NCBI GenBank assembly: GCA_041666645.1
Contig: JBAYGN010000001.1
Location: 31,625-95,624 of the forward strand
Length of the DNA stretch: 64,000 nt
Direction of reading: 5' to 3'
Origin: Minisyncoccota bacterium
GTDB lineage: Bacteria; Patescibacteriota; Minisyncoccia; Phycocordibacterales; UBA5272
In this document: positions 1-64,000 of the stretch, in pieces
Layout: each line of letters starts with the position of its first letter
How positions within the stretch are numbered: the stretch's first letter is position 1
Position numbers and translations under genes: made by a program
The notes under the pieces: generated by a model
Databases searched by the model: none
Told to the model about the DNA's origin: nothing
Seen by the model: the letters and a program-made list of their open reading frames with translations, nothing else

Positions 1-225
1 TCACGCCGATTAAATGTCTCATATACGTATTTTACTGATATGAGTCAATTATGCTTCTTTGATTTAGCTCAAGTCTGTCACCGCCTTGAACATGAAGGTG
101 AGGCAATGTTATATAAAGAATTAGGTGAAAATGTTCAAAAACTAGCAGGAGTTCTTTACGCCTCTCGAGGTAGTGACGAAACAAAGAATCTGTTAGATTT
201 CCAAAAAATATCCACACTTCATTAA
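1..225 (+). CDS. 3' end of a hypothetical protein ORF entering from upstream of the window
   Basis: Frame 1 is open from nt 1 to TAA 223-225; the listed ORF 40..225 is only the part after the first Met. Followed by hairpin CCTCG(241-245)/CGGGG(257-261) plus TTTAATT. Composition resembles the G+C-richer orphan genes elsewhere in the window. Confidence 0.35.
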   Translation, partial: SRRLNVSYTYFTDMSQLCFFDLAQVCHRLEHEGEAMLYKELGENVQKLAGVLYASRGSDETKNLLDFQKISTLH

Positions 226-266
226 GTAAATGATTTTAAGCCTCGTACATCAAGTGCGGGGTTTAA

Positions 267-1925
267 TTATTTAGTATCAACATGACTCCACGCAAAATCT
301 ATGTCACTGTGTACTTTTTTCATAGGATTTAGGACATCTTGTGGATCAAAAATGTTTTTTGTCTGTTCAAACAACGAAACAATTTCTGGTGAAAACATCT
401 TTGGAATATACGAAGTACGCAAAAGTCCATCATTGTGTTCTCCTGACATTGAGCCTCCATAAGAAAAAACCAATTCATATACTTCATCCATTAACTTATG
501 AAGCACTTCAACGATTCCCTTTTTATGAATATCAACCAGGGGTATTATATGAAAATTTGCATCACCCATGTGTCCTGCTACGGTATAAATCAAATCATAT
601 TTTGAAAATATTTTTTCTAGTTTCGGTAAAAATTCTGGCAAATCTTTTGGGTGTACGGTTATATCATCAATAGTTGGAGCTGTACGCATTCCTTTGAGTT
701 TTGAGCGAAGCAAATTAAAACTCTCTCGTCTGAAAGTCCAGTATTTCTTTGATTCCTGTGCAGTTTTTGTACGCCTTACAGGCAAGTCAAGCGATTTCAT
801 GTCTTCATAAGCCTCTTCGACTTGTTTTTCTACATCTTTCTCACTGTCACCTGCAAATTCCGCCATTAAAATAATCTTTGGGGCACCCCCAGTGATAGCC
901 ATCCAAAATTCTGGAAGAAATTCGAACCCTAAAGTGAATATATTTCCTCCCATTTTAATTGCTATGTCTTTTAGGAATTTAACTGCTATTTTGAAAGTAT
1001 GGTCATCATATGACTCAAGGGATTCTGGTTTATGTAATAATATTCTAGGAATAATTTCACCCAAATGAGTTGTTGACGGCACAAACATTACAATCATTCG
1101 TGAGTGGGTTTTTGGTTTCACTCCGGTAAAGGTTGCAGAAGAAACACAAGCAAGTGTCCCCTGACTTCCAGTGATAACTTTTGTTATATCAAATACCCCT
1201 TTTTCTTTATCATAAACATTCCAAAGATAGTATCCAGAGGAGTTTTTAGAAACACTTGGTTTTGCTTTCTTTATAGCATCATAATTTTTGTTGATTAATT
1301 CATACAATTCGCGATGAATACGTCCACTTTCAGTTTGTTCACGCATTTTATTCTCCAGTTCTTGTGAATTTAAAGCACGGACGGTATCTTTTTCTCCATT
1401 TGCATAAACCACATCAAGTGATTCTATGTATTTTTCTGTTTTGCCGTAAACAAGGGTTTTTTCTCCACCAGAATTATTGGATACAATACCTCCAATAGCT
1501 GCTAGCTCGCGCGAAGCAGGGTAACTAGGCATAATCCACCCTTTCTTTAAGGTTTCTTTTTCAAAATTACGATAAAACACTCCAGACTCTGCTGTTGCGT
1601 GTTTTTCAGTCAAATTAGTAACGTGGTTCATGTGACGTGTGGTATCAAGAACAATTGATTGTGACAAAGGTCCACCAGTCATACACGTACCTGCAGCACG
1701 CACTGCAATAGAAATATCTTCACCTTTTTGTTTTTTGTTGTTTACGTAAATTAAAATTTTAGAAATATCATCTGCAGATTTTGGATAAATAACTATTTCT
1801 GGTTTAACATAAAACAAACTAGCGTCTCTAGCCACAATTTCACGCTCCTTATCTAAAACAGAAACGTCTCCTTCTATTAAACCCTCCAAATCTTTAGCAT
1901 ATAGACTATACGTCGATGAATTCAT
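267..1925 (-). CDS. FAD-binding oxidoreductase (FAD-linked oxidase, GlcD/D-lactate dehydrogenase-like)
   Basis: 552-aa ORF. The N-terminal half has FAD-binding PCMH-type motifs (AVRAAGTCMTGG, GGIVSNNSGGEK). The C-terminal half is FAD-oxidase_C-like (GGSMSGEHNDGLLR). Confidence 0.75.
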   Translation of the reverse strand: MNSSTYSLYAKDLEGLIEGDVSVLDKEREIVARDASLFYVKPEIVIYPKSADDISKILIYVNNKKQKGEDISIAVRAAGTCMTGGPLSQSIVLDTTRHMNHVTNLTEKHATAESGVFYRNFEKETLKKGWIMPSYPASRELAAIGGIVSNNSGGEKTLVYGKTEKYIESLDVVYANGEKDTVRALNSQELENKMREQTESGRIHRELYELINKNYDAIKKAKPSVSKNSSGYYLWNVYDKEKGVFDITKVITGSQGTLACVSSATFTGVKPKTHSRMIVMFVPSTTHLGEIIPRILLHKPESLESYDDHTFKIAVKFLKDIAIKMGGNIFTLGFEFLPEFWMAITGGAPKIILMAEFAGDSEKDVEKQVEEAYEDMKSLDLPVRRTKTAQESKKYWTFRRESFNLLRSKLKGMRTAPTIDDITVHPKDLPEFLPKLEKIFSKYDLIYTVAGHMGDANFHIIPLVDIHKKGIVEVLHKLMDEVYELVFSYGGSMSGEHNDGLLRTSYIPKMFSPEIVSLFEQTKNIFDPQDVLNPMKKVHSDIDFAWSHVDTK

Positions 1926-1933
1926 ATTTTAAT

Positions 1934-2455
1934 TTAGTTTTCAAAAGTAACCCTAACCCTGTCTGCCTCAGCCCCCTCTCCACCATGAGAAAAATGTATA
2001 TTCACATGATTAAATGCATCTTTAATTTTCTTTGCAAGACGATCAGTTAACTCATTTTCCACGGTAGTAATTCGAAGTCCTTTTTCTGTATCTTCTATTT
2101 TTATAACTCTGTCTTGTGGGTCAATTTCAGTCGCGCGGGCACAATAATTGTGAATTAGATTAAGAAGTTCTTCTTTTTGTTCTTCTCTAAAACCTTCCAC
2201 AAAAAGTTCACCTTCATAATTACCTCCATCGATTATCTTACAGGCAGGACATTTTTCTGTTCTGGCTACAATTGGTTCTTCCTCACCTTCTTTTCTTAAA
2301 TCAGCGATTGAGTGCAGCCACCTCTTTTCAAAGCGTACGTTATGACATTTTGGACACTCCGTAACACCTTTATATTCAAGATGATCTTCCCCTTTTGAAT
2401 AATCACGTCCGTGTTTCATTACAGAACCAGCTATTCTAGAAAAAATATTAGACAT
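1934..2455 (-). CDS. zinc-ribbon protein, NMD3-like/BCAM0308-like (tentative)
   Basis: 173-aa ORF with two CxxC pairs (CPKCHN...CPACK) followed by an alpha/beta C-terminal region. The family assignment comes from memory of similar ~170-aa proteins and was not verified. Confidence 0.4.
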   Translation of the reverse strand: MSNIFSRIAGSVMKHGRDYSKGEDHLEYKGVTECPKCHNVRFEKRWLHSIADLRKEGEEEPIVARTEKCPACKIIDGGNYEGELFVEGFREEQKEELLNLIHNYCARATEIDPQDRVIKIEDTEKGLRITTVENELTDRLAKKIKDAFNHVNIHFSHGGEGAEADRVRVTFEN

Positions 2456-2684
2456 AATTTTACCGATTAATTTTTATTAATATACTTTATTTAAAAAGTT
2501 TCAAAATTGTTTTCGATATCAACCACAATGCTTACATTAGTAGTATATCAGCTATCCCTTGATAACCACGAGGGGTTTTAGTCTAACAACCTTTTTTGCC
2601 AAACCTGCCATACTTAAACCAGATACGTGCACCCTAGCGTCTGCGGTGTGTAGAAGAAAGTGGAAGAAATGTGTATGTCATAGT

Positions 2685-3578
2685 TTATTTTTCTTTTATT
2701 TCTTTCTCTGCCTTTTCCAAATCAACACCATCTTTGGTGACATCTTTCCATAAATCCCCTTTTTCTTCTATACGTTTAAAAATATTTTTAATTGTGAATT
2801 GAATTGGTCTCAAGCCGTGTTTTACTTCGCTCCATTCTAATGGTGTAGACACAGACGCCAAAGGCACTGACCGCAAAGAATACGGTGCGATAACAGTCTG
2901 CCCAATTGCGTTTCGTGATATGTCGATATGAATTTTATTTTTACGTTTTTCTGGAAAATGTTCTAGACTTACAATCTCAGGAATCTTTTCATTTACTTTA
3001 TGTGCAATTAAATCTGCGAACTCCCTTACTTTTTCGTACGAATATTTTGCGCCAGTTGGCACATAAATATGTAGCCCGTACTTTCCAGAAGTTTTGCAAA
3101 AGTTAGGAACATTAATTTTCTCGAGAAGTTTATGTATCTCAAGTGCAGTTGTTACAACATCGTCAAAAGAAGCGTCCTCTCCTCTGTCGATATCAAGAAT
3201 CATAAACTCTGGCTTTTCTAGTGACCCAACCTTTGAACTCCACGGATGCATTTCTATGCAGCCAATGTTTGCAAGGTAAAGCAAGGTCTCTTCGTTGTTA
3301 CAAACAACGTAGTTAATATCTTTTTCAGTTGTTTTCGCGCGAATGGTTTTTGTCTCTACGAAATCAGGCACGCTTTTCGGCTCTACATTTTTTTGATAAA
3401 AATGAATTCCTTCTATTCCTTCTGGTGTACGATAAAGAGAGCTTGGATAATTTTTCAAATACTTCAAAATAATCGGTGAAATATTTTTGTAATAATCAAC
3501 AAGGTCTGCTTTTGTATAACCATCATCTGGCCAAAGAACTTTGTCTAAATGTGTGAATTCTTGAGTGGTTTTTTTCAT
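2685..3578 (-). CDS. stand-alone LigD polymerase/primase-domain protein (NHEJ polymerase)
   Basis: 297 aa. Archaeo-eukaryotic primase-like LigD PolDom motifs are present: MILDIDRGEDASFDDVV (DxD metal site), SGKYGLHIYVP, HIDISRNAIGQTVIAPYSLR. Its start overlaps the stop of the upstream ligase gene by 4 nt (3575-3578), suggesting translational coupling. Confidence 0.85.
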   Translation of the reverse strand: MKKTTQEFTHLDKVLWPDDGYTKADLVDYYKNISPIILKYLKNYPSSLYRTPEGIEGIHFYQKNVEPKSVPDFVETKTIRAKTTEKDINYVVCNNEETLLYLANIGCIEMHPWSSKVGSLEKPEFMILDIDRGEDASFDDVVTTALEIHKLLEKINVPNFCKTSGKYGLHIYVPTGAKYSYEKVREFADLIAHKVNEKIPEIVSLEHFPEKRKNKIHIDISRNAIGQTVIAPYSLRSVPLASVSTPLEWSEVKHGLRPIQFTIKNIFKRIEEKGDLWKDVTKDGVDLEKAEKEIKEK

Positions 3579-4507
3579 GAGATTTTTGGTTTTACTATTT
3601 CCATTATCACTTCTGTTGCTTTTTTATCCTCACGCAACCCCAAAAATGCGGGGTGTCGCAACTCACCGCCAAGAGTCCATTCAGTGAACTTCACCTCACA
3701 AACAACTTCTGGTTTTACCCATGTGGTTGTTGATTCAAATTTTACTTTTTCAGTGAACGGACTTTTTTCAGCTTTAATTTTTGATAACTTCGCGTGAATA
3801 CTTTTCAAGTCCTCTGCGTCAAAACCGGTTCCAACGTGACCCACATAATGCCAAACTTTCCCATCATGCACCGCAAGAGCAAGTGAGCCGAAATATTTAC
3901 GTGACAAGCGTGGCTCTGTAAATCCAACGATAACAAACTCCTGTCGCAAACCAGTCTTAATTTTTAACCAATCGCGAGAACGTTTACCAGATTGGTACGT
4001 GCTATCGGCTCGTTTTGCCATTATTCCTTCTTCGCCAGCTTTTTTGGCTTCTGTAAAATAACGTGACCCGTTAGTCGTGCGATGCTCACTAAATCTAATA
4101 ACTGTATCATCAGGAATTATTTTTTTGAGAGCTTCTTTTCTTTCAAGCAAAGTTAAATCGCACATGCTCTTGCCATCCAAGGACATTATGTCAAAAACAT
4201 AATAATAAAGATTTGTTTTCTTTCGTAGAGCGTTTTGTAAAAGCTGAAACCTAGAACGTCCTTTATTGTCCAATGCAACTAATTCACCGTCTATTACAGC
4301 GTCGTGTTTAATTTTTTCTAAAGCTTTTACAATATCAATATATCTATCACTAACAATTTCACCATTACGCGAGTACAGAGTAACTTTTCCTTTTGCAATG
4401 GAAGCTATCACACGAAACCCATCCCATTTAGTTTCAAACACCCAAGCCTTGTCATCAAACGGCTTATCAGTAAGAGTGGCGAGCATTGGTTGGATTATTT
4501 TAGACAT
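3575..4507 (-). CDS. ATP-dependent DNA ligase (LigD ligase-domain type, adenylation + OB fold)
   Basis: 310 aa. Motif I KxDG is present (ETKWDGFRV), along with DGELV, EGIMAKR and WLKIK motifs typical of ATP-dependent ligases. Confidence 0.85.
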   Translation of the reverse strand: MSKIIQPMLATLTDKPFDDKAWVFETKWDGFRVIASIAKGKVTLYSRNGEIVSDRYIDIVKALEKIKHDAVIDGELVALDNKGRSRFQLLQNALRKKTNLYYYVFDIMSLDGKSMCDLTLLERKEALKKIIPDDTVIRFSEHRTTNGSRYFTEAKKAGEEGIMAKRADSTYQSGKRSRDWLKIKTGLRQEFVIVGFTEPRLSRKYFGSLALAVHDGKVWHYVGHVGTGFDAEDLKSIHAKLSKIKAEKSPFTEKVKFESTTTWVKPEVVCEVKFTEWTLGGELRHPAFLGLREDKKATEVIMEIVKPKIS

Positions 4508-4567
4508 TTTTTGATATCTTATCTATAACGTTAATGTTAACACCGAGCTGTTAAGTCTCCTATTAAT

Positions 4568-5299
4568 TTATATTTCAATAATAGAATAAATAAGTAAATG
4601 GTCAGAGGCAGTCGATTTTACGGCTCTACTCGATGCTATTTTTATATCCTTGGTAACAAAAATATAATCTAGCTTATATTTTAGTCCAGAAGGCTTACAC
4701 ACGAGACAGCCTTTAGGGTTTGTGCTCCATGTTAATTGCGTTCCCTTAACATCAGTATCCAGCATGGTATTTTTCATAACTTGTATACTTTTCTGTTCTG
4801 GTGTTGCATTAAAATCTCCCACAACGACAGAGTTTTCTTTGGGAACAACTTTTAATAAACTTTTTACCTGAGTGTCTTGTATTTTAAATGGTTTTAAATG
4901 CGTATGAACAAAGTGAACCGAAAAAATATGAAGGTTTTTATCGTTGACTTTAATTACTGCTTCCACGGCAGTTCTTTTACGAGTTTCTGACAAAAGATGG
5001 ATTTTAGTGTCTATGATTTCATGTTTGCTTATTATTGCGTTTCCTAAACCCATAGTTTTATCGGCGTTACTATCTCTTGAAAATTCCGATATAGTCTCCA
5101 TCGGAAAATGTGATGTTTCATATACCCATTTGTATCCTAATTCCTCGGCTATCTTTTTTGTAACATTAATTCTGTCACTATCCCGAATAACTTCTTGGAG
5201 ACCAATTACATCAGCATCAATAACTTTTAGGCGTTTGATAATTTCTTTTAAGTTTTCCCCTCCCCAAATATTCCAAGATACAATTTTTAGTTGTGACAT
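4568..5299 (-). CDS. endonuclease/exonuclease/phosphatase (EEP) family protein
   Basis: 243 aa. N-terminal KIVSWNIWGG...GLQEV and C-terminal GDFN...SDHLLI motifs are characteristic of the EEP fold. Confidence 0.75.
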   Translation of the reverse strand: MSQLKIVSWNIWGGENLKEIIKRLKVIDADVIGLQEVIRDSDRINVTKKIAEELGYKWVYETSHFPMETISEFSRDSNADKTMGLGNAIISKHEIIDTKIHLLSETRKRTAVEAVIKVNDKNLHIFSVHFVHTHLKPFKIQDTQVKSLLKVVPKENSVVVGDFNATPEQKSIQVMKNTMLDTDVKGTQLTWSTNPKGCLVCKPSGLKYKLDYIFVTKDIKIASSRAVKSTASDHLLIYSIIEI

Positions 5300-5354
5300 G
5301 AATTTAGTATATATCTTGGAGATAATCTTGACTAACTAGCTATTAAATTGTAGG

Positions 5355-5807
5355 GTGGGAATTGGTTGTATCTTCTGTTTTAAATATCTGGAAGGAATCA
5401 TTGTGAATTATCTTTTGATTTTTATTCTGTGTCTTGGTCTTGCTGTTATTGGGATTTATATCGCAAGGTTTTTTCCCAACAATAATACGAGGCGCCAAAT
5501 TGCGATAAGTGCATGTCAGAACGTTGCATTAAGCTTCTGTGGCACCTGGAATGCTACAGGTATCTCCATGCCTGGCTTACCCGGTGCTAAAAACTTTTAC
5601 GTTATATTGGAAGAAAGGGATCGCGTACTTTGGGGTTGGTCAAAAGAACCATACCCGAGAACACTTGTGCTTCTCTATCACAGAGAGTTGGCGCGTGGTG
5701 AAACTGTTCAAGTGGCGTTATTGTCGCAAGAAAATATTCCTGAACATCCGGACAGTTTGGCTGACCTTCTTTTCCCATACCCCACAGGGCGCAACATTGG
5801 GAAGTGA
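5355..5807 (+). CDS. hypothetical membrane-anchored protein (orphan)
   Basis: ORF with one N-terminal TM helix (NYLLIFILCLGLAVIGIYIA). A more likely start is GTG 5404, preceded by GGAAGGA. The C-terminal two thirds are visibly G+C-richer. Followed by a terminator at 5822-5862. Confidence 0.5.
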   Translation: MGIGCIFCFKYLEGIIVNYLLIFILCLGLAVIGIYIARFFPNNNTRRQIAISACQNVALSFCGTWNATGISMPGLPGAKNFYVILEERDRVLWGWSKEPYPRTLVLLYHRELARGETVQVALLSQENIPEHPDSLADLLFPYPTGRNIGK

Positions 5808-5821
5808 CTCCTTTATTTTAG

Positions 5822-5862
5822 AACACCATTTGCAATTTACTTGCAATGGTGTTTTTCTTTAT
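5822..5862 (+). terminator. intrinsic terminator after 5355..5807
   Basis: AACACCATTTGCAA / TTGCAATGGTGTT hairpin (one bulge) followed by TTTTCTTT. Confidence 0.6.
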
Positions 5863-5867
5863 TTGTT

Positions 5868-5935
5868 AGCTGATGAGGACTCGGTCACAAAACTACCTCG
5901 CTTTGATCTAAAACGAAGTTTGTACTATTCTGAGA
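5868..5935 (-). repeat. degenerate copy of the tRNA-linked junction unit (AGGACTCG|GTCACAAAAC...)
   Basis: Plus strand reads gctgatgAGGACTCGGTCACAAAACtacctcg...gaagtttgt. It has the same core-plus-hairpin-arm arrangement as 6174-6240 (ACAAACT/AGTTTTGT stem on the minus strand). Confidence 0.5.
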
Positions 5936-6132
5936 AAAATGTAGAATAGGACAATGTTCATTACGGGGAGATTGAAATGCGAACACGTTTCATAGTCATA
6001 ATGTTTGTGGGGATCATATCGTTGTTGTTTGTTGAGACTTTCATGCTCTTTTCGATTATCGACCCAACGCTCGATAAAAATGGCTTTTGTTTCAACATTC
6101 CAAACCAATCACGATTGTGCATTCGAAAATCC

Positions 6133-6158
6133 AAACCTCCTACGGGAGGTTTTTGTTT
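6133..6158. terminator. hairpin AAACCTCC-TACG-GGAGGTTT, possible bidirectional terminator
   Basis: Perfect 8-bp stem. T-run (TTTGTTTT) lies on the plus side. On the minus strand it lies ~15 nt 3' of the distal structured unit and is followed by GGATTTTCG. Confidence 0.45.
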
Positions 6159-6169
6159 TATGAAAATCA

Positions 6170-6337
6170 ATTTCTGGGGTACAGGGACTCGGTCACAAAA
6201 CTTCTCCTCGTAAACTCGTCGATAAAGTTTCGCGACCCCTATTCGAGTCCCTGCCGCAAGTGACGCAGGTCACTTGCTTTCCCCAGCAACACAAAGTGTA
6301 AGAACGCTTCGCGTACGATAAATGTGTGTTGCTGGGG
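6170..6337 (-). repeat. 168-nt direct repeat, distal copy (tRNA-Gln 3'-end copy + structured unit)
   Basis: Hand alignment to 12328..12495 gives 2 mismatches in 168 nt (6180 t/a, 6248 t/c). Contains CTGGGGTACAGGGACTCG (tRNA-Gln 3' 18 nt, 1 mismatch) and the hairpins described in the findings. Confidence 0.9.
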
Positions 6338-6486
6338 CTGTGGGACGAAGTTGGAACACTTTTAACTTTTAATTCTATTGAAAATTTAGGGAAACTAAGG
6401 CAGGTAATGTAATATCAAGTAAAAAAAGTGTTAGGATAATAATAAGTTGAAGGCTACTTTCTAGTTTTGCTAAAGATTATTTTATA

Positions 6487-8241
6487 TTACTTTTGCCATT
6501 TTTTAATTACCTCAGCAAATTTAGCTTCTTTCCACTCCTCTTTCCATTCTTCTAAATATTTAATGTCTCCTGATTTTGGTTTGTTTATACAAGCGTCTAT
6601 CTTTACAATTGAAGGCATAATTACGGAATCTCCAATCAATAAAGCTTCTCCTGCTTGTAAAATTGGTAAAGTTTCAGTGATAGAACCAAGGGTATCTGGT
6701 AGTAGGCGTTTTACATAATTTTGATCCTCAGGATTTGTTAATCTCATTGCGATAAAGTTACTACACTGCGAGAAAATAGTCTCGGATATTTCTGAAGGTC
6801 TTTGACTAACAATACATAGAGTTACTCCATACTTTCTTCCTTCTTTAGCAATACGTTCGATTGCTGTTCTTGAAGCTCTGTATTTTACTAGGTCACTTTT
6901 GGGTACATATTTGTGAGCTTCTTCATAAACAAGCAATAGAGGGGTTTCACTTTCAATTTCATCAGCAAGTATTTTTTTATAATAATAACCATATTCAAAC
7001 AACATTCTTGATATAAGTGATACTGTAATACTTAAAACTTCAAAAGGAATACCGGAAAGATCAATTATTGTTACATTAGATTTTTTTGTGGAATAACCAA
7101 GGAATTGTCTCAGTATTCCCTCAAGTGTTTCCGAAGAAACATCATCAAATAAAAATTTAAGACGGGGATTATTTCTTATTGTCTCTAGTCTTAAAATAAA
7201 TCTTTCGAAGTCACCATTAAAAGGCCCATTACTAGCTTTAGTTTCCTTGGCTGTGTTCGCAACACAAAAACTTACATCTTCTGAAAAGTAACTTTTCTTT
7301 CTATCTGTTATCAAGCTACCGTCTGATTTTTTCGGCATGCCTTCGCCTTCTAGTTTTCCTATAACTTCATTGTTTATATTTTTTATATATCTAATTACAT
7401 CATCTATCTTAAATTGAATAGGAGAATCAAAATAGATTTTACTTTCTGGAACCTGATCTTTTTTATCAAGAAGAGTATTTTGTATTTTTTTATTTTCTGT
7501 TACCGCATATCTAAATTGTGAGACTTGATTATGTGAATTTTCTTCATTACTTTCAATAAATAAATCTCCAAGTTCCTCACTATCAAATAACCAGTAAGGT
7601 ATTTTTATATTTCCTGAATTAATATAATTAGCATCAGGAAAAGCGTTTTTATACTCACCGTGGATATCAAAGATAACAATATGAGAGTTATTTAAACCTT
7701 GGTAGTCAGATTTTTTACCTTGTACAGCTTCTTGTAGCACCTTAGCAACAGTATGAGACTTTCCAGAACCAGTAGAACCGACTATGGCTATGTGTTTGTT
7801 AAAAAACTTATTACCGTCTACTGGAACATTTACTGTTTTATCTTGTGTTAATTTTGAAAAACAAAAACTAACATTTTCTTCTAGGTTATTGTATATTTTT
7901 TGTATGTCCTCTTTTGTCGCAGGTTCAGCAGATTTTGGTGGTATTGCTATATTATTTCCGCCTCTAATAAATTTATCAGTTGAATCAATAATACCTAAAG
8001 GAATTGCTTCAATCACATAAATCTTTTTTCTTTCGCCGTTTTCATCAGGCTCTTGTATTTCTATAGAAAAGTTTTCGATTATTGCTATAACTCTACAATT
8101 TTGATGATCAAATACTTTTAAATATGACCCAACAGCAAGGACCTCTCCTTCAACTTTGAATTTCTCAATATTATTTACCAATATCTTAATTTTATTTGGA
8201 AAAACTGAGACGACCTCAGCCATGTTTTTTTCATCAGTCAT
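6487..8241 (-). CDS. herA: HerA-like ATPase (HAS-barrel + FtsK/HerA P-loop, DUF87), partner of DUF4297
   Basis: 584 aa. N-terminal barrel region (VVSVFPNKIKILV...GSYLKVF), Walker A IVGSTGSGKSH, Walker B LLLVYEEAHKYV, CIVSQRPSEIS. Sits 3 nt downstream of the DUF4297 gene. Confidence 0.8.
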   Translation of the reverse strand: MTDEKNMAEVVSVFPNKIKILVNNIEKFKVEGEVLAVGSYLKVFDHQNCRVIAIIENFSIEIQEPDENGERKKIYVIEAIPLGIIDSTDKFIRGGNNIAIPPKSAEPATKEDIQKIYNNLEENVSFCFSKLTQDKTVNVPVDGNKFFNKHIAIVGSTGSGKSHTVAKVLQEAVQGKKSDYQGLNNSHIVIFDIHGEYKNAFPDANYINSGNIKIPYWLFDSEELGDLFIESNEENSHNQVSQFRYAVTENKKIQNTLLDKKDQVPESKIYFDSPIQFKIDDVIRYIKNINNEVIGKLEGEGMPKKSDGSLITDRKKSYFSEDVSFCVANTAKETKASNGPFNGDFERFILRLETIRNNPRLKFLFDDVSSETLEGILRQFLGYSTKKSNVTIIDLSGIPFEVLSITVSLISRMLFEYGYYYKKILADEIESETPLLLVYEEAHKYVPKSDLVKYRASRTAIERIAKEGRKYGVTLCIVSQRPSEISETIFSQCSNFIAMRLTNPEDQNYVKRLLPDTLGSITETLPILQAGEALLIGDSVIMPSIVKIDACINKPKSGDIKYLEEWKEEWKEAKFAEVIKKWQK

Positions 8242-8244
8242 AGA

Positions 8245-9393
8245 TTATGAAATTATTTTAATAATATCTTTAGTATGTTGTATGTAAAATTCTTTCAAGT
8301 CTTTTAAGTTCTCTTGAAGGTCAACTTTTGATAAAGTTGAAAACACATAAACTTCATCTAGTTTACCTTTTTTAAACAAAAATGGTAAAAACTCCTCTGA
8401 AATAATTTTAAATGCAACATTTGAAGAATCTTTGTATGTATCGACAATTAAATCTTGTATTCTAAACTTGTCTCCATTAAAATGTGTTCCATCACTAAAG
8501 TGCAATCCTTTATCTAAGAAACTTTGCTTTAGCAGGTTTAAACGAGTAGTGTCTATACCATATAAACAGATATAGGGTGAGGGTGATATATCTTTTCTAA
8601 AGTATTTATTTTTTATATTTGTAACTATTTCTAAAAGATTAGAATCCCTAATCGTGTCATCAATTTGAATGACTATCAATCTCTCTTTGCAAGGTATGTT
8701 AATCTTTTTAAATGTGAAGTATTCTTTTTTTAGATAACTTAAATATTTGTTGTTACTTAAAAACTTACAATAAGCCAATTCAAATATTACTTTTTCTTTT
8801 TTATTAACTAACGTTTTCAGTTTATTAAAGTTTATTAATCTTTGCTTCTTTTCTTTAATGATTGCTATGTCGAGTAAGTTAGATTTAAAAAGTGCATGAT
8901 AAACAGTAGCTTCCTCATCTGTTGTTAACTTGAATCCTGTTTTTATTTTTGAAATTAGATCTTTAAATTGTTGTTCAAAGTTATCAGAAAACTCTAGTAT
9001 AAAATGTTTTAAAAAATGCTCCTTATTTTTTAAGGTGTACTTATCTTTTTCAGTACCTAAAATTTTATCTAATTCTGAGATGTTTAGAAATTTTTTCTCA
9101 GGGGCTTTATCTTTAAAAAAAGCATATAACTTAAAAGTTTTCTTTTTATCTATGATGGACAGTTCTAGTAATTGTGTTAATGCTTTTTTGATACTTGAGG
9201 GGGTATACTTTTTAGATTCTTTATACTTAACTTGTATATAAAAATTACCTAGTCCAATATCTTGAATTTGTTCAATTTCTATATCTGAATGTGGGTTATT
9301 TAGTGCTTCTAAAATCGACTTATCAAATTGATAAGTAAAACCTTTTATTGCATAGTATCCACCATCATCTTGCTTTGATTTTGTTGTTCCCAT
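8245..9393 (-). CDS. DUF4297 (Cap4-like PD-(D/E)xK nuclease domain) protein of a DUF4297-HerA defence pair
   Basis: 382 aa. N-terminus reads GGYYAIKGFTYQFDKSILEAL...IEIEQIQDI...YIQVKYK. This matches the GFxYQ / E-x-QD / QVK signature of DUF4297 nucleases as I remember it. Gene order DUF4297 then HerA is the described arrangement. Confidence 0.7.
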   Translation of the reverse strand: MGTTKSKQDDGGYYAIKGFTYQFDKSILEALNNPHSDIEIEQIQDIGLGNFYIQVKYKESKKYTPSSIKKALTQLLELSIIDKKKTFKLYAFFKDKAPEKKFLNISELDKILGTEKDKYTLKNKEHFLKHFILEFSDNFEQQFKDLISKIKTGFKLTTDEEATVYHALFKSNLLDIAIIKEKKQRLINFNKLKTLVNKKEKVIFELAYCKFLSNNKYLSYLKKEYFTFKKINIPCKERLIVIQIDDTIRDSNLLEIVTNIKNKYFRKDISPSPYICLYGIDTTRLNLLKQSFLDKGLHFSDGTHFNGDKFRIQDLIVDTYKDSSNVAFKIISEEFLPFLFKKGKLDEVYVFSTLSKVDLQENLKDLKEFYIQHTKDIIKIIS

Positions 9394-9434
9394 TTTCTAG
9401 ATTCTACTCCTATTACAAGATAAATCTAGTCCTT

Positions 9435-9632
9435 TTATTTGTAACGCATTGGTCCTGATGTTGCATTTAAAGTATCTTCTAGGTTGGATGTGCTCTCTTC
9501 CTCTAATAAGATATTTTGGATCCGCTTTGGTTCACAAAACTTTTCTTTTATTTTATTAAAATTCGCAACTGTATAGCCAACTGCAAAAAACACAAAACAG
9601 AGAAGCACTATTTTTAGCTTTAGTGTATTCAT
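9435..9632 (-). CDS. small membrane/secreted hypothetical protein
   Basis: 65-aa ORF with one N-terminal hydrophobic helix (LKIVLLCFVFFAVGYTV), lying upstream of the DUF4297 gene. No obvious Shine-Dalgarno. Confidence 0.35.
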   Translation of the reverse strand: MNTLKLKIVLLCFVFFAVGYTVANFNKIKEKFCEPKRIQNILLEEESTSNLEDTLNATSGPMRYK

Positions 9633-9731
9633 GCGTAAGGTTCTTAAAAATTTGATAGCAAAACACCGCCATTGAAATAGGAGAACCTTACGAGTAGACC
9701 CACTCCATGGCGGAGCTTTAGTCGTAAGGTT
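9633..9731 (-). promoter_or_regulatory. leader with mutually exclusive hairpins (CGTAAGGTT x2 / AACCTTACG x1; CCGCCAT/ATGGCGG)
   Basis: Plus-strand copies: CGTAAGGTT at 9634-9642 and 9723-9731, with its complement AACCTTACG at 9684-9692; CCGCCAT at 9666-9672 and ATGGCGG at 9707-9713. One alternative pairs the 9 nt immediately 5' of the start codon (start codon at 9630-9632, minus strand). Confidence 0.35.
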
Positions 9732-9771
9732 TTTAAATTATGTTTTGTAGTCACATTGTATCAGTTATAAA

Positions 9772-10263
9772 TCAAAAGAGAGACCTAAGAATTCGGTCAC
9801 AAAACCATTTGTAACAATCTACAATTTCACCCGCTTTTTCTAGTCGTAAGAAATCTTCGCGAGTCTGTAATTCTTTGTAGTGCTGTGTAACTTTTGCACC
9901 GAGATGAAGCACTGCGTGCAAATGCGCCCCTGTCGTAGCCGAACCAGTGTTTCCAGAATGTGCGATTATATCCCCCTCTTTATATATTCCTTTTGTTGGT
10001 AATTCTTTTAGATGACATAGTTCAAGTCCCCAAGTTGTTCCTTCGTAATCAAATATAAAAACGCCGACGTTTCCTTTATATTTATTTACTTCAGTTTTGA
10101 ACATCTCACCATCACAAGGTGCAAATATTGGTGTACCGACAGCAACCTTAAAATCTGTTCCGACGTGTGTGCCTGTTTTTGGATAATTTTTACGGTCTGG
10201 AAAAGCACCGAATGGGTTGGTGGAGTTGTAGGATTGTTTGAAGTTGAGGAGGGGGAGGTGCAT
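9772..10263 (-). CDS. M23/LytM-family metallopeptidase domain protein (no signal peptide)
   Basis: 163 aa. HxxxD motif (GTHVGTDF) and HxH motif (GAHLHAVLH). The last ~8 codons run into the junction-motif remnant GAATTCGGTCACAAAAC (9789-9805). Confidence 0.7.
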   Translation of the reverse strand: MHLPLLNFKQSYNSTNPFGAFPDRKNYPKTGTHVGTDFKVAVGTPIFAPCDGEMFKTEVNKYKGNVGVFIFDYEGTTWGLELCHLKELPTKGIYKEGDIIAHSGNTGSATTGAHLHAVLHLGAKVTQHYKELQTREDFLRLEKAGEIVDCYKWFCDRILRSLF

Positions 10264-10272
10264 AATATAAAT

Positions 10273-12168
10273 TTATATATAATCTCTTATATCCACGTCA
10301 ATATTTTGCCCCTGAGCCCTTTTAGTAAGAGATATCCATATAGAGTTTCCACCAGACCCTCTTTTATCAACGTTAAAAAATTGTTTTTCAGATTTTTTAA
10401 TAGAAATTTTAATTACAGATACAACTTGATTATCATTTCTTAAAATAACTGGCTCAAATTCTATAAGACTATTAAACTTATCTTGTGTGCAATCTGTTAT
10501 TTGTTTAAGATTATCAAGTATTTGCAATCGAACAGTATCAAGTGTTTTATTTTGTATTCTAAATTCTTGCCCTATATCAAAAAAAGTTAAACCGTTTTTA
10601 ACAATAAGTAAATTTTTTATTTCTTCTCTTTTAATAGCCTCTGGGTTTTCTACTATTCCAACAATTAAAGTTCCCCCTTCCGTGTTAAGCATAGCCAAAA
10701 TAACCTTTAATATTTTTTCAAATATCTTTTTTTTAATTGAAGAATCAGTTTCTTCATCACGATATTCTTGTTCTAATGGAGTATAAAAACTTGATTTCCA
10801 TTCAATCTTTTCATTTTCTTGTATTACAAAATCTTTAATTTTATCCCAATCATCTTCAATATAATATTTATTTAAAATCTCATGAACATCAACAATCCAT
10901 TGATTTAATTCATGAACGATAACATTTAAAGACCATCTTGTATCCTTAGCATTATTAATTTCTTCGAGAACAGAAAAAGTTTTTATTGAAATTAAAAAAA
11001 TTTTATTAGTCCATTCATTATCAGTTTCAGTGATTTCTTTATTATTAAAAGCTGAAAAATTTTTATGTGAATATTCAGATAATTCTTTCTTAATTTCAGT
11101 TGCCAGTTTTGCTTTTTCTGAAACAATTTCAAAAAAATTTTTACCGTCTTGATAGTTAAAGCCAGAGCATATTTTTTTAAAGAAAAAAATTAAATTTCTT
11201 TCATTTTTTTGTATAAAAATATCAAAAAAACTTGTTATATCTTTTGAGGTATTTCTGTAGTAATGTTCAATACTTTCATTAAGATCATTAGATGTTACGT
11301 AAATTAAATCAAGAGATTTTGATAAATTAAATGACTCCCCTTTATTCTCATTAATTATTTTTTTAAAACTGTTTTCAATTACTGGTCTTATAATTAAAGA
11401 TAAAAAAGTTATACCAGCTAAAGACCTACTTGTTTTTAGGTTTAAAAATAAAAAATTATCATCTAGTTTAACTGGGAATTTTGAGTCATAATTTTGATTA
11501 AAATGAAATCTTACATCCCAAGCCACCTTTTCAAGAAAAAAACAAAGTTTTATAAAATTATTTTCATGTGCTGGTAGGTGTTTTAAAATATTTCTTAGAA
11601 TATCTGTAGTATTTTTTCTTAGAAATTCTATACTATTTTTAGTAATTGATTTATAGTCTATCGCAATACCAAAGAAAGCAAGCATCACTGCGGTATTTAA
11701 AAAAATTAATTTATCAAAATTGGATTCTTCTTTTTGCAAAATGCTTATTTTTTGATTTTTACTTATTAGTTCTATTAATATTTTTATAAAATTTTCATTA
11801 CGAAGAGTCGCGTTAAAAACAAGAACATATACATTTGTTTTAGAATATAATTCATGTGTGAAGTCTTCATCTAAACCATCAAAAATAGAAGAAAGAATAC
11901 ATGTGCAATCAAAAAAATCTTTACTTGTTTTTGCTTGTTCTATTTTTTTTATTAAATCTGTAATAGCTCCAGCTGTAGATTTTTTAATAAAATGTTTATA
12001 GTGATCTTCATTTTTCAAATCAGCATACATTTCATCAAAAGAAGACCATTTTTTATTAAGATTGCTCATAAAGATAAGGTATTTAAAAAGTATATCTTTA
12101 TTTAACCAATACAACAATTTTTGAAATACTAAATTAAAACCCTTACACAACAAGAGGTTTTTTAGCAT
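10273..12168 (-). CDS. hypothetical protein with C-terminal AlbA_2/Schlafen-like domain
   Basis: 631-aa ORF; the real start may be Met35 at 12066. The C-terminal ~170 aa begin EKIEWKSSFY...KILKVILAMLNTEGGTLIVGIVE, which resembles the E-x-K ... N-T-x-GG-x-L-x-x-G signature of AlbA_2 domains. The N-terminal ~440 aa are helical with no motif I recognise. Confidence 0.5.
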   Translation of the reverse strand: MLKNLLLCKGFNLVFQKLLYWLNKDILFKYLIFMSNLNKKWSSFDEMYADLKNEDHYKHFIKKSTAGAITDLIKKIEQAKTSKDFFDCTCILSSIFDGLDEDFTHELYSKTNVYVLVFNATLRNENFIKILIELISKNQKISILQKEESNFDKLIFLNTAVMLAFFGIAIDYKSITKNSIEFLRKNTTDILRNILKHLPAHENNFIKLCFFLEKVAWDVRFHFNQNYDSKFPVKLDDNFLFLNLKTSRSLAGITFLSLIIRPVIENSFKKIINENKGESFNLSKSLDLIYVTSNDLNESIEHYYRNTSKDITSFFDIFIQKNERNLIFFFKKICSGFNYQDGKNFFEIVSEKAKLATEIKKELSEYSHKNFSAFNNKEITETDNEWTNKIFLISIKTFSVLEEINNAKDTRWSLNVIVHELNQWIVDVHEILNKYYIEDDWDKIKDFVIQENEKIEWKSSFYTPLEQEYRDEETDSSIKKKIFEKILKVILAMLNTEGGTLIVGIVENPEAIKREEIKNLLIVKNGLTFFDIGQEFRIQNKTLDTVRLQILDNLKQITDCTQDKFNSLIEFEPVILRNDNQVVSVIKISIKKSEKQFFNVDKRGSGGNSIWISLTKRAQGQNIDVDIRDYI

Positions 12169-12202
12169 TTTCGCAAAATATATTAACGAAGCTCATTATT
12201 TT

Positions 12203-12290
12203 GCTGGGAGATAGGGATTCGGTCACAAAATCAACTCCTTCGTCGCAGATGATTTTCCGACCCGTATTCGAGTCCCGACGTACGACACGC
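12203..12290 (-). repeat. diverged copy of the tRNA-linked hairpin unit with variant acceptor strand
   Basis: Minus strand reads GGGACTCG-AATACGG-GTCGGAAAATCA-TCTGCGACGAAGGAGT-TGATTTTGTGACC-GAATCCC-TA-TCTCCCAGC. It has the same layout as the 168-nt unit (T-like stem, capped hairpin, CGACGA..GGAG loop). Confidence 0.6.
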
Positions 12291-12297
12291 AGACCAT

Positions 12298-12317
12298 GTG
12301 GGACTCGGTCACCAAAC
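12298..12317 (-). repeat. junction fragment GGGACTCG|GTCACCAAAC
   Basis: Short copy of the core/junction motif lying between the two fuller units. Confidence 0.5.
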
Positions 12318-12327
12318 ATATACTTTT

Positions 12328-12495
12328 ATTTCTGGGGAACAGGGACTCGGTCACAAAACTTCTCCTCGTAAACTCGTCGATAAAGTTTCGCGACCCCTAT
12401 TCGAGCCCCTGCCGCAAGTGACGCAGGTCACTTGCTTTCCCCAGCAACACAAAGTGTAAGAACGCTTCGCGTACGATAAATGTGTGTTGCTGGGG
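12328..12495 (-). repeat. 168-nt direct repeat, tRNA-proximal copy (structured tRNA-like unit)
   Basis: See 6170..6337. The right end (12490-12495) overlaps the 3' end of tRNA-Gln. The left end (12332-12349) is an exact second copy of the tRNA's 3' 18 nt, CTGGGGAACAGGGACTCG. Confidence 0.9.
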
Positions 12496-12560
12496 AACAG
12501 GGACTCGAACCCCAATACCATCCTCCAGAGGGATGTGTCCTACCATTAGACGATTCCCCA
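12490..12560 (-). tRNA. tRNA-Gln (anticodon CTG)
   Basis: Minus strand: TGGGGAA TC GTCT AATGGTA GGAC A CATCC CTCTGGA GGATG GTAT TGGGG TTCGAGT CCCTG TTCCCCA G. Cloverleaf with 7-bp acceptor stem. CCA is not encoded. Confidence 0.85.
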
Positions 12561-12648
12561 ATGTTGTTTAAATACTTAAATACACTGGATTAAACTGTTC
12601 ACAATTCTACAATATTTTAGCCTATTTATCAACGTGAAAATATTTAAT

Positions 12649-14307
12649 TTATTTTAACGAAGCCCTTACAAGTTGAATATCTGTGTAAGGATACTTCCCT
12701 TTTAGGTGTTCAAATACTGGCGTTAATTTATGAGTTTCTAGTTCTTTAAATGCCTTTGCGATTTTCTCTCTGTCGTTCTTTTTCGGTAGAACGTGTTTAA
12801 GTTCTACGTCTTCCTTTAATTCTACTAATTTTTCAATGTGCCCAATAATTGTAGCCTCGGATAGATTGCGACGCTCTGCAATTTCTTTTATAGAAAGTTT
12901 TTCTTTTAACATTTCTTGAGTCTTTGCATGTGACGGAACTTTCACTTCTATTTCTTCCGATTCTACGTCATCTAATTCTTCTAATTCGCCACCAGAAGAT
13001 GTTAAGAACTTTTCATGCAATTCTTTTAATTGTTTTTCGGAATACTTTTCAATGGCGTTTTCGGCTTGGTCGCTTTTTGCGCGAAAATTAATATCTGCTT
13101 CGCGCACTTCTTCGGCAATCATTAAAGCTTGAGGATTGAACCCCTTCAAATAAAGACCGTCCATAGACTTTAAACGAGAAAGAGCTACATATCCCTGACC
13201 AGATGTAAATGCGCGACTGAGGTCAATTTCTGCCTTATCAAGCGTCATTCCTTGGCTCTTGTGAACAGTTATAGCCCACGCGAGTTTGATGGGAAGTTGG
13301 CTTATTTCAGCTTTTACTTTGCCGTCCTCCTCTATTCTCCAAGTATCTACTTTGATGGTTATTTTTTTACCATTTGTAAGTTCAACAACCGGACTTCCGT
13401 CTGCTGTAAAATCTGCAACTATCCCCATAGAGCCATTTACATAGAGTCTCTCTTGGCTGTTTTTTATACAAATAACTTTGGCGCCAACTTTTAATTGTAA
13501 AGTTTCTTCAGCGAGACAGTTATTTTTAAGTGATTCCAGAATAGAAGCTTTACCTTTTGTAATCATTTCATAAGTGTGTACTTCGCCTTCTATTTCTTCA
13601 AAAGCTTTTCTGTTTATTTGATCAACATTTTCATTATGAGTGTAGAGCTTGATGTGATCATCGCTTTGTATTTTTTTGTTTGCGTCTTTTAAATATTCAA
13701 AATGCTCTTCTTCGACTTCACCGCTACGAATGGCGTTTAAAATATCTGACAACTTGTCGTCGTCTTGGCGGAACTGCTCTGTTAAATAGCAAACAACAGG
13801 CTTCGCCTCTTGCCACGCTCGTGAAGTAAAAGCAAACACACCTTCACTTTCATAAGTATCCCCAATGCGCGTTATTGGTGGAAGCTGAAAGAAGTCTCCA
13901 GTGAACACAACTTGCATACCACCAAAAGGTTTCTCATTTCGACGCATATGCTTTGCAGTCTTATCAAGCATGTCTACAAAGGATGCATGAAGCATTGATA
14001 TTTCATCTATGATTAAAACTTGTGTCTCATTCCATCTTTTGTATAGAGCTGGCTTTTCTTCCATTGCATCTAAGTCGTATGCATGAAGTTTTTGTTTAAT
14101 ACCAATACCACTCCACGCGTGAATAGTTGTTCCGCCGATATGAGTCGATGCGATACCAGTTGAAGCCGTGACCGCATACTTCACGCCGTGTTTTTTAAGA
14201 TATGAAACATAATCGCGGATGGCGTATGACTTACCAGCACCAGCCGCTCCGGTGAGAAAAGTGGTGTGTCCAAGTTTGAGAATTTGAAGAGCTGTTTTTT
14301 GGGTCAT
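12649..14307 (-). CDS. PIF1/RecD-family ATP-dependent DNA helicase with C-terminal HTH
   Basis: 552 aa. Walker A LTGAAGAGKSY, LIIDEISM (Walker B), FTGDFFQLPP, TVHKSQGMTLD, and a C-terminal helix-turn-helix tail (SIKEIAERRNLSEATIIGHIEKL). Confidence 0.8.
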   Translation of the reverse strand: MTQKTALQILKLGHTTFLTGAAGAGKSYAIRDYVSYLKKHGVKYAVTASTGIASTHIGGTTIHAWSGIGIKQKLHAYDLDAMEEKPALYKRWNETQVLIIDEISMLHASFVDMLDKTAKHMRRNEKPFGGMQVVFTGDFFQLPPITRIGDTYESEGVFAFTSRAWQEAKPVVCYLTEQFRQDDDKLSDILNAIRSGEVEEEHFEYLKDANKKIQSDDHIKLYTHNENVDQINRKAFEEIEGEVHTYEMITKGKASILESLKNNCLAEETLQLKVGAKVICIKNSQERLYVNGSMGIVADFTADGSPVVELTNGKKITIKVDTWRIEEDGKVKAEISQLPIKLAWAITVHKSQGMTLDKAEIDLSRAFTSGQGYVALSRLKSMDGLYLKGFNPQALMIAEEVREADINFRAKSDQAENAIEKYSEKQLKELHEKFLTSSGGELEELDDVESEEIEVKVPSHAKTQEMLKEKLSIKEIAERRNLSEATIIGHIEKLVELKEDVELKHVLPKKNDREKIAKAFKELETHKLTPVFEHLKGKYPYTDIQLVRASLK

Positions 14308-14380
14308 CTTAGATAGTTATTAACTGTTAGCTTGATACAGATACATGCAGTGTAAGCGGAAAAAGTAAAATAAAGAATAC

Positions 14381-14409
14381 TTGACATTTTATAATATATA
14401 TTATAAAAT
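14381..14409 (+). promoter_or_regulatory. sigma70-type promoter TTGACA-17-TAAAAT
   Basis: TTGACA 14381-14386, 17-nt spacer, TAAAAT 14404-14409. AGGAGA RBS lies before ATG 14437. Confidence 0.55.
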
Positions 14410-14436
14410 AAAACTAGTTCATTTTAGGAGAAAGAC

Positions 14437-14688
14437 ATGAGGACTTGTTTACACGAAGTTGGTGCCAACTTGGCTGTTAGCTTTGATGGTAATTCCATCA
14501 TCGTGAGTCGCTACGTGCGACCTCTCCCTTTCCCTGGTTTTGATGGCGAGTGGCAAGATGTTGTCACTTTCACAAACGAACAGGATTGGTACGCGAGCAA
14601 GTACCAGAAGCAAATCGTTGGAGATGACAATGTTGCAATGATTGTCTATCACTGGCTTGATATTGCGGAATCCAATCAGCCCGCTTGA
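14437..14688 (+). CDS. hypothetical protein (G+C-richer orphan cassette)
   Basis: 83-aa ORF with RBS AGGAGA, its own promoter and a strong terminator. A hand count of the first 120 nt gives 59 G+C. Confidence 0.6.
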   Translation: MRTCLHEVGANLAVSFDGNSIIVSRYVRPLPFPGFDGEWQDVVTFTNEQDWYASKYQKQIVGDDNVAMIVYHWLDIAESNQPA

Positions 14689-14727
14689 CTACCACGGAAA
14701 ATCCGTGGTAGTCAAGCGGGGTTTTTA
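14680..14727 (+). terminator. intrinsic terminator
   Basis: CCCGCTTGACTACCACGG...CCGTGGTAGTCAAGCGGG (18-bp stem) followed by GTTTTTAT. Overlaps the stop codon. Confidence 0.8.
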
Positions 14728-14740
14728 TATACATAAATCC

Positions 14741-15667
14741 TTATATTTTTAGATATTTTCGGACGGCTAGTAGTGATGAAACAATTGCTAGAACCAAACC
14801 AGATAGAAGTAATATCCCAGTTATCTCAAAGAAATGCGAAGTAAAATATGCGTGTAGATTCATACCCTCAAAGAAGAATACAGTTTTCTTTGTAACCCAA
14901 ATAGTGCCGAAAAAGAATATTGTGAGTGATAAGACCGTGGCGATAAACACATAAAGGACAGCCTCGACAACAAATGGTCCACGGATGAACATGTTTGATG
15001 CTCCAACTAATTTCATAACAGCAATTTCATCACGGTACACAAAGATAGCAAGTCTAATAGTATTATAAACAATCATACAACTCATGAGAATGAACACCAT
15101 TGAAAGCCAAAAACCAACTGTGTTTGTCCAACCAATGATATTGTTTAATTTATCAATACTATCCTTTAGTTGATAGTAATTAATTTTGTCGACAGCAGAC
15201 GACGAGTCACCGAGTAAGCCAGAACCTGAAGTTAATTGTTGTGCGATTGCTTCATATTGAGAAGTATCTTTGGCAACAACAGAAAGAGCGGAGCCGAAAG
15301 GATTTGTTCCTAATTCGTCCAAAGCTTGAAGTGTTAGTTGGTCGCCTTCGTGTTTGGTTTTAAAATCTAACAGAGCTTGTTCACGGGATGTATACGTAAC
15401 GGACTTTACTTGGGGAAGCCCCATTAATTTTGCTTTTATGTCTATAACCTGTTGCTCAGTCGCGTCTACCGTAAAATACACGCGGACATCTACTTTTTCA
15501 CGAACTTGGTCTAATGTGTAACCAAAAATAGCGCGGAATAAATAAAATGACGTAATAATCGAAAGTGTAATCGTTAAAATAAAAATTGAAGAAAGAGAAA
15601 CCGTACGATTACGATAAAATCCTCTGATTCCAGCAGTTATAATACGTTTTGTAAGAGTTGTTTTCAT
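14741..15667 (-). CDS. ftsX: cell division permease-like protein FtsX
   Basis: 308 aa with 4 TM segments, a large extracytoplasmic loop and a C-terminal FtsX domain. Immediately downstream of ftsE. Confidence 0.8.
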   Translation of the reverse strand: MKTTLTKRIITAGIRGFYRNRTVSLSSIFILTITLSIITSFYLFRAIFGYTLDQVREKVDVRVYFTVDATEQQVIDIKAKLMGLPQVKSVTYTSREQALLDFKTKHEGDQLTLQALDELGTNPFGSALSVVAKDTSQYEAIAQQLTSGSGLLGDSSSAVDKINYYQLKDSIDKLNNIIGWTNTVGFWLSMVFILMSCMIVYNTIRLAIFVYRDEIAVMKLVGASNMFIRGPFVVEAVLYVFIATVLSLTIFFFGTIWVTKKTVFFFEGMNLHAYFTSHFFEITGILLLSGLVLAIVSSLLAVRKYLKI

Positions 15668-15684
15668 GTTTACGGTATAAAAAA

Positions 15685-16365
15685 TTACATTGTGAACTTA
15701 CCTGACTTTTGGTCACGAGTTATGCGCCCTCCTTCCATTGTTATTACGCGACGACCAAGGTTATCTACAATGCCTTTATTGTGAGTCGTAAGTATAACCG
15801 TTGTGCCTAGGTCGTTGATTTTTTTCAAAATCTGAACAATATCGTATGTGTTCAATGGGTCAAGGTTTCCAGTTGGCTCATCTGCAATAATAATTTCTGG
15901 GCGATTAATAATGGCTCTAGCAATAGCTACACGCTGTTGTTCACCACCAGATAATTGATGTGGGAATTGGTGCATTTTGTCTTTCAAATCAACAAGCTCC
16001 ATAACATGCGGAACATCTTCTTCTATGTCTTCATCCAACTTCCCTGCTGCTTCCATGGCAAAGGCTACGTTCTCATAAGCTGTCTTGTTTGGTATAAGAC
16101 GAAAATCTTGAAATACAACTCCGACTTTACGTCGGTAGTTTGTCATATCATTACCACGTAAGCCGTGGATGTCATCTGAATGAAATGATACGGTTCCTTC
16201 TGTAGGATATTCCTCTGCTAGAAGAAGTTTGATGATAGTAGTTTTGCCTGCACCAGAGTGTCCAACAATGGAAACAAGTTCTCCTTTGTGGACGGTCAGG
16301 GAAACATCATCGAGAACCTTAATACCGTTATCATATTCTTTGGAAACGCGGTCAAAGTAAAGCAT
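15685..16365 (-). CDS. ftsE: cell division ATP-binding protein FtsE
   Basis: ABC ATPase with GHSGAGKTT (Walker A), [14 protein letters not shown] and [12 protein letters not shown]. The listed ORF extends to 16470, but the conserved N-terminus starts at Met36 ([11 protein letters not shown]), so the start was set to 16365. Confidence 0.8.
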
Positions 16366-16538
16366 GCACTTATTGTACCATACTGAAAATAAACGGTGTG
16401 CATAAATATAAATAACAAAAAATACCCAACTATATTGTGGGTATTTTGCTAATTTATCCAAAGATGCCAATTATTCGGAAAAATCTTTAATGGGAATAAA
16501 ACTAGTCTACAAAAAATTTATAAGGTTAACGAAGCTAT

Positions 16539-17420
16539 CTATAGATTTTGTTCAGCTTCAATAAAAGCATCAATATTACCTTTTTCTAAAACACTTTCGA
16601 CATCACTGGTTTCATAATCTGTGCGATGATCTTTTACCATTTTGTAAGGATGTAAGACATAAGAACGAATTTGATTCCCCCACTCAATTTCTGTTGTTTT
16701 ACTAATTTGTCTACCTTCAATTTCAGCTTTTCTTTTTTCTTCTTCTAATTTGTATAACTTAGCCGAAAGGATTTCTAGCGCTTTTTGTTTATTTTGGTCT
16801 TGTTGACGTTCAGTTGCTACATGCACCGCAATGTTTGTAGGAATGTGTACAACGCGCACGGCTGTTTCGCGCTTATTTACATTTTGACCGCCTGGTCCAC
16901 TTGATTTAGATGTTTCAATACGAATTTCGTCTTGTGGTATTGCTTTACGCTCAGTGGCTGGAATAACTGGCAATATTTCTACCATTGCAAAAGATGTGTG
17001 ACGTTTAGCATTTGCATTAAATGGAGAAATACGAACAAGGCGATGCACGCCAGATTCATTTTTTAAAAGACCGTATGCGTTTTTTCCAATTACTTCTAAT
17101 GTTATATTCCTATACCCTCCGTGGTCATTTTTATTATCGTGAAGAATTGAATATGAAAACCCTTTATTTGAAAAATATGCTTCATACATACTGAGTAACA
17201 TTCTTGCGAAGTCTTCACTATCATCTCCTCCAGCGCCAGCGAGAATAGTCATGATAGCGTTTCCTTTATCTAGAGCATTTACCCCGTCACGTAAATCCTT
17301 TAACTCTTTTAGTCTCTTAATTACTTCTTGAGCTTTTTCTTTGTCATTCCAGAAAGAAACATTGTTCATGTTATCCTCGAGTTCTGCGATTTCAAGATTT
17401 ATATCCATGCTAGTTTCCAT
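16539..17420 (-). CDS. prfB: peptide chain release factor 2 (short N-terminus, no frameshift site seen)
   Basis: 293 aa. SPF motif (RISPFNA) specific for RF2, and GGQ motif (SSGPGGQNVNK). Confidence 0.85.
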   Translation of the reverse strand: METSMDINLEIAELEDNMNNVSFWNDKEKAQEVIKRLKELKDLRDGVNALDKGNAIMTILAGAGGDDSEDFARMLLSMYEAYFSNKGFSYSILHDNKNDHGGYRNITLEVIGKNAYGLLKNESGVHRLVRISPFNANAKRHTSFAMVEILPVIPATERKAIPQDEIRIETSKSSGPGGQNVNKRETAVRVVHIPTNIAVHVATERQQDQNKQKALEILSAKLYKLEEEKRKAEIEGRQISKTTEIEWGNQIRSYVLHPYKMVKDHRTDYETSDVESVLEKGNIDAFIEAEQNL

Positions 17421-17464
17421 AATATATAAAGTATATCAAAAAAATACCACCTTGAGTGGTGGTA

Positions 17465-17785
17465 TTAGAAACTATTTTTTTGCTTTTTCTTTAAGAGAGC
17501 TATCGTCCCAGACTGGGAAAGAAAATATACTGGAGTATCTTTTTCAAGAACTTGATCAGTAAACCTAACAATTTCCTTAGTGATATACCCTTCATCTAAT
17601 AAAATTTTTACCGCCCCCTTAACTTTTCCGATACTCACTGGTGGTAAAAATTTTTTGATGAAATCAAATGGTGGTGGATATTTTTGCAAATATCTTTTAT
17701 GGATTTCCTCTATGGTTAATTTTCGTTCATTAATGCAAAGGAGCACATGACGAACGAAGATATCGTCTAAAAAGTTCGTTTTCAT
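17465..17785 (-). CDS. hypothetical small protein, possibly winged-helix DNA-binding
   Basis: 106-aa ORF directly distal to the tRNA-Thr-linked repeat array. The wHTH suggestion is pattern-based only (KILLDEGYITKEIV...). Confidence 0.4.
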   Translation of the reverse strand: MKTNFLDDIFVRHVLLCINERKLTIEEIHKRYLQKYPPPFDFIKKFLPPVSIGKVKGAVKILLDEGYITKEIVRFTDQVLEKDTPVYFLSQSGTIALLKKKQKNSF

Positions 17786-17842
17786 ATGAACCCCTCCTGT
17801 TATTTCAGATTAACTAAAATTATCTTTTCTGTCTAGGGTTAA

Positions 17843-17988
17843 AGTTATATGCAGAATCGGTCACAACTTCTCCTTACTTATTTTTTGAGCCAAAAGCAAC
17901 CTTCGCGAGCTCTCCTCCACAAGGAAACTATCGTTTCCCTGACACCCTTCAAAACCTTCTGTCTCAAAAAGCTTCGCTTATTTTTTTG
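17843..17988 (-). repeat. degenerate second unit of the tRNA-Thr-linked array
   Basis: Ends (minus sense) with GGAGAAGTTGTGACC-GATTCTGC (plus 17851-17875). Contains GAGACAGAAGG, a GAA-looped hairpin remnant and TTGGCTCAAAAAATAAG remnants of the proximal unit. Confidence 0.55.
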
Positions 17989-18153
17989 AGCCAGAAGGCA
18001 GAATCGGTCACGAAACTTCTCCTCGCATGCTCGTCGATAAAGTTTCGCTACCCCGTATTCGATTCTGTAAGACGTGAAGCAGTTCACGTCTACCTAAATT
18101 TGATAAAACAAATTTAGGCCTTCTGGCTCAAAAAAGCTTCGCTTATTTTTTTG
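17989..18153 (-). repeat. structured tRNA-like unit downstream of tRNA-Thr(CGT)
   Basis: Minus strand: GCCAGAA-GG-CCTAAATTTG(TTTTATC)AAATTTAGG-T-AGACGTGAA(CTGC)TTCACGTCT-TA-CAGAATCG-AATACGG-GGTAGCGAAACTT-TATCGACGAGCATGCGAGGAG-AAGTTTCGTGACC-GATTCTG-CC-TTCTGGC-T. A ~45-nt direct repeat (17962-18006 vs 18127-18171) includes the tRNA 3' end. Confidence 0.8.
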
Positions 18154-18226
18154 AGCCAGAAGGCAGAATCGAACTGCCGACCTTCTCGTTACGAGTGAGA
18201 TGCTCTACCAACTGAGCTATTCTGGC
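18154..18226 (-). tRNA. tRNA-Thr (anticodon CGT)
   Basis: Minus strand: GCCAGAA TA GCTC AGTTGGTA GAGC A TCTCA CTCGTAA CGAGA AGGTC GGCAG TTCGATT CTGCC TTCTGGC T. One A-C mismatch closes the anticodon stem. Confidence 0.85.
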
Positions 18227-18231
18227 TTTGG

Positions 18232-18304
18232 AGCCGTTGGCCAGAATCGAACTGGCGACCTTTTCCTTACCATGGAAATGCTCTACCAACTGAGCTACAA
18301 CGGC
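18232..18304 (-). tRNA. tRNA-Thr (anticodon GGT)
   Basis: Minus strand: GCCGTTG TA GCTC AGTTGGTA GAGC A TTTCC ATGGTAA GGAAA AGGTC GCCAG TTCGATT CTGGC CAACGGC T. Confidence 0.9.
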
Positions 18305-18333
18305 TTGGTGAAACAGGTCTTATTTTAGCAAAC

Positions 18334-18546
18334 TTAACCAATACTCACAATTTTTGATGGGGAATGGTGTCCACTTACTATACGAACGGACTGATTTGGA
18401 AAATTTTCACGAATAATGGAAAGCACACGTGTATTTGCTGCATTATTTTCTGCAGGAACTTTTACCCAAACATGCCAAGAGTCTTCAGAGGTTTTTTCTA
18501 CTAATTCTTTTTTTGAATCAGGTATTACTTTAATTTTTAGATACAT
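18334..18546 (-). CDS. DUF167 (YggU-like) family protein
   Basis: 70 aa. KIKVIPDSKKELVEK...WVKVPAENNAANTRVLSII...VRIVSGHHSPSKIV matches the DUF167 pattern. Confidence 0.65.
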   Translation of the reverse strand: MYLKIKVIPDSKKELVEKTSEDSWHVWVKVPAENNAANTRVLSIIRENFPNQSVRIVSGHHSPSKIVSIG

Positions 18547-19228
18547 CTTTCTTTTTTCCGATTACATTTTCTTTCTTGGCTCTATACTCTTCAATCAATT
18601 TATGATTTCCAGAAAGCAAAACTTTTGGCACGCGATATTTCTTTCCTTTGTATTCATAAACCTCTGGACGAGCATACATTTCGTGACTAGCGGTACGAGT
18701 CTCCTCAAGAGAGTCTTCGGCATGAAGTACACCCTTAATTTGACGTGTGATAGCGTCAATACAGACCATGGCTGGAAGTTCTCCGCCAGTTAGTACATAT
18801 TCTCCGATACTCCATTCTTTGGCCTTCAGAATCTTCTTTACACGTGCATCTATCCCTTCATAGCGACCGGAAATAAAAATAATATCTGTATATTTTTTAG
18901 AGGAAGCCTTGGCGATGGTGTTTGTAAACATGTCTCCACCAGGATTAAACATTACAATCAAAGTCTTGGCAGTTTTTCTACGAGCGATTTTCTTTTGAAT
19001 AGCTGTCACGCAGTTTATGAGTGGATCAACCCACATAACCATACCAGGACCACCACCATAAGGACGACCGTCGACACGACGATGTTTATCTTCGGTGTAG
19101 TCGCGAAGTGCGTATGTATTTATTTCGATAAGTTTGTTTGCTATAGCGCGACTAATAATCGACTCAGCAAAATAACTCTCGAACATGTCTGGAAAAATTG
19201 TCACAATGTGATATCTCATACTTGACAT
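18530..19228 (-). CDS. trmD: tRNA (guanine37-N1)-methyltransferase TrmD
   Basis: 232 aa. IVTIFPDMF, DGRPYGGGPGMVM, FISGRYEGIDARV, GEYVLTGGELPAMV. Confidence 0.9.
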   Translation of the reverse strand: MSSMRYHIVTIFPDMFESYFAESIISRAIANKLIEINTYALRDYTEDKHRRVDGRPYGGGPGMVMWVDPLINCVTAIQKKIARRKTAKTLIVMFNPGGDMFTNTIAKASSKKYTDIIFISGRYEGIDARVKKILKAKEWSIGEYVLTGGELPAMVCIDAITRQIKGVLHAEDSLEETRTASHEMYARPEVYEYKGKKYRVPKVLLSGNHKLIEEYRAKKENVIGKKKDVSKN

Positions 19229-19251
19229 TGTAGCAAATATATAGCATTAAA

Positions 19252-19278
19252 GCAAAAACACCCTTAAGGTGTTTTTGC
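19252..19278 (-). terminator. 11-bp hairpin between the KH gene and trmD
   Basis: GCAAAAACACC-CTTAA-GGTGTTTTTGC, with T/A runs on both sides. Confidence 0.45.
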
Positions 19279-19286
19279 TTTCTAAA

Positions 19287-19637
19287 TTAAATCCCTTTCA
19301 AATCCTGCATCACTGCATCCACGTCCGATGTATCATACCTCGGTGTGTAAGACTGACTTCCCTCTTCCTCTCTCTTTCCAGACATACCCTCTCGCCCTTC
19401 TGGTTCATTAATTTTTAAATTAACACGAGCATTATTTTTCATACCAACAACACGAAGAAGTGTACGAAGTGCCTTTGCAGTTGCCCCGTCACGCCCAATA
19501 ATTTTACCCATGTCTTCTCCAGCAACATCAAGCGTAATCAAAACACCCATTTCATCAACACGCCTTTCTACCTTTACTTTATCTGGATTATCAACCAACG
19601 CCTTCACTACGTATTCGACAAATTCTTGATCTTTCAT
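19287..19637 (-). CDS. KH-domain RNA-binding protein (KhpA/YlqC-like) with acidic C-terminal extension
   Basis: VVKALVDNPDKVKVE...GKIIGRDGATAKALRTLL is the UPF0109/KH pattern. Lies between rpsP and trmD, as in many bacteria. Confidence 0.75.
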   Translation of the reverse strand: MKDQEFVEYVVKALVDNPDKVKVERRVDEMGVLITLDVAGEDMGKIIGRDGATAKALRTLLRVVGMKNNARVNLKINEPEGREGMSGKREEEGSQSYTPRYDTSDVDAVMQDLKGI

Positions 19638-19717
19638 AATGGTTTTTCTTGTATATTTGTATTACATTTTAAGTGTATCAACAATGAAAGTGTAATGGTA
19701 AAAGTTATGCACAAAAT

Positions 19718-19749
19718 AAAAATCTCTGAGAATTTTCTCAGAGATTTTT
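19718..19749 (-). terminator. 14-bp hairpin after rpsP (bidirectional shape)
   Basis: AAAAATCTCTGAGA-ATTT-TCTCAGAGATTTTT. Confidence 0.5.
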
Positions 19750-19758
19750 ATTTGCAAT

Positions 19759-20058
19759 TTATGCCTTCACTTCCTTCTTTTTTTGGACTGTTTTCTTTGG
19801 AAGAACGTTTACTTTCTTTCCTTCGATAACACCCTTAGAAACCAATAGGTTATGTACTGTTGGAGTTACTTGAGCACCAACTGACATCCAGTGCTTTACG
19901 CGATCTGCCTTTGCTTCAAAGATACCTGCTTTAACATTATAAGTTCCAACAATCTCAGTAAACTGAGAAGTCTTTGGCTTTAGTGTACTCTCGGTAACAA
20001 TAAGACGGAAAGATGGGTCGTTTTTGCGTCCTGTACGTTGTAATCTGATTTTTAACAT
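19759..20058 (-). CDS. rpsP: 30S ribosomal protein S16
   Basis: MLKIRLQRTGRKNDPSFRLIV... is a canonical S16 N-terminus. Confidence 0.9.
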   Translation of the reverse strand: MLKIRLQRTGRKNDPSFRLIVTESTLKPKTSQFTEIVGTYNVKAGIFEAKADRVKHWMSVGAQVTPTVHNLLVSKGVIEGKKVNVLPKKTVQKKKEVKA

Positions 20059-20142
20059 GTGTCATATTCTACCATAATATCTAAAAAAAAGAAACCCCTC
20101 TTCATATCGCCCATTTTTAAATTTGAGCTTATGAAAAAGAGT

Positions 20143-20379
20143 TTATTTTATTTTTAGACGCAGGTAATTTACCACTATACGAACTGGACATCCTCCAGCA
20201 CAACATAGAATGCTTTCTTTCCCCAAAAGTAATTCCCTAGATTTTGGACAATCACATGGTAAATCATAAGGGTTTCCATCTACAAATGCTGGACAATACC
20301 TTTCTTCGTCAGAAGAAATTATCCAGGAGGTTTCTTCTTTTTTAAATAAAACTAAAAGTTCTGATAACGAGGTACTCAT
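20143..20379 (-). CDS. small cysteine-rich hypothetical protein
   Basis: 78-aa ORF with a strong RBS (AAGGAGAG) and 8 Cys (CPAF...CDCP...CCAGGCP). Confidence 0.5.
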   Translation of the reverse strand: MSTSLSELLVLFKKEETSWIISSDEERYCPAFVDGNPYDLPCDCPKSRELLLGKESILCCAGGCPVRIVVNYLRLKIK

Positions 20380-20422
20380 AATGAGCTCTCCTTTCTAGTA
20401 CCTTATTGTAACATAAAACAAA

Positions 20423-22366
20423 TTATGCGACCAAAGCGTAGTCTATGATTCGTAAATCAAGGTTGGCATTCTTAACTTTTATTTTTACTGGTGTACCGAT
20501 TTTCCACTCTATTCCTGTTCTTTCACCAAAGATACGTCCACCTTTTTGGTCATAATTGTAAAAATCATTTCCGCCTAAATCACGGAGGCGTATCATTCCT
20601 TCACATTTACTTGTTTTTTCTTCTACGAAAATACCCCACTCGGAAACACCAGAAACCATACCGTCAAATTCCTGACCAATACGGTACGACATATACTCAA
20701 CCTGCTTATATTTGATACTTCCACGTTCAGCATCTGACGCTTCTTTTTCTCGACGTGACGCTTGCAAACATAGTTTTTCATATAAACCACGCTCTGATTC
20801 AAGTGGGTAATCACCGTCGATTACACGCATAAGCAAACGATGCGTTAACACATCTGGATAACGACGAATAGGAGAAGTAAAATGAGAATAGTAATCGAAA
20901 GCTAGACCGTAGTGACCAACATTTTTGGTACTATAAATAGCCTTTGCCATAGAGCGAGTGATGTGAACTTGGAGAAGTGACTTTTCTGGTCTGCCTTCCA
21001 TTTTTACTAAAAGAGCGTTTAAGTCCTGAGAAGGAATGAGTCCGTCCATAAACCGCACAGTAAACCCAAGACCTCTAATGTATAAGTCCAGATCATGCAT
21101 ACGGTCTGGGTCTGGTTTGTCGTGAATACGATAGATACAAATAGCCTTTCCTTCTCCGTTTTTCTCTTCTTGCTTTTTTGTGATGAATTTACTTACGTAT
21201 TTATTTGCCAAAAGCATGTATTCTTCAATCAACTTATGAGTATCACCGCGAGTTTTGATATAAACATCAATTGGCACACCTTTTTCATCAAGCTTAAATT
21301 TAACCTCGTCAGTTTCTAGTTGAAGCGCTCCGTTATCAAAACGTGCCTTGGTTAACTTCTTCGCAACTGTGTTTAGAATATTTAGTTCATCATAAAAATC
21401 TCCATTCTTTGTATCGAGGGTTTTTTGAGCGTCTTCATAACTATAACGTTTATGAGAACTAATTAGTGAGCGACCATACCATTCATTATGTACAATACCC
21501 TCATCATCAAGTTCAAAGACTGCTGACATAACCAATCTATCTTCACCTTGTACAAGCGAGCACAAATCATTTGATAAAACTTCAGGAAGCATTGGGATAC
21601 ATCTATCAACGAGGTACACAGATGTTTCTCTAGCAATTGCTTCATCGTCAAGAGCCATATTTGGTCTCACATAATAAGACACATCTGCAATATGAATACC
21701 TACCTCGTAACGGCCATTTGCCAATCTTTGAAATGAAATAGCGTCATCAAAATCTTTTGCATCCGCTGGGTCAATTGTAAAAGTTGGTATTTTTCTAAAA
21801 TCCCTACGGCCACTTTTATCATCTTCTGTTATTCCTCTTTTTTTAATATCATTTGCTTCGTTTACAACTTCTTCATTGTGAACATCACTAAAACCGCGCT
21901 CAAGAGCATACGCCAACATTTCCGCGTTGTTATCTCCTGGCTTACCAAGAACAACAGTCACTTCACCAATTGGAGACTTCTTTGGGTCTGTCCAATTAGT
22001 AATCGCCACAATAACCTTCATCCCTACTTCGGCATCTTTACGAGCGTTATTTGGGACAACAATATCCGTATACATTCGTTTATCATCAGGCACCAAGAAA
22101 AACATACCGTTTTCTTCTTCCAAGATACCGGCATAGCCTTTTTTGGCACGTTCAACTATCCTAACAATCTTTCCATATAATTCATCTTCATCTTTAATGT
22201 TTTTTCTTTTTCCAAGAAGCTCCACCTCAACAATGTCACCGTGTAAAGCTGTGTTTAAATGACTATGGTCAACAAAAATAGCCCCATCCTTTTCTAAATC
22301 CGCGACACGCACATACCCATCCCTTCTTGTTGTAAGACTAATTTGGCCAGTTAAAATTCGTTCCAT
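20423..22366 (-). CDS. rnr: ribonuclease R / RNase II-family 3'-5' exoribonuclease
   Basis: 647 aa. RNB catalytic motifs (IDPADAKDFDDAIS, HFTSPIRRYPDVLTHR) and a C-terminal S1 domain (GMVSGVSEWGIFVE). Confidence 0.85.
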   Translation of the reverse strand: MERILTGQISLTTRRDGYVRVADLEKDGAIFVDHSHLNTALHGDIVEVELLGKRKNIKDEDELYGKIVRIVERAKKGYAGILEEENGMFFLVPDDKRMYTDIVVPNNARKDAEVGMKVIVAITNWTDPKKSPIGEVTVVLGKPGDNNAEMLAYALERGFSDVHNEEVVNEANDIKKRGITEDDKSGRRDFRKIPTFTIDPADAKDFDDAISFQRLANGRYEVGIHIADVSYYVRPNMALDDEAIARETSVYLVDRCIPMLPEVLSNDLCSLVQGEDRLVMSAVFELDDEGIVHNEWYGRSLISSHKRYSYEDAQKTLDTKNGDFYDELNILNTVAKKLTKARFDNGALQLETDEVKFKLDEKGVPIDVYIKTRGDTHKLIEEYMLLANKYVSKFITKKQEEKNGEGKAICIYRIHDKPDPDRMHDLDLYIRGLGFTVRFMDGLIPSQDLNALLVKMEGRPEKSLLQVHITRSMAKAIYSTKNVGHYGLAFDYYSHFTSPIRRYPDVLTHRLLMRVIDGDYPLESERGLYEKLCLQASRREKEASDAERGSIKYKQVEYMSYRIGQEFDGMVSGVSEWGIFVEEKTSKCEGMIRLRDLGGNDFYNYDQKGGRIFGERTGIEWKIGTPVKIKVKNANLDLRIIDYALVA

Positions 22367-22397
22367 AATTTATTCAATTATATCATAAAATGATATT

Positions 22398-24626
22398 TTA
22401 TTTTGCGAAACCTTCTGCTTGTTTAAAATCGATAGATAAAAGTTTACTACTTCCATCAACCCCTATTGTTACGCCATAAAGCATGTCACAGTGGTTCATC
22501 GTCTCACGATTGTGAGTAATAACTAACAACTTACTTTTCTCAGCAAGACGTTGTAACATTACACCGTACTTACGTGCATTTGCTTCATCAAGTGGCGCAT
22601 CTGTTTCATCCAAAACCATAAATGGTGGAGGTGTAATTGAAGACATCGCAAATAATAATGCGATAGACACGAGTGCACGCTCCCCTCCTGAGAACATGTT
22701 TATTTCTTTTACTTTTTTGTTTGGAAGCGATACATCAATATCAATTCCCTGTTCAGTCACCTGATTACCTTCTTCATCAATTTTTACCAACTGTGCAAGT
22801 ACAAGTTTGCCTTTTCCTCCGATAAACACTTCTCCGAAGAATTCACTAAATACTTTTGAGACTTCTGTTACTCCAGTTGAAAACTTTTCTTCAAGAGTAG
22901 AAGAAAGCTCTTTAATAAGCACTAGCAACTTTTCTTCGCTTTCTTTTATATCGGCAAGTTCTTTTGTTAGATATTCATCACGTTCACGGGTAGACTTATA
23001 TTCTGCAATAACTTCATCGCGATTTGGCACTCCAGCTTCCTCTATGCGAAGCTTGGAACGTTCAATGGCACGCATTAAGTCATGTTTTGGTGTATCTTTA
23101 TATTTTTCTTCAGCGGTTTTATTTCTGTATTCTAAAACAACACGGCCAACTATTGCTACACCTTCTTGTAATAATGCGTCAAAATGTTGCTTGCGTAGTG
23201 AATACTCGCCTTCTTCTTGTTTACGGAGTGCTATTGTACTATCTAATTCACGCAACTTACTTTCGAGAACCATTACTTTCTTTTCTTCTTCGTGACGTGA
23301 AGTTATGTGTGCTTGAGCTTCTGTATCTATATTATCTATTTTTTCTTGAAGATTAACCATCTCGTGACTGAGTGATTTTTCTTTTTCTTCATGATCTTCG
23401 AGAGCTTTTTCTATTTTAGAAATTTCTTGTCTAATATTTTCTTTTTTAGACGGTTCGCTTGTGGCATGTTTTGTAAAAAAAGTTTCTACTGTATTGTGTA
23501 ATTCGTTTACGTGCTTTTGTGCGTTTGTAACATCTGAATCAGAAAGATATTTCTTTAACCCTTCAAAACCATGAGATATAACTGCATAAGTAGAAGAAAA
23601 ATCATCATTTGAAATGTTTATATCTTTTCGTATTTCTTCTTTCTCAAGCTCTCTTTCAAGGTATCCTTTTTCGGCCGATAATCTTCCTAAGGTTTTTGAA
23701 ACCTGATCACGACGCTCAAGCAATGAACGCATTTCTGCTTGGAGGGTATGTTTTTCTTGAATAGAACTAGATTGTGTATCGTGTGTTTTTTCTTTAAGCA
23801 CTCGTAATTCCTTGCGGATAGAATCCGTAATGAGAAGCATTGCAGAAGATGTGCCTTGTTCTCGGATACGTTCCTCTAAGAGCTTGAGTTCGTACTCTTC
23901 ACGAGTTAGGTAAGCAATTAAAAGTCTGTGCAAGTTTTGTCTTTCTTCTTCTTGGGATTCTATTTTCTTTACCTGACGCTCAAGTAAAGTTAGATGTGGT
24001 TTTATCTCGAGACGCAGAAGCTCAACTTCATGAACGTTAACTTTTACTCTTTCCAATTTACGTTTACTTTCATTCAAACGCATGTGATACACCCGCAACC
24101 CAAGAGCATCTTCTAGAGCTTCTTTTCTGTCGCGTGGAGATGCGAGTAATATTCTGTCAGCTTCACCTTGATTTATTATAGTATGAGCGGAAGAACCAAT
24201 ACCAGCGAATGATAAAAGTTCCTGAACATCTTTTAGACGAAGTTTTGCGTCGTTTAAAAGATAGTCACTGGTTCCGTCAGCATAAATGACACGAGAAAGT
24301 GTGAACTCGTCATATACAAGATATGGGGCGAGTTCAGCACTCATGTGTGTTGTGTCTGGTTTTTCTCGGTTATCTATTACCATAGTCACAGAGGCGCGTG
24401 ACATGGGAGAAATGTGTTCTGAGCCTTTAAAGATAACATCAGAACCAGTTTTACCTCGCATGCTTTTCATGGATTGTTCTCCAAGAACAAAGCGTATAGC
24501 TTCAGCTATGTTGGATTTTCCACTTCCGTTTGGACCAACAACACCAGTAACCTGATGGGTTACATCAAGTGTAGTTTTTTTGGCGAAGGATTTGAAGCCT
24601 TGAATTGTTATGTGTGACAATCTCAT
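22398..24626 (-). CDS. smc: SMC-family chromosome segregation ATPase, short form without recognisable hinge
   Basis: 742 aa. N-terminal head GPNGSGKSNI, C-terminal signature FSGGERALVSIALLFA and Walker B MVLDETDAPLDEAN. The middle is continuous coiled coil. Confidence 0.7.
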   Translation of the reverse strand: MRLSHITIQGFKSFAKKTTLDVTHQVTGVVGPNGSGKSNIAEAIRFVLGEQSMKSMRGKTGSDVIFKGSEHISPMSRASVTMVIDNREKPDTTHMSAELAPYLVYDEFTLSRVIYADGTSDYLLNDAKLRLKDVQELLSFAGIGSSAHTIINQGEADRILLASPRDRKEALEDALGLRVYHMRLNESKRKLERVKVNVHEVELLRLEIKPHLTLLERQVKKIESQEEERQNLHRLLIAYLTREEYELKLLEERIREQGTSSAMLLITDSIRKELRVLKEKTHDTQSSSIQEKHTLQAEMRSLLERRDQVSKTLGRLSAEKGYLERELEKEEIRKDINISNDDFSSTYAVISHGFEGLKKYLSDSDVTNAQKHVNELHNTVETFFTKHATSEPSKKENIRQEISKIEKALEDHEEKEKSLSHEMVNLQEKIDNIDTEAQAHITSRHEEEKKVMVLESKLRELDSTIALRKQEEGEYSLRKQHFDALLQEGVAIVGRVVLEYRNKTAEEKYKDTPKHDLMRAIERSKLRIEEAGVPNRDEVIAEYKSTRERDEYLTKELADIKESEEKLLVLIKELSSTLEEKFSTGVTEVSKVFSEFFGEVFIGGKGKLVLAQLVKIDEEGNQVTEQGIDIDVSLPNKKVKEINMFSGGERALVSIALLFAMSSITPPPFMVLDETDAPLDEANARKYGVMLQRLAEKSKLLVITHNRETMNHCDMLYGVTIGVDGSSKLLSIDFKQAEGFAK

Positions 24627-24735
24627 ATATTAGAAAGTAGAATGTAGAGAGTGGAAGGTAAAAAATACACTCCAAACACAAACACATTCAGATATACAAA
24701 GTATAACACTAGATTTTTATACAGACTGTTGAAAG

Positions 24736-25185
24736 TTATGAACGAATACGTTTTGTTAAAAGAAATACAACGTAAGCTACACATCCTCCAACCACAAAGC
24801 CAGCAACAATGTCATACCAGAAATGAACACCAGACAAAACCCGCGCAATTCCTGTTATACCAGCAAGAGTAAAGATAATTGCTCCAGCTCGTTTATCAAA
24901 ACCGTAAAGACTCCAAGCTAGTGCAAACATAAAAGTCGCATGCCCTGATGGAAAACTATAAAGACTATCTGGCGCAATTAAAGCTCCAGTCAAATCTGGA
25001 CGTGGGTGGGCAATAATATTTTTCAAAAGATGTGCAACAACCCATGCCAAAACCGCAGACCCAAATATTAAAGCAATATGTCTAACATGATGCCTACGTT
25101 CATGTTTCAAAATAATATGCACAAAGGCATATAGTGCTGAAATAAAAATAAGACCATTCGCACAAAAAATTATAATTTGATTCAT
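24736..25185 (-). CDS. PAP2-family phosphatase (undecaprenyl-diphosphatase-like)
   Basis: 149 aa, membrane protein with PAP2 motifs KNIIAHPRP, PSGHA and SGVHFWYD. Confidence 0.75.
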   Translation of the reverse strand: MNQIIIFCANGLIFISALYAFVHIILKHERRHHVRHIALIFGSAVLAWVVAHLLKNIIAHPRPDLTGALIAPDSLYSFPSGHATFMFALAWSLYGFDKRAGAIIFTLAGITGIARVLSGVHFWYDIVAGFVVGGCVAYVVFLLTKRIRS

Positions 25186-25214
25186 GATAAAAAGTATATC
25201 ATCTACAACTCACC

Positions 25215-27063
<1,849 letters not shown>

Positions 27064-27111
27064 TTAAAAGCAAAATAATGAGCTTAGTTTTCTGAGCGCA
27101 TTATTTTGCTT

Positions 27112-27960
27112 TTACGAAGACATTGCTATAGTTCCACTTGTTATTTCTGCAATTTCTTGTGTAACCTGCCCTTGACGAGCGCGGTTAAAATAAAGTTTCA
27201 AGTCATCCTGAAGTTCTTTCGCGTTGTCTGTTGCGCTTTTCATGGCGAACATTCGAGCAGAATGTTCGCTCGCATAACTTTCAAGCACTGCTCCATAAAT
27301 AATATTGTGAATCATCATCGGGATAATTCTTGATAACACTGTTTCTTGGTCTGGCTCATAAGCATATTTAGGTTCACCGTGTGTACTTGGTTCGCCGTCT
27401 GAAGAAAATGGTAGAAGTTGAAGTATTGTTGGAGTAAAAACACTTCCAGACGTAAAGTGTGTGTATAGAATACGCACCGTTCCAATTTTCTTCTCTTTAT
27501 ACCAATTAACAATCATTGTAGCTGTAGCGTGCGCATCTTCAGAAGTTAATACTGGATGATTAAATGATGCCAGAGTTTCTGCGTGAAGTTTCTTGGCAAC
27601 TTTCTCAGAGTATTTTCCAAAAGCAACTACTTTCAAATTTTTCCTTTCATTTTCATCGTAAGCTTCCAATAGTTTACGGTATATGTTTACGTTATAACTA
27701 CCACATAAACCTTTGTTTGAAGCAACAATAATAAGAACTTCACTACTTACACCGTTGTGTAACAATAATTCATGGCGAATTATTGGGTCAAGGGAAATAT
27801 CCTTAAGTACATTTTGTGCTTCCTCATGAAATGGGCGGAGGGTATGGGCATTTTCAATAGCCTTTTTCATTTTTGCAGCAGAAACCATCTCCATGGTTTT
27901 GGTGATTTTTTTTATACTACCGACACTTTTAATTTTTTCTTTAATAACTTTTGTTTGCAT
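27112..27960 (-). CDS. atpG: F1 ATP synthase subunit gamma
   Basis: 282 aa. N-terminus IKSVGSIKKITKTMEMVSAAK and C-terminus ITQEIAEI fit gamma. Confidence 0.9.
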   Translation of the reverse strand: MQTKVIKEKIKSVGSIKKITKTMEMVSAAKMKKAIENAHTLRPFHEEAQNVLKDISLDPIIRHELLLHNGVSSEVLIIVASNKGLCGSYNVNIYRKLLEAYDENERKNLKVVAFGKYSEKVAKKLHAETLASFNHPVLTSEDAHATATMIVNWYKEKKIGTVRILYTHFTSGSVFTPTILQLLPFSSDGEPSTHGEPKYAYEPDQETVLSRIIPMMIHNIIYGAVLESYASEHSARMFAMKSATDNAKELQDDLKLYFNRARQGQVTQEIAEITSGTIAMSS

Positions 27961-27977
27961 ATAGCTTTACCCAATTT

Positions 27978-29480
27978 TTATGCGCTGTTACCGTGCTGAT
28001 GAACAAACGACTCAAGAGCACCTTTCAACTCATTTTCTATTTCATCGTTCCAATCTTTTTCAATGGATGTAAGTAAGTCTTTGTGTGACGTAAGCATGAA
28101 TACATGCATATCCTTTTCCCAAGCAGAAACATCAGACGCTGGAATTCCATCAACGAACCCGTTGTTCACAGAATAAACAGACATAACTTGAAGAGCTGTG
28201 CGAAGAGGGTTACCGTTTGTTTGTTTTAACATTTCCTGTGTACGCTTTCCCCTTTCTATTGTCCGTTTTGTATCAATATCTAAATCACTATCAAATTGTG
28301 CGAAAGATTCAAGTTCACGATATTGAGCCATAGCAAGCTTCATTTTACCTGCGTTCTTTTTCATAGCCTTTGATTGTGCTGATGAGCCTACACGTGACAC
28401 AGAAAGCCCAACATCAATAGCTGGTCTCATACCCTTATAAAAAAGGTTTGCGTCTAGGAAGATTTGTCCGTCTGTAATAGAAATAACGTTGGTTGGAATA
28501 TAAGCCGATACGTCACCCGCTTGAGTTTCAATAATTGGAAGGGCTGTAATAGAACCACCACCAGCATTTTCATTTCTACGGCACGCACGCTCAAGCAATC
28601 GTGAGTGAAGATAAAAAACATCACCAGGGTAAGCCTCGCGTCCTGGTGGGCGCTTAAGAAGAAGAGACATCTCACGGTAAGCAACAGCATGCTTTGAAAG
28701 ATCATCGTACACAACAAGAACATCTTTCTTTTTATTCATGAAATATTCTGCGATGGCAGTACCAGAGTATGGCGCTAAATATGAAAGCGTGGCTGATTTT
28801 GAAGCGCCAGCAAGAACCACTACGGTGTATTCCATGGCACCAGAAGTTCTAAGTTTTTCTACGATTTGTGCAATTTTTGATTCCTTTTGACCAATAGCAA
28901 CGTATATGCAAATAACCCCAGAACCTTTTTGGTTTATAATTGTATCAACAGCGATTGTTGTTTTTCCTGTTTGGCGGTCACCGATTATAAGCTCACGCTG
29001 TCCACGTCCAACTGGAATCATCGCATCAATTGCCTTCACACCTGTTTGCATAGGAACGTTAACTGGTTCACGATCCATAACGCCTGGTGCAATTTTTTCT
29101 ACAAGCTCTACGTTGTTTAATCCTGTTAACTTTTCACCGTCAAGAGAGTTCATTAGCGGGTCAACGACACGACCAAGTAGCGCTTCACCAACTGGAATAG
29201 ATAACACACGTCCAGTGCGTGTTACCTCCTCACCTTCACGTACCATATCACCACCAGACACTATAACAATACCCACCATATCAGACTCTAAGTTAAGCGC
29301 GATACCCTTAGCACCTGAAGCAAATGTTACTTCTTCCATACTCGCACAAGAAAGTAGTCCTGTAACACGCGCGATGCCATCACTTACAGAAACAACATTA
29401 CCAACCTCGTTTACTGAGACAGTGGTTGATATATCTGCAATTTTATTTTCTAGCTCTTTGATTATTTTTTCTACTGACAT
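27978..29480 (-). CDS. atpA: F1 ATP synthase subunit alpha
   Basis: GDRQTGKT Walker A, VYDDLSKHA, PGREAYPGDVFYLHSRLLER. Confidence 0.95.
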   Translation of the reverse strand: MSVEKIIKELENKIADISTTVSVNEVGNVVSVSDGIARVTGLLSCASMEEVTFASGAKGIALNLESDMVGIVIVSGGDMVREGEEVTRTGRVLSIPVGEALLGRVVDPLMNSLDGEKLTGLNNVELVEKIAPGVMDREPVNVPMQTGVKAIDAMIPVGRGQRELIIGDRQTGKTTIAVDTIINQKGSGVICIYVAIGQKESKIAQIVEKLRTSGAMEYTVVVLAGASKSATLSYLAPYSGTAIAEYFMNKKKDVLVVYDDLSKHAVAYREMSLLLKRPPGREAYPGDVFYLHSRLLERACRRNENAGGGSITALPIIETQAGDVSAYIPTNVISITDGQIFLDANLFYKGMRPAIDVGLSVSRVGSSAQSKAMKKNAGKMKLAMAQYRELESFAQFDSDLDIDTKRTIERGKRTQEMLKQTNGNPLRTALQVMSVYSVNNGFVDGIPASDVSAWEKDMHVFMLTSHKDLLTSIEKDWNDEIENELKGALESFVHQHGNSA

Positions 29481-29491
29481 GGTAATGTTTG

Positions 29492-29839
29492 TTATTTAAT
29501 AAATTCTTTAATTATTCTTTCAGCGCTTCCGTCGTATAATCTCCCTTTAAATCTAGCCTTAAACCCTGCTAGTAGTTTTTTATTGATAATTACTTCGTGT
29601 GGAGCAAGGTCATTTCCGATAATTCTTTTAATGCGAGCTATTGCGTCTTTATTAATTTCAAACGGAGATTCTATCAAAATGGTTTCGTTTTTATTGTTAT
29701 TACAGCTTATTTGTTTAATATCTTTCAATACCGAAGGAAGAATAGATAAAAGATTATAGGAACTAAGGGTTTCCGTTAGGTCTTTTATACTTATATTCTT
29801 TTCTAAGATTGTTTGAGCTATTTTACGGGATAAAGTCAT
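29492..29839 (-). CDS. atpH: F1 ATP synthase subunit delta (short, 115 aa)
   Basis: Position between atpF and atpA. The C-terminus (GFKARFKGRLYDGSAERIIKEF) resembles the delta C-terminal pattern. Confidence 0.6.
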   Translation of the reverse strand: MTLSRKIAQTILEKNISIKDLTETLSSYNLLSILPSVLKDIKQISCNNNKNETILIESPFEINKDAIARIKRIIGNDLAPHEVIINKKLLAGFKARFKGRLYDGSAERIIKEFIK

Positions 29840-29874
29840 AAGTAGATGGTGGAAAATGGAAAGTAGGTAAAATT

Positions 29875-30372
29875 CTATGCGTTCATCTTTGAAATAAATG
29901 CATTATTTTCAACCTCCGTCATTTCTTTTGCGAGTGTTTTAGCATACAATTTTGCAACCAATTCTGGAGCTTGTTCAGCAAAACTTTTTTCAACATTTTC
30001 CTTGAGATTTTGTTCTTTAAGATGCAATTCTTGCATGCGATTATTAGCTTCTAATTCAGCCTCCTTGCGAATATTTGAAGCGATAGCTTGCGCATTTGTC
30101 TCAGCAGTTGCCAAAATATCTCTACTTTCTTTGTGTGCTTCTTTAACTATTTTTTTCTTTTCTTCCTCTGCGTTAGCTAAAGATTTTTCTGCATCAGATG
30201 CGTCAGAAATACCACGTTCAATAACGCCGTGACGGTGTTTTATGACTTTACCAATCTTGCCAAAAAAGAACTTGTTTAAAATAAACAAGATTATAAGGAA
30301 GTTTATAAAGTTTGCTAAAGCAACGTGCCAATTAAATCCTAGCGAACCGAGAATGTTTAGAATTTGATCCAT
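29875..30372 (-). CDS. atpF: Fo ATP synthase subunit b
   Basis: 165 aa, single N-terminal TM helix followed by a long charged helix. Operon position fits. Confidence 0.8.
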   Translation of the reverse strand: MDQILNILGSLGFNWHVALANFINFLIILFILNKFFFGKIGKVIKHRHGVIERGISDASDAEKSLANAEEEKKKIVKEAHKESRDILATAETNAQAIASNIRKEAELEANNRMQELHLKEQNLKENVEKSFAEQAPELVAKLYAKTLAKEMTEVENNAFISKMNA

Positions 30373-30446
30373 AAAGAATAATGGTTAGGAAGTTGTTCAT
30401 TCTTCGTTAAGAATTTCCCAACAAAGAACAGCCTAACAACTAACGG

Positions 30447-30665
30447 TTACTTAAGCAGGAAGAATGCCACAAGTGCAAAAATCGCCGTTGTTTCTGTCAT
30501 TGCCACGCCGATAATCATTTTTGAAAAAAGTGACCCTTCAATATCTGGATTACGTCCGATAGCTTCCATCGTTTTACCCACTAAGTATCCTTGTCCGATA
30601 GCTGTTCCAACCATCGCGAGAATCGTCATTCCTTTTGCTATATAAATTGCTGCTTCTGGGGTCAT
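30447..30665 (-). CDS. atpE: Fo ATP synthase subunit c
   Basis: 72 aa hairpin proteolipid: GQG...AIGRNP loop and a carboxylate in helix 2 (MTETTAIFALV). Confidence 0.9.
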   Translation of the reverse strand: MTPEAAIYIAKGMTILAMVGTAIGQGYLVGKTMEAIGRNPDIEGSLFSKMIIGVAMTETTAIFALVAFFLLK

Positions 30666-30859
30666 ATAAATACAGTTGTTAGTTTTTAGACGTTAGAAGT
30701 TGGATAATCCAAATACGTTTCGTATTCAAATACATCCACAATCTAACACCATTTCAATAAAAATTCGCCTTTCGGCTTTGGTTTGGAGTATATCAGAAAA
30801 AATACTTTTTTGCATTTCTCCTGTGGAGGAACGGTTAGAGGTTACTCACTGTGGCAATA

Positions 30860-30888
30860 AAAAAGAGCCTGCTTGATCACAGACTCTT
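30860..30888 (-). terminator. intrinsic terminator after the inserted ORF, inside the atp operon
   Basis: Minus strand: AAAAGAGUCUG-UGAUCAAG-CAGGCUCUUUUUU (7-bp stem with one G-U, then a U-run). Confidence 0.6.
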
Positions 30889-31218
30889 TTATGCGGCCTT
30901 TCGGTTGGCCTGCCTTGCTTCTTCCTTTTCCCTACGTCTTTGTTCATTACGGTAATCATCTCCCGGACACACTGGGAAATGATACTTCCTTACCTTCACA
31001 ATTTCTTTCCCCGTCTCAAGAGATATCGTTATGGAAACTTCTCGAACATATGACATTCCTCCTGAGATTGGGTCGAAACACTTGCAGCAGACATGTTCTC
31101 TCCACGCCGTATGAAGACGGGATTCAAGCTTCCGAAAATTTCTGGATGCCTTTTTCTTTGCTTTTTCTTTTGCTTGCCTAAAGGCAAGTAGATCTGTGAC
31201 GATCATAATTACCTCCAA
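30889..31218 (-). CDS. hypothetical charged Cys-containing protein inserted between atpB and atpE
   Basis: 109-aa ORF with RBS GGAGGT 6 nt upstream. Contains CCKC...C and a Lys/Arg/Glu-rich N-terminus and C-terminus. Visibly G+C-richer than the flanking atp genes. Confidence 0.6.
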   Translation of the reverse strand: MEVIMIVTDLLAFRQAKEKAKKKASRNFRKLESRLHTAWREHVCCKCFDPISGGMSYVREVSITISLETGKEIVKVRKYHFPVCPGDDYRNEQRRREKEEARQANRKAA

Positions 31219-31277
31219 TAAGAATATAAAAACAGGACACCTGTCCCTAAACTACCACAAACAAAAAGAGAAACAAA

Positions 31278-32105
31278 TTAATGCTCCCCGTGTTCTTTTT
31301 TAAGAACCAAAGAGTAGTACACCGTCACGAGCGCGACGAATACGATAGATTGAACAACTCCAACGAGTAATCCCATTCCCATCCAAATAGCTGGAACAGC
31401 AACAGAAAAAGCGCCGAGCAAAATAACTGTTAGAACTTCGTGAGCAAACATGTTTCCAAAAAGTCGAAGTGAGAGTGATAATACTTTTGCGAGTTCACTG
31501 ACAATTTCAATTAAACCCACGAAGAATCCGACAATGGAAGTCATCCCTTCTCCAAAACTTTTCTTGAACCCCTTAATAACTTGTTTAATTTGAATAAAAT
31601 GTGAAAGATAGCCAAATACTCCCTGTTCACGTATACCTATAACCTGCATTGTTACAACCACAGCAAGAGCTAAGCCGAATGTAGTATTAAAATCTGTTGT
31701 AGCTCCGCGAAAAAGTGGGAAATGTTCCCCGTCAATGGTTATATAAAAACTACCAATCAAAGGAAACATCGGAAGTAAGTTCGCAATAATTAAATATGTC
31801 ATTATTGCCCCGACATATGGCACAATTTCCTTTGCGCGTTCTTTGTTTCCAACAATTGAAGCAATAAATGAATCAACCATCTCATAAAATATTTCCAACA
31901 GGTGTTGAAATTTATTTGGAATCAATTTAGAACGCGATACGGAGATACAAAGTATGATAAAAATCAATGTTATAAACATTGTCGTAATCGTTGATGTGGC
32001 GATAGTTAAAGGTCCAACATTGCCAAGCGTTGGAGATATGATTGTAGGAATTTCTTCGCGAACATGAAGAACAGTAGATTGTTCGACTGTGTGAATATCT
32101 GCCAT
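31278..32105 (-). CDS. atpB: Fo ATP synthase subunit a
   Basis: 275 aa polytopic protein with the conserved LSLRLFGNMFAHE motif. Confidence 0.9.
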   Translation of the reverse strand: MADIHTVEQSTVLHVREEIPTIISPTLGNVGPLTIATSTITTMFITLIFIILCISVSRSKLIPNKFQHLLEIFYEMVDSFIASIVGNKERAKEIVPYVGAIMTYLIIANLLPMFPLIGSFYITIDGEHFPLFRGATTDFNTTFGLALAVVVTMQVIGIREQGVFGYLSHFIQIKQVIKGFKKSFGEGMTSIVGFFVGLIEIVSELAKVLSLSLRLFGNMFAHEVLTVILLGAFSVAVPAIWMGMGLLVGVVQSIVFVALVTVYYSLVLKKEHGEH

Positions 32106-32151
32106 AATGAACGCAATTCTATCATAAAATGATAGATATTTCCATTGCTAA

Positions 32152-32727
32152 TTATTTATGATGCTCTGATTTTTCGTAAATAAAATAAAGTGTAAGCAAT
32201 CCAAAAAAAAGTGTTACAAAAACCATAATACTTTTGAAATCAAACCACTGCATGAGAGTCATTGTTCTTCTAACGTATTCATTAATGACAGCAACTATTA
32301 TAAAAAAACCAATCCAAATATAAGTTAATTTGTTCCACGCTTGATTTGTCATTGGTAAAACATCATGAAAGGCCAATTTCAAAAAGGAAACATTAACCAT
32401 AAGACCTATAAGTAGAGTCAGTGCTGACGTAATGTCGTACAAAGTGTCTCGCATTTGAATAAATTTAGGCTGATGGTTAATTATAGTCATGTAACCAAAC
32501 ACAAGAGTAAGAAAAGCTACATATAGAGCAATATAAGGCAATCTCTTCTGAATACGATAAGTGGCAACGGTAGAAATAATAGTTGCAATCATTAAAATAA
32601 AAGTTGCTTTGTATATATGTAAATAATGAAAAGATAATAAGAATATAAATATTGGACCAAACTCAAGAGTGATTCCAATAATAAGTCTATTAAGTGCTAC
32701 GAGGGAAAATCTAGAAAAATTGATCAT
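32152..32727 (-). CDS. polytopic membrane protein, IspZ/YciB-like (tentative)
   Basis: 191 aa with 5-6 TM segments. Family call rests on weak pattern similarity only. Confidence 0.35.
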   Translation of the reverse strand: MINFSRFSLVALNRLIIGITLEFGPIFIFLLSFHYLHIYKATFILMIATIISTVATYRIQKRLPYIALYVAFLTLVFGYMTIINHQPKFIQMRDTLYDITSALTLLIGLMVNVSFLKLAFHDVLPMTNQAWNKLTYIWIGFFIIVAVINEYVRRTMTLMQWFDFKSIMVFVTLFFGLLTLYFIYEKSEHHK

Positions 32728-32758
32728 GATATACTGTTACAATACATTATAAACCACT

Positions 32759-33535
32759 ATGCGAAAAATCAAACATTATTTTATGGTATTTACAGAATAT
32801 TTAACAAAAAATCTTACCGATTTTACATCTTTTAAGTTTACAACCCCTACCGCTATTATTTTTAGTGCAATTATTATTTCTGTCAGTATTATAGGTCACG
32901 GTGTGATTGTTAAAGCAAATGAATCAGCCGCTCAAGTTTCTATGTTCAACGGAAGACCAGTTGATAAAACTGATTACATAGAAGGAAATCCTGATAGTAA
33001 AGTTGTTGTAATAGAATATTCAGACCCAGAATGTCCCTATTGTGTAAAACTACATCCAACAACAAAAGAACTTCGCGATAAATATTCTGACAAAGTCGCT
33101 TTTATTTATCGTCATTTCCCTTTAATATCAATTCACAAAAACGCACTTGATGAATCACGAGCTATTGCTTGTGCCGGAAAAATTGGAGGGGCAAAATCAT
33201 TTTATGAATATATAGACATGTTGTATGGTAATAAATTTTCTAAACAGGACCCAAAAACTGGTTATGTTCCACCATTACCACAAGACGCCAAGGAACTTAT
33301 GGCAAAAAGTCTAGGGCTTGATATTGGGGAATTTTCTCTATGTATGAGCAACAAAGAATCTGAAAATATAGTTAACGACTCTATCGCGGGCGGAGCTGAA
33401 GCCGGTGTGCAAGGAACACCTTCCACTTTTGTCCTTGTTGAGAATAAAAAAGGGTACGAAATTGTTTCAATGATAGATGGAGCAAGAGACATATCATTCT
33501 TTGAAGCAGCTATAGAAGAGGCCTTAAGTAGGTAA
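32759..33535 (+). CDS. DsbA-family thioredoxin-fold thiol:disulfide oxidoreductase, membrane-anchored
   Basis: 258 aa with an N-terminal TM helix and CPYC active site (YSDPECPYCVKLHP). Confidence 0.8.
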   Translation: MRKIKHYFMVFTEYLTKNLTDFTSFKFTTPTAIIFSAIIISVSIIGHGVIVKANESAAQVSMFNGRPVDKTDYIEGNPDSKVVVIEYSDPECPYCVKLHPTTKELRDKYSDKVAFIYRHFPLISIHKNALDESRAIACAGKIGGAKSFYEYIDMLYGNKFSKQDPKTGYVPPLPQDAKELMAKSLGLDIGEFSLCMSNKESENIVNDSIAGGAEAGVQGTPSTFVLVENKKGYEIVSMIDGARDISFFEAAIEEALSR

Positions 33536-33550
33536 CCTCTTTTAACATAC

Positions 33551-33579
33551 TTTACAACGATGTTTATTGGGTATAGTAT
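33551..33579 (+). promoter_or_regulatory. candidate promoter TTTACA-17-TAGTAT
   Basis: TTTACA 33551-33556, TAGTAT 33574-33579. The -10 context TATAGTATT is shared with promoters at 36464 and 56807. Confidence 0.4.
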
Positions 33580-33666
33580 TGGATTTGGCAGGCCCTTTAT
33601 AGTAAAAGTTTCCCTGTTAAAAAATGGTGTTAAATTGTAACTTTTTGATAAGAAACGAGGGTAAAA

Positions 33667-34080
33667 ATGACGGCAGAACAAGGTCAAAAAAACCTGGGAA
33701 CACAATTGGAACAATCCCTTCTCCGGCTTGCCGGTCAAGAAGGGTCATTGCTTGTGTTGAAAATCGACAAACTCATCAATACCAAATGTGGCAAATCGCC
33801 AATTAACCGTACGGATGTACACGAAAGTCGCCAAGTCAATATTGGCGACCTGTCTCACGTGTTTGTTGGAAACGGTGAAGAAGTCGGCTTGTGTGTTCGC
33901 CTCATATTTGGCGAGTACATGTATGCCAACTGTGGCGAAAAGGCACAACAAGTGATTGCTTGGGCAGTTGGTGCCTCAGCAACACGACTTTCCTCAAAGA
34001 TTCCAACCTTTCCGGATACTTGTTTTCAGCAAGTCGTCGGTAAAGTGAAAATCGTCAATGAGGAAATTGTGCTAGCCTAA
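33667..34080 (+). CDS. hypothetical protein (G+C-richer orphan cassette)
   Basis: 137-aa ORF with RBS GAGGG, its own candidate promoter and a strong terminator. No motif recognised. Confidence 0.55.
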   Translation: MTAEQGQKNLGTQLEQSLLRLAGQEGSLLVLKIDKLINTKCGKSPINRTDVHESRQVNIGDLSHVFVGNGEEVGLCVRLIFGEYMYANCGEKAQQVIAWAVGASATRLSSKIPTFPDTCFQQVVGKVKIVNEEIVLA

Positions 34081-34111
34081 ATCTCTTCGTGAGAAATGTA
34101 GGCAAAAATAG

Positions 34112-34147
34112 ACGGAGTACCCCAAAGTACTCCGTTTTTCTTTTTTA
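34112..34147 (+). terminator. intrinsic terminator
   Basis: ACGGAGTAC-CCCAAA-GTACTCCGT followed by TTTTCTTTTTT. Confidence 0.75.
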
Positions 34148-34189
34148 TATTTTATAAACTTCTTTTTGGAAAAGGCTATATATTAAATA

Positions 34190-34654
34190 TTAAGAACAAT
34201 TTTTACAAGTACCATATATTTCCACTGAGTGTGTTGTTGTACTTTTAAACTTCTTGCTTTTTTTAAGCATTTTTTTCACAGTATCATCAATTGATATCCC
34301 TTCAATTTTTTCTATTGTTTCACACTTACCGCAAACAAGCTGGTGTGAGGCTCTCCCAGTTTCTAGTTCGTAGTGAGCGTGTCCGTGATTAAAATCCAAT
34401 CGACGAAGTAGTCCAGCTTCATGAAGTGAAGCTAAGTTACGATACACAGTCGCTTGATCAATGTTTTCTTTTTTACGAAGTGAGTCTACAAGTTCGTATA
34501 CGGTTATAGGTTGACGCACACGGGAAAGAAAATTAAGCACCGCCAAGCGGTGGTCTGTTACGCGAAGCCCAGCCTCTTTAATCATAAATATTAAATCTTC
34601 TTTTGAATACTTAGCCATATATTTATATAATAACATGTTAATTACTTGTTGCAA
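34190..34654 (-). CDS. Fur-family metalloregulator (likely Zur)
   Basis: RVTDHRLAVLNFL, ATVYRNL and HGHAHYEL are typical of the family, and two CxxC pairs are present (CGKC...CKNC). The real start is probably Met13 at 34618, because the longer ORF overlaps the operator-like palindrome. Confidence 0.75.
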   Translation of the reverse strand: MQQVINMLLYKYMAKYSKEDLIFMIKEAGLRVTDHRLAVLNFLSRVRQPITVYELVDSLRKKENIDQATVYRNLASLHEAGLLRRLDFNHGHAHYELETGRASHQLVCGKCETIEKIEGISIDDTVKKMLKKSKKFKSTTTHSVEIYGTCKNCS

Positions 34655-34665
34655 GTCACTTGCAA
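34649..34665. promoter_or_regulatory. perfect 8-1-8 palindrome TTGCAAGT-C-ACTTGCAA, candidate Fur/Zur operator
   Basis: Located between the divergent fur-family gene and the ZIP transporter gene (start 34718). Confidence 0.45.
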
Positions 34666-34717
34666 GAATACCTAAAATAAACTATAATTTATGGTAATTA
34701 ATTTTCGACAAAAATAA

Positions 34718-35386
34718 ATGACATCAAATTTTATTCTCATGACAATTAGCGCGACTGCGTTGCCTCTTCTTGCCTTTATGTCGCTTATATTGCGTAGAAA
34801 TATTTCCAAAGGATATTGGAAACTGTTTTTCCTTACGGTCGGTCTTTTGCTTTTAATTGTTGCTGTTTTAAATACATTCAAAGAACACGGTGAAGAGTTA
34901 ACTTATTCAGATGCTTTTGTCGGTGCAATTACAGCAATTATAACTATTTTTATACTCTCAAAATTTAACCATGGACATAACCACACGGCAGAAGCAGAAG
35001 GTGCTAAAGGTATTGTTATTAGCGAAGCTTTTCACTCTCTTATAGACGGAGCTGTTATAGGCGCAACTTATCTAGTAAACCCTTTGATTGGGTACGCTGC
35101 AACAATTGGTATTATTACTCATGAATTACCAAAAATAATCGGCACAATTACTGTACTTAGAAGTTTTGGACTTTCAATTAAAAAAACGATTACTTATGGA
35201 ATATTTGCACAAATTGGGTCACCTGCAGCAGCTATGTTTGTGTACATGTTCGGAAAACAATTTGACCAGGAAAAATTCCATGCCCTAGAAATAGCAAGTA
35301 TTTCATCTCTGGCGGCAATAGTGCTTTGGATTATCTATTTAGAAATAAAATTCCACCTTCGCCACCCAGAAGACCACAACCACTAA
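34718..35386 (+). CDS. ZIP-family divalent metal (zinc) transporter, ZupT-like
   Basis: 222 aa polytopic protein. His-rich loop (NHGHNHTAE) and HELPKIIG motif. Confidence 0.7.
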   Translation: MTSNFILMTISATALPLLAFMSLILRRNISKGYWKLFFLTVGLLLLIVAVLNTFKEHGEELTYSDAFVGAITAIITIFILSKFNHGHNHTAEAEGAKGIVISEAFHSLIDGAVIGATYLVNPLIGYAATIGIITHELPKIIGTITVLRSFGLSIKKTITYGIFAQIGSPAAAMFVYMFGKQFDQEKFHALEIASISSLAAIVLWIIYLEIKFHLRHPEDHNH

Positions 35387-35388
35387 AG

Positions 35389-36417
35389 TTAGCTTATTAC
35401 TCCACCTCCTATACAAATATTTTTATCGTAAAGCACCAACGATTGCCCAACTGTTGAAACAAGTTCACCTTCAATAACTTTAAAGTGTGTCTCATCTACA
35501 ACCTCAACTGTTGATAAAGGTGCGCGATATCTAGCACGCGCTTCATAGACTTCACCTATATTTATCTTTTGTGTCCAGTTAGTTTTTTCTAGTGAGATAA
35601 CGTCACCTTTTTCTTCACGAGGTGGCGTATGAGAGACAAACAGCGTATTTGTCTCAAAGTCCTTTCTAACAATAAAATAAGGCTCATCATTTATTGTTTT
35701 CTTTGTTATTTTAAAGCCATGTCTTTCGCCAATTGTATAAAACATCACCCCGCTATGTGTACCGATAACTTCTCCGTTTTCATTTTTCACCTCACCTTCC
35801 TTTTCTTCAATATAATTTTTAAGTAATGTTTTGATATCAATAGTTCCAACAAAACAAAGCCCTTGGCTATCCTTTTTATTACTTACAGGAAGGTTGTATT
35901 TACAGGCTAGTTCTCTTACTTCGTCTTTTACTATGTTACCGACTGGAAAAATAACATTCTTTATTTGCTCTTTGGTTAAGGTCCACAAGAAATATGTTTG
36001 GTCCTTATTTGAGTCTCTTCCTTTCTTTAGTTGGTTATTTTCTATTTGTGCATAATGCCCTGTCGCTATAAAATCCGCACCATTTTCTTTTGCCCATTTG
36101 AGAAATGCCCCGAACTTCACTTCGCGATTACACATAACATCAGGGTTCGGTGTACGCCCATGCTTATACTCATCTATCATGTAATCAATAACACCTTCTT
36201 TATACTCCTTCTCAAGGTCTAATGTCACAAATGGAATATCTAAAACAGATGCCACCCGCATAGCATCTAATCTGTCTTCTTTCCATGTACATTCTATAAA
36301 ATCTGGTTGCCAAACTTTAATAAAAACCCCTGTAACAGCATAGCCTTGTGCTTTTAAAAGTGCCGCCGAAACAGATGAGTCTACCCCGCCTGACATTCCA
36401 ACAAATACTTTCTTCAT
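35389..36417 (-). CDS. mnmA: tRNA-specific 2-thiouridylase MnmA
   Basis: VGMSGGVDSSV PP-loop, ATGHYA, KDQTYFL, catalytic-Cys context DSQGLCFVG. Confidence 0.9.
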   Translation of the reverse strand: MKKVFVGMSGGVDSSVSAALLKAQGYAVTGVFIKVWQPDFIECTWKEDRLDAMRVASVLDIPFVTLDLEKEYKEGVIDYMIDEYKHGRTPNPDVMCNREVKFGAFLKWAKENGADFIATGHYAQIENNQLKKGRDSNKDQTYFLWTLTKEQIKNVIFPVGNIVKDEVRELACKYNLPVSNKKDSQGLCFVGTIDIKTLLKNYIEEKEGEVKNENGEVIGTHSGVMFYTIGERHGFKITKKTINDEPYFIVRKDFETNTLFVSHTPPREEKGDVISLEKTNWTQKINIGEVYEARARYRAPLSTVEVVDETHFKVIEGELVSTVGQSLVLYDKNICIGGGVIS

Positions 36418-36440
36418 AAAAACACTCTAACATATTTATA

Positions 36441-36469
36441 TTGCATACGCATATAAATTATTATAGTAT
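36441..36469 (+). promoter_or_regulatory. candidate promoter TTGCAT-17-TAGTAT
   Basis: TTGCAT 36441-36446, TAGTAT 36464-36469 (context TATAGTATT). AGGAGA RBS lies before ATG 36517. Confidence 0.4.
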
Positions 36470-36516
36470 TTACATAGGCCCTCATTTGAGGATGTTCATA
36501 AAACAGGAGAACAATC

Positions 36517-36711
36517 ATGTCCCTCCAACAATCTAAGGGGATTGTACCTTTGATAGGCAAGAATACTGGTTCTGGTGCCAACCAAGAACCAACGAGACCC
36601 AATGAACACGAGGTATTTACAAAATCCTTGGGCAGTGACGAAATGGATGTGCACCCAGACAATCCTGAAAATGACCATTATTTCCAATCACCCGGCTCCA
36701 TGCTGTCCTGA
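36517..36711 (+). CDS. small hypothetical protein (G+C-richer orphan cassette)
   Basis: 64-aa ORF with RBS AGGAGA, followed by hairpin AGACGACC-TAAC-GGCCGTCT + TTTC at 36719-36748. Confidence 0.45.
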   Translation: MSLQQSKGIVPLIGKNTGSGANQEPTRPNEHEVFTKSLGSDEMDVHPDNPENDHYFQSPGSMLS

Positions 36712-36748
36712 AACAGAAAAAGACGACCTAACGGCCGTCTTTTCTTAT

Positions 36749-37303
36749 TTATTGCGCACCCATCAATTTTTTATAAACATCAAGCAAAGCCTTAGTGTCA
36801 GCAAGTGCGGTATGAGCTTTACTATTTTCTACTTTTAATAATTCACAAAGTGCTCGGAGTGAAAATTTGTCTGCGGTTGGAGCATCGTACAATCGCGCAA
36901 AAGCTATAGAAATAGTATCTAACTTTCCATAATGCATACGATTTTCTACTCCTGTTTCTTCAAATGCTTTTGTGACGAATGCATAATCAAACACAAGATT
37001 ATGTGAAACAAAAGTACAACTTTGTGTCTTCTTTGAAAATTCTTCCATTGCTTTCTTACGGTCTACAGCAAACATCCAATCAACTTCATTGTACCCATTA
37101 ACTCTAAGTGCTGCCTCCTCCGCATTTTCTATGTGCTCTGGTTTTATTTTCCATTCGCATTCTTCAACAATTTCTATCTTAGGACCTCTTCCTTCTCGCG
37201 ATATTTGTTTAACAACAATAACAGCAAGTTCTATAATTTCATGTTTATCTGGATCTGTTCCGGTTGTTTCTGTATCTATAAAAGCGAGATTGTGAATTTT
37301 CAT
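36749..37303 (-). CDS. DnaQ-like (DEDDh) 3'-5' exonuclease
   Basis: ExoI FIDTETTG, ExoII HNLVFDYAF, ExoIII HTALADT. Confidence 0.8.
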   Translation of the reverse strand: MKIHNLAFIDTETTGTDPDKHEIIELAVIVVKQISREGRGPKIEIVEECEWKIKPEHIENAEEAALRVNGYNEVDWMFAVDRKKAMEEFSKKTQSCTFVSHNLVFDYAFVTKAFEETGVENRMHYGKLDTISIAFARLYDAPTADKFSLRALCELLKVENSKAHTALADTKALLDVYKKLMGAQ

Positions 37304-37330
37304 GTTGAGCAGTGATTATTTTTGATTCGA

Positions 37331-38235
37331 TTATTTCAAATACTTTTTAATATTAATTTTATGTTCTTCAAATGTTTTAGAGTAGTGCATTGTACCATCT
37401 TTACCTGTTATATAGTATAGATAAGGGGTATCAATTGGATGAAATACTGCATTTAATGCTACTAGTCCAGGATTATTTATCGGTATACTTGGTACCCATT
37501 TTATTTTATAAGTTTCTGGTGCGGCGTCCACTTGAAGAGGCATACCTTTTTGTAATCGTTTAATAAGTATTCCTGCAACGATTTGCATGTCTTCTTTAGT
37601 TTTTGCTTCCCCTTCCAAAATAGCTGCAAGAGAAATTATTTCATCTTTATTTTTAAACTCTGGAGGGATTGGTAAATCGTAAAAGGTTTCTAAATATTTT
37701 TTGTCGAAAGTGGTTGTCATTTTATCTACTATTCGCACTTCTGTCATTGATGGCAATAGGAAGTAAGTTGAAGGAAAAAGTTTACCATTTGATTTATTTT
37801 TAAAACCTCATATTCAAACACACTTATGTCTATATTTGGTAATACACCGTGTACAAGTACTGCGATTTCGTGCGTTGTACTACCTTCTGGAATGGTTACG
37901 CTAATAAGTGGCGTGTCTGGATTTCCAGAGACGAATTTTCTAACTACATACCCAAGAGTTCGTGGTCTATCAAACATATAACCACCTAATTGAATATTTT
38001 TATCCCCACCCAAAAATGAAACCCCTGCGCGAAACCAGAGCGAATAATCAATATAGCCTTCTTTTTCTAATCGCGCACTAACACTACGTAAACTCTCCCC
38101 TTCTTCTACTATAAAATTTTTACCGATTGGGAAATTTCTAGGTATAGTAAAAGTAATGTAAGAAAAATATCCTAAAAATAAAACAACAATAGAATATATA
38201 GTTATGCGAATAACTAGTGGTTTAAATGAATACAT
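37331..38235 (-). pseudogene. mltG: endolytic murein transglycosylase MltG (YceG-like), split by a frameshift
   Basis: ORF 37744..38235 encodes the TM anchor plus N-terminal half (ITIPEGST-like VTIPEGSTTHEI). ORF 37331..37756 encodes the C-terminal half (LQVDAAPETY..., NPGLVALNAV). In the second frame the conserved GKLFPSTYFLLP continues upstream to a TAA. The frames must switch within the A/T-rich tract at ~37788-37806. Confidence 0.7.
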
Positions 38236-38237
38236 AG

Positions 38238-39791
38238 TTATTGTGGAAGATTAACTGGTGCAACACCTTTGTTACTATCAATGCGTGGGAGAGTTGGAAC
38301 TCCAGCAACAGCTCCTGGTAAATGCCAAAGTGAGGCAATTTCTTCAAGATTTAGAATGGAAACATGTTCTGGTTTAGGGTGATTAAATGGATAAAAGATA
38401 GCTTCGTAAATCATACGAAATGTTTTTCTGGTTTTCATAGACGAACCCCAGAAAAAAAGATCTTCCCATGAATCAAGGGCTGCCCTTTGTGGAATATGAG
38501 GAAAGAACCCTTCTCGTTCAACGTATTCTTCAAATTTTTCTTCAGCCCTCCAGGCTGGGCGCTTACCTCCCATTTTTTCCCAAGGATAATCATATGGGTC
38601 AGTTACAGATACAGGAGATAATGAATTAACTCCGGCGTATGACTTTGGGTAAGATAATGTATTTTGAACATGTTCACCAAATCTAGAAGAGTTCTCCTTC
38701 TTGGCCACATATATAATACGCACAACAACACACGCCAAAGGTTTTGAAAGTTTTTTATTTATAGCTTCAAGTTGCTCCTTTTCTTCAGGTGTTAGCTCAA
38801 TTTCTTTCTTTGAAACAGATTTTGGGGGGAGTATGTTACCTTTACTGTCTTTAAGATTATGTGTCAGCGGAATCTCTTTAAACTTTACTTTTCCATTTTC
38901 ATCAACACCATCTGGAACTTTTCTTGTTTTTTCATATCCATAATCATCGTATACAATGTCACCATGTTTAAGTCCAGAGATTGTGCTACGTATTTGTTTT
39001 TTACGTGCGTCAGCCATCTCGCTTAAAGAAAGATGTTCGTGTGTTACTTCATTTACATAAAACTTCGGCATTTTTTTGTTATAAACACTTTCATCCTGAA
39101 TAAGTATCTGATACCAGTAATACTCTCCTTTTCCAATACTACCCATAAACTCAAGTAGTGGTGTGATAGGGTCTGTTTTTAATTCTTCTTTTGATTCTTT
39201 GTCCAAACCATAATCAACATATGTTTTAATTGGAAAAAAGTCGGCAGGCATTTTATAATTGCCATCTTTTTTTTGATATGGCTTCCCAGTTTTTGGATCT
39301 GTTGGACTCCATTTTTCACCAAGCCTATAATTTATCCCCCAAACAGAAACATCTTTAGAGAGATGGTGATAACGAATCTTTTTTGTATAATCATCTGCCT
39401 CCACAATTTCAATTCCAGGATATTGAGCATAGAAATTTGACTCAACTAGGGATTTAAATTTTTTATTTATACGAACATAAAAATGAATAACGCCTTCTAG
39501 GGAAGCGATTTCTAAGGATGCGTATAATGGTAAATTACCCTGAAACTCTCTGGCGTACCAAGTACTAATACCACCACCTTGCAAAAGTGAAGCTATTGCA
39601 ATTTCTGTAGCAAGTGGTGATTTTGTAATTTCACGAGGTAATTTAATCTCGAGCATTATGCTATCGTCATTGAATTTCTGTAAAAACTTTTGATTTACAT
39701 ACATCTTCCAAAAACGCCATGCCCATGCGCAAAGCAAGAAAAAACCAACGAGATATATGAGGATAAGAATTATATCGATGAGAAATTGCAT
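38238..39791 (-). CDS. hypothetical N-terminally membrane-anchored protein (517 aa)
   Basis: Long ORF with a single N-terminal TM helix. No motif recognised. Confidence 0.6.
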   Translation of the reverse strand: MQFLIDIILILIYLVGFFLLCAWAWRFWKMYVNQKFLQKFNDDSIMLEIKLPREITKSPLATEIAIASLLQGGGISTWYAREFQGNLPLYASLEIASLEGVIHFYVRINKKFKSLVESNFYAQYPGIEIVEADDYTKKIRYHHLSKDVSVWGINYRLGEKWSPTDPKTGKPYQKKDGNYKMPADFFPIKTYVDYGLDKESKEELKTDPITPLLEFMGSIGKGEYYWYQILIQDESVYNKKMPKFYVNEVTHEHLSLSEMADARKKQIRSTISGLKHGDIVYDDYGYEKTRKVPDGVDENGKVKFKEIPLTHNLKDSKGNILPPKSVSKKEIELTPEEKEQLEAINKKLSKPLACVVVRIIYVAKKENSSRFGEHVQNTLSYPKSYAGVNSLSPVSVTDPYDYPWEKMGGKRPAWRAEEKFEEYVEREGFFPHIPQRAALDSWEDLFFWGSSMKTRKTFRMIYEAIFYPFNHPKPEHVSILNLEEIASLWHLPGAVAGVPTLPRIDSNKGVAPVNLPQ

Positions 39792-39883
39792 ATAGACTAG
39801 TATATCAGTAACTGATGGGAAGTGACCAGTAGAAAACGCGAAACCTTTGGTTTCGCGTTTTCTTATTTTTACTTAAACATTAT

Positions 39884-40912
39884 TTAAGCTAATGTATATT
39901 CCCCTGCAACCTTTCTGAAATGCTTTGCATTCTGTAGGTTTACCAAAACAGTATTTGGCTTAACAATTCTCTTTGCAAGCACACGTTTTACAATTTCATC
40001 TTTTGAAAGCGGGTGCCCGGCTTCTTTCAAAACTTCAGAAATAACATCACGCACAACTCCCCCTGTATGACCCCAATCTTTTAGTCCATACATACCGCGT
40101 CCAACTAGAACAAAACGAGAGTCCTTAATGAGTTCATTGTGACATGTTGCAACATGAGCCTTCTTTCCAAATGTTTTGTTAATTTCAAGAGCGACTTCTT
40201 TAAAGTGCATAGGCTCTCCTTTGCGACGCATAATAAGATATGCATAATCTTTAATACCGCGAGCCTTAACGTGTGGAGATGAAGTTCGTCCCCATTCACT
40301 AAGCTGGTTTTTTCCAATCACTTTTGAAAGTGCTAGGTAACGATAAATAATTTCTTTATTATTTTTATATTCTGAAATAAGATCAGTTAGGTGCCCCATA
40401 AATCGATTAAACACTTCTTCTTCACTTACAAGGTCTTCTTCGTTTATTGAACTGTAAAGTTTACCAAGGGCTTCACGCACATGAGCCGCAGCCTTGTCGT
40501 CAATAGTAAAATGCGCGTGCAAATTATCATCTTCTTTATGTTTCTTAAAATCTTCACTAAGAGCTAAGTAAAGATTTATATGATTTTGTATTACTGGGTC
40601 CTTTGAAATATGACGCATTAGGTGATCTTCTGAAACAACAGCACCGAGATCCTTAATAATTGCCTTTAATTCATCAAAAACAAAAGCGTGTTCTTTGTAT
40701 TCCTTTGATTTCTTTATTGAAGCAAGAGCGAAATTTTCAATCTGACGAACACGTTCACGTGTGATATCGTAAGTCTTTCCAATTGCCTCAAGAGTCATTC
40801 GCCCTTCTTTTTCTAAACCATAACGATTAACCACGATTTCGCGAGTTCGTGGATTAAGTGTGGTCAAAAGTTTCTTAGAAACGGCCTTTGGTTTAAAAGT
40901 GATACCTGACAT
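39884..40912 (-). CDS. sigma-70 region-4 domain protein with C-terminal HARE-HTH-like domain
   Basis: The N-terminus (REIVVNRYGL...MTLEAIGKTYDITRERVRQIENFAL) is a region-4 HTH. The C-terminal half (MHFKEVALEINKTF...VLVGRGMYGLKDW) resembles the HARE-HTH/RpoE-delta type. Confidence 0.6.
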   Translation of the reverse strand: MSGITFKPKAVSKKLLTTLNPRTREIVVNRYGLEKEGRMTLEAIGKTYDITRERVRQIENFALASIKKSKEYKEHAFVFDELKAIIKDLGAVVSEDHLMRHISKDPVIQNHINLYLALSEDFKKHKEDDNLHAHFTIDDKAAAHVREALGKLYSSINEEDLVSEEEVFNRFMGHLTDLISEYKNNKEIIYRYLALSKVIGKNQLSEWGRTSSPHVKARGIKDYAYLIMRRKGEPMHFKEVALEINKTFGKKAHVATCHNELIKDSRFVLVGRGMYGLKDWGHTGGVVRDVISEVLKEAGHPLSKDEIVKRVLAKRIVKPNTVLVNLQNAKHFRKVAGEYTLA

Positions 40913-40957
40913 AGTTGTTATTAGTTTTATCTATTGTACTACAGTTTATCAAAAACG

Positions 40958-43336
40958 TCAAATCACGATATTTATAAGGCGATTAGGGATAATTATCACC
41001 TTTTTTGGTTCTTTATCTCCAACATATTTTTTATATCCATCAGTATTTTTAGCTCCCTTAAGTACAATTTCGTCGGTACTTCCAAAGGGAACCACGAACG
41101 TTCCGCGTAATTTACCTTCAATTTGGAGTGATACGGTTACTTCATCTTCTGTGACAAGTTCTGGTTTATATGTTGGCCACAAACTTGCATGAACTGAATT
41201 CTTCTCGCCTAAAACACTCCACAACTCTTCACTCATTGTTGTTGCGTATGGCGCAAGTAACAAGATAAATTGTTTCCATTCTTTTTTATTAATTGATTTT
41301 TCTTTTTCAATTGCGTTTAGACAAATCATAAGCTGACTTACACCTGTATTAAACTTAAACGCACCTATATCTTCTGTAACCTTCTTAATCGTTTGATGAA
41401 TAATTTTAAGAAGTTCTTTTGAAGTATTTTCTTCATTTACAAAACTCTGAACTTTCCATGTGCGTTCAAGAAAACGTTTTACACCCATCATTTGTTTTTC
41501 ATCAAATGCTGTTGCGTCGTAAAATGAACCCATAAAGGCTACGTATGTTCTAACTACATCTGTCCCCCATGTGTTAACAACGTCGTCTGGGTTAATTATA
41601 TTTCCAAGACGCTTAGACATTTTCATTCCACCTTTTGCAAGCACAAGCCCAACGGATTCCATGCGAGTAAACGGCTCTGCATTTTTTACGACACCGATAT
41701 CAAACAAAAACTTATGCCAGAATCTAGCGTATATCAAATGGCGTGTTGCGTGTTCTGCTCCACCAACATAAACATCAACTGGCTGCCAATATTTTTCTAA
41801 ACTTTCAGAAATAAGCGAGTCATTGTTGTGTGGGTCGGCAAAACGCAAGTAATACCATGAGGAACCAGCCCATTGGGGCATGGTGTTTGTTTCTCGTTTA
41901 AATATTTCACCGTCTGGGGATTGTTTAAATGTCCCATTATCAGTTATGTAACCCTTAACATTCACCCATCCGTCTATAATTGCTAGAGGAGATTCACCTG
42001 TTCCTGATGGTTCATAATGCTCTACCTCTGGAAGAATAAGTGGTAGCTCACTTTCATCTAATGGCCAAGTTTTTCCGTTTTTATCGTGAACCATTGGAAT
42101 TGGTTCACCCCAATATCTCTGACGAGAGAACACCCAGTCTTGTAATTTGTAACGAATAGTTTTTGTTCCACCAAACTCGGCAATCATTCCTTCTTTTGAA
42201 AGTTCAAATGGGGTATCTTTTATAGGAAGATTAAATTTTTCTGCAAAATCTCTGTCACGCTCATCGTGAGCTGGGACAGCCATGATAGCGCCTGTTCCCA
42301 CTCCACCTAAAACATAATTTGCTACCCAAACTGGTATATTTTCTTTACTTGCTGGATTAATGGCGTACAGACCTGTAAACACACCAGTCTTTTCTATTTC
42401 TTTACTATAATCAGTTTCAACCACTTTTTGTTCTTCAATAGTTTTGTTTATATAATTTACAACATCGCTCCCCATGTCAAAACCAGAATCAACCCATGAT
42501 TTTGCAAGTTCTGCAGATATTGCAACAAATGTCGCGCCAAAAAGCGTATCGGCACGTGTTGTAAATATTCTCACGCTGTGTTTACCTCCAGACTGCTCAT
42601 ACAACTCGTTTTGCGGAGGAACGTCAACTAATTTGAAATCAAACTCCGCTCCTTCACTTCTTCCAATCCAATTACGCTGTAATTCTTTTATCCATTCTGG
42701 CCACTGAGGTAATGTTTCAAGGTCATCAATTAATCTATCTGCAAAATTTGTAATACGAAGTACCCATTGACGCATTGGTTTCTTCTCAACGTCACTTCCA
42801 CAACGTTCGCATTTACCTGCCTCCAAATCTTCGTTAGCAAGTCCTGTTTGACATGACGGACACCAATTAATAGGCGAAAAAGTTTCATGGGCAAGACCTT
42901 TTTCATACATCTTCAAAAAAATCCACTGTGTCCATTTATAAAACTCTGGGTCAGTAGTATCTACTTCACGGTCAAAGTCATAAGACAAATCAAGCATCTT
43001 CATCTGGCGACGATAATTATTTATATTCTTATCTGTTGAAATACGTGGGTGGATTTTATTTTTTAGAGCGTATTGTTCTGCTGGAAGCCCAAACGCATCC
43101 CAACCAGTCGGGTGAAGAACGTTATACCCCTCCATTCGGCGCATTCTGGTATATATATCGCTTGTTGTATATATACGAGTGTGTCCAAGATGTAAACCTT
43201 CACCAGACGGATAAGGAAACATATCGAGCACATAATGTTTCTTCTTTGAGATGTCATCTACAGTTTTATAAAGTGACGTTGACTCCCAGTTTTTCTTCCA
43301 CTTAGCTTCAATAGTTTTAAAATCGTAAGGATTCAT
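40958..43336 (-). CDS. leuS: leucine--tRNA ligase
   Basis: 792 aa. HLGH (HIGH) motif PYPSGEGLHLGH and KMSKR (KMSKS) motif. Confidence 0.95.
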   Translation of the reverse strand: MNPYDFKTIEAKWKKNWESTSLYKTVDDISKKKHYVLDMFPYPSGEGLHLGHTRIYTTSDIYTRMRRMEGYNVLHPTGWDAFGLPAEQYALKNKIHPRISTDKNINNYRRQMKMLDLSYDFDREVDTTDPEFYKWTQWIFLKMYEKGLAHETFSPINWCPSCQTGLANEDLEAGKCERCGSDVEKKPMRQWVLRITNFADRLIDDLETLPQWPEWIKELQRNWIGRSEGAEFDFKLVDVPPQNELYEQSGGKHSVRIFTTRADTLFGATFVAISAELAKSWVDSGFDMGSDVVNYINKTIEEQKVVETDYSKEIEKTGVFTGLYAINPASKENIPVWVANYVLGGVGTGAIMAVPAHDERDRDFAEKFNLPIKDTPFELSKEGMIAEFGGTKTIRYKLQDWVFSRQRYWGEPIPMVHDKNGKTWPLDESELPLILPEVEHYEPSGTGESPLAIIDGWVNVKGYITDNGTFKQSPDGEIFKRETNTMPQWAGSSWYYLRFADPHNNDSLISESLEKYWQPVDVYVGGAEHATRHLIYARFWHKFLFDIGVVKNAEPFTRMESVGLVLAKGGMKMSKRLGNIINPDDVVNTWGTDVVRTYVAFMGSFYDATAFDEKQMMGVKRFLERTWKVQSFVNEENTSKELLKIIHQTIKKVTEDIGAFKFNTGVSQLMICLNAIEKEKSINKKEWKQFILLLAPYATTMSEELWSVLGEKNSVHASLWPTYKPELVTEDEVTVSLQIEGKLRGTFVVPFGSTDEIVLKGAKNTDGYKKYVGDKEPKKVIIIPNRLINIVI

Positions 43337-43370
43337 ATTGTGTCTATATTAACAAATACTAACACTAAAC

Positions 43371-43400
43371 AAAAGCGTGACCTTCGGTCACGCTTTTGTT
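43371..43400 (-). terminator. hairpin AAAAGCGTGACC-TTCG-GGTCACGCTTTT (bidirectional shape)
   Basis: 12-bp stem with A-run and T-run flanks, between the stop of 43440..44576 and the leuS start. Confidence 0.7.
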
Positions 43401-43439
43401 TATCAATACACCACGTAAATAAATGGGTCAGGGAATTGA

Positions 43440-44576
43440 TTATTTTCCGTAATACATCTCTGGAGAAATTACTCGTTTGAAACATGCCTCGCCTATATCA
43501 TGATTCCAGAAAGGTGACTGATCTCCTTCATAATAATAATTGGAAACTGCGTACGGTGCATCAATTAAAGTTGTAGGTGCGTATTTAGCAACATTAGAAC
43601 CACTTACATATTGTGAAGTAGAATCACGAACGGTATCAAAGTTAGCGCAAATTTCAAACACCGCTTGAGTAACGAGCTCTTTTTTATTGGTTGTGTAGTT
43701 CATTCTTACAACAGGCTGTTGTAAGACCTTATACACATAATCACCCCCTGTTACAGGATCTACTGGCACAGAATACCCTTGAAATGCATCATTCAATTCC
43801 ATGAGCGATGTCGGTAGTTTGTCCGTTGATTGAAACCGATTAAATATTTGTTGCTGAAGCGATGATAAGTTAGAAAGCCTTTCGCTGTCTATTCTCTTTG
43901 CGCGCATTTCAGATGGTGTACCTATAATAGCAATGCTCCAAAAAAGAGAAGCCAGTACGACTAATGTCGCAGTTATGCTAGCAATAAGAGGTACATAACT
44001 TTCCTTAGAATAATCACGTCTCATTGAATAGAGATAATATCCAAACACAGAGAGTGCGACTGTGAATACAGTAAAAGTTTTTAGAGCAAAACGCACTGAA
44101 AGCTCTCCACCTAGGTATGTATAAATAAGTGATACCAATGCTCCAATAAGGGTACATATTGAAACAAAAAGAATAACGTATATCAATACTTTGCGAATTT
44201 TTAAATCGCGCTTATACAAAAACTTTGCAATGTCTTTTGAAACATACCAAGAGAGACCGAGATAAATTGGATACATCACTACTAGTGAAGCTATAGCCAT
44301 GCGCACATCACTATTGTAAACATCTATTGATACACCTGCATCTAACACATCCCTCCATCTTTGTTCAATAGCTCTAAATACAATTTGTAAAATATTTGTG
44401 ATACTTACAACAAGAGAAATACCAATACCGAGATATACGAATACGTCTAGTGCTTTTGTTTTCTGATCTTCGTGCATATATTTATTTTTAGTGATAAGTG
44501 AGTACGTAAAATATATTGCCCCTGCCATAGTGGCAAAAAACAATATTCCTACACCAATAATAACTATCGTTATCAT
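43440..44576 (-). CDS. polytopic membrane protein with extracytoplasmic C-terminal domain (DUF5671-like, tentative)
   Basis: 378 aa with ~6 TM helices in the N-terminal 230 aa. Confidence 0.4.
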   Translation of the reverse strand: MITIVIIGVGILFFATMAGAIYFTYSLITKNKYMHEDQKTKALDVFVYLGIGISLVVSITNILQIVFRAIEQRWRDVLDAGVSIDVYNSDVRMAIASLVVMYPIYLGLSWYVSKDIAKFLYKRDLKIRKVLIYVILFVSICTLIGALVSLIYTYLGGELSVRFALKTFTVFTVALSVFGYYLYSMRRDYSKESYVPLIASITATLVVLASLFWSIAIIGTPSEMRAKRIDSERLSNLSSLQQQIFNRFQSTDKLPTSLMELNDAFQGYSVPVDPVTGGDYVYKVLQQPVVRMNYTTNKKELVTQAVFEICANFDTVRDSTSQYVSGSNVAKYAPTTLIDAPYAVSNYYYEGDQSPFWNHDIGEACFKRVISPEMYYGK

Positions 44577-44612
44577 TCCTACATTCTATCACTTTTGTGA
44601 TATAGTAAAAAC

Positions 44613-45053
44613 ATGCCAAAATCTCCTCTAGAAACCCTTGAATCAATAGCCCTTTCCATAACTCGTGGGGTTGGTTCAATATGGTCTGTTATTATTCACA
44701 CAATTTTGTTTATAGGCGCCTTTGTTTTAGTTCTCCTTGGTGAAGAGCTGGAGAGAGTATTGCTTGTTTTAACAACAATAGTCTCACTTGAGGCTATTTA
44801 TCTTTCAATTTTTATACAAATGAGCGTAAACCATCAAGCAAGAGCTATCGCTAACGTGGAAAAAGACATTGATGAAATTCAAGAAGATGTTGAGGAAATC
44901 GCAGAAGATGTGGAAGAAATTGCTGAAGACGTTGAAGATATTCAAGAAGCTCACGAGGAGATACAGGAAGACATTGAAGAAATTCAAAAAGATGTCGATG
45001 GAATTCAAGAAGACATCCATGAAATGGAAGATGAGGAAGTAAGTAAGCAGTAG
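44613..45053 (+). CDS. membrane protein with acidic heptad-repeat tail
   Basis: 146 aa with two TM helices, followed by DIDEIQEDVEEIAEDVEEIAEDVEDIQEAHEEIQEDIEEIQKDVDGIQEDIHEME (21-nt periodic DNA repeats). Confidence 0.5.
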   Translation: MPKSPLETLESIALSITRGVGSIWSVIIHTILFIGAFVLVLLGEELERVLLVLTTIVSLEAIYLSIFIQMSVNHQARAIANVEKDIDEIQEDVEEIAEDVEEIAEDVEDIQEAHEEIQEDIEEIQKDVDGIQEDIHEMEDEEVSKQ

Positions 45054-45076
45054 GAGATAAAGGTTATCTACTGTGT

Positions 45077-45415
45077 TTACTCAAAAATGTGTAGCATCCA
45101 GTTTACGATAGAGAGCACTACGGCAAACCATATCGCCATAATTAGAGACGGAATCGTAAATCCATTAACTATATGACTTGCAAGCATAATCATTAGCCCA
45201 TTGATAATGAATGAAAATAACCCGAGTGTTAACAAAGTAATTGGTAGTGTGATGATACTAATCATTGGCTTAATTGTGTGGTTGATAACAGCAAGAGTTA
45301 ACGCTGTTAATAAAGCAATCCACCCCGTCTGCCAAGCAAAAGTAATTGGAACACCAACATGCGTAATATAGCTTGTAATTAAAATAGCTATTGTTCGTAT
45401 AAGAATGTAATTCAT
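45077..45415 (-). CDS. phage holin family 4 / DUF360-like membrane protein
   Basis: 112 aa with 4 TM segments. The pattern ...LLTALTLAVINHTIKPMISIITLPITLLTLGLFSFIINGLM fits the family. Confidence 0.55.
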   Translation of the reverse strand: MNYILIRTIAILITSYITHVGVPITFAWQTGWIALLTALTLAVINHTIKPMISIITLPITLLTLGLFSFIINGLMIMLASHIVNGFTIPSLIMAIWFAVVLSIVNWMLHIFE

Positions 45416-45417
45416 AT

Positions 45418-45690
45418 CTATATAATAGCACCTTCTTGACGTAAGCGTTTCAGTTTTTCTTCACCACCGCGATTATATCCACCTATAAGCCCGTTACTCC
45501 TCACAACTCTATGGCACGGTATTTTCTCATCATAGTTATTATTCAAAATATTTCCAACCGCCCTATAGGCAAGTGGTCTACCTGCGAGTGTTGCGACTTC
45601 TTTGTATGTTAAAACTTCTCCTTTCTTAATATTTCGTACAACCTCATATACACAGTGTTTAAAACTGACGCCTAAACTATTTTTTAACAT
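45418..45690 (-). CDS. MGMT-family DNA-binding domain protein (O6-alkylguanine-DNA alkyltransferase C-terminal domain only)
   Basis: 90 aa containing the IPCHRVV active-site motif. Confidence 0.75.
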   Translation of the reverse strand: MLKNSLGVSFKHCVYEVVRNIKKGEVLTYKEVATLAGRPLAYRAVGNILNNNYDEKIPCHRVVRSNGLIGGYNRGGEEKLKRLRQEGAII

Positions 45691-45702
45691 ACCAAGAATA
45701 TC

Positions 45703-46107
45703 TTATGAGTGGAGAATAAATTTCTGTACTTCTGCAAGTTCTTCTTCTGTTGCTGGGTGTATAAATTTTTTGTCGAAATCTTCTGTTTTGTTTGTTGGAA
45801 CTAGATGAATATGCGCATGGGGTATAATGTAACCTTCCACAAACATACAAACGCGAGCACATTCAAATTTAGCTTTTAAAAGTAGTGCTACATATCGAAC
45901 ACGATTCATTACTTCTGTATACAACTCCTCATTAAGTAAAAATAAATCACTATATTCCTGTTTTACAATAACAAGAGTGTGTCCTCTTTGGATTGGGTTA
46001 ATATCCAAAATAGCGCAAACATATTCATCCTCATAAATTTTATATGAAGGTAATTCACCTGAGATGATTTTTGTAAAAATGGTAGGCATGAAATTAGTAT
46101 ACCCCAC
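45703..46107 (-). CDS. HIT-family (histidine triad) protein
   Basis: 134 aa with the HAHIHLVP histidine-triad motif. Confidence 0.85.
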   Translation of the reverse strand: MGYTNFMPTIFTKIISGELPSYKIYEDEYVCAILDINPIQRGHTLVIVKQEYSDLFLLNEELYTEVMNRVRYVALLLKAKFECARVCMFVEGYIIPHAHIHLVPTNKTEDFDKKFIHPATEEELAEVQKFILHS

Positions 46108-46108
46108 T

Positions 46109-47329
46109 CTATTCGTATCGCAATGCTTCTATTGGATTAAGTTCTGATGCTTTTTTGGCTGGATAATAACCGAAAATAATTCCTATCCCTGTTGAAACCC
46201 CAAAAGCAAGTAGAACTGGACTTAAAGTAACCTGTGTTTGTAGAATACCAAAATAAGTGACTAAGTACGATGCTAAAACCCCCAGAGCAATACCTATAGC
46301 CCCACCAATAAAAGTGATAACTACAGATTCAACCAAAAACTGATTACTTATATCTTTTTTTCTGGCACCAATAGCTTTACGAAGTCCTATCTCACGAGTT
46401 CTTTCTCGAACATTTGTTAACATCATATTCATTATTCCTATACCCCCAACCAAGAGAGAGATGGATGCGACGGAGGAGAGAAGAACCGTAAATATTTTCG
46501 TAACTGATTGTGCAGTACTCGCCAAGTCCGCTTGATTGAAAATACTAAAATCAGCCTCGGCAGATGTTTTTTTGTTATGTTGAGCAAGAAGCAAATCAGT
46601 TATTTCTTTTTGCATCTCTGTTAAATCAGATTGATTTTCAGTTGTAACCGCAATTGAACTCAAATATTCACTGCCAGAAATATACCTAAGAGCTGTTGAT
46701 AGTGGTATGAAAATTCTATCATCCATATTTCCAAGCATGCTACCTCCTTTTGTTTCAGTTACACCAATGACTGTAAACCTCGTTCCATTTATACGTAACT
46801 CTTTACCGATAGCTTCTGTACCAGTACCAAATAAATCATCTCTGGTTGTTGGACCTAAAACTGCGACCCTCGCAGAAGTTCTATATTGTAAATCACTAAT
46901 AAAATCCCCATCAATTAAATCAATAGAGTGGGCGGGTTGATAAGCTGGTACAACTCCGACAATTGTTGTGTTTGTATTATTTCCTTCTGCAATAACCTGT
47001 GAGCGTGAACTTAATTCTGGTGAAACATCCCTAGCAAGAGAAATTTTTTCCTCTATTGCTTTAGCGTCTGCCAATTTCAATGTTTGCTGATTTGATCGTC
47101 CAACACTTACACCCCCCTGTTGATTACTTCCACCGCCAGATATAGTTAAAATATTTGAGCCTAGCGAGTTGATACTTGAAGAAATAGAAGCTTGAGCACC
47201 ATTTCCAATAGCAAGCATTATAATTACAGAAGCAATACCGATAACAATACCAAGAACGGTAAGTCCAGTTCTTACTTCATTTGCTGTTATAGAAATAAAT
47301 GTCTCTTCTAATAAATCTTTAATTGTCAT
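46109..47329 (-). CDS. ABC transporter permease, MacB/FtsX-like
   Basis: 406 aa: N-terminal TM helix, large extracytoplasmic MacB_PCD-like domain, C-terminal FtsX 3-TM domain. Confidence 0.8.
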   Translation of the reverse strand: MTIKDLLEETFISITANEVRTGLTVLGIVIGIASVIIMLAIGNGAQASISSSINSLGSNILTISGGGSNQQGGVSVGRSNQQTLKLADAKAIEEKISLARDVSPELSSRSQVIAEGNNTNTTIVGVVPAYQPAHSIDLIDGDFISDLQYRTSARVAVLGPTTRDDLFGTGTEAIGKELRINGTRFTVIGVTETKGGSMLGNMDDRIFIPLSTALRYISGSEYLSSIAVTTENQSDLTEMQKEITDLLLAQHNKKTSAEADFSIFNQADLASTAQSVTKIFTVLLSSVASISLLVGGIGIMNMMLTNVRERTREIGLRKAIGARKKDISNQFLVESVVITFIGGAIGIALGVLASYLVTYFGILQTQVTLSPVLLAFGVSTGIGIIFGYYPAKKASELNPIEALRYE

Positions 47330-47333
47330 AATT

Positions 47334-48023
47334 TTATTTATTTATATCAATCAATAACCCGTCTCTCACATGAATTGTTCTATCTGCGTGCTTAGCCACT
47401 TCTGATTCGTGAGTGATAATTATAATTGTTCTCCCTTCTTCCTTATTTAATTTTCTAAACGTGTTAAGAACTATTTCTCCAGTTTTTGTGTCTAAGTTAC
47501 CTGTTGGTTCGTCTGCAAGAATAATGCTTGGATTGTTAACAAGCGCACGAGCTATTGCTACGCGTTGTATTTGTCCACCAGATAAATGATTAGATAAATT
47601 TCCCCATTTATCTTCAGGGAACCCAGCAGATAATAAAGCTTGTTTTGCCCTTACTTCTCTATCACTAATACATATGTCTAAATAAGTAAGTGGTAACATT
47701 ACATTTCTTAATACAGTTGTACGTGGCAATAAATTAAAAGATTGAAAAACAAACCCAATTTTATTAGCACGAATAGATGCTTGTTCATCATCATTTAATT
47801 TAGAAACATCTTTACCGTCTAATTTATAAATACCTTTTGTTGGTTCATCAAGAAGTCCGATAATATTCATTATTGTTGATTTACCTGAACCTGATGGTCC
47901 CATAACTGCTACAAACTCACCTTTATTTATAGAAAAAGAAATTCCTTTTAAAACATGAGTTACGTTTTCATCATTTATATAATCTTTAGTTATATCTTTA
48001 CATTCAATAATAATTTCTTTCAT
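47334..48023 (-). CDS. ABC transporter ATP-binding protein (MacB/LolD type)
   Basis: [35 protein letters not shown]. Confidence 0.9.
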
Positions 48024-48024
48024 G

Positions 48025-49767
48025 TTATTGTGGTCTTAAATTCCCACCATTAGTTGCCCTTCCTCCACTTTGCGGCCTAAAGAGCGAGGTTATTGATGGG
48101 GCTGATGATGATGTGCTAGATGTCGTTGTGGTTTTTTTAACAACCACTTTTTCCCCTTCTGAAATACCTCTAACGATTTCTGTTTGAGTATCATTTTGCA
48201 TTCCGATTTCTATAGGAACACGTTTCAATATTACAACCACAGTAGAAACATTTGACCCGGTACTTGTGCTGTTTATTTTTCCACTGTAAGTTGATGTTCC
48301 ATTTCTTATTCGGGTGGAAGTTGAATTAACTGGTAAAGAAGATAATTCATCCTTTTCTACATAGTACCCATTTGCATCTTCCTTAACAGCTTGACTTGGT
48401 ATATACAAAATATTATCTTTACTTGAAGTAATAACATCAACGGAAACACTCATGTTCGGAAGTATGCGAATATCGTCGGCGCTAAATGCGACTTTTATTT
48501 TATATGTAACGACACCAGAAGTTACTGTACCTAAAGTATTTATTTCTACTACATCTCCTTCTAATTCAAGTTCATCGACTGCATCAAAAATTATTTTTGC
48601 CTTTTGCCCTAAATGAACTTTTGGAATATCTGTTTCATTTAAAGTTACTTGCGCTAATTTTTTGTCTGTAACAATAGTCCCTAGAGCGGAGCTAGTATTT
48701 GATGAGGCCATAACAGCTGATGAACCAATATCAACCAAAACGTTAGCCATTACACCATCAAATGGTGCAGTGATAACATAATTTGATAAATTATATTGAG
48801 CATCCTCTAAAGCGTTCTTTTTTTGTTCAACTGTTAGTTTAGCACTTCTGACGTCTAGATTATCATCGCCTGGTGTAAGGTCAGCAAGTTTTTGTTTAAG
48901 ATTTGCAATAGTTCTATCACTCGCAGCATTATTTATATCTCTTGTAGTTATAGCGTTTTGCCATGTTGTATAATTAGAGGAATACGATGTTGATTGTTTA
49001 TTTGGAATATCAATAACCCAATTTGTTACAGGTGATGTACTATTCCATTTAATATAAAGACCTGAATCGCCTATAGGTTGAGGTACAACAGTGTTTATTT
49101 CTCCAGAAGCATTCACAATACCAGTTGCGGTAAAACTATAGCCAGTGTTTCCCCCTTGATACACGGAAATTTTTATTTGGCCTTCTGTAGTTTTTAAATA
49201 ACTACCGGAAAGAGTTGGGGCTGTCTCTGCTGTATAAGAAACATCGGGATTAATTGAAAGACCGGTATTTAATAAATTCTTATATGCTACTACAACTTTT
49301 GTATTTTCATTTTTCTTTGCATCCTCCGCTTGTTTTATAGAATCATTAAGAGTCATCAGGTCTATACTTTTTGGATTCTGTAATTTTTCTAGAGCAATTT
49401 GTGCAGACTCAAGACTCAATTTTGCATCACGAACCTGTTTGTATGCATCTGTAGCATCAAGCCTAAACAATACTTGTCCTGTTTTTACTTTATCTCCAGC
49501 TTTTACATATACACCAGTGACGTTAGCGTTTACTTTTGGTTTTAAATCAACCTGACTATTTGAAACAACTTGCCCTGTTCCAGAAACAATAGATGTCAGA
49601 GAGCCTCTTTTAACGGTTGCATATTGATAAGTGGTAGATACTGCGGGCTGTCCATAAGTGAAATAATAAATAACATAAACCAGAAATAGTCCAGTAACTA
49701 TGCTTAACTTGGGGTATTTTTTTATTAAAATAATAGCAGAGTCACGGTAATTTAAAATTTTTTTCAT
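48025..49767 (-). CDS. HlyD/MacA-like periplasmic adaptor family protein with Ser/Thr-rich tail
   Basis: 580 aa: N-terminal TM helix, biotinyl-lipoyl-like motifs (VKAGDKVKTGQVLFRLD), coiled-coil and beta-barrel regions. Confidence 0.7.
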   Translation of the reverse strand: MKKILNYRDSAIILIKKYPKLSIVTGLFLVYVIYYFTYGQPAVSTTYQYATVKRGSLTSIVSGTGQVVSNSQVDLKPKVNANVTGVYVKAGDKVKTGQVLFRLDATDAYKQVRDAKLSLESAQIALEKLQNPKSIDLMTLNDSIKQAEDAKKNENTKVVVAYKNLLNTGLSINPDVSYTAETAPTLSGSYLKTTEGQIKISVYQGGNTGYSFTATGIVNASGEINTVVPQPIGDSGLYIKWNSTSPVTNWVIDIPNKQSTSYSSNYTTWQNAITTRDINNAASDRTIANLKQKLADLTPGDDNLDVRSAKLTVEQKKNALEDAQYNLSNYVITAPFDGVMANVLVDIGSSAVMASSNTSSALGTIVTDKKLAQVTLNETDIPKVHLGQKAKIIFDAVDELELEGDVVEINTLGTVTSGVVTYKIKVAFSADDIRILPNMSVSVDVITSSKDNILYIPSQAVKEDANGYYVEKDELSSLPVNSTSTRIRNGTSTYSGKINSTSTGSNVSTVVVILKRVPIEIGMQNDTQTEIVRGISEGEKVVVKKTTTTSSTSSSAPSITSLFRPQSGGRATNGGNLRPQ

Positions 49768-49823
49768 GAATTATTGGTTTTGAAATTCCCCACATAATAG
49801 TACATGACTTAATACGTATACAC

Positions 49824-50546
49824 TCACATTTTCCTTTCATTTTTTGAATTATTTTTTATCTTTTCTATTTTTCCTATTAATCCATCTTCCAACCAAATAA
49901 CCCAATCGACGTACTTTTTATCATCATCTTCATGTGTAACTATTACAATTGTTTGTTTTAGCTCTTTGTTTAACTTGGCGAATAATTCAAGGACTATTGC
50001 TGCGGAAACAGTATCCAGATTAGCAGTCGGCTCATCAGCGTATAAAATCTGGGGATTATTCATGAGTGCACGGGCGATAGCAACACGCTGTTGTTCACCA
50101 CCAGACAATTCATTTGGATAATGATCTAAACGTTCTCCAAGACCAACCATTGTGAGTAATTTTGTAGCGCGCTTTTTGTAGTGAGAGGATTTTTCCCCAA
50201 GAGCCATTGCTGGGAAACACACATTTTCAAGCGCGGTAAATTCCATAATAAGGGCGTATTCTTGAAACACATACCCTAGGTGTTTAAGGCGAAATTCTGT
50301 TTTTTGTTCATCTGTAAAATTACTAACATTTATTTTATTTAAAAATATATCTCCCTTTGTCGGTGTATCTATCAAAGCCAGTTGATGAAGTAGTGTGGAT
50401 TTTCCTGAACCACTACGGCCCATTATGGCAACAAAATCACCTGGGGCAACCTCAAACGTCACACCTCTGAGTGCGTATGTTGGAACTTTACCTTCGTATG
50501 TTTTTGTAAGATTTTTAACTTTTATCATATAATTATTTATCCCCAA
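49824..50546 (-). CDS. ABC transporter ATP-binding protein (second set)
   Basis: [36 protein letters not shown]. Confidence 0.9.
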   Translation of the reverse strand: MGINNYMIKVKNLTKTYEGKVPTYALRGVTFEVAPGDFVAIMGRSGSGKSTLLHQLALIDTPTKGDIFLNKINVSNFTDEQKTEFRLKHLGYVFQEYALIMEFTALENVCFPAMALGEKSSHYKKRATKLLTMVGLGERLDHYPNELSGGEQQRVAIARALMNNPQILYADEPTANLDTVSAAIVLELFAKLNKELKQTIVIVTHEDDDKKYVDWVIWLEDGLIGKIEKIKNNSKNERKM

Positions 50547-51763
50547 ATTGTGAGCCGGATTCCCTGACGAACAACTATTCGTGATGGGACATATCCAGCA
50601 AGATAACCAGCGACAATAAATGATATCACGCTGATGAAAATTCCAAATGGAGTGTAGCTTAATTCCAAATTCATTAACCCTTCAATAATCGGTATAGGAT
50701 GAGATATAAAAAGTGGACGAATAATTCCAAACACCGCTAAGCTTCCCGTAATAAGACCACAGAAGGTGTAAAACAGCGATTGTATTACGTATGCGTTTAC
50801 AATAATTTTTTCCTTTAAACCAATCGCTCTTAAAATACCAATTTGTCTACGTCTATTAATTGCATTAACATAAATCAGAACGAAAATAGTAACTGCTGCA
50901 ACTATAACACTTATAACGCTCACAATGTCAGATATTAAACTAAGAGCACGTTCAAAAGAAACAAAACTTCCAAGTAAATCATTATAGTTTTGAATTTTAA
51001 GATTAGGTACGATTTTTTTTATTTTATTTTGATAATATTCAAGACTGTTTTTTGTGAGATCAGACTTTACCAAAATCTGCGAAGCAGAATTATAAACCGA
51101 GGCTACTGATTCAGCTTCTTTTGTTGTTATAAATGTTTCGTAAATACCCATTATGTCGTTATATATTCCTTTAACGGTATATATTCGCATTATTCCATTT
51201 GAATAAGTTATTTGTACTTTATCCCCGACTTTTACACCACCTAAATCGTTTACGCTTGGCGTACCATAACCACCAGCAAGAGCAGATGAAAATACTATCT
51301 GGTCTGTGTCGGTTTCGGACAATGATTCTCCGTACATCATCATCATTTCATCTAATTTAAGAACTTGTTTTTCTTCTATTGGATCAATGCCTACGATAGC
51401 GCCAGAAACGCTTTTGAACTGCCCATTTTTAATTTTGTCAAAAGAAATTGAACCCGCAAGAGTATAGTGTCTTGCTGTTGCTGTTATGCCAGGTATTGTT
51501 TTTATTTTCGCGCGTAATTCTTTTTGATTAGAAATATATTCTTTTACTTCTGGATATTGCTGAGGCCCTACTGTGATATCGGCGGATAAAATGTCAATTA
51601 TTATTTGCACCTCCCTTTTCCAGAGACCTGATAACACTCCAGAAATAAACATCATGTTAATGAAGCTAAGTGAGAGAATGAAAATCATCAAAAAAAGCAT
51701 AGACTTACTGCTTCGCAATATAGATTTGTAAGCTATAAAAAAAGCAGTTGTTAAGTCTTGCAT
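50537..51763 (-). CDS. ABC transporter permease, FtsX-like (second set)
   Basis: 408 aa with the same topology as 46109..47329. Confidence 0.8.
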   Translation of the reverse strand: MQDLTTAFFIAYKSILRSSKSMLFLMIFILSLSFINMMFISGVLSGLWKREVQIIIDILSADITVGPQQYPEVKEYISNQKELRAKIKTIPGITATARHYTLAGSISFDKIKNGQFKSVSGAIVGIDPIEEKQVLKLDEMMMMYGESLSETDTDQIVFSSALAGGYGTPSVNDLGGVKVGDKVQITYSNGIMRIYTVKGIYNDIMGIYETFITTKEAESVASVYNSASQILVKSDLTKNSLEYYQNKIKKIVPNLKIQNYNDLLGSFVSFERALSLISDIVSVISVIVAAVTIFVLIYVNAINRRRQIGILRAIGLKEKIIVNAYVIQSLFYTFCGLITGSLAVFGIIRPLFISHPIPIIEGLMNLELSYTPFGIFISVISFIVAGYLAGYVPSRIVVRQGIRLTIWG

Positions 51764-51766
51764 ATT

Positions 51767-53302
51767 TTATTGAGTTCCAATAACTACATTTTCACCTTCA
51801 GATAACCCGGAAATAATCTCAACCATACCTTCTTGGCTCTTAAGCCCTGTAGTTACATCTTTATTTATGACCTCTTCGTTTTGATAAAGTTGCACAGAGG
51901 TTTTTATATCATTAGCCTGTAAAGCGCTTGCTGGCACAATAAGAGTACTTGTTGCAACCCCAGTTTGTATTAAAACATTTGCAGTCATGCCAGACTTTAT
52001 ACGTTCGTCTGATTCATTAAATACTACCTTTGTTTTGTAATATATCGCACCTCCGATAATTGTTTGTGCTGGGTCTATTTGAGCAACTATTCCCGTCCAT
52101 TTCATTGATGGAAAAGAATTTAAATTGATACTAACTGGATTACCAATCTTAACATTTCCAACATTCTCTTCGGATAAATTAACATCTATCTGAAGTTTTA
52201 TTGTTGGAATAATTGACACAGCAATAACATTTGGAGAAATTACTTCGCCGACATTTCCATTTATATGTGTGATAGTTCCACTAACAGGTGCAATTAATTC
52301 CATTTGTTTTATTTGTGCTTCTATTGCTGATACGTTGGCTTTTGCTTGTGCCACCTGCGCTTCTTGTGCTGTTATAGATGATTTTGTTGACCCAGCTTGT
52401 TCAAGGGCTAGATTTTTCTGGTCCTTATCAAGTGTGGCAAGATTATTCTTCAGAGTTGTGATTGCTGTATTTAAAGAAGACACAGAACTGTCCACATTTG
52501 TACGAGCGGTTGCAACATTACTAATCCAACTATTTATACTCGTTTGACTTTCTGTGGCTGTCGGCACTGCGCCATTTAAAACTAAATTAACATTTGAAAG
52601 AAATTGTGAGATTAGGGATAGATTCTTTTGGGCTTCAACTCCTAGGGTTAATAAATTACTACCAGAACTAGAAAGGTTTGAAACATTACTCTTCCACATG
52701 GTTAATATATTCTCAGTTGACACTCGTTCTGAAAGGACTTTATTTGCAGCTTCTGAGTTATTGGTTGTAACCACAAGTGCCGGAGTTGTGCTTTTTGGGT
52801 TGGTTATAATTTGGTCAACTTTATTGTGCACAGAATCATCAGAAACTGTGTATGCGCTTTGAATCGCATATATAATATTTTGGTTAGCTTGTGACACGGC
52901 TATTTGGTCACTTTTAACCTGTGCTTCGGTTACGGCTATTTGCTCCTGACGTGTACCTTCTTCTAGAGATACAAGTTGCGCGTTTTGACTATCTACTAAC
53001 GCTTGTGCTTGCCGTAGTTGAGCTTTCAAAACTGTTGTATCCTGACGCGCAATAACATCTCCGGCTTTTACCTTGTCTCCGACTTTCACACCAAAAAACG
53101 TGAGCTTGCCGCTATTTTGAAATTGAAGATTTATAGTTGTTGGCGAAGCAACATTTCCTCTTGCAGAAACTTCTTCTATTATTTGTCCTCTTTTTACACT
53201 AGCGGTTATGTATGACGGGGCCTTAGATAAGGTAAACCAATAGTATCCTGCGCCACCAATAATGACGAGTGATATTATTCCAGCAATAATGTATCCTTTC
53301 AT
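51767..53302 (-). CDS. HlyD-family adaptor protein (second set)
   Basis: 511 aa: N-terminal TM helix, VKVGDKVKAGDVIARQD lipoyl-like motif, long coiled coil. Confidence 0.7.
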   Translation of the reverse strand: MKGYIIAGIISLVIIGGAGYYWFTLSKAPSYITASVKRGQIIEEVSARGNVASPTTINLQFQNSGKLTFFGVKVGDKVKAGDVIARQDTTVLKAQLRQAQALVDSQNAQLVSLEEGTRQEQIAVTEAQVKSDQIAVSQANQNIIYAIQSAYTVSDDSVHNKVDQIITNPKSTTPALVVTTNNSEAANKVLSERVSTENILTMWKSNVSNLSSSGSNLLTLGVEAQKNLSLISQFLSNVNLVLNGAVPTATESQTSINSWISNVATARTNVDSSVSSLNTAITTLKNNLATLDKDQKNLALEQAGSTKSSITAQEAQVAQAKANVSAIEAQIKQMELIAPVSGTITHINGNVGEVISPNVIAVSIIPTIKLQIDVNLSEENVGNVKIGNPVSINLNSFPSMKWTGIVAQIDPAQTIIGGAIYYKTKVVFNESDERIKSGMTANVLIQTGVATSTLIVPASALQANDIKTSVQLYQNEEVINKDVTTGLKSQEGMVEIISGLSEGENVVIGTQ

Positions 53303-53502
53303 GTAATTTATTTATAACGAAAGATATCGTTTAGTACTTAAGTTAACTTTAACATGTAAGTACATAAGCGAGAACGAAGTTATGTACACAATTAAAAAAA
53401 ACACCAACAAGTGTGGTATAAAAAATAATAACTATTACAAGTAAATTAATACAGTAGCGAGCGGTAAAGTTTTACCTATAAAACAATTAATACAAGCACC
53501 TC

Positions 53503-53727
53503 CTACTCTTTAGGTAGTCCGAGCTTATCCATTACAATTGCACCCAAACAATATCCTGTAATTGCAAAAAGTATTTGCATTAGTGCCACTATTAAACCAA
53601 GAAAAATCCAAGCGAGTACACCAGTAAATAACACCAATAGTCCTGATATAAGTGTTATGAGTCCAGCAAGAAGATAAGTAACTCTTCCTATATACCAATG
53701 AGTTGTTTTAATTTTAAATATAGCCAT
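53503..53727 (-). CDS. small membrane protein, DUF2892 (YgaP-like) type
   Basis: The listed ORF 53503..53820 overlaps tRNA-Tyr. The likely start is Met32 (MAIFKIKTTHWYIGR...), giving 74 aa with two TM helices. Confidence 0.5.
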   Translation of the reverse strand: MAIFKIKTTHWYIGRVTYLLAGLITLISGLLVLFTGVLAWIFLGLIVALMQILFAITGYCLGAIVMDKLGLPKE

Positions 53728-53742
53728 AATATATTTATTTTG

Positions 53743-53826
53743 TGCGCCGGGCTGGATTTGAACCAGCGAAGCCCGAAGGGCGACAGATTTACAGTCTGTT
53801 GTGATTGACCACTCCACCACCGACGC
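53743..53826 (-). tRNA. tRNA-Tyr (anticodon GTA), long variable arm
   Basis: Minus strand: GCGTCGG TG GTGG AGTGGTCAA TCAC A ACAGA CTGTAAA TCTGT CGCCCTTCGGGCTTC GCTGG TTCAAAT CCAGC CCGGCGC A. Confidence 0.85.
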
Positions 53827-53896
53827 AAGTTAAAAAATAATAACATAAATAACGTAAAAAAGCGAGTCCACAGACTCGCTTTTTTACGTTATTTAT

Positions 53897-56593
53897 TTAT
53901 TTCTTTGCCATGACTTCATTTTTTGAAAGTGGGCTTGGAATCTTTTTGGGTTTTTGGACCGCAACTTCTAGTTCACCTTTTTTATTAAGGGAAACGTGGG
54001 CAATGCCTCCTTTAGAAAACTTTCTTGAAAGAATGAGCACTGCTATATTATTTAAGATATTTGTTTGTATAAATCTCTTAATTGGTCGAGCTCCATAATG
54101 AGGGTCATAAGACTTCTCCGCAATATGTTCAACTGCCTCTTCGGTAACTTCTAAATTAATTTCCTTTTCAAGAAGTCTTTTTGCAACAGAAGCAATTTGT
54201 AATCCTACTATTTGTTTTATTTCTTCTTTTGAAAGTACATCAAAGATGATGGTTTCATCGAGTCGATTCAAAAACTCTGGCTTAAAGAATTCTTTAACTG
54301 CTCCCATAACACGCTCTTTAACTTGAACATATTCAGTGCCAACTTCATTATTTCCAAAACCAATCTGCTCCATTTTTTGAATGTACTGACTACCGATATT
54401 TGATGTCATAACGATAATGGTATTTTTAAAGTTAACAACTCTTCCTTTACTGTCTGTTAATCTTCCTTCGTCAAGAACTTGGAGAAGTATATTAAACACT
54501 TCAGGGTGTGCCTTTTCAACTTCATCAAACAAAATAACAGCATATGGTCTGTGGCGCACAGCTTCAGTTAATTGTCCTGACTCATCATAACCAACATATC
54601 CTGGTGGTGAACCAATTAATTTACTTGTGCTGTGCTTTTCCATGTATTCACTCATGTCTACCTTGATGAGCGCTTTTTCATCATTAAACATAAACTCGGC
54701 GAGAGCTTTTGTAAGCTCTGTTTTACCAACACCAGTTGGCCCAAGGAACATAAATGAGCCAATCGGTCGTGACGGGTCATTAATTCCAGCACGTGAACGA
54801 CGCACTGCACCACTTATCTTTGTAATCGCGTCACGTTGACCAATTACTCTTTTACCGAGCTCTTCTTCCATTCTAGATAACTTTTCCTCTTCTTCTTCAA
54901 GCATTCTAACAACTGGAATACCTGTCCAACGAGCTACAACTGAGGCTATATCTTCTTCTGTAACTTCTTCCTTCAAAATCCTACGAGTCTTTTGAAGTTT
55001 TTTTAGTTTTTCTAAACGCTCGTTTAATTCTTTAGTTAATTCTGGAATCTGTCCATAGCGAATTTCCGCCACGCGTGTTAAATCTGCGCGTAGTTCAGCA
55101 TTTTCTGCTTCTGTACGAAGAGACTCCAATGACTTTTTAATCTCACCTATTTCACTTAAAGTTTTCTTTTCATTTTTCCATTTAAGTTCTAGTTCTCGAG
55201 TTTTTTCTTTAACATTGGCGATTTCTTCTTCAATGTCTTTTATGCGCTTCTTGGTAGAGGTAACATCGTCATTACCATAAGCTATAACTTCTTTATTAAG
55301 AGCCTCCTTTTCAATTTCAAGACGCACTATTTTACGGTGTGCTTCATCAAGGACTGGTGGTTTATTTTCAAGCGCAATACGAAGTGAAGAAGCAGCTTCG
55401 TCAATTAAGTCAATTGCTTTATCTGGTAGAAAACGATTAGTGATATATCTTGTTGAAAGATTAACAGCTGAAACGAGTGCGTCGTCTATGATACGTACAC
55501 CGTGGAACAGTTCATATTTTTCTTTCAGACCACGTAAAATAGCAAGCGCATCTGCTTCTGTTGGCTCTTCAACAAATACCGGCTGAAAACGTCGTGCGAG
55601 CGCTGGGTCTTTTTCGATATGCTTCTGATATTCTTTCAAGGTTGTTGCACCAATGGCGCGAAGTTCTCCGCGAGAAAGCGCGGGCTTTAGTAAGTTCGCA
55701 GCATCTGCTGAACCTTCTGTTGCTCCAGCTCCTACAATTGTATGTATTTCATCAATGAAAAGAATTATGCCACCCTCTGAGCGCTCTATTTCTTTCATAA
55801 TAGCTTTCAAGCGCTCTTCAAATTCTCCTCGGAATTTTGTTCCTGCAATAAGCGTTCCCAAGTCAAGAGAAACAAGTTCTTTATCTTTCAAACTCTCTGG
55901 TACGTCCCCTTTTGCCATACGAATAGCAAGACCTTCAACAACGGCAGTCTTTCCAGTTCCTGCTTCACCAATTAAAATCGGATTATTTTTTGTACGACGA
56001 GAAAGAATTTGCATTAAACGCATGATTTCTGTGTCACGTCCAATCACTGGGTCCAGTTTGTCAGCGCGTGCCATATCAGTAAAATTACGCGTGTATTTTG
56101 CAAGAGCTTTATTTTTCTTTGGACTTGTTGCTTCAGTAATATTTTGTGTGCGAAGCTCTTCTAATATATGATATGCGGCGTCTTTATCAATTCTAAAACG
56201 CGCAAGTAGCTCACGCACTTGTCCTGTTGTTTCTAATAGCGCAAGAAATAGGTGTTCTGTTGATACAAATTCATCACCCAAAGACTGTGCAACTTTAAGA
56301 GATATTTCAAGGGTTTGAGCAAGTTCTGGTGTAAGGTACATTTGATACGACTGACTCATGGTAGCCGAAGATCCTGGAACCTCTATAGCGTCAACAATAC
56401 TATCCGTTAAATGAATAACATCTACTTCAAGTTTTTCCAAAATAGCATGAACAAGAGACTCTTCTTGTGTAAGAAGAGCCCCCATAAGGTGTAGCGGACT
56501 GACCTGATTTTGTCCTCGCTCAATAGCCAGCTCATGTGCGTGGCGTATAACCTCTTTAGCTTTTGTTGTGAAATTATTAAATGATGGAGGCAT
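53897..56593 (-). CDS. clpB: ATP-dependent chaperone ClpB
   Basis: 898 aa: Clp N-domain, two AAA+ modules (GEAGTGKTA; GPTGVGKTE) and a long middle coiled-coil domain. Confidence 0.9.
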
Positions 56594-56784
56594 AGTTATT
56601 AATTTTTCAATTTCAATTCACAATTTTCAATAAAAATAAACATGGGTGCAGATACAAATCAATAATCAATCATTCAGTGTATATACAGTATAGCAGGATA
56701 AATGCGTCAGAATATCTGAATAAGCAGTCATAGCGGTATACCTTTTTTCTACAGGAATTTTGTATATAAGTCAAATAATAGCAC

Positions 56785-56812
56785 TTGACAAAATGTAAAT
56801 ATAATATAGTAT
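56785..56812 (+). promoter_or_regulatory. candidate promoter TTGACA-16-TAGTAT
   Basis: CACTTGACAAAATG context is shared with 61798-61810. -10 context is TATAGTATT. Confidence 0.5.
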
Positions 56813-56857
56813 TTTTATTAGTAAATCTATTTAGCTCGTTTTTAAAAAGGACAACAC

Positions 56858-57049
56858 ATGAATAATAGGAATGACCGCAAAATTACGCCAAAAACCTATA
56901 AAGGACCTTGGATTATATGCCTGGCGTGTAATTCTTTTATAAAGACTGGCATGATAAAACCCATTAAGTTGGACGAAAACGTCTATCATTTCCAGTGTCT
57001 ACCAAAAAAGATTAGTGCGTGGAAACTAACAAGTAAAAGTAGTCCCTAA
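56858..57049 (+). CDS. small hypothetical Cys-containing protein
   Basis: 63-aa ORF with its own promoter, followed by a hairpin (57073-57112) with A-run and T-run flanks. Confidence 0.4.
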   Translation: MNNRNDRKITPKTYKGPWIICLACNSFIKTGMIKPIKLDENVYHFQCLPKKISAWKLTSKSSP

Positions 57050-57137
57050 AATCAACAATCAATTAATCAAAAAAAAAACAGACTCGATCATAATGACCAA
57101 CGTCTGTTTTTTATTTTGTAAATTATATATTTAGATA

Positions 57138-57698
57138 CTAAATCCTACCCTCAACTGTATGCCAATCAACCGCTGACATAAATGATGTAATATAATCAAC
57201 GCGTTTTAGTCCATAATCAAGCATAAAAGCATGTTCAAACACATCCATAACAAGAAGTGGGGTTAATCCTGCTAAAAGACCTCCGTCATGTTCATTGATC
57301 CAGACATTAAATAATTTGCCATCTTTTTTATCAAGACAAAGAATAACCCATCCGATACCACGCATAGAAGCAATGCCGACAAATTCTTTCTGCCAATTCT
57401 CAACTGATCCCCATGTCGCATCAATCTTCTGTTTCAGGACTCGGTCACTAAGAGATACTCCACCCTTTGTCATATTTTCAAAATAAAGCTCATGTAATCT
57501 CATTCCGTTCCACTCCCAACCGAAACGACGATGAAGTTCGGCAAATTCTGGAGTCCCAACTTCTTTTGTCTTCATCAAATCAACCAACTTGTTTGTGTTG
57601 GTTACATACCCTTGATACAAAGTGAAGTGATTGTTAAGTAATGCATCACTCATACCTGAAAGACCAAGGATATGAGAAAAATCTTTTGCTGTGTACAT
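57138..57698 (-). CDS. Fe/Mn superoxide dismutase family protein (divergent N-terminus)
   Basis: 186 aa. C-terminal DVFEHAFMLDY (D-x-x-x-H ligands) and WNGMRLHELYF. The N-terminal HH motif is reduced to a single His (NNHFTLYQGYV). Confidence 0.65.
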   Translation of the reverse strand: MYTAKDFSHILGLSGMSDALLNNHFTLYQGYVTNTNKLVDLMKTKEVGTPEFAELHRRFGWEWNGMRLHELYFENMTKGGVSLSDRVLKQKIDATWGSVENWQKEFVGIASMRGIGWVILCLDKKDGKLFNVWINEHDGGLLAGLTPLLVMDVFEHAFMLDYGLKRVDYITSFMSAVDWHTVEGRI

Positions 57699-57738
57699 AT
57701 TTATTTAATGATAGTTTTTATATAAATTAAGTATACAA

Positions 57739-58986
57739 CTACTTCGCATATTTCATAGAAATAGTTTTCATTGCCTCAACTAATCTTTGTATGTCTTGTT
57801 TAGATGTTTGTCTTCCCATTGTGATTCTTATATTCTCCATTGCCTCTTCTTCATTTGCACCGAGTGCCATCACCACATAACTTCCGTCTGTTTCTTGTGA
57901 CGCGCAGGCACTTTTATGTGAGACAGCAAACCCAAGAGCGTCTAATCTAAGAATCATTTCTTCACTTGATATACCAGAAACTCTACAGTTAATATTATTT
58001 GGCAAACGAAGTTCAGTTTTTACTTTACGTTCTTTTTTGTCGTGTGTTTGATATAAATCAAAAGCCCCATAAAAAGTAATATTTGTAATTTCTTTTGTTA
58101 ATTCTTCTTTACAAAAATCACGAAGCTCGCGCAATCTCGCGGATTCCTTTTCTTTCATATTTTCTGCCTCATTAAGAGCAACGCCGAAGGCATAGGCTTG
58201 TGCAACGGATTCTGTTCCGCTACGAAGAACTCTTTCTTGTCCACCACCATAAACAATGGGTTCCATAATAATACCTTCACGTTTATATAAAAGTGCCACC
58301 CCTTTTGGCCCGTAAACTTTACTACTGTTTACTGTCATTAAGTGTGCGCGCAACCTCACCACGTCAAGATTACAGTAGTTTGCCGCCTGGCATGCATCCA
58401 CGTGAAAATATGGGTAGGCAGTATATGTTTTATTATTTTCTTGTTTCCATTCTTCGATAATCCGACCAATTTCTTTCACAGGTTGAAGTGTTCCTATTTC
58501 ATTATTTGCATACATTACACTTACAAGTACAGTGTCTTCTGTTAATGCTTCACGAATATCCAACGCGCGAATAATTCCACCCTCGTTTACTTTTATATAT
58601 GTAACTTTTACTTTACCTTTTCCTTCTAGGCGGCGGATTGGTTCGAGTACGGCTGGGTGCTCAATATTTGTAGTAATTATATGTGGAACTTTATCTTTAT
58701 TATTTTTCTTAAATCCATAGTAAGTTCCTGTGATGGCCAAGTTGCACGACTCAGTACCCGTTCCTGCAAAATATATTTCATACGAGTGCGCATTCAAAAC
58801 TTTTGCACAAAGTGCGCGTGCTTTGTCTAGTAATTGACCAGCTTCACGTCCTTCATTATGAATACCTGAAGGATTTCCATAAAAAGAAAGCGCTTCTATT
58901 AAAGCTGAGGAAGACACTGAAGAAACTGGTGTTGACCCAGCATTATCCAAATATACTCGTTTGTTTTTATTAAATATATTAAACAT
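57739..58986 (-). CDS. cysteine desulfurase (class V aminotransferase, NifS/IscS-like)
   Basis: 415 aa with PLP-lysine context (VNSSKVYGPKG), HVDACQA and a C-terminal active-site Cys region (SHKSACAS). Confidence 0.75.
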   Translation of the reverse strand: MFNIFNKNKRVYLDNAGSTPVSSVSSSALIEALSFYGNPSGIHNEGREAGQLLDKARALCAKVLNAHSYEIYFAGTGTESCNLAITGTYYGFKKNNKDKVPHIITTNIEHPAVLEPIRRLEGKGKVKVTYIKVNEGGIIRALDIREALTEDTVLVSVMYANNEIGTLQPVKEIGRIIEEWKQENNKTYTAYPYFHVDACQAANYCNLDVVRLRAHLMTVNSSKVYGPKGVALLYKREGIIMEPIVYGGGQERVLRSGTESVAQAYAFGVALNEAENMKEKESARLRELRDFCKEELTKEITNITFYGAFDLYQTHDKKERKVKTELRLPNNINCRVSGISSEEMILRLDALGFAVSHKSACASQETDGSYVVMALGANEEEAMENIRITMGRQTSKQDIQRLVEAMKTISMKYAK

Positions 58987-59286
58987 AAATTAATTATACC
59001 AGTACTCTATCATAAAAAATAAAACGCTTTCGATTTATGAACTAGGTAGTTCACAAAAAGAAAGCGTTTGTTTTCGGCCCAAGCTTCAGATTGAAACTGG
59101 ATTAGAGCAATCAGGGATTTTTTCATGTCCATATCCTTGTTACACATTTTCGGATATTTATTTGTAAATAATGAAGGTAATCCGAATTAACCACCATCTC
59201 TTATGGCTCTAACATTTAGCAAAAAAGAAAGCAGAGGTTATACACATCTGCATGGATAGATAATTTTCTGATACACTCAACTACAC

Positions 59287-59769
59287 ATGGATATCTCTTC
59301 AGTAATTTTTTATATAAAAACATTTCCAAGCATTCCTCTTGCTGTAGCTCTTATTATTGTTCTAATTTATGTAATTTACCTTCACCATAAAATCCACCGA
59401 TTCACTCGGGGAGAAACTGGAACATCTCTTGAGTCTATAATCAAAAAATGCGTAGATTCTGTGGCTGAAATAGAAAAAAGAAATGAATTAATTTCAGAGC
59501 ACGCTCTCTCATTGGATAATCGTGTGTCGCACGCACTTCGTAACGCTCAAACTATTCGCTACAAAGCATTCGAATCTAATGGTTCAAACCAAAGTTTTTC
59601 TATTGCACTTCTAAACGAAAAAGGTAATGGCGTTGTTATATCATCCCTTCATTCACGCGACCGTATAAGTACATTTGCAAAACCAGTAGAAAAATATTCT
59701 TCTACTCACGACCTAACGGAAGAAGAAATGTCCGTCATAGTAGAAGCAAAAAAAGAACACAGAGGGTAA
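59287..59769 (+). CDS. DUF4446-family protein
   Basis: 160 aa: N-terminal TM helix, then the RYKAFESNGSNQSFSIALLNEKGNGVVISSLHSRD pattern typical of DUF4446. Confidence 0.6.
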   Translation: MDISSVIFYIKTFPSIPLAVALIIVLIYVIYLHHKIHRFTRGETGTSLESIIKKCVDSVAEIEKRNELISEHALSLDNRVSHALRNAQTIRYKAFESNGSNQSFSIALLNEKGNGVVISSLHSRDRISTFAKPVEKYSSTHDLTEEEMSVIVEAKKEHRG

Positions 59770-59840
59770 TAATTGATAATTTATATAATAACAAATCGCT
59801 GTCTTTTATTGACATTCTGTGTTAGAATTGTTTTCACATT

Positions 59841-61358
59841 ATGTCAAAAACCCCTACACAAACTGGAGTAGTTTCTCGTCAGCCTGTAATAGCCGTATTA
59901 GGGCATGTTGACCATGGAAAATCATCTCTTCTAGACTACATCCGCAAATCAAACATCGTCGAAGGTGAGGCTGGTGGTATCACTCAACGTATTTCAGCTT
60001 ATGAAGTACAACATAAACAAACAGACGGAACCCTTAAGCCAATAACTTTCCTAGACACGCCAGGGCACGCCGCATTTCAAAGTATGCGTGAACGCGGAGT
60101 AGAAATAGCAGATATTGCTATTTTAGTTGTTTCTGCAGAAGACGGGGTTAAGGCTCAAACCGTTGAAGCTTGGAAAACTATCGATGCTCGTAAACTTCCA
60201 TATGTGGTAGCGATTAATAAAATTGATAAACCTGGCGCCGATATACAAAAAACAAAAAACTCTCTTGTTGAAAACGGAATCTATATTGAAGGATATGGAG
60301 GAGACGTACCTTGTGTAGAAATCTCTGCAAAAACGGGTCAGGGAGTTGATTTCCTTCTTGAGACACTTCTTCTTCTTGTAGAAATGAATGAACTAAAAGC
60401 CGACCTATCGACTGACGCAACAGGAATCGTTCTAGAGAGTTTTGTTGACCCGAAGCGTGGAGTATCTGCAACTCTTATTATTAAAGACGGAATACTTCCA
60501 GCCTCTGGAGCAATAGTTGCTGGTAAAGCGCTTTCCCCTATTCGTATTATTGAAGACTTTACAGGAAAAGTAATAAAAAACCCACACGCCGGCCAACCAA
60601 TCAAAGTTACAGGTTTTGACGAAGTACCAGTTACGGGAGCAATATTCGTGTCATCATCTGACAAGAAATCAATGGAAGCTCTTCAGTCAGAAACTAAATC
60701 AAATGCCGTTCACACTGTTCTTGACCCACGCACTTATCGTAATGCAAAGGTAGTTATTCCTGTTGTTATCAAAGCAGACTCTCTTGGAACACTAGACGCT
60801 GTAAAACGTGAACTCAAAAAACGTGAGACTGATGACGTAAAAATTAAAATTATCGCCGAGGGTGTTGGAGCAATTTCTGAAGGAGACATCATGCTCGCAT
60901 CATCAGATGAAAAAACAGTTATCATTGGATTCACTGTAAAAATGGAAGCAAAAGCACGCGACCAAGCAGACCGTTTCAAGATTGAACCACATCTTTTTGA
61001 TATTATTTATAAACTATCTGAGTGGTTTGATACTGTTGTCGAAAACCGTCTTCCATATGAAGAGAAAGAAACAGTGCTTGGTACACTCAAAATAATTCGT
61101 ACGTTTAGCTCACAAAAAGACAAGCATGTTATTGGAGGAAAAGTTGAAACAGGAAAAATTCAAAATAATGGTACCGTAAAAATTCTTCGTCGTGGAGTGG
61201 AACTTGGTCGTGGTCGCATTGTTGAACTTCAATCACAAAAAATAAAAACTGACGTAGTAAACGAAGGAAATGAATGTGGTCTCATGGTTGAAAGTAAAAT
61301 TGAAATGATTCCATCTGATGTACTTGAAGCGGTGCTTGTAGAAAAATTACGTATTTAA
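59841..61358 (+). CDS. infB: translation initiation factor IF-2 (short form lacking the N-terminal extension)
   Basis: GHVDHGKSSLLD (G1), DTPGH, NKID, and a C-terminal domain. Confidence 0.9.
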   Translation: MSKTPTQTGVVSRQPVIAVLGHVDHGKSSLLDYIRKSNIVEGEAGGITQRISAYEVQHKQTDGTLKPITFLDTPGHAAFQSMRERGVEIADIAILVVSAEDGVKAQTVEAWKTIDARKLPYVVAINKIDKPGADIQKTKNSLVENGIYIEGYGGDVPCVEISAKTGQGVDFLLETLLLLVEMNELKADLSTDATGIVLESFVDPKRGVSATLIIKDGILPASGAIVAGKALSPIRIIEDFTGKVIKNPHAGQPIKVTGFDEVPVTGAIFVSSSDKKSMEALQSETKSNAVHTVLDPRTYRNAKVVIPVVIKADSLGTLDAVKRELKKRETDDVKIKIIAEGVGAISEGDIMLASSDEKTVIIGFTVKMEAKARDQADRFKIEPHLFDIIYKLSEWFDTVVENRLPYEEKETVLGTLKIIRTFSSQKDKHVIGGKVETGKIQNNGTVKILRRGVELGRGRIVELQSQKIKTDVVNEGNECGLMVESKIEMIPSDVLEAVLVEKLRI

Positions 61359-61362
61359 AAAT

Positions 61363-61749
61363 ATGATTCTTGATCCAAACAAAGCTCCATCAAAAAGACA
61401 GACTCAAATTTCGCTTGAGATTCTTGCCATTGCACAAGACTTTTTTCAACGTGAATCTTCTGGCGCATCTTTGATTACCGTTACTCGCGCAGAAGTATCA
61501 GCTGATATGAAGCACGCAACCATTTTCATAACGGTACTTCCAGAAAGTAAAGAAGCTGCTGCGCTTGATTTTGCTAAGCGTATGAGAAGCGAATTACGCC
61601 ATAAAGTTATGAAAAGACTTCCTGTAAAAGTAATTCCATTTTTTGAAGTTGAACTTGATTATGGAGAAAAAAATAGATTACATGTAGAAGAACTTTTAAG
61701 AAAAGATAAACTAGAGTCAGAAAAATCAAATAAACCCGAAAATGATTAA
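61363..61749 (+). CDS. rbfA: ribosome-binding factor A
   Basis: 128 aa directly after infB. ITVTRAEVSADMKHATIFI pattern. Confidence 0.8.
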   Translation: MILDPNKAPSKRQTQISLEILAIAQDFFQRESSGASLITVTRAEVSADMKHATIFITVLPESKEAAALDFAKRMRSELRHKVMKRLPVKVIPFFEVELDYGEKNRLHVEELLRKDKLESEKSNKPEND

Positions 61750-61756
61750 AACAAAT

Positions 61757-61788
61757 AAAACAGCAAACTAAAAAGCTGTTTTATTTTC
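61757..61788 (+). terminator. intrinsic terminator after rbfA
   Basis: AAAACAGC-loop-GCTGTTTT followed by ATTTT. Confidence 0.6.
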
Positions 61789-61800
61789 GTCACTTAACAC

Positions 61801-61828
61801 TTGACAAAATGCTTATTTCGTGTATAAT
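61801..61828 (+). promoter_or_regulatory. near-consensus promoter TTGACA-16-(TG)TATAAT
   Basis: TTGACA 61801-61806, TGTATAAT 61821-61828 (extended -10). Confidence 0.65.
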
Positions 61829-61899
61829 ATACAATAGCCTTTTCGGTGTTATACACCCTAAAGATTTTGTAAAACCCTCATTGAAAAGAAGGAAATATC

Positions 61900-62856
61900 A
61901 TGTCCAAGAAACCCAACGGCCGTAAATCCCAAGGTGGCAAATCAGGCGAACAAAATGAAAAGAAAGTTCATCCGAAAAAACCCACTGTGGTCAAAGCCCA
62001 TGGACCCAAACCCGACTTTACTCCCCGTTCGTCTCGTGTGACTTACGCAGAACACGTGGAGCAGATCTACATGCAGAGCAGTACTTTGCTCGGCAAACTC
62101 GCCGACGGCTTGATTGATATCTACGGTCATAAATCCGACGCTGGAATTATCATTCTGGAGGTCAAAGAAGTGAATCTCAAGTCTGCGATTTTCGTGCTTG
62201 AGTCCACTGTGCCGGGAATTATTCCCAACAAAGAAGCCTTCATTCCAGTTTCGACTTTACGCTTTAGCGAACTACGCCAAGTCACAGGTGACAGCTTGTT
62301 CGCGTGGCAAGAGAAACTTCACGGCTTCCTGCGTCCGCTCATCGCTCCTTTCTACGTGACGATGGTGAAAAAATCTGAAGAGTCTGCTAAGGTTGCAAGT
62401 TCAAACCTGACCGAACTCGACCGGATTGCAATTGCCGCAGCAGAAGAGCGCCGTATTAAAAAAGCTCAGGATAATTTCGCCCAGAAAAAAGCCAAACAGA
62501 ACCAAGAAATGATTCTTAGGCACATGCGTAAAAGCTGTATGTCAGTTATGAAAATTGTGTCTGGCAACATCGGCTATTGCGACTTGTCTTCATCTTCTGG
62601 GGACTTGATTGTCAATTTCTACTTTGATGGAGCAGACCGCAAGGTTCGTATCGAGTACATCAATGAAAACCACATGTTGGTTCTTACTGGTCTTAAAATC
62701 AATGATACGGTCTTCGCAAGCAACATTTTGCAAGGCAAAGTTGACCGCACGAACATGAATGATGCCGACTTCAACAAGCGTTCCATTCTGATGAATCACA
62801 TTCGTCAGCAAATGGAAGCGCGAGGCATTCGCTTCATTCAAAAAGCAAACGCTTAG
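61900..62856 (+). CDS. hypothetical protein with basic disordered N-terminus (G+C-richer orphan)
   Basis: 318-aa ORF with RBS AAGGAA, its own promoter and terminator. No motif recognised. Confidence 0.65.
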   Translation: MSKKPNGRKSQGGKSGEQNEKKVHPKKPTVVKAHGPKPDFTPRSSRVTYAEHVEQIYMQSSTLLGKLADGLIDIYGHKSDAGIIILEVKEVNLKSAIFVLESTVPGIIPNKEAFIPVSTLRFSELRQVTGDSLFAWQEKLHGFLRPLIAPFYVTMVKKSEESAKVASSNLTELDRIAIAAAEERRIKKAQDNFAQKKAKQNQEMILRHMRKSCMSVMKIVSGNIGYCDLSSSSGDLIVNFYFDGADRKVRIEYINENHMLVLTGLKINDTVFASNILQGKVDRTNMNDADFNKRSILMNHIRQQMEARGIRFIQKANA

Positions 62857-62883
62857 CCACTGTCTACGTAATATAGGCAACAA

Positions 62884-62922
62884 CCCCGTCAAACGTTAAA
62901 TCGTTTCGGGGTTTAATTTTTT
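62884..62922 (+). terminator. intrinsic terminator
   Basis: CCCCG-TC-AAACG-TTAAAT-CGTTT-CGGGG followed by TTTAATTTTTT. Confidence 0.75.
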
Positions 62923-62928
62923 GTAAGA

Positions 62929-62957
62929 TTGACAAAATCTATATTTCTATGTATAAT
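62929..62957 (+). promoter_or_regulatory. near-consensus promoter TTGACA-17-(TG)TATAAT
   Basis: TTGACA 62929-62934, TGTATAAT 62950-62957. Confidence 0.65.
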
Positions 62958-63063
62958 AAGCATTAGATGTTTGTCGTTCACACGCCCTTCATCTGTTCTT
63001 CGTAAATGTGTAACCTATTTTTTCAACCTCAAGCCTTCAATGGCTTACTTCAGGAGAAAATCA

Positions 63064-64000
63064 ATGAGTAACGGGAAAACTTTTCGTCGTGACGCTAGTG
63101 TGCGAGCTGACCCGCAAGCCATTATATCTCGTCGCGCAAGCGCCGAAGGTCACAGCTATCGTCATGACGCAAATATTCCACCACCAGTTAAATGGCAGTG
63201 GATTACTGAACGTGACGCACTTGTGAAAGCGTGTCTGGATATTCTTAACAACAAGCCGAAGCTGTACCCAATTTTTGGCATTCAACTCCACGTTGAAATG
63301 CGCAAAGGCAATGACGCCGACTATCCCGTTTTGGTGTATACCGACGCTTTGTTTGGCGAAGAAGGTCAATACCTGTTCGGGCAATTGAAATCTGGTTTTG
63401 CCATGAGTCCTTCGCATCTTGCGTGGATAATCAATGAGGGCACGACATTCAAAACGCCAGACCATGAACTATTGACCCTCACTCTTTTATCTCAACCCGA
63501 AATGCAGGAGGCTCGCGATATTTATTTCGAGAAGCAAGAAGAAGATCGCAGAAATGCTGAGATCGAAAAAATTGACCGCATTCAACAACTGCGCAATCAG
63601 GTCGGCTTGAAGCCCTTGGCAAACCAACCACCAACAGTCGTCGGCGCCAATTATCAGAAAAAAACTCTGGAGTATGCAGAATTCAAAACCATTAACCAAG
63701 TCCTTGGTAATGAAATCGGAATCTTCCGTTTTGATTCTGGTGAAGTTCTAAAACTTTGTCCAGTGGCTCATGGGAATATGGTTATCCGAATCCAACAGGT
63801 GAAAGATGAAAGACATCCGATGTTTGAAGTTGCGCGGCGAAACGTTTGCATCTGGCCATCACATCTCGCCATGAAAGAAACTGGTGAGGTGCTTGAGGGG
63901 ATGAAACTACTTGAGCGTGAAGCACGTGTGTGGTTGCGGGAACAATTTCGCATCGCAGGTATCGCGCTTACACAGCAACTCCAGCAGACTCAGGTGAACA
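63064..64000 (+). CDS. hypothetical protein, 5' part (ORF open to the end of the window; absent from the supplied ORF track)
   Basis: ATG 63064 is preceded by AGGAGA. I read 312 codons to nt 63999 without a stop (MSNGKTFRRDASVRADPQ...). It is G+C-richer than the core genes. The minus-strand ORFs listed here (63061..63465 etc.) are antisense artefacts. Confidence 0.65.
   Translation, partial: MSNGKTFRRDASVRADPQAIISRRASAEGHSYRHDANIPPPVKWQWITERDALVKACLDILNNKPKLYPIFGIQLHVEMRKGNDADYPVLVYTDALFGEEGQYLFGQLKSGFAMSPSHLAWIINEGTTFKTPDHELLTLTLLSQPEMQEARDIYFEKQEEDRRNAEIEKIDRIQQLRNQVGLKPLANQPPTVVGANYQKKTLEYAEFKTINQVLGNEIGIFRFDSGEVLKLCPVAHGNMVIRIQQVKDERHPMFEVARRNVCIWPSHLAMKETGEVLEGMKLLEREARVWLREQFRIAGIALTQQLQQTQVN

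What the first reader, a model, noticed from the sequence alone, without database searches (positions are those of the whole stretch)
6170..12495. Roughly 6-kb AT-rich defence island bracketed by 168-nt near-identical direct repeats at tRNA-Gln, with no recombinase
The repeats 6170-6337 and 12328-12495 differ at 2 of 168 positions. The proximal one abuts and overlaps tRNA-Gln.

The interior is clearly AT-richer than the core genes. My hand counts give about 27% G+C in a 60-nt herA sample, against about 35% in a 120-nt atpD sample. The cargo is DUF4297-HerA, an AlbA_2-domain protein, an M23 peptidase and a small TM protein.

No integrase, transposase, relaxase or replication gene is visible between the repeats or anywhere else in the 64 kb.

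The distal repeat is followed by CTGGGGCTGTGGGACGAAGTTGG, which looks like a decayed tRNA 3' end.

This resembles accretion of cis-mobilisable, integrase-less elements (CIME-like). However, the repeats are unusually long and structured.
Basis: partly seen in the sequence, partly recalled or inferred. Interest (0 to 1): 0.7.

Follow-up and report, generated by a model that had tools for sequence, protein, structure and literature searches.

The report
Defence island between tRNA-linked structured repeats
A 5.9-kb phage-defence gene cassette with no recombinase of its own sits in a pile-up of insertions behind a glutamine tRNA gene of a candidate-phyla-radiation (CPR, ultra-small) bacterium, and the long repeats around it are two copies of an uncatalogued folded repeat that trails many tRNA genes in this lineage.

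Summary
tRNA-Gln(CTG) lies at 12489-12560 on the minus strand. The interior is AT-rich and carries DUF4297-HerA, an AlbA_2-like protein and an M23 peptidase. No recombinase was found in the 64 kb.

The repeats were probably not made by the insertion. They belong to a large family of structured units that follow at least 18 tRNA species in Patescibacteria. Each unit carries a complement and an up-to-18-nt copy of its own tRNA's 3' end around a conserved core. Covariation is strong, one G.U pair is invariant, and the fold is strand-specific. No Rfam family matches. The closest known analogue is the E. coli tRNA-linked repeats.

The "decayed tRNA end" beside the distal copy is a conserved 26-nt element-end motif. 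It recurs in at least 9 other genomes, once on a recombinase-bearing element. Its GTTC lies 5 nt further from the junction than in the tRNA, the attP-versus-attB geometry of serine integrases.

Best reading: a recombinase-less cassette in a tRNA-Gln accretion array, inserted by a trans-acting site-specific recombinase, probably a large serine recombinase. The island's left boundary and the unit's function remain unresolved.

The parts
12489..12560 (-). tRNA-Gln(CTG). Its 3' end plus the following spacer forms the attB-like junction (...TTCCCCAG|CAACACAC...).
   Evidence: ARAGORN; Rfam tRNA 54.5 bits; promoter-like site at 12632-12604
12328..12488 (-). Unit A1, the proximal repeat copy. It comprises a spacer hairpin (about 12446-12488) and a structured core that ends in an 18/18 copy of the tRNA 3' end (CGAGTCCCTGTTCCCCAG, 12332-12349).
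   Evidence: covariance model R1 99.9 bits (this sequence was in the seed)
12203..12327 (-). Decayed array members. There is the 3' half of a second unit, which is 33 nt 100% identical to a unit in L016/L104. There is also 5'-truncated unit B, which ends in a variant tRNA-end copy CGAATCCCTATCTCCCAG (12204-12221).
   Evidence: R1 55.1 bits, E=3e-11 at 12203-12317 (not in the seed)
12169..12203 (-). Zone that holds the island's left (tRNA-proximal) boundary. The candidate attL is ...TCTCCCAG|CAAAATAATGAGC at 12204|12203. The exact junction is not resolved.
   Evidence: sequence; the same CAAAATAATGA start follows an element-end motif in L016; inference
10273..12168 (-). 631-aa protein with a weak AlbA_2/Schlafen-like C-terminal region.
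   Evidence: Pfam PF04326 24.2 bits, below the cut-off; no PADLOC or NCBIfam family
9772..10263 (-). M23 peptidoglycan metallopeptidase (163 aa).
   Evidence: Pfam PF01551 41.8 bits; NCBIfam MepM-like domain hits
9435..9632 (-). 65-aa ORF with no family match. It is called as a gene in public assemblies.
8245..9393 (-). DUF4297 nuclease-like partner of HerA.
   Evidence: PADLOC PDLC02187 E=1.4e-36; NCBIfam DUF4297_antiphage 148 bits
6487..8241 (-). Anti-phage HerA ATPase.
   Evidence: PADLOC PDLC02188 E=1.7e-242; NCBIfam HerA_antiphage_2 814 bits
6332..6357 (-). Conserved element-end motif GTTCCAACTTCGTCCCACAGCCCCAG, a putative attP-left half-site. This is the junction attR = motif|spacer of A2.
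   Evidence: +5-nt geometry compared with PMC3783163
6170..6331 (-). Unit A2, the distal repeat copy. It comprises a spacer hairpin and a structured core that ends in a 17/18 copy of the tRNA 3' end.
   Evidence: R1 102.2 bits (this sequence was in the seed)
5862..6169 (.). Older accreted segment. It holds a small plus-strand ORF with a terminator-like hairpin (6133-6152), then a unit scar ...GAGGTAGTTTTGTGACCGAGTCC (5862-5899, minus strand) preceded by a degenerate end-motif-like GTACAAACTTCGT.
17988..18152 (-). Same-family unit behind tRNA-Thr(CGT). Its stems match tRNA-Thr instead of tRNA-Gln. This shows that the repeat is a tRNA-linked family and not an island-specific att site.
   Evidence: R1 83.8 bits

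Best explanation
The region behind tRNA-Gln (12488 down to about 5860) is an accretion zone.

(1) Shown: the 168-177-nt repeats are two copies (A1, A2) of a tRNA-linked structured unit that is common behind tRNA genes in this Patescibacteria lineage. Read on the tRNA strand, each unit is:
- a spacer hairpin;
- the complement of the tRNA acceptor 3' strand;
- a 9-bp hairpin with loop CUGC;
- the complement of the T-stem/T-loop;
- GAAUAG;
- a long arm with conserved G.U pairs;
- a copy of the tRNA 3' end.

Because a unit ends in that copy, it re-creates the "tRNA end | spacer" junction.

(2) Shown for the distal end, inferred for the rest: the roughly 5.9-kb AT-rich DUF4297-HerA island is a cassette inserted by site-specific recombination at such a junction inside the array. 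Its tRNA-distal end carries the family's conserved 26-nt end motif. The junction tRNA|A1 remains an unoccupied attB.

(3) Inferred: the recombinase acts in trans. It is most likely a large serine recombinase of the kind that abuts tRNA 3' ends in related genomes. The island is a non-autonomous (satellite or stranded) cassette, comparable to ccr-less pseudo-SCC elements or CIMEs.

(4) Inferred: the 177-nt direct repeats could additionally allow RecA-dependent loss or transfer of the island.

The unit itself is most likely transcribed with the tRNA as a tRNA-like trailer RNA. Its function is unknown.
For: **The unit is a family, not an island att site**
- A same-family unit matched to tRNA-Thr lies in the window.
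- 45 tRNA-adjacent units cover 18 tRNA species. Their complement and copy segments match the cognate tRNA far better than non-cognate controls. The acceptor complement is perfect in 17/45 against 1% of controls. The copy averages 10.4 nt against 2.2 nt.
- 71/71 units fold better on the tRNA-sense strand.
- 96% of cells are paired, against 76% in shuffles and about 37% in slid controls. 18/26 pairs show compensatory changes. One G.U pair is invariant in 69/69 sequences.
- No Rfam family matches.
- The units are patchy among relatives and can occur in tandem without cargo, as in L034.

**The island is foreign**
- It has low G+C.
- HerA and DUF4297 are absent from 37 related Pif1/tRNA-Gln loci.
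- The closest HerA is only 74% identical, and homologues are spread across archaea and bacteria.
- A 99.97%-identical strain has a different junction at the tRNA.

**The end motif**
- GTTCCAACnTCrTCC...CCCCAG recurs at the tRNA-distal end of inserted segments in L012 (twice), L033, L093 and L128, and in more diverged form in L090, L009, L024 and L025.
- GTTC lies 26 nt from the junction, against 21 nt in the tRNA, in the window, L012, L033 and L095.
- This matches the 5-bp shift of the zinc-ribbon-domain motif between serine-integrase attP and attB (PMC3783163).

**Recombinases in relatives**
- L095 has the arrangement tRNA-Gln | serine recombinase + RCR Rep + 2 genes | end motif | spacer+unit.
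- L033 and L082 have serine recombinase genes that overlap tRNA 3' ends.
- L012 and L024 show arrays of recombinase-less one-gene cassettes, each ending in the motif, between tRNA-Gln and an ancestral flank. That flank follows the tRNA directly in L022.

**The array pre-existed**
- The fragment after A1 is 33/33 identical to part of a chromosomal unit in L016/L104.
Against: - No empty-site allele of this exact strain was found, so the left boundary and the pre-insertion sequence are inferred.
- The only recombinase-bearing element with the window-type motif (L033) also encodes a tyrosine integrase and an HTH_17 excisionase-like protein. The enzyme is therefore not settled.
- A1 and A2 are about 99% identical while neighbouring array members (unit 2, unit B) are only about 70-75% similar. 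This fits a recent duplication or a Campbell-type event better than an old array, unless gene conversion keeps the two copies alike.
- No recombinase is known anywhere for this genome. Only 64 kb of a 182-kb contig was seen.
- Neither the units nor the end motif were found in IMG/VR contigs, so no free attP form is documented.
- The sequences used for covariation were selected with a pattern that fixes part of the long arm.
Confidence: 0.55

Rival explanations
1. Classical long-att island. The element's attP shared about 170 nt with the "tRNA end + unit" region. Integration at tRNA-Gln produced the two repeats as attL and attR, and an integrase in trans can excise it repeat-to-repeat.
For: - The repeats are direct, near-identical, and start exactly at the last 6 nt of the tRNA.
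- Long identity blocks at tRNA att sites are known for some phages (own knowledge).
- L012 can equally be parsed as cassettes of the form [spacer+unit+cargo+end motif].
Against: - The same unit family follows many other tRNAs without cargo.
- Recombinase-bearing elements in L095 and L033 have no unit at their tRNA-proximal end.
- Between A1 and the cargo lie decayed units, one of them identical to a chromosomal unit of another species.
- With identical right arms, tRNA|A1 is an intact attB rather than an attL (inference from serine-integrase site logic).
Confidence: 0.13
2. Homologous-recombination cassette. A circular or linear DNA carrying one unit copy plus the cargo entered by RecA-dependent Campbell-type crossover within the resident unit, for example after transformation. 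Loss occurs by recombination between the 177-nt repeats. No site-specific recombinase is involved in this copy's history.
For: - A1 and A2 are about 99% identical while other array members are much more diverged.
- 177 nt is ample for RecA (own knowledge).
- No recombinase is present.
- In another sample the two copies share the G variant, which suggests conversion between copies.
- The island assembles as a 6299-nt loop with a 141-nt overlap. This is compatible with circles but is equally expected from the repeats alone.
Against: - This model does not explain the conserved 26-nt end motif sitting exactly at the junction with A2, nor its recurrence in other genomes.
- It needs an earlier site-specific event anyway.
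- No deletion (empty) allele was recovered.
Confidence: 0.18
3. The geometry is the same as in the best explanation, but the trans-acting enzyme is a tRNA-targeting tyrosine integrase. The crossover lies in the shared ...CCCCAGC... core, and the end motif is an attP core/arm site.
For: - L033, the only recombinase-bearing element with the window-type motif, encodes a Phage_integrase protein (51.5 bits) and an HTH_17 excisionase-like protein.
- tRNA 3' ends are the classic targets of tyrosine integrases (own knowledge).
- The L001 variant alters the tRNA from the variable loop onwards, as an integrase with an upstream crossover would.
Against: - L095 has the same +5 geometry with only a serine recombinase.
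- Serine recombinase ORFs overlap tRNA 3' ends in L033, L095 and L082.
- No homologue of the L033 tyrosine integrase occurs in any other fetched locus.
Confidence: 0.2
4. The units are the active part. They are portable, target-matched integration modules acting as a folded RNA or single-stranded DNA, analogous to CTX-phage attP hairpins, integron attC sites or guide RNAs. They direct cargo to the cognate tRNA end, and the island moves because it is attached to one.
For: - The structure is strand-specific with conserved G.U (G.T) pairs.
- The stems are re-specified for each tRNA.
- Hybrid units have mismatched 5' and 3' specificities in L009 and L016.
- Loop variants are shared between different tRNA loci of one genome.
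- The units are patchy in their presence.
- A rolling-circle Rep in the L095 element implies single-stranded DNA intermediates.
Against: - No associated enzyme was found.
- Recombinase-bearing elements lack their own unit.
- No units occur on viral contigs.
- Precise loss of units through their direct repeats can explain the patchiness.
- Everything here is inference from sequence.
Confidence: 0.12
5. Assembly duplication artefact, or a vertically conserved gene block.
For: Short-read assemblies break at the repeats.
Against: - Two independent contigs span the whole structure with copy-specific SNPs.
- The island genes are absent from 37 related loci.
Confidence: 0.02

Closest known systems
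tRNA-linked repeats (TLRs) of Escherichia coli (Egan & Landy 1978; Rudd 1999; reviewed in PMC8144298)
   Same: - They sit immediately downstream of tRNA or rRNA genes in the same orientation.
- There are one to several copies per locus.
- The last 18-19 nt are identical to the 3' end of the upstream gene.
- Function is largely unknown. Some are processed into small RNAs.
   Different: - There is no sequence or Rfam relationship.
- The units here share a conserved, covarying core at more than 18 tRNA species.
- They also carry the complement of the tRNA end.
- They occur in Patescibacteria.
- They are interleaved with inserted cassettes.
SCC composite islands and ccr-less pseudo-SCC elements at rlmH in staphylococci (own knowledge)
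   Same: - Large-serine-recombinase-type insertion occurs at the 3' end of a conserved gene.
- Elements accrete in tandem.
- Members without recombinase genes are bounded by recombination-site repeats and are thought to be mobilised in trans.
   Different: - The target here is a tRNA 3' end.
- The cassettes can be single genes.
- The recombinase assignment is inferred, not shown.
- The long flanking repeats are resident structured units, not 20-30-nt integration-site sequences.
CIMEs (cis-mobilisable elements) and tandem accretion in streptococcal ICEs (own knowledge)
   Same: They are integrase-less islands bounded by att-type sites at a tRNA or gene 3' end, generated and moved with the help of related autonomous elements.
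   Different: CIMEs use tyrosine-integrase att sites and derive from ICEs. Here no conjugation module is involved, and the site geometry fits serine integrases.
Integron cassette arrays / CALINs (own knowledge)
   Same: Arrays of promoter-less one-gene cassettes, each ending in a conserved recombination motif, are anchored at one site (L024, L012). Folded single-strand structures lie next to the cassettes.
   Different: - There is no IntI.
- The 26-nt end motif is not an attC palindrome.
- The anchor is a tRNA gene.
- The window's cassette has five genes.
DUF4297-HerA anti-phage system (PMC11291478, PMC12198126)
   Same: It is an adjacent two-gene DUF4297 + HerA operon with strong PADLOC and NCBIfam matches.
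   Different: Nothing unusual was detected. The NCBIfam scores are just below the equivalog cut-offs, consistent with a divergent CPR copy.

Membership tests
tRNA-linked repeat (TLR-like unit) | Lies directly downstream of a tRNA gene, on the same strand | tested here: met
   A1 starts at the base after tRNA-Gln. 45 units lie mostly 80-96 nt (tRNA end to the GAAU motif) behind 18 tRNA species.
tRNA-linked repeat (TLR-like unit) | 3'-terminal ~18 nt identical to the 3' end of the upstream tRNA | tested here: met
   A1 matches 18/18 and A2 17/18. 13 of 45 units have copies of at least 17 nt; the others have 7-13 nt.
tRNA-linked repeat (TLR-like unit) | Homology to E. coli TLR / rtT RNA | tested here: not met
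   No Rfam hit even at E<=10. It is an analogue, not a member.
Structured RNA family (new, model R1) | Conserved secondary structure supported by covariation and strand asymmetry | tested here: met
   Caveat: the seed was chosen by a sequence pattern, and transcription was not tested.
Serine-recombinase-mobilised cassette (pseudo-SCC-like) | attP-type half-site at one end, with the outer motif 5 bp further from the crossover than in attB | tested here: met
   GTTC lies 26 nt from the junction against 21 nt in the tRNA, in the window, L012, L033 and L095. The rule is taken from PMC3783163.
Serine-recombinase-mobilised cassette (pseudo-SCC-like) | A cognate large serine recombinase on related autonomous elements at the same site | tested here: inconclusive
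   L095 (serine recombinase only, different motif sequence), L033 (window-type motif but also a tyrosine integrase) and L082 (tRNA-Leu).
Serine-recombinase-mobilised cassette (pseudo-SCC-like) | A defined attL with only a short shared core with attR | tested here: inconclusive
   The candidate ...CCCAG|CAAAATAATG at 12204|12203 shares CCCAGCAA with attR. No empty site is available to confirm it.
Serine-recombinase-mobilised cassette (pseudo-SCC-like) | Excision or integration by the recombinase | not testable with these tools
   The 6299-nt loop contig with a 141-nt overlap cannot distinguish a circle from a repeat-bounded copy.
CIME (cis-mobilisable element) | Lacks recombination and transfer genes but keeps both att sites of a parent element | tested here: inconclusive
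   No recombinase is present. An attR-type end is present. attL is only inferred.
CIME (cis-mobilisable element) | att sites of a tyrosine-integrase ICE/IME | tested here: inconclusive
   The geometry favours serine integrases, but L033 carries a tyrosine integrase.
Integron cassette | IntI integrase and attC palindromes with R/L boxes | tested here: not met
   No tyrosine recombinase occurs in the window. Neither the end motif nor the unit has the attC core sequences (inspection).
DUF4297-HerA defence system | Adjacent DUF4297 and HerA genes matching the system's HMMs | tested here: met
   PADLOC PDLC02187 and PDLC02188; NCBIfam NF042945 and NF042944.

The most novel reading that the evidence does not exclude
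Patescibacteria may possess an integron-like gene-capture system built on tRNA genes.

In this reading, single- and multi-gene cassettes, each ending in a conserved 26-nt attP-type motif, accrete behind tRNA-Gln and probably other tRNAs through a serine recombinase acting in trans.

The tRNA-matched structured units would not be passive scars. They would be a new class of RNA or single-stranded DNA element that regenerates the tRNA-end landing site, or otherwise takes part in integration, so that cassettes can stack without damaging the tRNA.

The window's defence island would be one such cassette.
Probability: 0.25. Interest if true: 0.8.

Novelty: new variant of a known kind. Interest (0 to 1): 0.6.

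Why it matters
Mobile elements and defence-gene traffic in CPR bacteria are poorly known. Three things follow from this locus.

1. It gives a concrete, testable att-site model. The elements are a 26-nt end motif, the tRNA-end|spacer junction, and the +5 geometry. The model explains how recombinase-less defence cassettes are placed behind tRNA genes in these tiny genomes.

2. It reveals an abundant, covarying, tRNA-matched structured repeat that is absent from Rfam. This may be the CPR counterpart of the still unexplained E. coli tRNA-linked repeats. A conserved fold and an invariant G.U pair make a function experimentally approachable.

3. For annotation, long repeats of this family should not be read as island att sites or as assembly errors. 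They also explain why short-read MAG contigs break at tRNA genes.

Tried and rejected
- **Rfam.** Gathering and E<=10 searches on the window and 8 relatives returned only tRNAs.
- **IMG/VR scans.** Two unit patterns and the end motif were scanned. The results were 0, 1 chance hit inside a coding region (L049) and 0.
- **Circular-contig signal.** L044 is 6299 nt, which equals the 6158-nt spacing plus k = 141. It is a graph loop expected from the repeats, so it is not evidence of a circle.
- **"Hybrid" unit at the start of L004.** I first read this as an A1xA2 recombinant. L044 shows that both copies carry that base in that sample, so I dropped the reading.
- **Empty-site search.** Exact-protein look-ups of both flanks and of island proteins returned only contigs that break at the units.
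- **Recombinase remnants.** tblastn with serine and tyrosine recombinases found none in the window.
- **Dyad symmetry.** I tried to fix attL by looking for dyad symmetry of the right half-sites. The result was not convincing and is not used.
- **Ideas set aside for lack of the required enzyme or motif.** These were retron ncRNA, IS110 bridge RNA, IS200/IS605 ends, integron attC, a PBS-like tRNA primer site and an intrinsic terminator.
- **Contexts of HerA homologues.** L130 and L131 show other mobile contexts (serine recombinases, transposases) but no units.

Full report
**1. Check of the observation**

The two copies are real. They lie at 6170-6346 and 12328-12504, are 177 nt long and are 97% identical.

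tRNA-Gln(CTG) is at 12489-12560 on the minus strand. The 12.3-kb copy is therefore the tRNA-proximal one and begins with the last bases of the tRNA.

G+C is 23-32% in most 1-kb windows of the interior and 35-40% in the flanks.

The cargo consists of the following genes:
- DUF4297 (8245-9393);
- HerA (6487-8241);
- an M23 peptidase (9772-10263);
- a 631-aa protein with a sub-threshold AlbA_2 match (10273-12168);
- a 65-aa ORF.

No recombinase or transposase was found among the window's larger ORFs. The ATP-synthase block at 25630-29480 was not scanned. tblastn with recombinases from related loci also found nothing.

An independent JGI contig spans the whole arrangement with the same copy-specific differences. 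It is therefore not an assembly duplication.

**2. What the repeat is**

Read on the tRNA strand, each copy consists of:
- a spacer hairpin;
- CUGGGGAA, the complement of the tRNA acceptor 3' strand;
- a 9-bp hairpin with loop CUGC;
- CAGGGGCUCGAA, the complement of the T-stem and T-loop;
- an unpaired GAAUAG;
- a long arm GGGGUCGCGAAAC...GUUUUGUGACC;
- an 18-nt copy of the tRNA 3' end.

It folds far better than shuffled sequence (z = -7.5 alone and -8.1 with the tRNA).

The same architecture, with the tRNA-matched stems re-specified for tRNA-Thr(CGT), follows that tRNA at 17988-18152 in this window.

The organism is a Patescibacteria (CPR) bacterium of the Paceibacteria/Nomurabacteria kind. 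This follows from 37 related genome loci found with the neighbouring Pif1 helicase. In those genomes units follow tRNA-Gln, tRNA-Thr(CGT) and tRNA-Thr(GGT) in a patchy way, sometimes in tandem.

It found nothing in IMG/VR.

The evidence that the units form a structured, tRNA-matched family is as follows.
- The units lie about 85-95 nt behind at least 18 tRNA species. Their complement and copy segments match the cognate tRNA and not others.
- All 71 distinct units fold more stably on the tRNA-sense strand than on the opposite strand (mean -49.7 against -39.7 kcal/mol).
- On a 69-sequence alignment, 96% of cells are paired, against 76% after shuffling and about 37% when partners are slid.
- 18 of 26 pairs show compensatory changes, and one G.U pair is invariant.
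- A covariance model built from this alignment scores A2 at 102 bits, A1 at 100 bits and the Thr unit at 84 bits. It also finds the decayed composite at 12203-12317 (55 bits) and many units in related genomes. It finds none in more distant CPR loci.
- No Rfam family matches.

The closest described thing is the E. coli "tRNA-linked repeats". Their last 18-19 nt equal the 3' end of the upstream tRNA or rRNA gene, and their function is still largely unknown (PMC8144298).

No terminator-like site separates tRNA-Gln from A1, and a promoter-like site precedes the tRNA. Co-transcription is therefore plausible but untested.

**3. What bounds the island**

The 168 nt next to it are about 99% conserved.

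The motif GTTCCAACnTCrTCC...CCCCAG recurs in other genomes. It is always at the tRNA-distal end of an inserted segment and is followed by a spacer-like sequence or the ancestral flank. Clear copies occur in L012 (twice), L033, L093 and L128; more diverged copies occur in L090, L009, L024 and L025.

In the window, L012, L033 and L095, the GTTC of the motif lies 26 nt from the junction. The GTTC of the tRNA T-loop lies 21 nt from it. A 5-bp outward shift of the zinc-ribbon-domain motif is what distinguishes serine-integrase attP half-sites from attB half-sites (PMC3783163).

Related loci show the following.
- **L095** has the same geometry as the window but with the enzyme present. Its order is tRNA-Gln(TTG), a 504-aa large serine recombinase whose 3' end overlaps the tRNA, a rolling-circle Rep, two PG-binding proteins, an end motif, then spacer plus unit.
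- **L033 and L082** also have serine recombinase genes overlapping tRNA 3' ends.
- **L012 and L024** show arrays of small recombinase-less cassettes, each ending in the motif, behind tRNA-Gln. L012 has a DUF3800 gene and a 146-aa ORF. L024 has three one-gene cassettes of 0.47-0.72 kb with differing G+C.
- In L012 the array ends at a flank that follows the tRNA directly in L022 and follows a single unit in L007.

Caveat: L033, the only recombinase-bearing element with the window-type motif, also encodes a tyrosine integrase and an excisionase-like protein. The serine assignment is favoured but not proven.

**4. Reading of the window**

On the minus strand the order is:
- tRNA-Gln | A1 (an intact attB-like junction);
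- the 3' half of a second unit, joined to A1 at a GAAAT microhomology and 33/33 identical to a chromosomal unit of L016/L104;
- a 5'-truncated unit B ending in CGAATCCCTATCTCCCAG;
- CAAAATAATGAGC..., followed by the five cargo genes;
- the end motif | spacer + A2;
- a short older segment with a unit scar at 5862-5899;
- core genes: an EEP nuclease, and LigD ligase and primase-polymerase.

The simplest history is that an array of units existed behind the tRNA, and a cassette of about 5.9 kb inserted at an internal "tRNA-end copy | spacer" junction. On this reading A1 and A2 are array members that happen to flank it.

Their near-identity, compared with about 70-75% similarity for units 2 and B, is the main tension. 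It would be explained by gene conversion. In sample ERZ27249449 both copies share a variant, which points that way. Alternatively, a Campbell-type homologous event produced the arrangement, which I keep as a rival.

The island genes are absent from all 37 related loci. The nearest HerA is 74% identical, and homologues are scattered across domains. A 99.97%-identical strain carries a different junction at the tRNA. The region is therefore a live hotspot.

**5. What is shown and what is inferred**

Shown:
- the repeats, the gene content and the lack of a recombinase;
- the family nature, tRNA matching, covariation and strand bias of the unit;
- the recurrence and position of the end motif;
- recombinase-bearing and recombinase-less insertions at the same site in relatives.

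Inferred:
- the exact left boundary (12204|12203 is a candidate);
- the identity of the recombinase;
- mobilisation in trans;
- transcription and function of the unit.

The 6299-nt loop contig does not discriminate between a circle and a chromosomal copy.

**6. Comparison and verdict**

The island is an ordinary kind of thing: a recombinase-less defence cassette at a tRNA hotspot, like a CIME or a pseudo-SCC element.

What is less ordinary is the setting:
- a conserved, tRNA-matched structured repeat family not present in Rfam;
- an att geometry that points to serine recombinases;
- integron-like stacks of small cassettes behind tRNA-Gln in CPR genomes.

I rate it a new variant of known kinds, of moderate to good interest. 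The unit's function is the main open question.

Noticed in passing
window 17841-18152 (minus strand): tRNA-Thr(CGT) is followed by a full unit of the same family, with stems matched to tRNA-Thr (R1 83.8 bits). A further weak partial unit lies at 17841-17954 (14.9 bits). The spacer contains the GCGAAGC mini-hairpin motif that recurs in many spacers.
   Followed up: partly
L001:11740-12191 (sample ERZ27249449; corresponds to window 12494 onwards): A 99.97%-identical strain has a different sequence from within the tRNA-Gln 3' half. There are two substitutions in the variable and T-loop region, and the acceptor strand reads TTCCGGA, which would mispair. This is followed by unrelated DNA with a partial ORF. 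It is possibly another element with a crossover further upstream. The tRNA would be damaged.
   Followed up: partly
L024:4379-6138: Three consecutive one-gene cassettes (470, 568 and 722 nt) lie directly behind tRNA-Gln, each ending in a GTTCnAACTTC... motif and CAG|CT. Two are GC-rich and one encodes a Peptidase_S51. The arrangement looks like an integron-style array. Short further repeats of the motif tail follow at 6139-6260.
   Followed up: partly
L012:18700-20992 (minus strand): The order is tRNA-Gln | unit | DUF3800 gene + end motif | spacer + unit | 146-aa gene + end motif | ancestral flank CCAAATTGAG. The same flank follows the tRNA directly in L022 and follows a single unit in L007. 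This gives filled and empty states for both units and cassettes.
   Followed up: partly
L095:8700-14801: A 5.8-kb element sits at tRNA-Gln(TTG). It carries a large serine recombinase, a REP_ORF2-G2P rolling-circle initiator and two PG_binding_1 proteins. It is possibly a small integrative ssDNA plasmid or an inovirus-like element of a CPR host.
   Followed up: partly
L009:17087-17400 and L016:13150-14170: These are hybrid units. Their 5' stems match tRNA-Gln but their 3' tRNA-end copy matches another tRNA, or the reverse. This suggests recombination between units inside the conserved core.
   Followed up: no
window 2685-5299 (minus strand); L003:11722-12632: Separate LigD ligase (310 aa) and LigD primase-polymerase (297 aa) genes lie next to an EEP-family nuclease, an NHEJ-like set in a CPR genome. 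In the JGI strain (L003) the primase-polymerase gene is split into 147-aa and 125-aa ORFs.
   Followed up: no
window 5355-5807 (plus strand): A 150-aa ORF with an N-terminal hydrophobic segment sits in a locally GC-richer stretch (about 41%) between the unit scar and the core genes. It has no family match and is called as a gene in public assemblies. It may be part of an older insertion.
   Followed up: no
L130:1530-15542: The closest longer-context homologue of the DUF4297-HerA pair (71% and 49% identity) lies in a phage-like region with two large serine recombinases, a terminase and several methyltransferases.
   Followed up: no
metagenome loci L057, L081, L082, L092, L096, L119 (contig Ga0265297_10000016, 775 kb; same length as JBAZJW010000001, from which L009 comes): One near-complete CPR genome holds at least six units that match the stringent pattern, next to different tRNAs. 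The family is therefore multi-copy within a genome.
   Followed up: partly

Follow-up and report, generated by a model that had tools for sequence, protein, structure and literature searches.

A candidate DNA docking module, matched to the adjacent tRNA, at tRNA and tmRNA 3′ ends in CPR bacteria

Introduction

A 168-nt unit that lies 3′ of tRNA-Gln(CTG) in the window, that is, the whole 64-kb stretch of Minisyncoccota DNA analyzed here, is on balance best read as a cis-acting DNA module of a tRNA/tmRNA-3′-end integration hot-spot in CPR bacteria and not as a tRNA-like RNA gene, a reading that we favor with some reserve. The arms of the unit are re-templated to whichever tRNA adjoins. The module family is widespread in CPR and apparently undescribed, and a full-text literature search returned no earlier description of such a module. 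Much of bacterial diversity belongs to the CPR/Patescibacteria, on which there is almost no genetics and whose mobile elements are poorly known. Serine integrases are workhorses of genome engineering.

The module offers a conserved and easily spotted marker of tRNA-linked integration hot-spots, including DUF4297-HerA defence islands, and this marker is tied to compact elements that combine a large serine recombinase (LSR) with a filamentous-phage-type initiator. It also provides candidates for attP (the pseudo-tRNA end pX described below) and for attB (tRNA end plus module), and a family of LSRs docking at tRNAs and tmRNA could yield integration tools for CPR bacteria. If part of the specificity comes from the arms, sites could be programmed by a new principle. 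For annotators, the case is a warning against calling such stable tRNA-like folds RNA genes, which they probably are not.

Results

Anatomy and fold of the unit behind tRNA-Gln

The tRNA-Gln(CTG) gene occupies positions 12489..12560 on the minus strand (ARAGORN; Rfam RF00005, 54.5 bits over 12490-12560), and the unit behind it, U1, was delimited by repeat search at 12328-12495 on the same strand. The last 18-20 nt of the tRNA (12490-12507, denoted X) are both copied and mirrored by the unit. An exact 18-nt second copy of the tRNA 3′ end had been reported in an earlier, sequence-only reading of this DNA and is confirmed: positions 12332..12349 (minus strand) carry CGAGTCCCTGTTCCCCAG, identical to the first occurrence inside tRNA-Gln at 12490-12507. 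The search for X was run with a 17-mer at up to 3 mismatches, for which 0.01 chance matches are expected.

Read in the tRNA sense (all features on the minus strand), the gene is followed by a trailer palindrome, pal1 (12445..12489), of sequence CAACACACA...TGTGTTG with an inner ACGC-GAA-GCGT hairpin. Next comes acc′ (CTGGGGAA, 12437..12444), which is exactly complementary to the acceptor 3′ strand of the tRNA and its discriminator, and then hp1 (12414..12435), a 9-bp hairpin with an invariant CTGC loop that is defined by the MFE structure and by compensatory changes and that divides the inverted tRNA-end copy at the acceptor/T junction. It is followed by T′ (CAGGGGCTCG, 12402..12411; fold and sequence), complementary to the T-stem 3′ strand and half of the T loop, and by a conserved bulge (AATAGG) with the core hairpin (12349..12401; alignment and covariation). 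The base of the core, GGTCGCGAAA/TTTGTGACC, is invariant and holds two fixed G.T positions, and the upper stem covaries. The pal1 of U1 is a weak counterpart of the bidirectional terminator palindrome seen in other family members; a canonical A-run/hairpin/T-run stands at this position in most related loci.

Folding of both strands gives −73.3 kcal/mol (MFE; z = −7.48 against shuffles) for the minus strand and a weaker −58.7 kcal/mol (z = −5.05) for the plus strand. The MFE structure reproduces the four-part fold proposed from the letters, namely a 7-bp acceptor-like stem, a 9-bp CUGC-loop hairpin, a 10-bp T-like stem, and a 13-14-bp capped hairpin. An alternative pairing of the unit's acceptor strand with the tRNA trailer, put earlier at 13 bp, is found as a perfect inverted repeat of 15 nt, 12437-12451 with 12483-12497 (100% complementary, acceptor included), and it is predicted to be the preferred pairing once the tRNA's own 3′ half joins the fold. 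The proposed tRNA-like cloverleaf fares less well: it can be drawn for the tRNA-Gln unit, but only about one third of family members can form it, decay of the downstream acceptor strand being frequent. What is kept throughout the family is the inverted tRNA-end copy, the CTGC hairpin, and the T′-core-T3′ hairpin.

Second copy, defence island, and further units in the window

The second copy, U2, lies at 6170..6331 on the minus strand (repeat span 6170-6337; repeat search and covariance model) and contains pal1 (6287-6331), acc′, hp1 (6256-6277), T′ (6244-6253), the core (6191-6243), and X (6174-6191, 1 mismatch). U1 and U2 differ by 2 substitutions over 168 nt. The one in CAGGGRCTCG preserves pairing, as had been noticed from the sequence, with G12406 vs A6248 turning a G.T wobble into an A-T pair; the other (T12338 vs A6180), a point absent from that reading, costs U2 one acceptor pair. 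Abutting pal1 of U2 is pX, a pseudo-tRNA 3′ end at 6332..6357 (minus strand) that consists of GTTC + 22 nt, against GTTC + 17 nt in the tRNA. By analogy with known att sites, pX is read as a putative P-type half-site of a serine-recombinase att site.

U1 and U2 bracket a 5.8-kb defence island, with the tRNA 3′-end direct repeat at both island ends (12332-12349 and 6174-6191, 1 mismatch). The island cargo (6358..12202, minus strand; Pfam and PADLOC scans) comprises an SLFN/AlbA_2-like protein (10273-12168), an M23 peptidase (9772-10263), and a DUF4297 protein (8245-9393) with HerA (6487-8241), all on the minus strand. A 65-aa ORF is also part of the cargo. Homologues of the SLFN-like protein, followed as a route to empty sites, are found 3′ of tRNA-Gln elsewhere as well (L046/L047), with different downstream sequence. 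No recombinase domain was found among the island proteins by Pfam or PADLOC, and tblastn with LSR and Rep queries against the whole 64-kb window gave no match; a tyrosine recombinase domain is likewise absent from the proteins scanned around the units and from the precomputed Pfam matches of the called genes. With no LSR, Rep, or other recombinase in the window, the link to integrative elements therefore rests on related loci.

Degenerate or partial units, and one independent unit, are also present on the minus strand. Beside U1 lies U3 (12203..12316; covariance-model match, 81.5 bits), a degenerate unit of another core subfamily. In it, the remnant of a core end with X occupies 12298-12316 and the core 12221-12269, with a decayed hairpin and T′ between them, and the 3′ arm GAATCCCTATCTCCCAGC runs over 12203-12220. 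The core 3′ half of a third subfamily, followed by a decayed X, is seen in the sequence at 5869..5901. The independent unit lies at 17988..18152, 3′ of tRNA-Thr(CGT) (18153-18226), and was found by the covariance model (68.3 bits) outside the training set; its arms fit tRNA-Thr and its core is of the same subfamily as that of the Gln units. A degenerate second unit lies beyond it at 17851-17987 (sequence).

Spread, covariation, and arms matched to the tRNA

About 45 further units are present in CPR genomes and metagenomes, behind at least 12 tRNA species and tmRNA. Pattern scans gave 7 genome loci and 16 metagenome loci. The covariance-model search proposed in the sequence-only reading was productive, returning new units outside the training set 3′ of tRNA-Thr (window) and of tRNA-Arg, tRNA-Phe, tRNA-Cys, and tRNA-Lys (other loci). 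The shared order is tRNA end X, terminator-like palindrome, inverted X (acc′ + T′), conserved bulged hairpin, and direct X, the inverted X being usually interrupted by the covarying CTGC hairpin; the conserved motifs are CTGC, GAATAGG, and TTTGTGACC. Other core types occur in L024, L028, and L031. Units occur also solo, without an island. Nothing was found on searching viral contigs with the tRNA-end 17-mer TTTTGTGACCGAGTCCC or on a Rep-based search of viral contigs, and the unit has no match among GenBank phages.

Across 34 units, 96.4% of cells are paired, vs 77.4% in shuffles (0 of 500 shuffles as high), and both-side changes are seen in 171 cells vs 52 expected, with 19 of the 26 pairs showing changes on both sides. 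When the 3′ partner is slid by 1-3 columns as a control, only ~40% of cells pair. For hp1 alone, compensatory changes are found at 9/9 pairs (34 units). This covariation indicates that the structure of the unit is under selection. A lack of structural covariation had been named as refuting the earlier reading; the homologues covary strongly, so it is not refuted on this point.

The arms were compared with the adjacent tRNA in 17 tRNA-adjacent units of 10 tRNA identities. An exact complement of 9 nt or more to the adjacent tRNA is found for acc′ in 11 units and for T′ in 12, and T′ tracks tRNA identity elsewhere; the arms do change with the tRNA, which is the relation that the earlier reading had wanted checked. 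The clearest pair is formed by the units L019-Lys and L026-Val, which share an identical 46-nt core and similar hairpins and have their arms fully exchanged. Both acc′ and T′ fit the local real tRNA or tmRNA variant, not pX (e.g. L026; L028 vs L029).

Mobile elements at related loci

At six related loci (L003/L040, L024, L026, L028/L029 (tmRNA), L031, L041) the unit lies at the far junction of an element inserted at a tRNA or tmRNA 3′ end, in the layout tRNA / LSR, Rep, cargo / pX, pal1, X′, core, X / host, where X′ is the inverted copy. The elements insert exactly between the tRNA end and the module. LSR genes adjoin the tRNA in related loci, a PF05144 Rep is part of the L003 cargo, and a conserved Rep-LSR module is present in loci L024 to L043. 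The element Rep is a filamentous-phage-type (gpII-type) rolling-circle initiator, a distant relative, at 24% identity, of that of a filamentous phage. A reading of L030 as a circular element, suggested by a 30-nt terminal overlap, was rejected, the overlap being due to tandem repeats of 75 nt on either side of the region in L028. The L028 and L029 tmRNAs are ~78% identical, a value read by eye and not computed.

A close comparison of the tRNA ends shows that pX is longer than the real tRNA end by exactly 5 nt in 12/12 cases (pX = GTTC + 22 (or 23) nt; tRNA = GTTC + 17 (or 18) nt). In serine integrases the zinc-ribbon-domain motif lies 5 bp further from the crossover in the attP half-site than in the attB one (Rutherford et al. 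2013, PMC3783163), and the +5-nt difference of pX equals this published shift. The same CA/CACA follows both the tRNA end and pX (GC in L031). Adjacent right-hand LSR half-sites, compared by eye with pX or X, show no convincing symmetry, and the first 20 nt after the tRNA show none with the tRNA end. The only sequence symmetric to the tRNA half-site is the displaced inverted copy.

Several signs of mobility speak for a unit that itself moves and is not a passive target flank, and count against the docking reading discussed below. Identical cores stand at different tRNAs and in different genomes, the same tRNA is found with or without a unit (presence/absence polymorphism), islands both in the window and at L007 are flanked by two direct copies, and pal1 is ~86-90% conserved between L028 and L029, where megablast aligned pal1 but not the tmRNA bodies.

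Discussion

If the unit is a docking module, the tRNA end would be the B-type and pX the P-type left half-site of LSR att sites, with crossover at the shared CA/CACA just 3′ of the tRNA. The +5-nt geometry would then place the module on the target (B′) side of the crossover, where it would act as a docking flank; the inverted copy X′ could be the symmetric partner to the tRNA-end half-site, and the palindrome would insulate the tRNA. U1 would be an unoccupied (solo) module and U2 the same module, displaced beyond a 5.8-kb defence island with a terminal pX. The recombinase of the island itself would have been lost, or was never present. The displaced U2 and the decayed units lead us to read the window as an accretion site. 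The module may be deposited by the elements or be an independent MITE-like passenger, and the form in which it is read may be duplex, cruciform, or single-stranded DNA. Against the docking flank counts that we know of no precedent for an LSR half-site partner that lies beyond a 45-nt palindrome and is split by a 22-nt hairpin.

A bolder form of this proposal, to which we give little credence, makes the module a structure-gated, target-templated docking site on which a symmetric att site is assembled on demand. Together acc′, T′, and TCGAAT form an almost perfect mirror of the tRNA-end half-site, and this mirror would come to lie beside the half-site only after extrusion of the palindrome and of the CTGC hairpin, whether in a cruciform or in the single-stranded DNA that the rolling-circle initiator makes. 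The arms, and not protein contacts alone, would then set the tRNA used, which would be a new way to program a serine-recombinase or rolling-circle element.

The sequence-only reading had first proposed a co-transcribed tRNA-like RNA, a substrate for RNase P or the CCA-adding enzyme. More broadly, the unit could be a structured noncoding RNA, made by tRNA read-through or from its own promoter and processed by RNase P/RNase Z or acting antisense to the tRNA 3′ end. Such an RNA would account for the very stable sense-strand fold (−73.3 kcal/mol, z = −7.5), the strong covariation of the helices, the core pairs (G.U invariant at one position; G.U, A.U, or G.C at another), and the greater stability of the tRNA-sense strand in 34/34 units (mean difference 8.2 kcal/mol under RNA parameters and 3.7 under DNA parameters). 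No terminator is predicted in the window trailer pal1, which leaves room here for read-through from the tRNA promoter, and tRNA-Leu(TAA) units persist with compensated hairpins in four related genomes. However, a canonical bidirectional intrinsic terminator separates tRNA and unit in most loci, no promoter-like site was found ahead of the unit, the acceptor stem that RNase P or CCA addition would recognize is decayed in about two thirds of units, and the downstream genes differ in identity and orientation among loci. Besides the two fixed G.T positions, the non-canonical pairs are G.U in 15 cases and A.C in 12; G.U is thus no commoner than A.C, unlike what a sense-strand RNA would show. A co-transcript is, moreover, predicted to mis-pair the tRNA's own 3′ end and so unfold the tRNA. 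No Rfam family matches the unit: an Rfam 15 cmscan of 5500-13000 at E <= 10 gave only tRNA, plus chance-level matches elsewhere, and neither ARAGORN nor RF00005, even at E <= 10, scored the unit, the true tRNAs alone being called. We regard an RNA of this kind as quite unlikely, and the earlier proposal is not favored. Other RNA classes were weighed from sequence resemblance only and set aside. The 5′ end resembles the tRNA-like domain of tmRNA by eye, yet ARAGORN and the Rfam tmRNA models are silent; a hammerhead or other small ribozyme, a group II intron end, a TnpB/IscB omega-RNA, and an IS110 bridge RNA have neither a model match nor such a protein near; and a T-loop intron or split tRNA is at odds with a tRNA-Gln that is intact without the unit.

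At the DNA level, the unit might instead be carried by the element and work as folded single-stranded DNA, either as a single-strand (complementary-strand) origin or as an X/X′ duplex that presents the att core as in CTX attP/attC. This overlaps with the second proposal of the earlier reading, a folded recombination site, which stands in so far as the units do lie at junctions of integrative elements and islands and single-stranded DNA is plausible, the complete elements encoding a PF05144 rolling-circle initiator. A gpII-type initiator displaces a strand, and solo units could on this account be remnants or non-autonomous mini-elements. Covarying helices with an invariant loop and bulge (here CTGC and GAATAGG) are typical of single-strand origins and attC sites. 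One strand is the more stable in 34/34 units, identical cores carry exchanged arms, presence/absence polymorphism is seen, and Rep could start at one and finish at the other of the two direct copies that flank islands; the sequence before pX, CTTTAAAA^GTTC (L003/L024), has what we take to be a resemblance to the f1 gpII nick region. What does not fit is the enzyme. Serine recombinases make double-strand breaks in duplex sites, so CTX/attC-style single-strand exchange is not obvious, and the encoded LSR could presumably not resolve a folded single strand without chromosome breakage. In addition, unlike in Ff phages, the Rep and LSR genes run antisense to the more stable strand; nothing about an origin calls for mimicry of the target tRNA; by the +5-nt geometry the unit falls on the target side; and T′ fits host-specific tmRNA variants. 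We consider this account unlikely. Very unlikely, in our view, is that the units are inert scars, that is, attL/attR remnants of repeated tRNA integrations whose structure was inherited from active elements and whose window copies are functionless now. Decayed or truncated units do lie beside intact ones (12203-12316 and 5869-5901 in the window; L002, L020, L024, L029), many units have a decayed downstream acceptor strand, and the window island is without any recombinase. Plain att scars, however, are direct tRNA fragments only, and the earlier argument that an att duplication needs no complementary 5′ partners holds: the units add an inverted copy fitted to the local tRNA. Compensatory changes preserve the hairpins of solo units that share a tRNA across genomes (Leu(TAA) in L004/L017/L019/L023; Gln in the window vs L006), and the pairing of 96.4% of cells across 34 units also speaks against scars.

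Among known systems, mascRNA, bacterial YrlA, and viral TLS resemble the unit in having a drawable 7-bp acceptor stem and T-like arm, whereas the unit is without D or anticodon arm and without T loop, its acceptor is mostly decayed, and a terminator stands upstream. With ssoA-type origins and the Ff minus-strand origin it shares the form of a ~150-nt multi-hairpin noncoding module with invariant loop and bulge motifs, covarying stems, and the association with a rolling-circle initiator. It differs in mimicking the adjacent tRNA, in a stable strand that is antisense to rep, and in chromosomal units that lie far from rep, a gene present in related loci and not in the window.

CTX-phage attP (XerCD) and integron attC are alike in that inverted target copies pair to mimic a duplex target, in structure being kept over sequence, and in the position at the 3′ end of cargo or cassette, and the CTX phage also in the filamentous-phage-type Rep that complete elements carry. 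CTX attP, however, depends on host Xer and brings no integrase of its own, whereas the complete elements here encode an LSR and no Xer or IntI is associated; attC depends on IntI, with attI beside the array, and on conserved GTTRRRY core sites, and the conserved motifs of the units differ. In both cases the contrast extends to the core sequence, strongly conserved in the units, and to the arms, which are tRNA-specific rather than made for one fixed site.

The att sites of LSRs (A118/LI, Bxb1, phiC31) are comparable in that pX exceeds the tRNA end by 5 nt, as P-type half-sites do B-type ones, and in a short shared sequence at the presumed crossover. LSR sites known so far are plain duplexes of 40-50 bp whose half-sites adjoin, and the one sequence here that is symmetric to the tRNA half-site is set apart by a 35-50-nt palindrome and interrupted by a hairpin. 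Islander-type tRNA/tmRNA islands and tycheposon-like arrays are alike in the 3′-end position, the duplicated tRNA end, the two copies that bracket a defence island, and the decayed arrays beside them. In Islander-type islands the repeat is a tRNA fragment and the enzyme a tyrosine integrase; here the repeat is 168 nt long with an inverted copy and a covarying core, the enzyme at related loci is an LSR, and solo units stand without an island.

The unit behind tRNA-Gln

The tRNA-Gln(CTG) gene occupies 12489-12560 on the minus strand (Rfam tRNA, 54.5 bits over 12490-12560). Its last 18 nt, CGAGTCCCTGTTCCCCAG (12490-12507), recur as an exact second copy at 12332-12349, as the sequence-only reading had noted; for a 17-mer with up to three mismatches, 0.01 hits are expected by chance. 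All helices proposed in that reading for the module following the tRNA 3' end (hereafter the unit) are found in its minus-strand fold, namely a 7-bp acceptor-like stem, a 9-bp hairpin with a CUGC loop, a 10-bp T-like stem and a 13-14-bp capped hairpin. This fold has a predicted energy of -73.3 kcal/mol (z = -7.48), and that of the plus strand is weaker (-58.7 kcal/mol, z = -5.05). The two copies of the 168-nt repeat (12328-12495 and 6170-6337) differ at two positions: G12406/A6248, in the T-like arm, retains its pair (G.T to A-T) and is pairing-neutral as claimed, and T12338/A6180 costs the second copy one acceptor pair. The alternative pairing between the 5' acceptor strand of the unit and the tRNA trailer proved to be a perfect 15-nt inverted repeat. 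With repeat, fold and alternative pairing verified, the original observation is therefore confirmed.

A family of units with conserved pairing

The unit belongs to a large family. The words CTCGAATA-N-GGGTC and TTTGTGACC are common to the window copy next to the tRNA (U1) and its diverged neighbour U3, and a gapped pattern built from them identified seven loci in reference genomes (Saccharibacteria, Parcubacteria/Paceibacterota and one unclassified CPR bacterium), a related pattern adding 16 loci among metagenome contigs. A covariance model trained on 27 units recovered others absent from the training set, including one directly after tRNA-Thr(CGT) in the window (17986-18107) and, at other loci, units after tRNA-Arg, tRNA-Phe, tRNA-Cys and tRNA-Lys. 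The hosts now comprise Gln, Thr, Val (two anticodons), Phe, Leu (three anticodons), Cys, Lys, Arg and Trp tRNAs as well as tmRNA, and occupancy is polymorphic, tRNA-Lys(CTT) carrying a unit in L019 and none in two related genomes (L004 and L024). A closer look at tRNA-Thr(CGT) reveals a complete unit and a degenerate second one in tandem (17851-18152, minus strand), with arms that fit tRNA-Thr and a core of the same subfamily as the Gln units. No unit accompanies tRNA-Tyr (53742-53826).

Read in tRNA sense, the architecture begins with the last ~20 nt of the tRNA (X), followed by a trailer palindrome (pal1) whose arms often reach into the acceptor and which in most loci consists of an A-run, a G+C hairpin and a T-run, a predicted bidirectional intrinsic terminator. 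Then come a complement of the acceptor 3' strand (acc'), a 9-bp hairpin with an invariant CTGC loop (hp1), and a complement of the T-stem 3' strand and half the T loop (T') that continues into an invariant TCGAATA. Next is a conserved core hairpin, invariant at its base (GGTCGCGAAA / TTTGTGACC) and variable at the top, and last a direct copy of X. Structural covariation, which the sequence-only reading had suggested looking for in homologues, is evident across 34 units: standard pairs fill 96.4% of cells against 77.4% in shuffles, none of 500 shuffles reaching the observed value, and 171 cells are changed on both sides where 52 are expected. Sliding the 3' partner by 1-3 columns leaves pairing in only about 40% of cells. 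Compensatory changes affect all nine hp1 pairs and the four upper core pairs.

The arms were compared with the adjacent gene in 17 units adjoining an intact tRNA, representing 10 tRNA identities. An exact complement of at least 9 nt is present in acc' in 11 of the 17 and in T' in 12, so that the expected fit between arms and neighbouring tRNA is borne out; the direct copy of X is exact over at least 11 nt in 10 units and over at least 16 nt, acceptor strand included, in six. The inverted copy is thus the best-kept relation of the unit to its tRNA. A tRNA-like fold can indeed be drawn for the window copy, but since the acceptor strand is re-copied in only 6/17, only about a third of units can form a full cloverleaf. 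The units behind tRNA-Lys in L019 and tRNA-Val in L026 have an identical 46-nt core, similar hp1 and pal1 edges and entirely different arms; the arms are therefore replaced as a set.

Association with serine recombinase elements

In L003, a gene between tRNA-Leu and a distal unit matches PF05144, the gpII-type replication initiator of filamentous phages (Rep). Its homologues always lie in one module of an HTH protein, a small protein, Rep, a small ORF and a large serine recombinase (LSR) of ~520 aa. Every locus with both ends readable has the same layout in tRNA sense: tRNA or tmRNA, LSR and Rep (antisense), cargo, a pseudo-tRNA 3' end (pX), pal1, acc', in some cases hp1, T', core, X and host sequence. 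This holds for elements at Leu(CAA) (L003/L040), Leu(TAG) (L024), Val(GAC) (L026), tmRNA (L028/L029), Trp (L031, with a different core) and Arg (L041). The LSR reading frames extend 11 to >100 nt into the antisense strand of the abutted tRNA or tmRNA (L026 11229-12788, L028 11279-12859, L031 11050-12558, L034 11064-12641), and the LSR C-terminus would therefore change with integration state. L034 holds two LSR elements back to back at tRNA-Val and tRNA-Ser (2011-3807 and 4109-12641) in which no R1-type unit was detected, and further core types are therefore probable, like those in L024, L028 and L031.

Every unit not directly behind a tRNA is preceded by pX, which has a T-loop-like GTTC start and an acceptor-like end and exceeds the true tRNA end by exactly 5 nt in 12/12 cases, including the window (6332-6357): GTTC + 22 against GTTC + 17, or +23 against +18 in L031. 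The same CA/CACA (GC in L031) follows both ends. Elements with different targets have similar pX (L026 at tRNA-Val and L028 at tmRNA; L003 at Leu-CAA and L024 at Leu-TAG), which is thus part of the element. The zinc-ribbon-domain motif of serine-integrase half-sites sits 5 bp nearer the crossover in attB than in attP (Rutherford et al. 2013, PMC3783163). By this 5-nt rule, the tRNA end would be a B-type and pX a P-type left half-site, with the crossover at the 3' boundary of the tRNA; the junction of tRNA and LSR would be attL, and that of pX and pal1 attR. With such a crossover the whole unit, pal1 included, would fall on the target (B') side, in agreement with acc' of L026, which fits the real tRNA-Val and not pX, and with T' of L028 and L029, which in each fits the tmRNA variant of its own host. 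The left arm of pal1, adjoining the tRNA, has no symmetry with the tRNA-end half-site, whose sole symmetric partner is acc' + T' + TCGAAT, beyond pal1 and split by hp1. Extrusion of pal1 and hp1 may bring this mirror image against the tRNA end, an attractive model without precedent.

Identical cores with swapped arms, presence/absence polymorphism and the conservation of pal1 between L028 and L029 suggest a unit that is itself mobile or copied; pal1 is 86-90% conserved between these two, and megablast aligned the pal1 stretch, not the tmRNA bodies. In L028, ~75-nt tandem repeats that each contain a GACCATCTGC...GCAGATGGT hairpin are found on the 5' side of tmRNA and of tRNA-Ser (4482-4620, 13376-13650). 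L030 was rejected as a circular contig, the signal being a false one produced by repeats of this type.

Nature of the unit

The co-transcribed, tRNA-like ncRNA proposed in the sequence-only reading is disfavoured, and we regard a structured RNA as improbable. The tRNA-sense fold is the more stable in 34/34 units (mean difference 8.2 kcal/mol under RNA and 3.7 under DNA parameters), one G.T is invariant (32/32) and a second position is G.T, A.T or G.C; outside these two positions, however, G.U (15) is not commoner than A.C (12). Terminators lie upstream of the unit in most loci, no promoter-like site was found before the window unit, the acceptor stem is decayed in most units, and a co-transcript is predicted to pair the tRNA 3' end with acc'/T', unfolding the tRNA. 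Base pairing is under selection, most likely in DNA, as single-strand hairpins or cruciforms. An element-borne single-strand origin or folded att site is rather unlikely. What precedes pX in L003 and L024 (CTTTAAAA^GTTC) appears to resemble the nick region of f1 gpII, and pX may therefore serve as a replication origin too; the unit differs from integron attC and CTX attP in that no tyrosine recombinase is associated with it. Inert scars are also improbable, the unit being set apart from ordinary att scars by its inverted copy and conserved core.

In how it works, the unit most resembles the att-site flank of tRNA-integrating islands, and by the 5-nt rule it is connected with serine-integrase sites. 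No tRNA or other Rfam model and no GenBank phage matches it, the literature searched yielded no description of such a module, and it departs in defining features from every specific family tested. We file it as an att-associated, target-templated palindromic module, with a modest chance that a recombination site is here defined in a new, structure-gated manner.

The tRNA-Gln locus of the window

The tRNA-Gln locus is read as an accretion site. In tRNA sense, the solo unit U1 (12332-12489) is followed by U3 (12203-12316, minus strand), a decayed unit of another subfamily, then by cargo (6358-12202), pX, U2 (6170-6331) and a truncated third core (5869-5901). The 5.8 kb of cargo between the two 168-nt copies encodes an SLFN/AlbA_2-like protein, an M23 peptidase and a DUF4297-HerA defence pair. 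Like LSR elements, the island ends in a putative P-type site adjoining a unit, yet there is no recombinase among its cargo, and the whole 64-kb window encodes no LSR or Rep. With a unit on each side, the island could have arisen in three ways: by integration into two units in tandem, as are present after tRNA-Thr in the window; by homologous recombination through the 168-nt identity; or by mobilisation in trans. The same two-copy arrangement occurs in L007.

The core of U3 is of the type found after tRNA-Val and tRNA-Leu in another genome (L001/L004), and its 3' arm resembles a tRNA-Val end more than that of tRNA-Gln, which suggests arrival from another tRNA context. The DUF4297 (382 aa) and HerA (584 aa) anti-phage pair spans 6487-9393 on the minus strand (PADLOC E = 1.4e-36 and 1.7e-242). 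Directly 3' of tRNA-Gln(CTG) is a ~600-aa protein with a weak Schlafen/AlbA_2 domain (10273-12168, minus strand); homologues with 58-63% identity hold the same position in L046 (4726-6507) and L047 (223-2004) without a recognisable unit, and tRNA-Gln thus looks like a hot-spot where this gene recurs. Just past the hot-spot, two neighbouring genes at 2685-4507 (minus strand) were read, from their translations only, as coding for an ATP-dependent DNA ligase (310 aa) and a LigD-like primase-polymerase (297 aa), and would then form a pair of NHEJ type. The intergenic sequence at 14680-14720 contains a perfect palindrome of 19 bp around a 3-nt loop.

Follow-up and report, generated by a model that had tools for sequence, protein, structure and literature searches.

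Small, protein-less elements behind tRNA genes of Patescibacteria that may be addressed to tRNA 3' ends by base pairing

The window analysed here is a 64-kb stretch of DNA from a CPR bacterium, and all coordinates follow its numbering. Its minus strand carries a pair of tRNA genes, tRNA-Thr(GGU) (18229-18304) and tRNA-Thr(CGU) (18153/18154-18226), both recognized by ARAGORN and Rfam, and a sigma-70-like promoter (18350-18322) lies upstream of tRNA-Thr(GGU), the first gene of the pair. Behind tRNA-Thr(CGU) an earlier note on this DNA had described a structured unit, and the minus-strand sequence that it quoted is exact on re-reading. The unit, on the same strand, begins directly 3' of the tRNA with a spacer hairpin, H0 (CAAAAAAATAAGCGAAGCTTTTTTGA, 18128-18153), whose apex is a GCGAAGC mini-hairpin and whose stem runs on into the pairing between the acceptor 3' strand and the antisense arm g1. 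This arm (GCCAGAAGG, 18119-18127) is the complement of CCTTCTGGC, which comprises the acceptor 3' strand and two nucleotides of the T stem. The hairpin that follows (CCTAAATTTG-TTTTAT-CAAATTTAGG, 18093-18118) is peculiar to the Thr unit among the units folded, and has no counterpart in the others. It is succeeded by P2, a hairpin of 9 bp whose CTGC loop recurs throughout the family (AGACGTGAA-CTGC-TTCACGTCT, 18070-18091), and by a second antisense arm, g2 (CAGAATCGAA, 18058-18067), the complement of TTCGATTCTG, i.e., of the T loop and the T-stem 3' strand. A conserved core (18006-18057) consists of the linker TACGGG and the hairpin P4 (GGTAGCGAAACTT...AAGTTTCGTGACC), which contains invariant G·U pairs. 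After GTGACC the end of the tRNA is found a second time (GATTCTGCCTTCTGGCT, 17989-18005), and this copy agrees with tRNA-Thr at 19/19 nt. The arms had been said to match the tRNA behind which they stand; indeed, GCCAGAAGG (18127-18119) and CAGAATCG(AA) (18067-18058) together form the reverse complement of the last 19 nt of tRNA-Thr(CGU), whose final ~19 nt read TTCGATTCTGCCTTCTGGC. The degenerate second unit that had been noticed at 17843-17988 (minus strand) is real as well: it has a profile match at 17852-17910 (E = 0.006) and consists of a repeated H0 with GACAGAAGG, rearranged sequence, and then AAGTTGTGACCGATTCTGC.

The 168 nt after tRNA-Thr fold with a minimum free energy of -70.4 kcal/mol, compared to -37.6 +/- 3.7 for shuffled sequences (z = -8.85, 0/200 shuffles as good). 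The four-way junction proposed for this unit thus folds as drawn, but it is not a universal property, as some members of the family have no arm on the acceptor side.

The same architecture is present behind tRNA-Gln(CUG) (12490-12560, minus strand, ARAGORN and Rfam), which has a promoter-like site at 12632-12604. Gln unit 1 (12332-12489) contains H0 with GCGAAGC, g1 (CTGGGGAA, 12444-12437), P2 (12435-12414), g2 (CAGGGGCTCGAA), the core and a copy of the tRNA end (CGAGTCCCTGTTCCCCAG), 18 of the 19 nt of which match the tRNA; other loci are similar in this respect. Gln unit 2 (12204-12331) is truncated at its 5' side and is picked up by a looser module pattern. Its module variant, GGGTCGGAAAATCATCTGCGACGAAGGAGTTGATTTTGTGACC, differs from that of unit 1 and is the variant of two loci elsewhere in the family, L073 and L110. 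Between units 2 and 3 lies cargo (6487-12168) that encodes a 631-aa protein whose Pfam match to Schlafen/AlbA_2 is below threshold, along with an M23 peptidase, a 65-aa ORF and a DUF4297-HerA defence pair, and in which no recombinase was found. Gln unit 3 (6174-6352) is preceded by a decayed tRNA-Gln 3' end (TTCGTCCCACAGCCCCAG) and shows just two differences from unit 1 in about 190 nt; an isolated fragment of a unit 3' end (GCGAGGTAGTTTTGTGACCGAGTCC) is located at 5876-5910. All of these features are on the minus strand. The sharing of an inner module between the Thr and Gln loci, a central claim of the earlier note, is borne out by GCGAAACTTTATCGACGAG, which occurs three times in the window (6215, 12373 and 18030, all minus) where 0.01 occurrences are expected. 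The other shared elements hold up at different depths: across the family alignment there is hardly any variation in the CTGC hairpin loop and the AATA(C)GGG linker, and the GAA-looped spacer hairpin (GCGAAGC) is common to the Gln and Thr units of the window and their closest relatives, such as L129.

Searching with a degenerate pattern gave about 37 true units, and a profile gave 57 hits, in a sample of loci that was chosen by the pattern itself. All of the approximately 37 pattern-defined units belong to Saccharibacteria, Parcubacteria/Paceibacterota, Nomurabacteria, Gracilibacteria or low-GC MAGs, and the family is confined to Patescibacteria (CPR). A same-strand tRNA is found upstream of 26/37 pattern units, and in 24 of those 26 the tRNA ends 63-91 nt before TCGAATA. 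Among the profile hits, 32/57 stand directly behind a same-strand tRNA. These tRNAs represent at least 19 anticodon species, with arms matching each tRNA. The orientation of the unit is that of the tRNA in every case seen. A unit measures about 120-150 nt plus the duplicated tRNA end and encodes no protein. A metagenome scan with an exact 19-mer gave only four loci that were informative (tRNA-Asp and tRNA-Cys loci and one that has no tRNA), and an exact-protein look-up of RF2 matched only its own contig. Units often stand between tRNAs and downstream genes.

The family alignment demonstrates that the hairpins are maintained as structures. Double compensatory changes are found at 7/9 pairs of P2, 89.5 % of the alignment cells are paired (35-47 % in slid controls), and covariation amounts to 0.45 versus 0.18 in shuffles (0/500 shuffles). 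Mismatches in P4 are 54 G·T versus 3 A·C, indicating that only the tRNA-sense strand folds. The strong covariation of P2 and P4, together with their invariant G·U pairs, thus identifies the tRNA-sense strand as the folding strand, and the units accordingly possess subterminal hairpins that act on one strand only, as is typical of IS200/IS605-type elements. The conserved ends of the units are AG-P2 and GTGACCGA. What follows GTGACCGA at the junction varies, being an added AC, AT or TA or else a mini-hairpin of 14 nt, and a precise recombinase is not an obvious source of such heterogeneity.

The arms follow the tRNA that is present at the site. Arm complementarity averages 12.8/16 for the own tRNA and 6.5 for non-cognate tRNAs; where the T loop is TTCAAAT, the unit reads GGGATTTGAA and GTGACCAAATCCC. 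The g2 arm is always present and is Watson-Crick complementary to positions 59-64 of the resident tRNA at 128/138 positions, but to the downstream copy at only 93/138, which argues that the cloverleaf formed with the downstream copy is not the conserved pairing. Locus L073 exemplifies this, with 9+14 for the upstream tRNA and 8+5 for the downstream copy. Furthermore, mismatches between the arms and the downstream copy comprise 21 G·T versus 24 A·C, so that this pairing shows no sign of selection. The cloverleaf emphasized in the earlier note is therefore not what is kept; the arms track the upstream tRNA. The g1 arm is usually present but absent in L001, L074, L072 and L077, and a ~20-nt address is consequently not universal, leaving approximately 9-12 nt (g2) as the universal part. 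The idea that the guides are copies of tRNA 5' strands was rejected: tRNA-Gln has UGGGG as its T-stem 5' strand, but g2 reads CAGGG and is Watson-Crick complementary to the 3' strand, and the pairing of g1 extends to the discriminator base and the trailer.

Units come and go independently of the genes around them. The orthologous tRNA-Met site is empty in L077, holds one unit in L023 and holds two units of different variants in L072, confirming that units are gained and lost without regard to their neighbours; in L023, a trailer of native-like sequence comes after the downstream copy. Module lineage is uncoupled from tRNA identity. A single variant (at least 85 % identity) is found behind eight tRNA species (Leu, two Lys, two Val, Met, Ile and Pro), the variant of the window occurs behind Met, Lys, Thr, Gln and Cys tRNAs, and, conversely, a single tRNA hosts different module variants. 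Arrays are common and hold different module variants; in the window the distal copies are degenerate. Tandem copies could in part have arisen by unequal crossing-over between direct repeats and not by repeated insertion. At the Thr and Gln sites, and similarly at other loci, the tRNA is restored and a direct repeat of its 3' end flanks the insert, as is expected of an integrative island. The duplicated segment corresponds to approximately tRNA positions 59-73 (~15 nt), and may equally stem from conservative recombination at a ~15-nt core, from a staggered-cut duplication or from a copy carried by the element.

The match of the arms to many tRNAs, the uncoupling of lineages and the independent gain and loss favour an insertion element with a base-pairing address. 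The reading that we prefer, at an estimate that is about evenly balanced, is therefore that the units behind tRNA-Thr and tRNA-Gln are members of a family, spread across the CPR, of small, protein-less, non-autonomous insertion elements for tRNA 3' ends that are addressed by base pairing.

A structured non-coding RNA, tRNA-like or cis-acting and arising by read-through from the tRNA into a three- or four-way junction, seems a rather unlikely alternative. Such an RNA might be released by RNase P/RNase Z through mimicry of the acceptor and T arms and might serve the neighbouring tRNA as a decoy, as a regulator or in processing, its spread between tRNAs being secondary. The strong covariation with invariant G·U pairs on the tRNA-sense strand, the constant orientation, the very stable fold and the position of P2, which splits the arms near the T-stem/acceptor boundary much like the body of a tRNA, are all consistent with it. 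Promoter-like sites in the window lie only upstream of the tRNAs and none inside the units, and no clear terminator separates tRNA and unit there. As H0 in the window is not a convincing terminator, the units here are probably transcribed with the tRNAs, and a role as RNA is conceivable. In many loci, however, a terminator-like hairpin of A-tract, stem and T-tract separates tRNA and unit, so that a promoter would have to fit into the ~10-15 nt that precede P2, and this weakens the family of tRNA-templated RNAs that had been offered as one explanation. Moreover, the pairing with the downstream copy that a tRNA-like fold needs decays without wobble bias, some members lack g1, orthologous tRNAs differ in whether they carry a unit, and degenerate distal copies with mixed variants point to selfish turnover. 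No Rfam family corresponds to the unit either: with all 4227 models at gathering thresholds only the four tRNAs of the window match, and an E-value scan of 17800-18160 gave a best E of 0.11, all hits being far below gathering scores. Known RNA classes fared no better. The stretch TCGAATACGGGGTCGCGAAAC, which we take to resemble the 5' part of tmRNA, led nowhere, as neither a tmRNA (ARAGORN) nor a tRNA-like RNA (Rfam) is found. A self-cleaving ribozyme and a BHB-type tRNA intron have no Rfam match, and the junction bulge is one-sided with 7 nt and not a bulge-helix-bulge. Priming of reverse transcription by the tRNA, with a PBS-like site, is disfavoured, given that the complementarity enters the genomic trailer and not CCA, and that there is no reverse transcriptase.

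Quite improbable is the notion that the units are remnants of attachment sites, attL/attR left behind by integrase islands or prophages, with the module as an attP arm that survived deletion of the island. Integrative elements at tRNA genes, of which tycheposons are an example (doi 10.1101/2020.12.28.424599), are well known for direct repeats of the tRNA 3' end, for tandem arrays and for defence cargo. The cargo between tRNAs and distal units includes DUF4297-HerA, GmrSD, NADAR and a methyltransferase, so that defence cargo is flanked by units, and decayed tRNA ends precede distal units in the window and in L077. At L130 and L046, a large serine recombinase is part of a prophage-like block next to one unit; this recombinase was dismissed as the enzyme of the units, as it is near no other unit. 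Set against this, 32/57 hits stand directly behind a tRNA without cargo and the pattern units keep a near-constant spacing, which independent precise deletions do not explain. An attP arm would also leave the antisense arms unaccounted for, and the covarying stems and strand-specific G·T pairs indicate a folded single strand rather than arm sites bound by protein in duplex DNA. With the exception of L130/L046, no tyrosine or serine integrase is shared as a neighbour across loci, and none is present in the window. Viral and plasmid collections do not contain the module: INPHARED phages and PLSDB gave no BLAST match to the units, and a phage attP was rejected after two IMG/VR pattern scans that returned nothing, or two chance high-GC contigs without tRNA genes or profile matches.

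A host-beneficial trailer (a terminator or insulator of tRNA operons homogenized by gene conversion, the arm match being a by-product of stem extension) is highly improbable, for although H0, g1 and the acceptor 3' strand form one long hairpin and units often separate tRNAs from downstream genes, it explains neither g2, P2, P4, the duplicated tRNA end and the degenerate tandem copies nor the conservation of the core across phyla, and the empty orthologous site already has a terminator of its own.

For the preferred reading, a base-pair-addressed insertion element, the following sequence of events may be envisaged. Each element carries its own terminator-like hairpin, H0, an address of one or two antisense segments against the T loop, the T-stem 3' strand and the acceptor 3' strand, the hairpins P2 (CTGC loop) and P4 (conserved base, G·U pairs), and the conserved 3' end GTGACCGA. 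The tRNA-sense strand would work as a single strand, most likely of DNA, whose arms pair either with the target copy that the element itself carries or with the tRNA-sense strand exposed at a tRNA gene, while the conserved hairpins are held by an enzyme encoded elsewhere, for example an HUH/Y1-type single-strand transposase or a structure-specific recombinase. Insertion would keep the tRNA intact and leave tRNA positions ~59-73 duplicated downstream of the element, and a change of arm would change the tRNA that is targeted. The sequences show the anatomy, the covariation, the strand specificity, the match of arms to tRNAs, the presence/absence polymorphism, the arrays and the uncoupling of module lineage from tRNA identity; single-stranded DNA as the active form, the nature of the enzyme and the choice of target by the guides are inferred. 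A role at the DNA level is favoured by the terminator-like hairpin that precedes the unit in many loci, by the native-type terminator hairpin found after the downstream copy at the two sites aligned (L023 and L072), and by the lack of promoter-like sites inside the units of the window. In keeping with an enzyme encoded elsewhere, the roughly 58 ORFs scanned in the window include no recombinase, transposase or reverse transcriptase. A Y1/HUH transposase (TnpA or RAYT) is found neither in the window nor next to any unit, a DEDD (RuvC-like) recombinase neither in the window nor beside units, and Cas1 is likewise missing from the window, with no terminal inverted repeats visible. All-against-all BLAST of 428 ORFs from the family loci revealed only housekeeping neighbours (DUF2238, RluA, IF-2, GatA and aminoacyl-tRNA synthetases); in L002 and L038 the units are followed by a 384-aa ORF that resembles a membrane protein.

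The earlier note had raised a programmable or adaptive insertion mechanism. The programmable half gains from an architecture that recurs behind at least 19 tRNAs with arms that fit their own tRNA, but there is no sign that arms are written from the tRNA, and selection on guide variants, by analogy with IS110 or IS608, would give the same pattern. We tentatively entertain the possibility of a natural, programmable, nucleic-acid-guided insertion in which a scaffold of ~150 nt with two hairpins and an address of 9-20 nt brings a folded single strand to any tRNA 3' end, with the enzyme residing elsewhere in Patescibacteria. If the arms do set the target, this would be a compact, retargetable insertion system of ~100 nt of scaffold plus address, and its at least 19 natural tRNA programmings would provide a data set for deriving rules and discovering the enzyme. 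For CPR biology, it would account for a hitherto unannotated repeat that takes up a large share of tRNA trailers, marks hot spots of defence-gene accumulation and, as the position of several units at contig ends shows, breaks the assembly of metagenomes. Under more conservative readings too, the units would be a widespread and strongly structured element missing from Rfam, and the literature searched contains no earlier description of them.

Several known systems share some of these properties. Like mascRNA-type elements and RNase P external guide sequences, the units stack acceptor- and T-like helices around a continuous 3' strand, and a single hairpin replaces the D and anticodon arms. Unlike such tRNA-like mimics, they have no T loop, which is closed into a helix with P4 inserted there, the pairing that forms the mimic is not conserved, and no Rfam tRNA-like model matches. 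With integrative elements that target tRNAs, they share insertion at the tRNA 3' end, an intact tRNA, the direct repeat of the tRNA end, the outward displacement of older insertions by new ones, and defence or accessory cargo. They differ from these in being ~150 nt long, non-coding, mostly free of cargo and without a linked integrase, and in possessing covarying hairpins, antisense copies of the target on one strand, and one lineage for many tRNAs. Casposon-type (Cas1) insertions at tRNA 3' ends have terminal inverted repeats and a target duplication of 14-15 bp, which is similar in size to the ~15-nt duplicated segment of the units. Integron attC sites and the attP of CTX phage resemble the units in that structure prevails over sequence, one strand is selected, the folded strand mimics a duplex target, and arrays are formed, some with an ORF between sites (L011, L072 and the Gln locus of the window). 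Unlike integrons, the units have no IntI, attI or R/L boxes (GTTRRRY), are mostly ORF-less, are anchored to tRNA genes and have cargo insertions that look like separate integrations of islands; in the window there is no tyrosine recombinase, and the unit ends are AG-P2 and GTGACCGA, not GTTRRRY.

The bridge RNAs or seekRNAs of IS110/IS1111 are encoded beside a DEDD recombinase in the insertion sequence and pair with both target and donor. The units likewise combine a conserved scaffold with segments that covary with the target, such that a change of segment accompanies retargeting, but they lack a recombinase gene, have a single address for a sequence that is duplicated on both sides, and are doubtfully transcribed. 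Hairpins specific to a single strand are also shared with IS200/IS605 elements, PATEs and REP/BIME with RAYT. IS608 is reported to read its target by pairing with short internal guides beside the foot of the hairpin, and changing the guide reprograms it (PMC3201880, PMC5934647), and protein-less derivatives reach high copy numbers when mobilized by an enzyme encoded elsewhere (PMC8266576). The target of the units is the tRNA 3' end on both sides and no conserved tetranucleotide cleavage motif was identified, unlike in IS200/IS605, but their layout of target, linker, g1, P2, g2, P4 and target copy is topologically similar. In the units, g1 and g2 flank P2, precede P4 and pair with the flanking tRNA end, but over ~9-20 nt of Watson-Crick pairs and not the 4 nt of IS608. 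If the programmable reading is true, the units would thus represent the DNA-guide principle of IS608 with a long guide, or an analogue of the bridge RNA that is unlinked from its protein.

Behind many tRNA genes of Patescibacteria lies a repeat of about 150 bases that encodes no protein (the unit), with a conserved inner core (the module). A scan of one genome per species with the pattern TCGAATA-N0-1-GGG-N25-55-GTGACCGA matched at least 118 stretches, and about two-thirds of the matches listed are chance hits in high-GC genomes. Among the matches listed, 37 units have the right core (33 from the scan and four in the window), and all of them come from Saccharibacteria, Parcubacteria/Paceibacterota, Nomurabacteria, Gracilibacteria or low-GC MAGs; among these matches the family is confined to Patescibacteria. 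A same-strand tRNA gene lies upstream of 26 of these 37 listed units, ending 63-91 nt before TCGAATA in 24 of the 26, and in those 24 the tRNA 3' end is repeated after GTGACCGA (the downstream copy). A profile search raises the matches to at least 57, in 35 loci; 32 of the 57 stand directly behind a tRNA, representing at least 19 anticodon species, and 33 of 61 tRNA genes bear a unit in these loci, which were chosen by the pattern itself. No Rfam family matches the unit, searches of IMG/VR, GenBank phages and PLSDB plasmids gave no match to it, and a literature search found no description. The units are a real, uncatalogued family, much broader than the earlier note, a reading of the sequence alone, could show.

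On the tRNA-sense strand, in 5'-to-3' order, the 3' end of the resident tRNA is followed by a hairpin, H0, which in many loci is a perfect terminator-like structure of A-tract, stem and T-tract. Next come g1, an arm antisense to the acceptor 3' strand whose pairing prolongs the H0 stem and which some members lack (L001, L074, L072, L077); a short AG linker; P2, a 9-bp hairpin with a CTGC loop; a short CG(N) linker; and g2, an arm antisense to the T-stem 3' strand and T loop that ends in TCGAA. The linker TA(C)GGG leads to P4, a hairpin with a conserved base (GGUCGCG/UGUGACC) and a variable apex, and GA completes the conserved 3' end GTGACCGA. The duplicate, a copy of tRNA positions ~59-73, follows either directly or after an insert of 2 nt or a 14-nt mini-hairpin: AC is added 3' of GTGACCGA in L002, L030, L046, L060 and L070, AT or TA in L032 and L090, and the mini-hairpin in L023 and L075. 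The variable insert always lies 5' of the tRNA-derived part, which suggests that CGA is part of the element and would put the duplicated target at about positions 59-73. A deviating inner module (...GAGAAAYTTYTGYGACGRCAAAARTTTACTTGT...), termed type B, was seen behind tRNA-Cys in L002 (4983-5165, plus strand) and in L077 (5495-5690, plus strand), together with the usual H0, g1, P2 with its CTGC loop, g2 and duplicated tRNA end. Matches to P2 only (L050, L070, L129) could represent additional type B units, and the occupied fraction of tRNAs may thus be underestimated.

The hairpins are conserved as structures. In an alignment of 34 sequences, 89.5 % of cells are paired as against 35-47 % in slid controls, the covariation score is 0.45 versus 0.18 in shuffles (0/500), and double compensatory changes occur at 7 of the 9 pairs in P2 and at 5 of the 11 in P4. 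In P4 one G·U pair is present in all 34 sequences, and the P4 mismatches in this alignment comprise 54 G·T but only 3 A·C, indicating that the structure exists on the tRNA-sense strand only.

The arms fit the resident tRNA across the family; those of the Thr and Gln units in the window fit tRNA and downstream copy alike. The six g2 bases next to TCG form Watson-Crick pairs with tRNA positions 59-64 in 128 of 138 cases, compared with 93 of 138 for the downstream copy. Arm pairing with the tRNA versus the downstream copy amounts to 8+9 versus 3+4 in L002, 9+16 versus 8+5 in L027, 10+12 versus 3+5 in L032, 9+14 versus 8+5 in L073 and 9+12 versus 4+5 in L090. Mismatches between arms and downstream copy are 24 A·C and 21 G·T, about equal, and this pairing is thus without selection; the cloverleaf that the earlier note had proposed does not hold as a conserved pairing. 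Its proposal that the arms match their tRNA extends to other loci, with scores of 12.8 of 16 for the own tRNA and 6.5 for other tRNAs. The T-loop part follows the tRNA as well, a tRNA-Asp with a TTCAAAT loop being accompanied by GGGATTTGAA and GTGACCAAATCCC. The unit is an element that folds on one strand only and matches the resident tRNA by base pairing. Arms as copies of tRNA 5' strands were rejected, the T-stem 5' strand of tRNA-Gln being UGGGG and its g2 CAGGG.

In the window, the minus-strand sequence quoted earlier 3' of tRNA-Thr(CGU) (18154-18226) is exact, and the 168 nt after this tRNA do fold into the four-way junction described, with an MFE of -70.4 kcal/mol versus -37.6 ± 3.7 kcal/mol in shuffles (z = -8.85). 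The GCCAGAAGG and CAGAATCG(AA) arms are jointly the reverse complement of the last 19 nt of tRNA-Thr(CGU), and a copy of its 3' end follows GTGACC. The inner module said to be shared between Thr and Gln units is so shared: the 19-mer GCGAAACTTTATCGACGAG occurs three times (0.01 expected), all on the minus strand, at 18030 and, in the tRNA-Gln(CUG) locus, at 12373 and 6215. Gln unit 1 (12332-12489) lies directly behind tRNA-Gln(CUG) and Gln unit 3 (6174-6352) 6 kb further on; the two differ by 2 changes over ~190 nt, a near-identity that points to recent copying or gene conversion. Distal copies in the window are degenerate: the second Thr unit (17843-17988), recognized from the start as degenerate, is a real, rearranged remnant, and the degenerate Gln unit 2, picked up by a looser pattern, has the P4 variant of L073 and L110, different from that of Gln unit 1. 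The spacer hairpin carries GCGAAGC at its apex at 18136-18142 and 12464-12470 (minus strand) and in L129, all with the same module variant, and related C-GAA-G triloops cap many P4 hairpins. In single-stranded DNA, the GCGAAGC heptamer forms an unusually stable mini-hairpin.

Comparison of loci reveals insertion polymorphism and shows that members of a module lineage have often switched tRNA target. Three related Saccharibacteria have a tRNA-Met adjoining the same convergent gene, followed in L077 by the native terminator only, in L023 by one unit, whose downstream copy leads into a native-like trailer (AAGAATA.AAAA), and in L072 by two units with different module variants. Arrays are frequent, with 4 profile matches in L001, 5 in L002 and 6 in L072. 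When P4 modules were clustered at ≥85 % identity, one variant was found behind Leu, Lys(CTT), Lys(TTT), Val(TAC), Val(GAC), Met, Ile and Pro, whilst the window's variant is shared by Met, Lys, Thr, Gln and Cys. More than one variant was seen at each of Arg(GCG), Gly(GCC), Lys(CTT), Leu(TAA) and Val(TAC).

The window is an ordinary stretch of CPR chromosome (trmD, rpsP, RNase R, SMC, atp operon, leuS, clpB, infB, prfB, ftsEX). None of its ~58 scanned ORFs is a recombinase, transposase or reverse transcriptase, and an all-against-all comparison of 428 ORFs from family loci found no protein travelling with the units. Where DNA separates a tRNA or a unit from a further unit, it is accessory: DUF4297-HerA, a 631-aa protein (sub-threshold Schlafen/AlbA_2 match) and an M23 peptidase in the window, GmrSD in L033, a PRTase-NADAR protein in L030, a methyltransferase in L072 and YecM in L077. 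A decayed tRNA 3' end precedes the distal units in the window and L077; to judge from this arrangement, it looks as if separate island integrations displaced the older tRNA end and unit outward. The tRNA-Asp of L077 (4746-4818, plus strand) has an aberrant T arm (GGGGTCAGCACCC), and the units that follow further on have the canonical TTCAAATCCC arm as their address; arrival of the YecM island probably replaced this tRNA, or its 3' half.

DUF4297-HerA is an anti-phage defence pair (6487-9393, minus strand; PADLOC E = 1e-36 and 1e-242) and makes up the distal portion of the cargo enclosed by the Gln units; PADLOC gave no match for the 631-aa and M23 genes upstream of it. A prophage-like block in L130 (5894-12846, minus strand) and L046 encodes a large serine recombinase, both terminase subunits, large and small, and an N6/N4 DNA methylase, and has a weak MuF-like match below threshold. 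It adjoins a unit whose addressed tRNA is no longer adjacent; no such recombinase was found near other units. The block also adjoins E2, a second conserved non-coding element (GCACGAGAWGGGTCGAAAC...CCTTGTGGGG..AATGAACC) without a match in Rfam, located at ~5640-5760 (minus strand) in L001, 6211-6300 (plus strand) in L033 and 12967-13060 (plus strand) in L046 and L130. E2 is preceded by TGTGTCACTTTTGTCAC in three of the four loci and lies just 5' of tRNA-less distal units, after cargo or the prophage-like block. A contig end lies no more than ~250 nt from many of the units (L038, L067, L075, L095, L101, L011), and L121, an independent assembly of the window region, ends at the HerA gene, immediately short of Gln unit 3; metagenome assemblies evidently break at the repeats. 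About 0.6 kb past the last unit fragment (5876-5910), beyond a 150-aa ORF on the opposite strand, LigD primase-polymerase, ATP-dependent DNA ligase and Exo/endo/phosphatase nuclease genes cluster (2685-5299, minus strand); they may be core genes or may belong to older cargo of the island at tRNA-Gln. Elsewhere, a frameshift or sequencing error divides a YceG/MltG homologue (37331-38235, minus strand) between two overlapping ORFs, which match profile positions 2-86 and 219-275; an RF2-like release factor (16539-17420, minus strand) has only 293 aa and a PCRF match from profile position 97, its N-terminal part being missing or otherwise encoded, and Pfam gave no match for the 106-aa ORF that separates it from the Thr units.

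We favour, at about even odds, the notion that the unit is a non-autonomous element working as a folded single strand of DNA. The programmable insertion suggested earlier is the best-supported reading, whereas no support was obtained for its adaptive, templated version. That the unit is a co-transcribed RNA, tRNA-like or cis-acting, is unlikely: read-through from the tRNAs into the units is likely in the window, since H0 is weak there, but a dedicated transcript is disfavoured by the terminator-like H0 that precedes the unit in many loci, by the native-type terminator hairpin after the downstream copy in both sites aligned (L023, L072) and by promoter-like sites that lie, in the window, upstream of tRNAs only. 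Ordinary att remnants of integrase-bearing islands would explain the direct repeats and cargo but leave the covarying hairpins, antisense arms and cargo-less majority unexplained, and are more doubtful still. A host terminator or insulator module is very improbable.

For a folded single-stranded DNA element, the arms would pair either with its own target copy, while the element is in excised or junction form, or with the tRNA-sense strand of a tRNA gene exposed by transcription or replication, and P2 and P4 could be handles for a putative enzyme encoded elsewhere in the genome. To judge by sequence alone, the duplicated tRNA end would fit conservative recombination (~15-nt core), staggered-cut duplication or an element-borne copy. 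Folded attC/CTX-type sites and bridge RNAs may be considered analogues. The nearest mechanistic precedent would be IS608 and its non-autonomous relatives; in IS608, according to PMC3201880 and PMC5934647, short, reprogrammable DNA guides at the foot of a hairpin recognize the cleavage and target sites, whereas in the units a guide of 9-20 nt would recognize a tRNA end.
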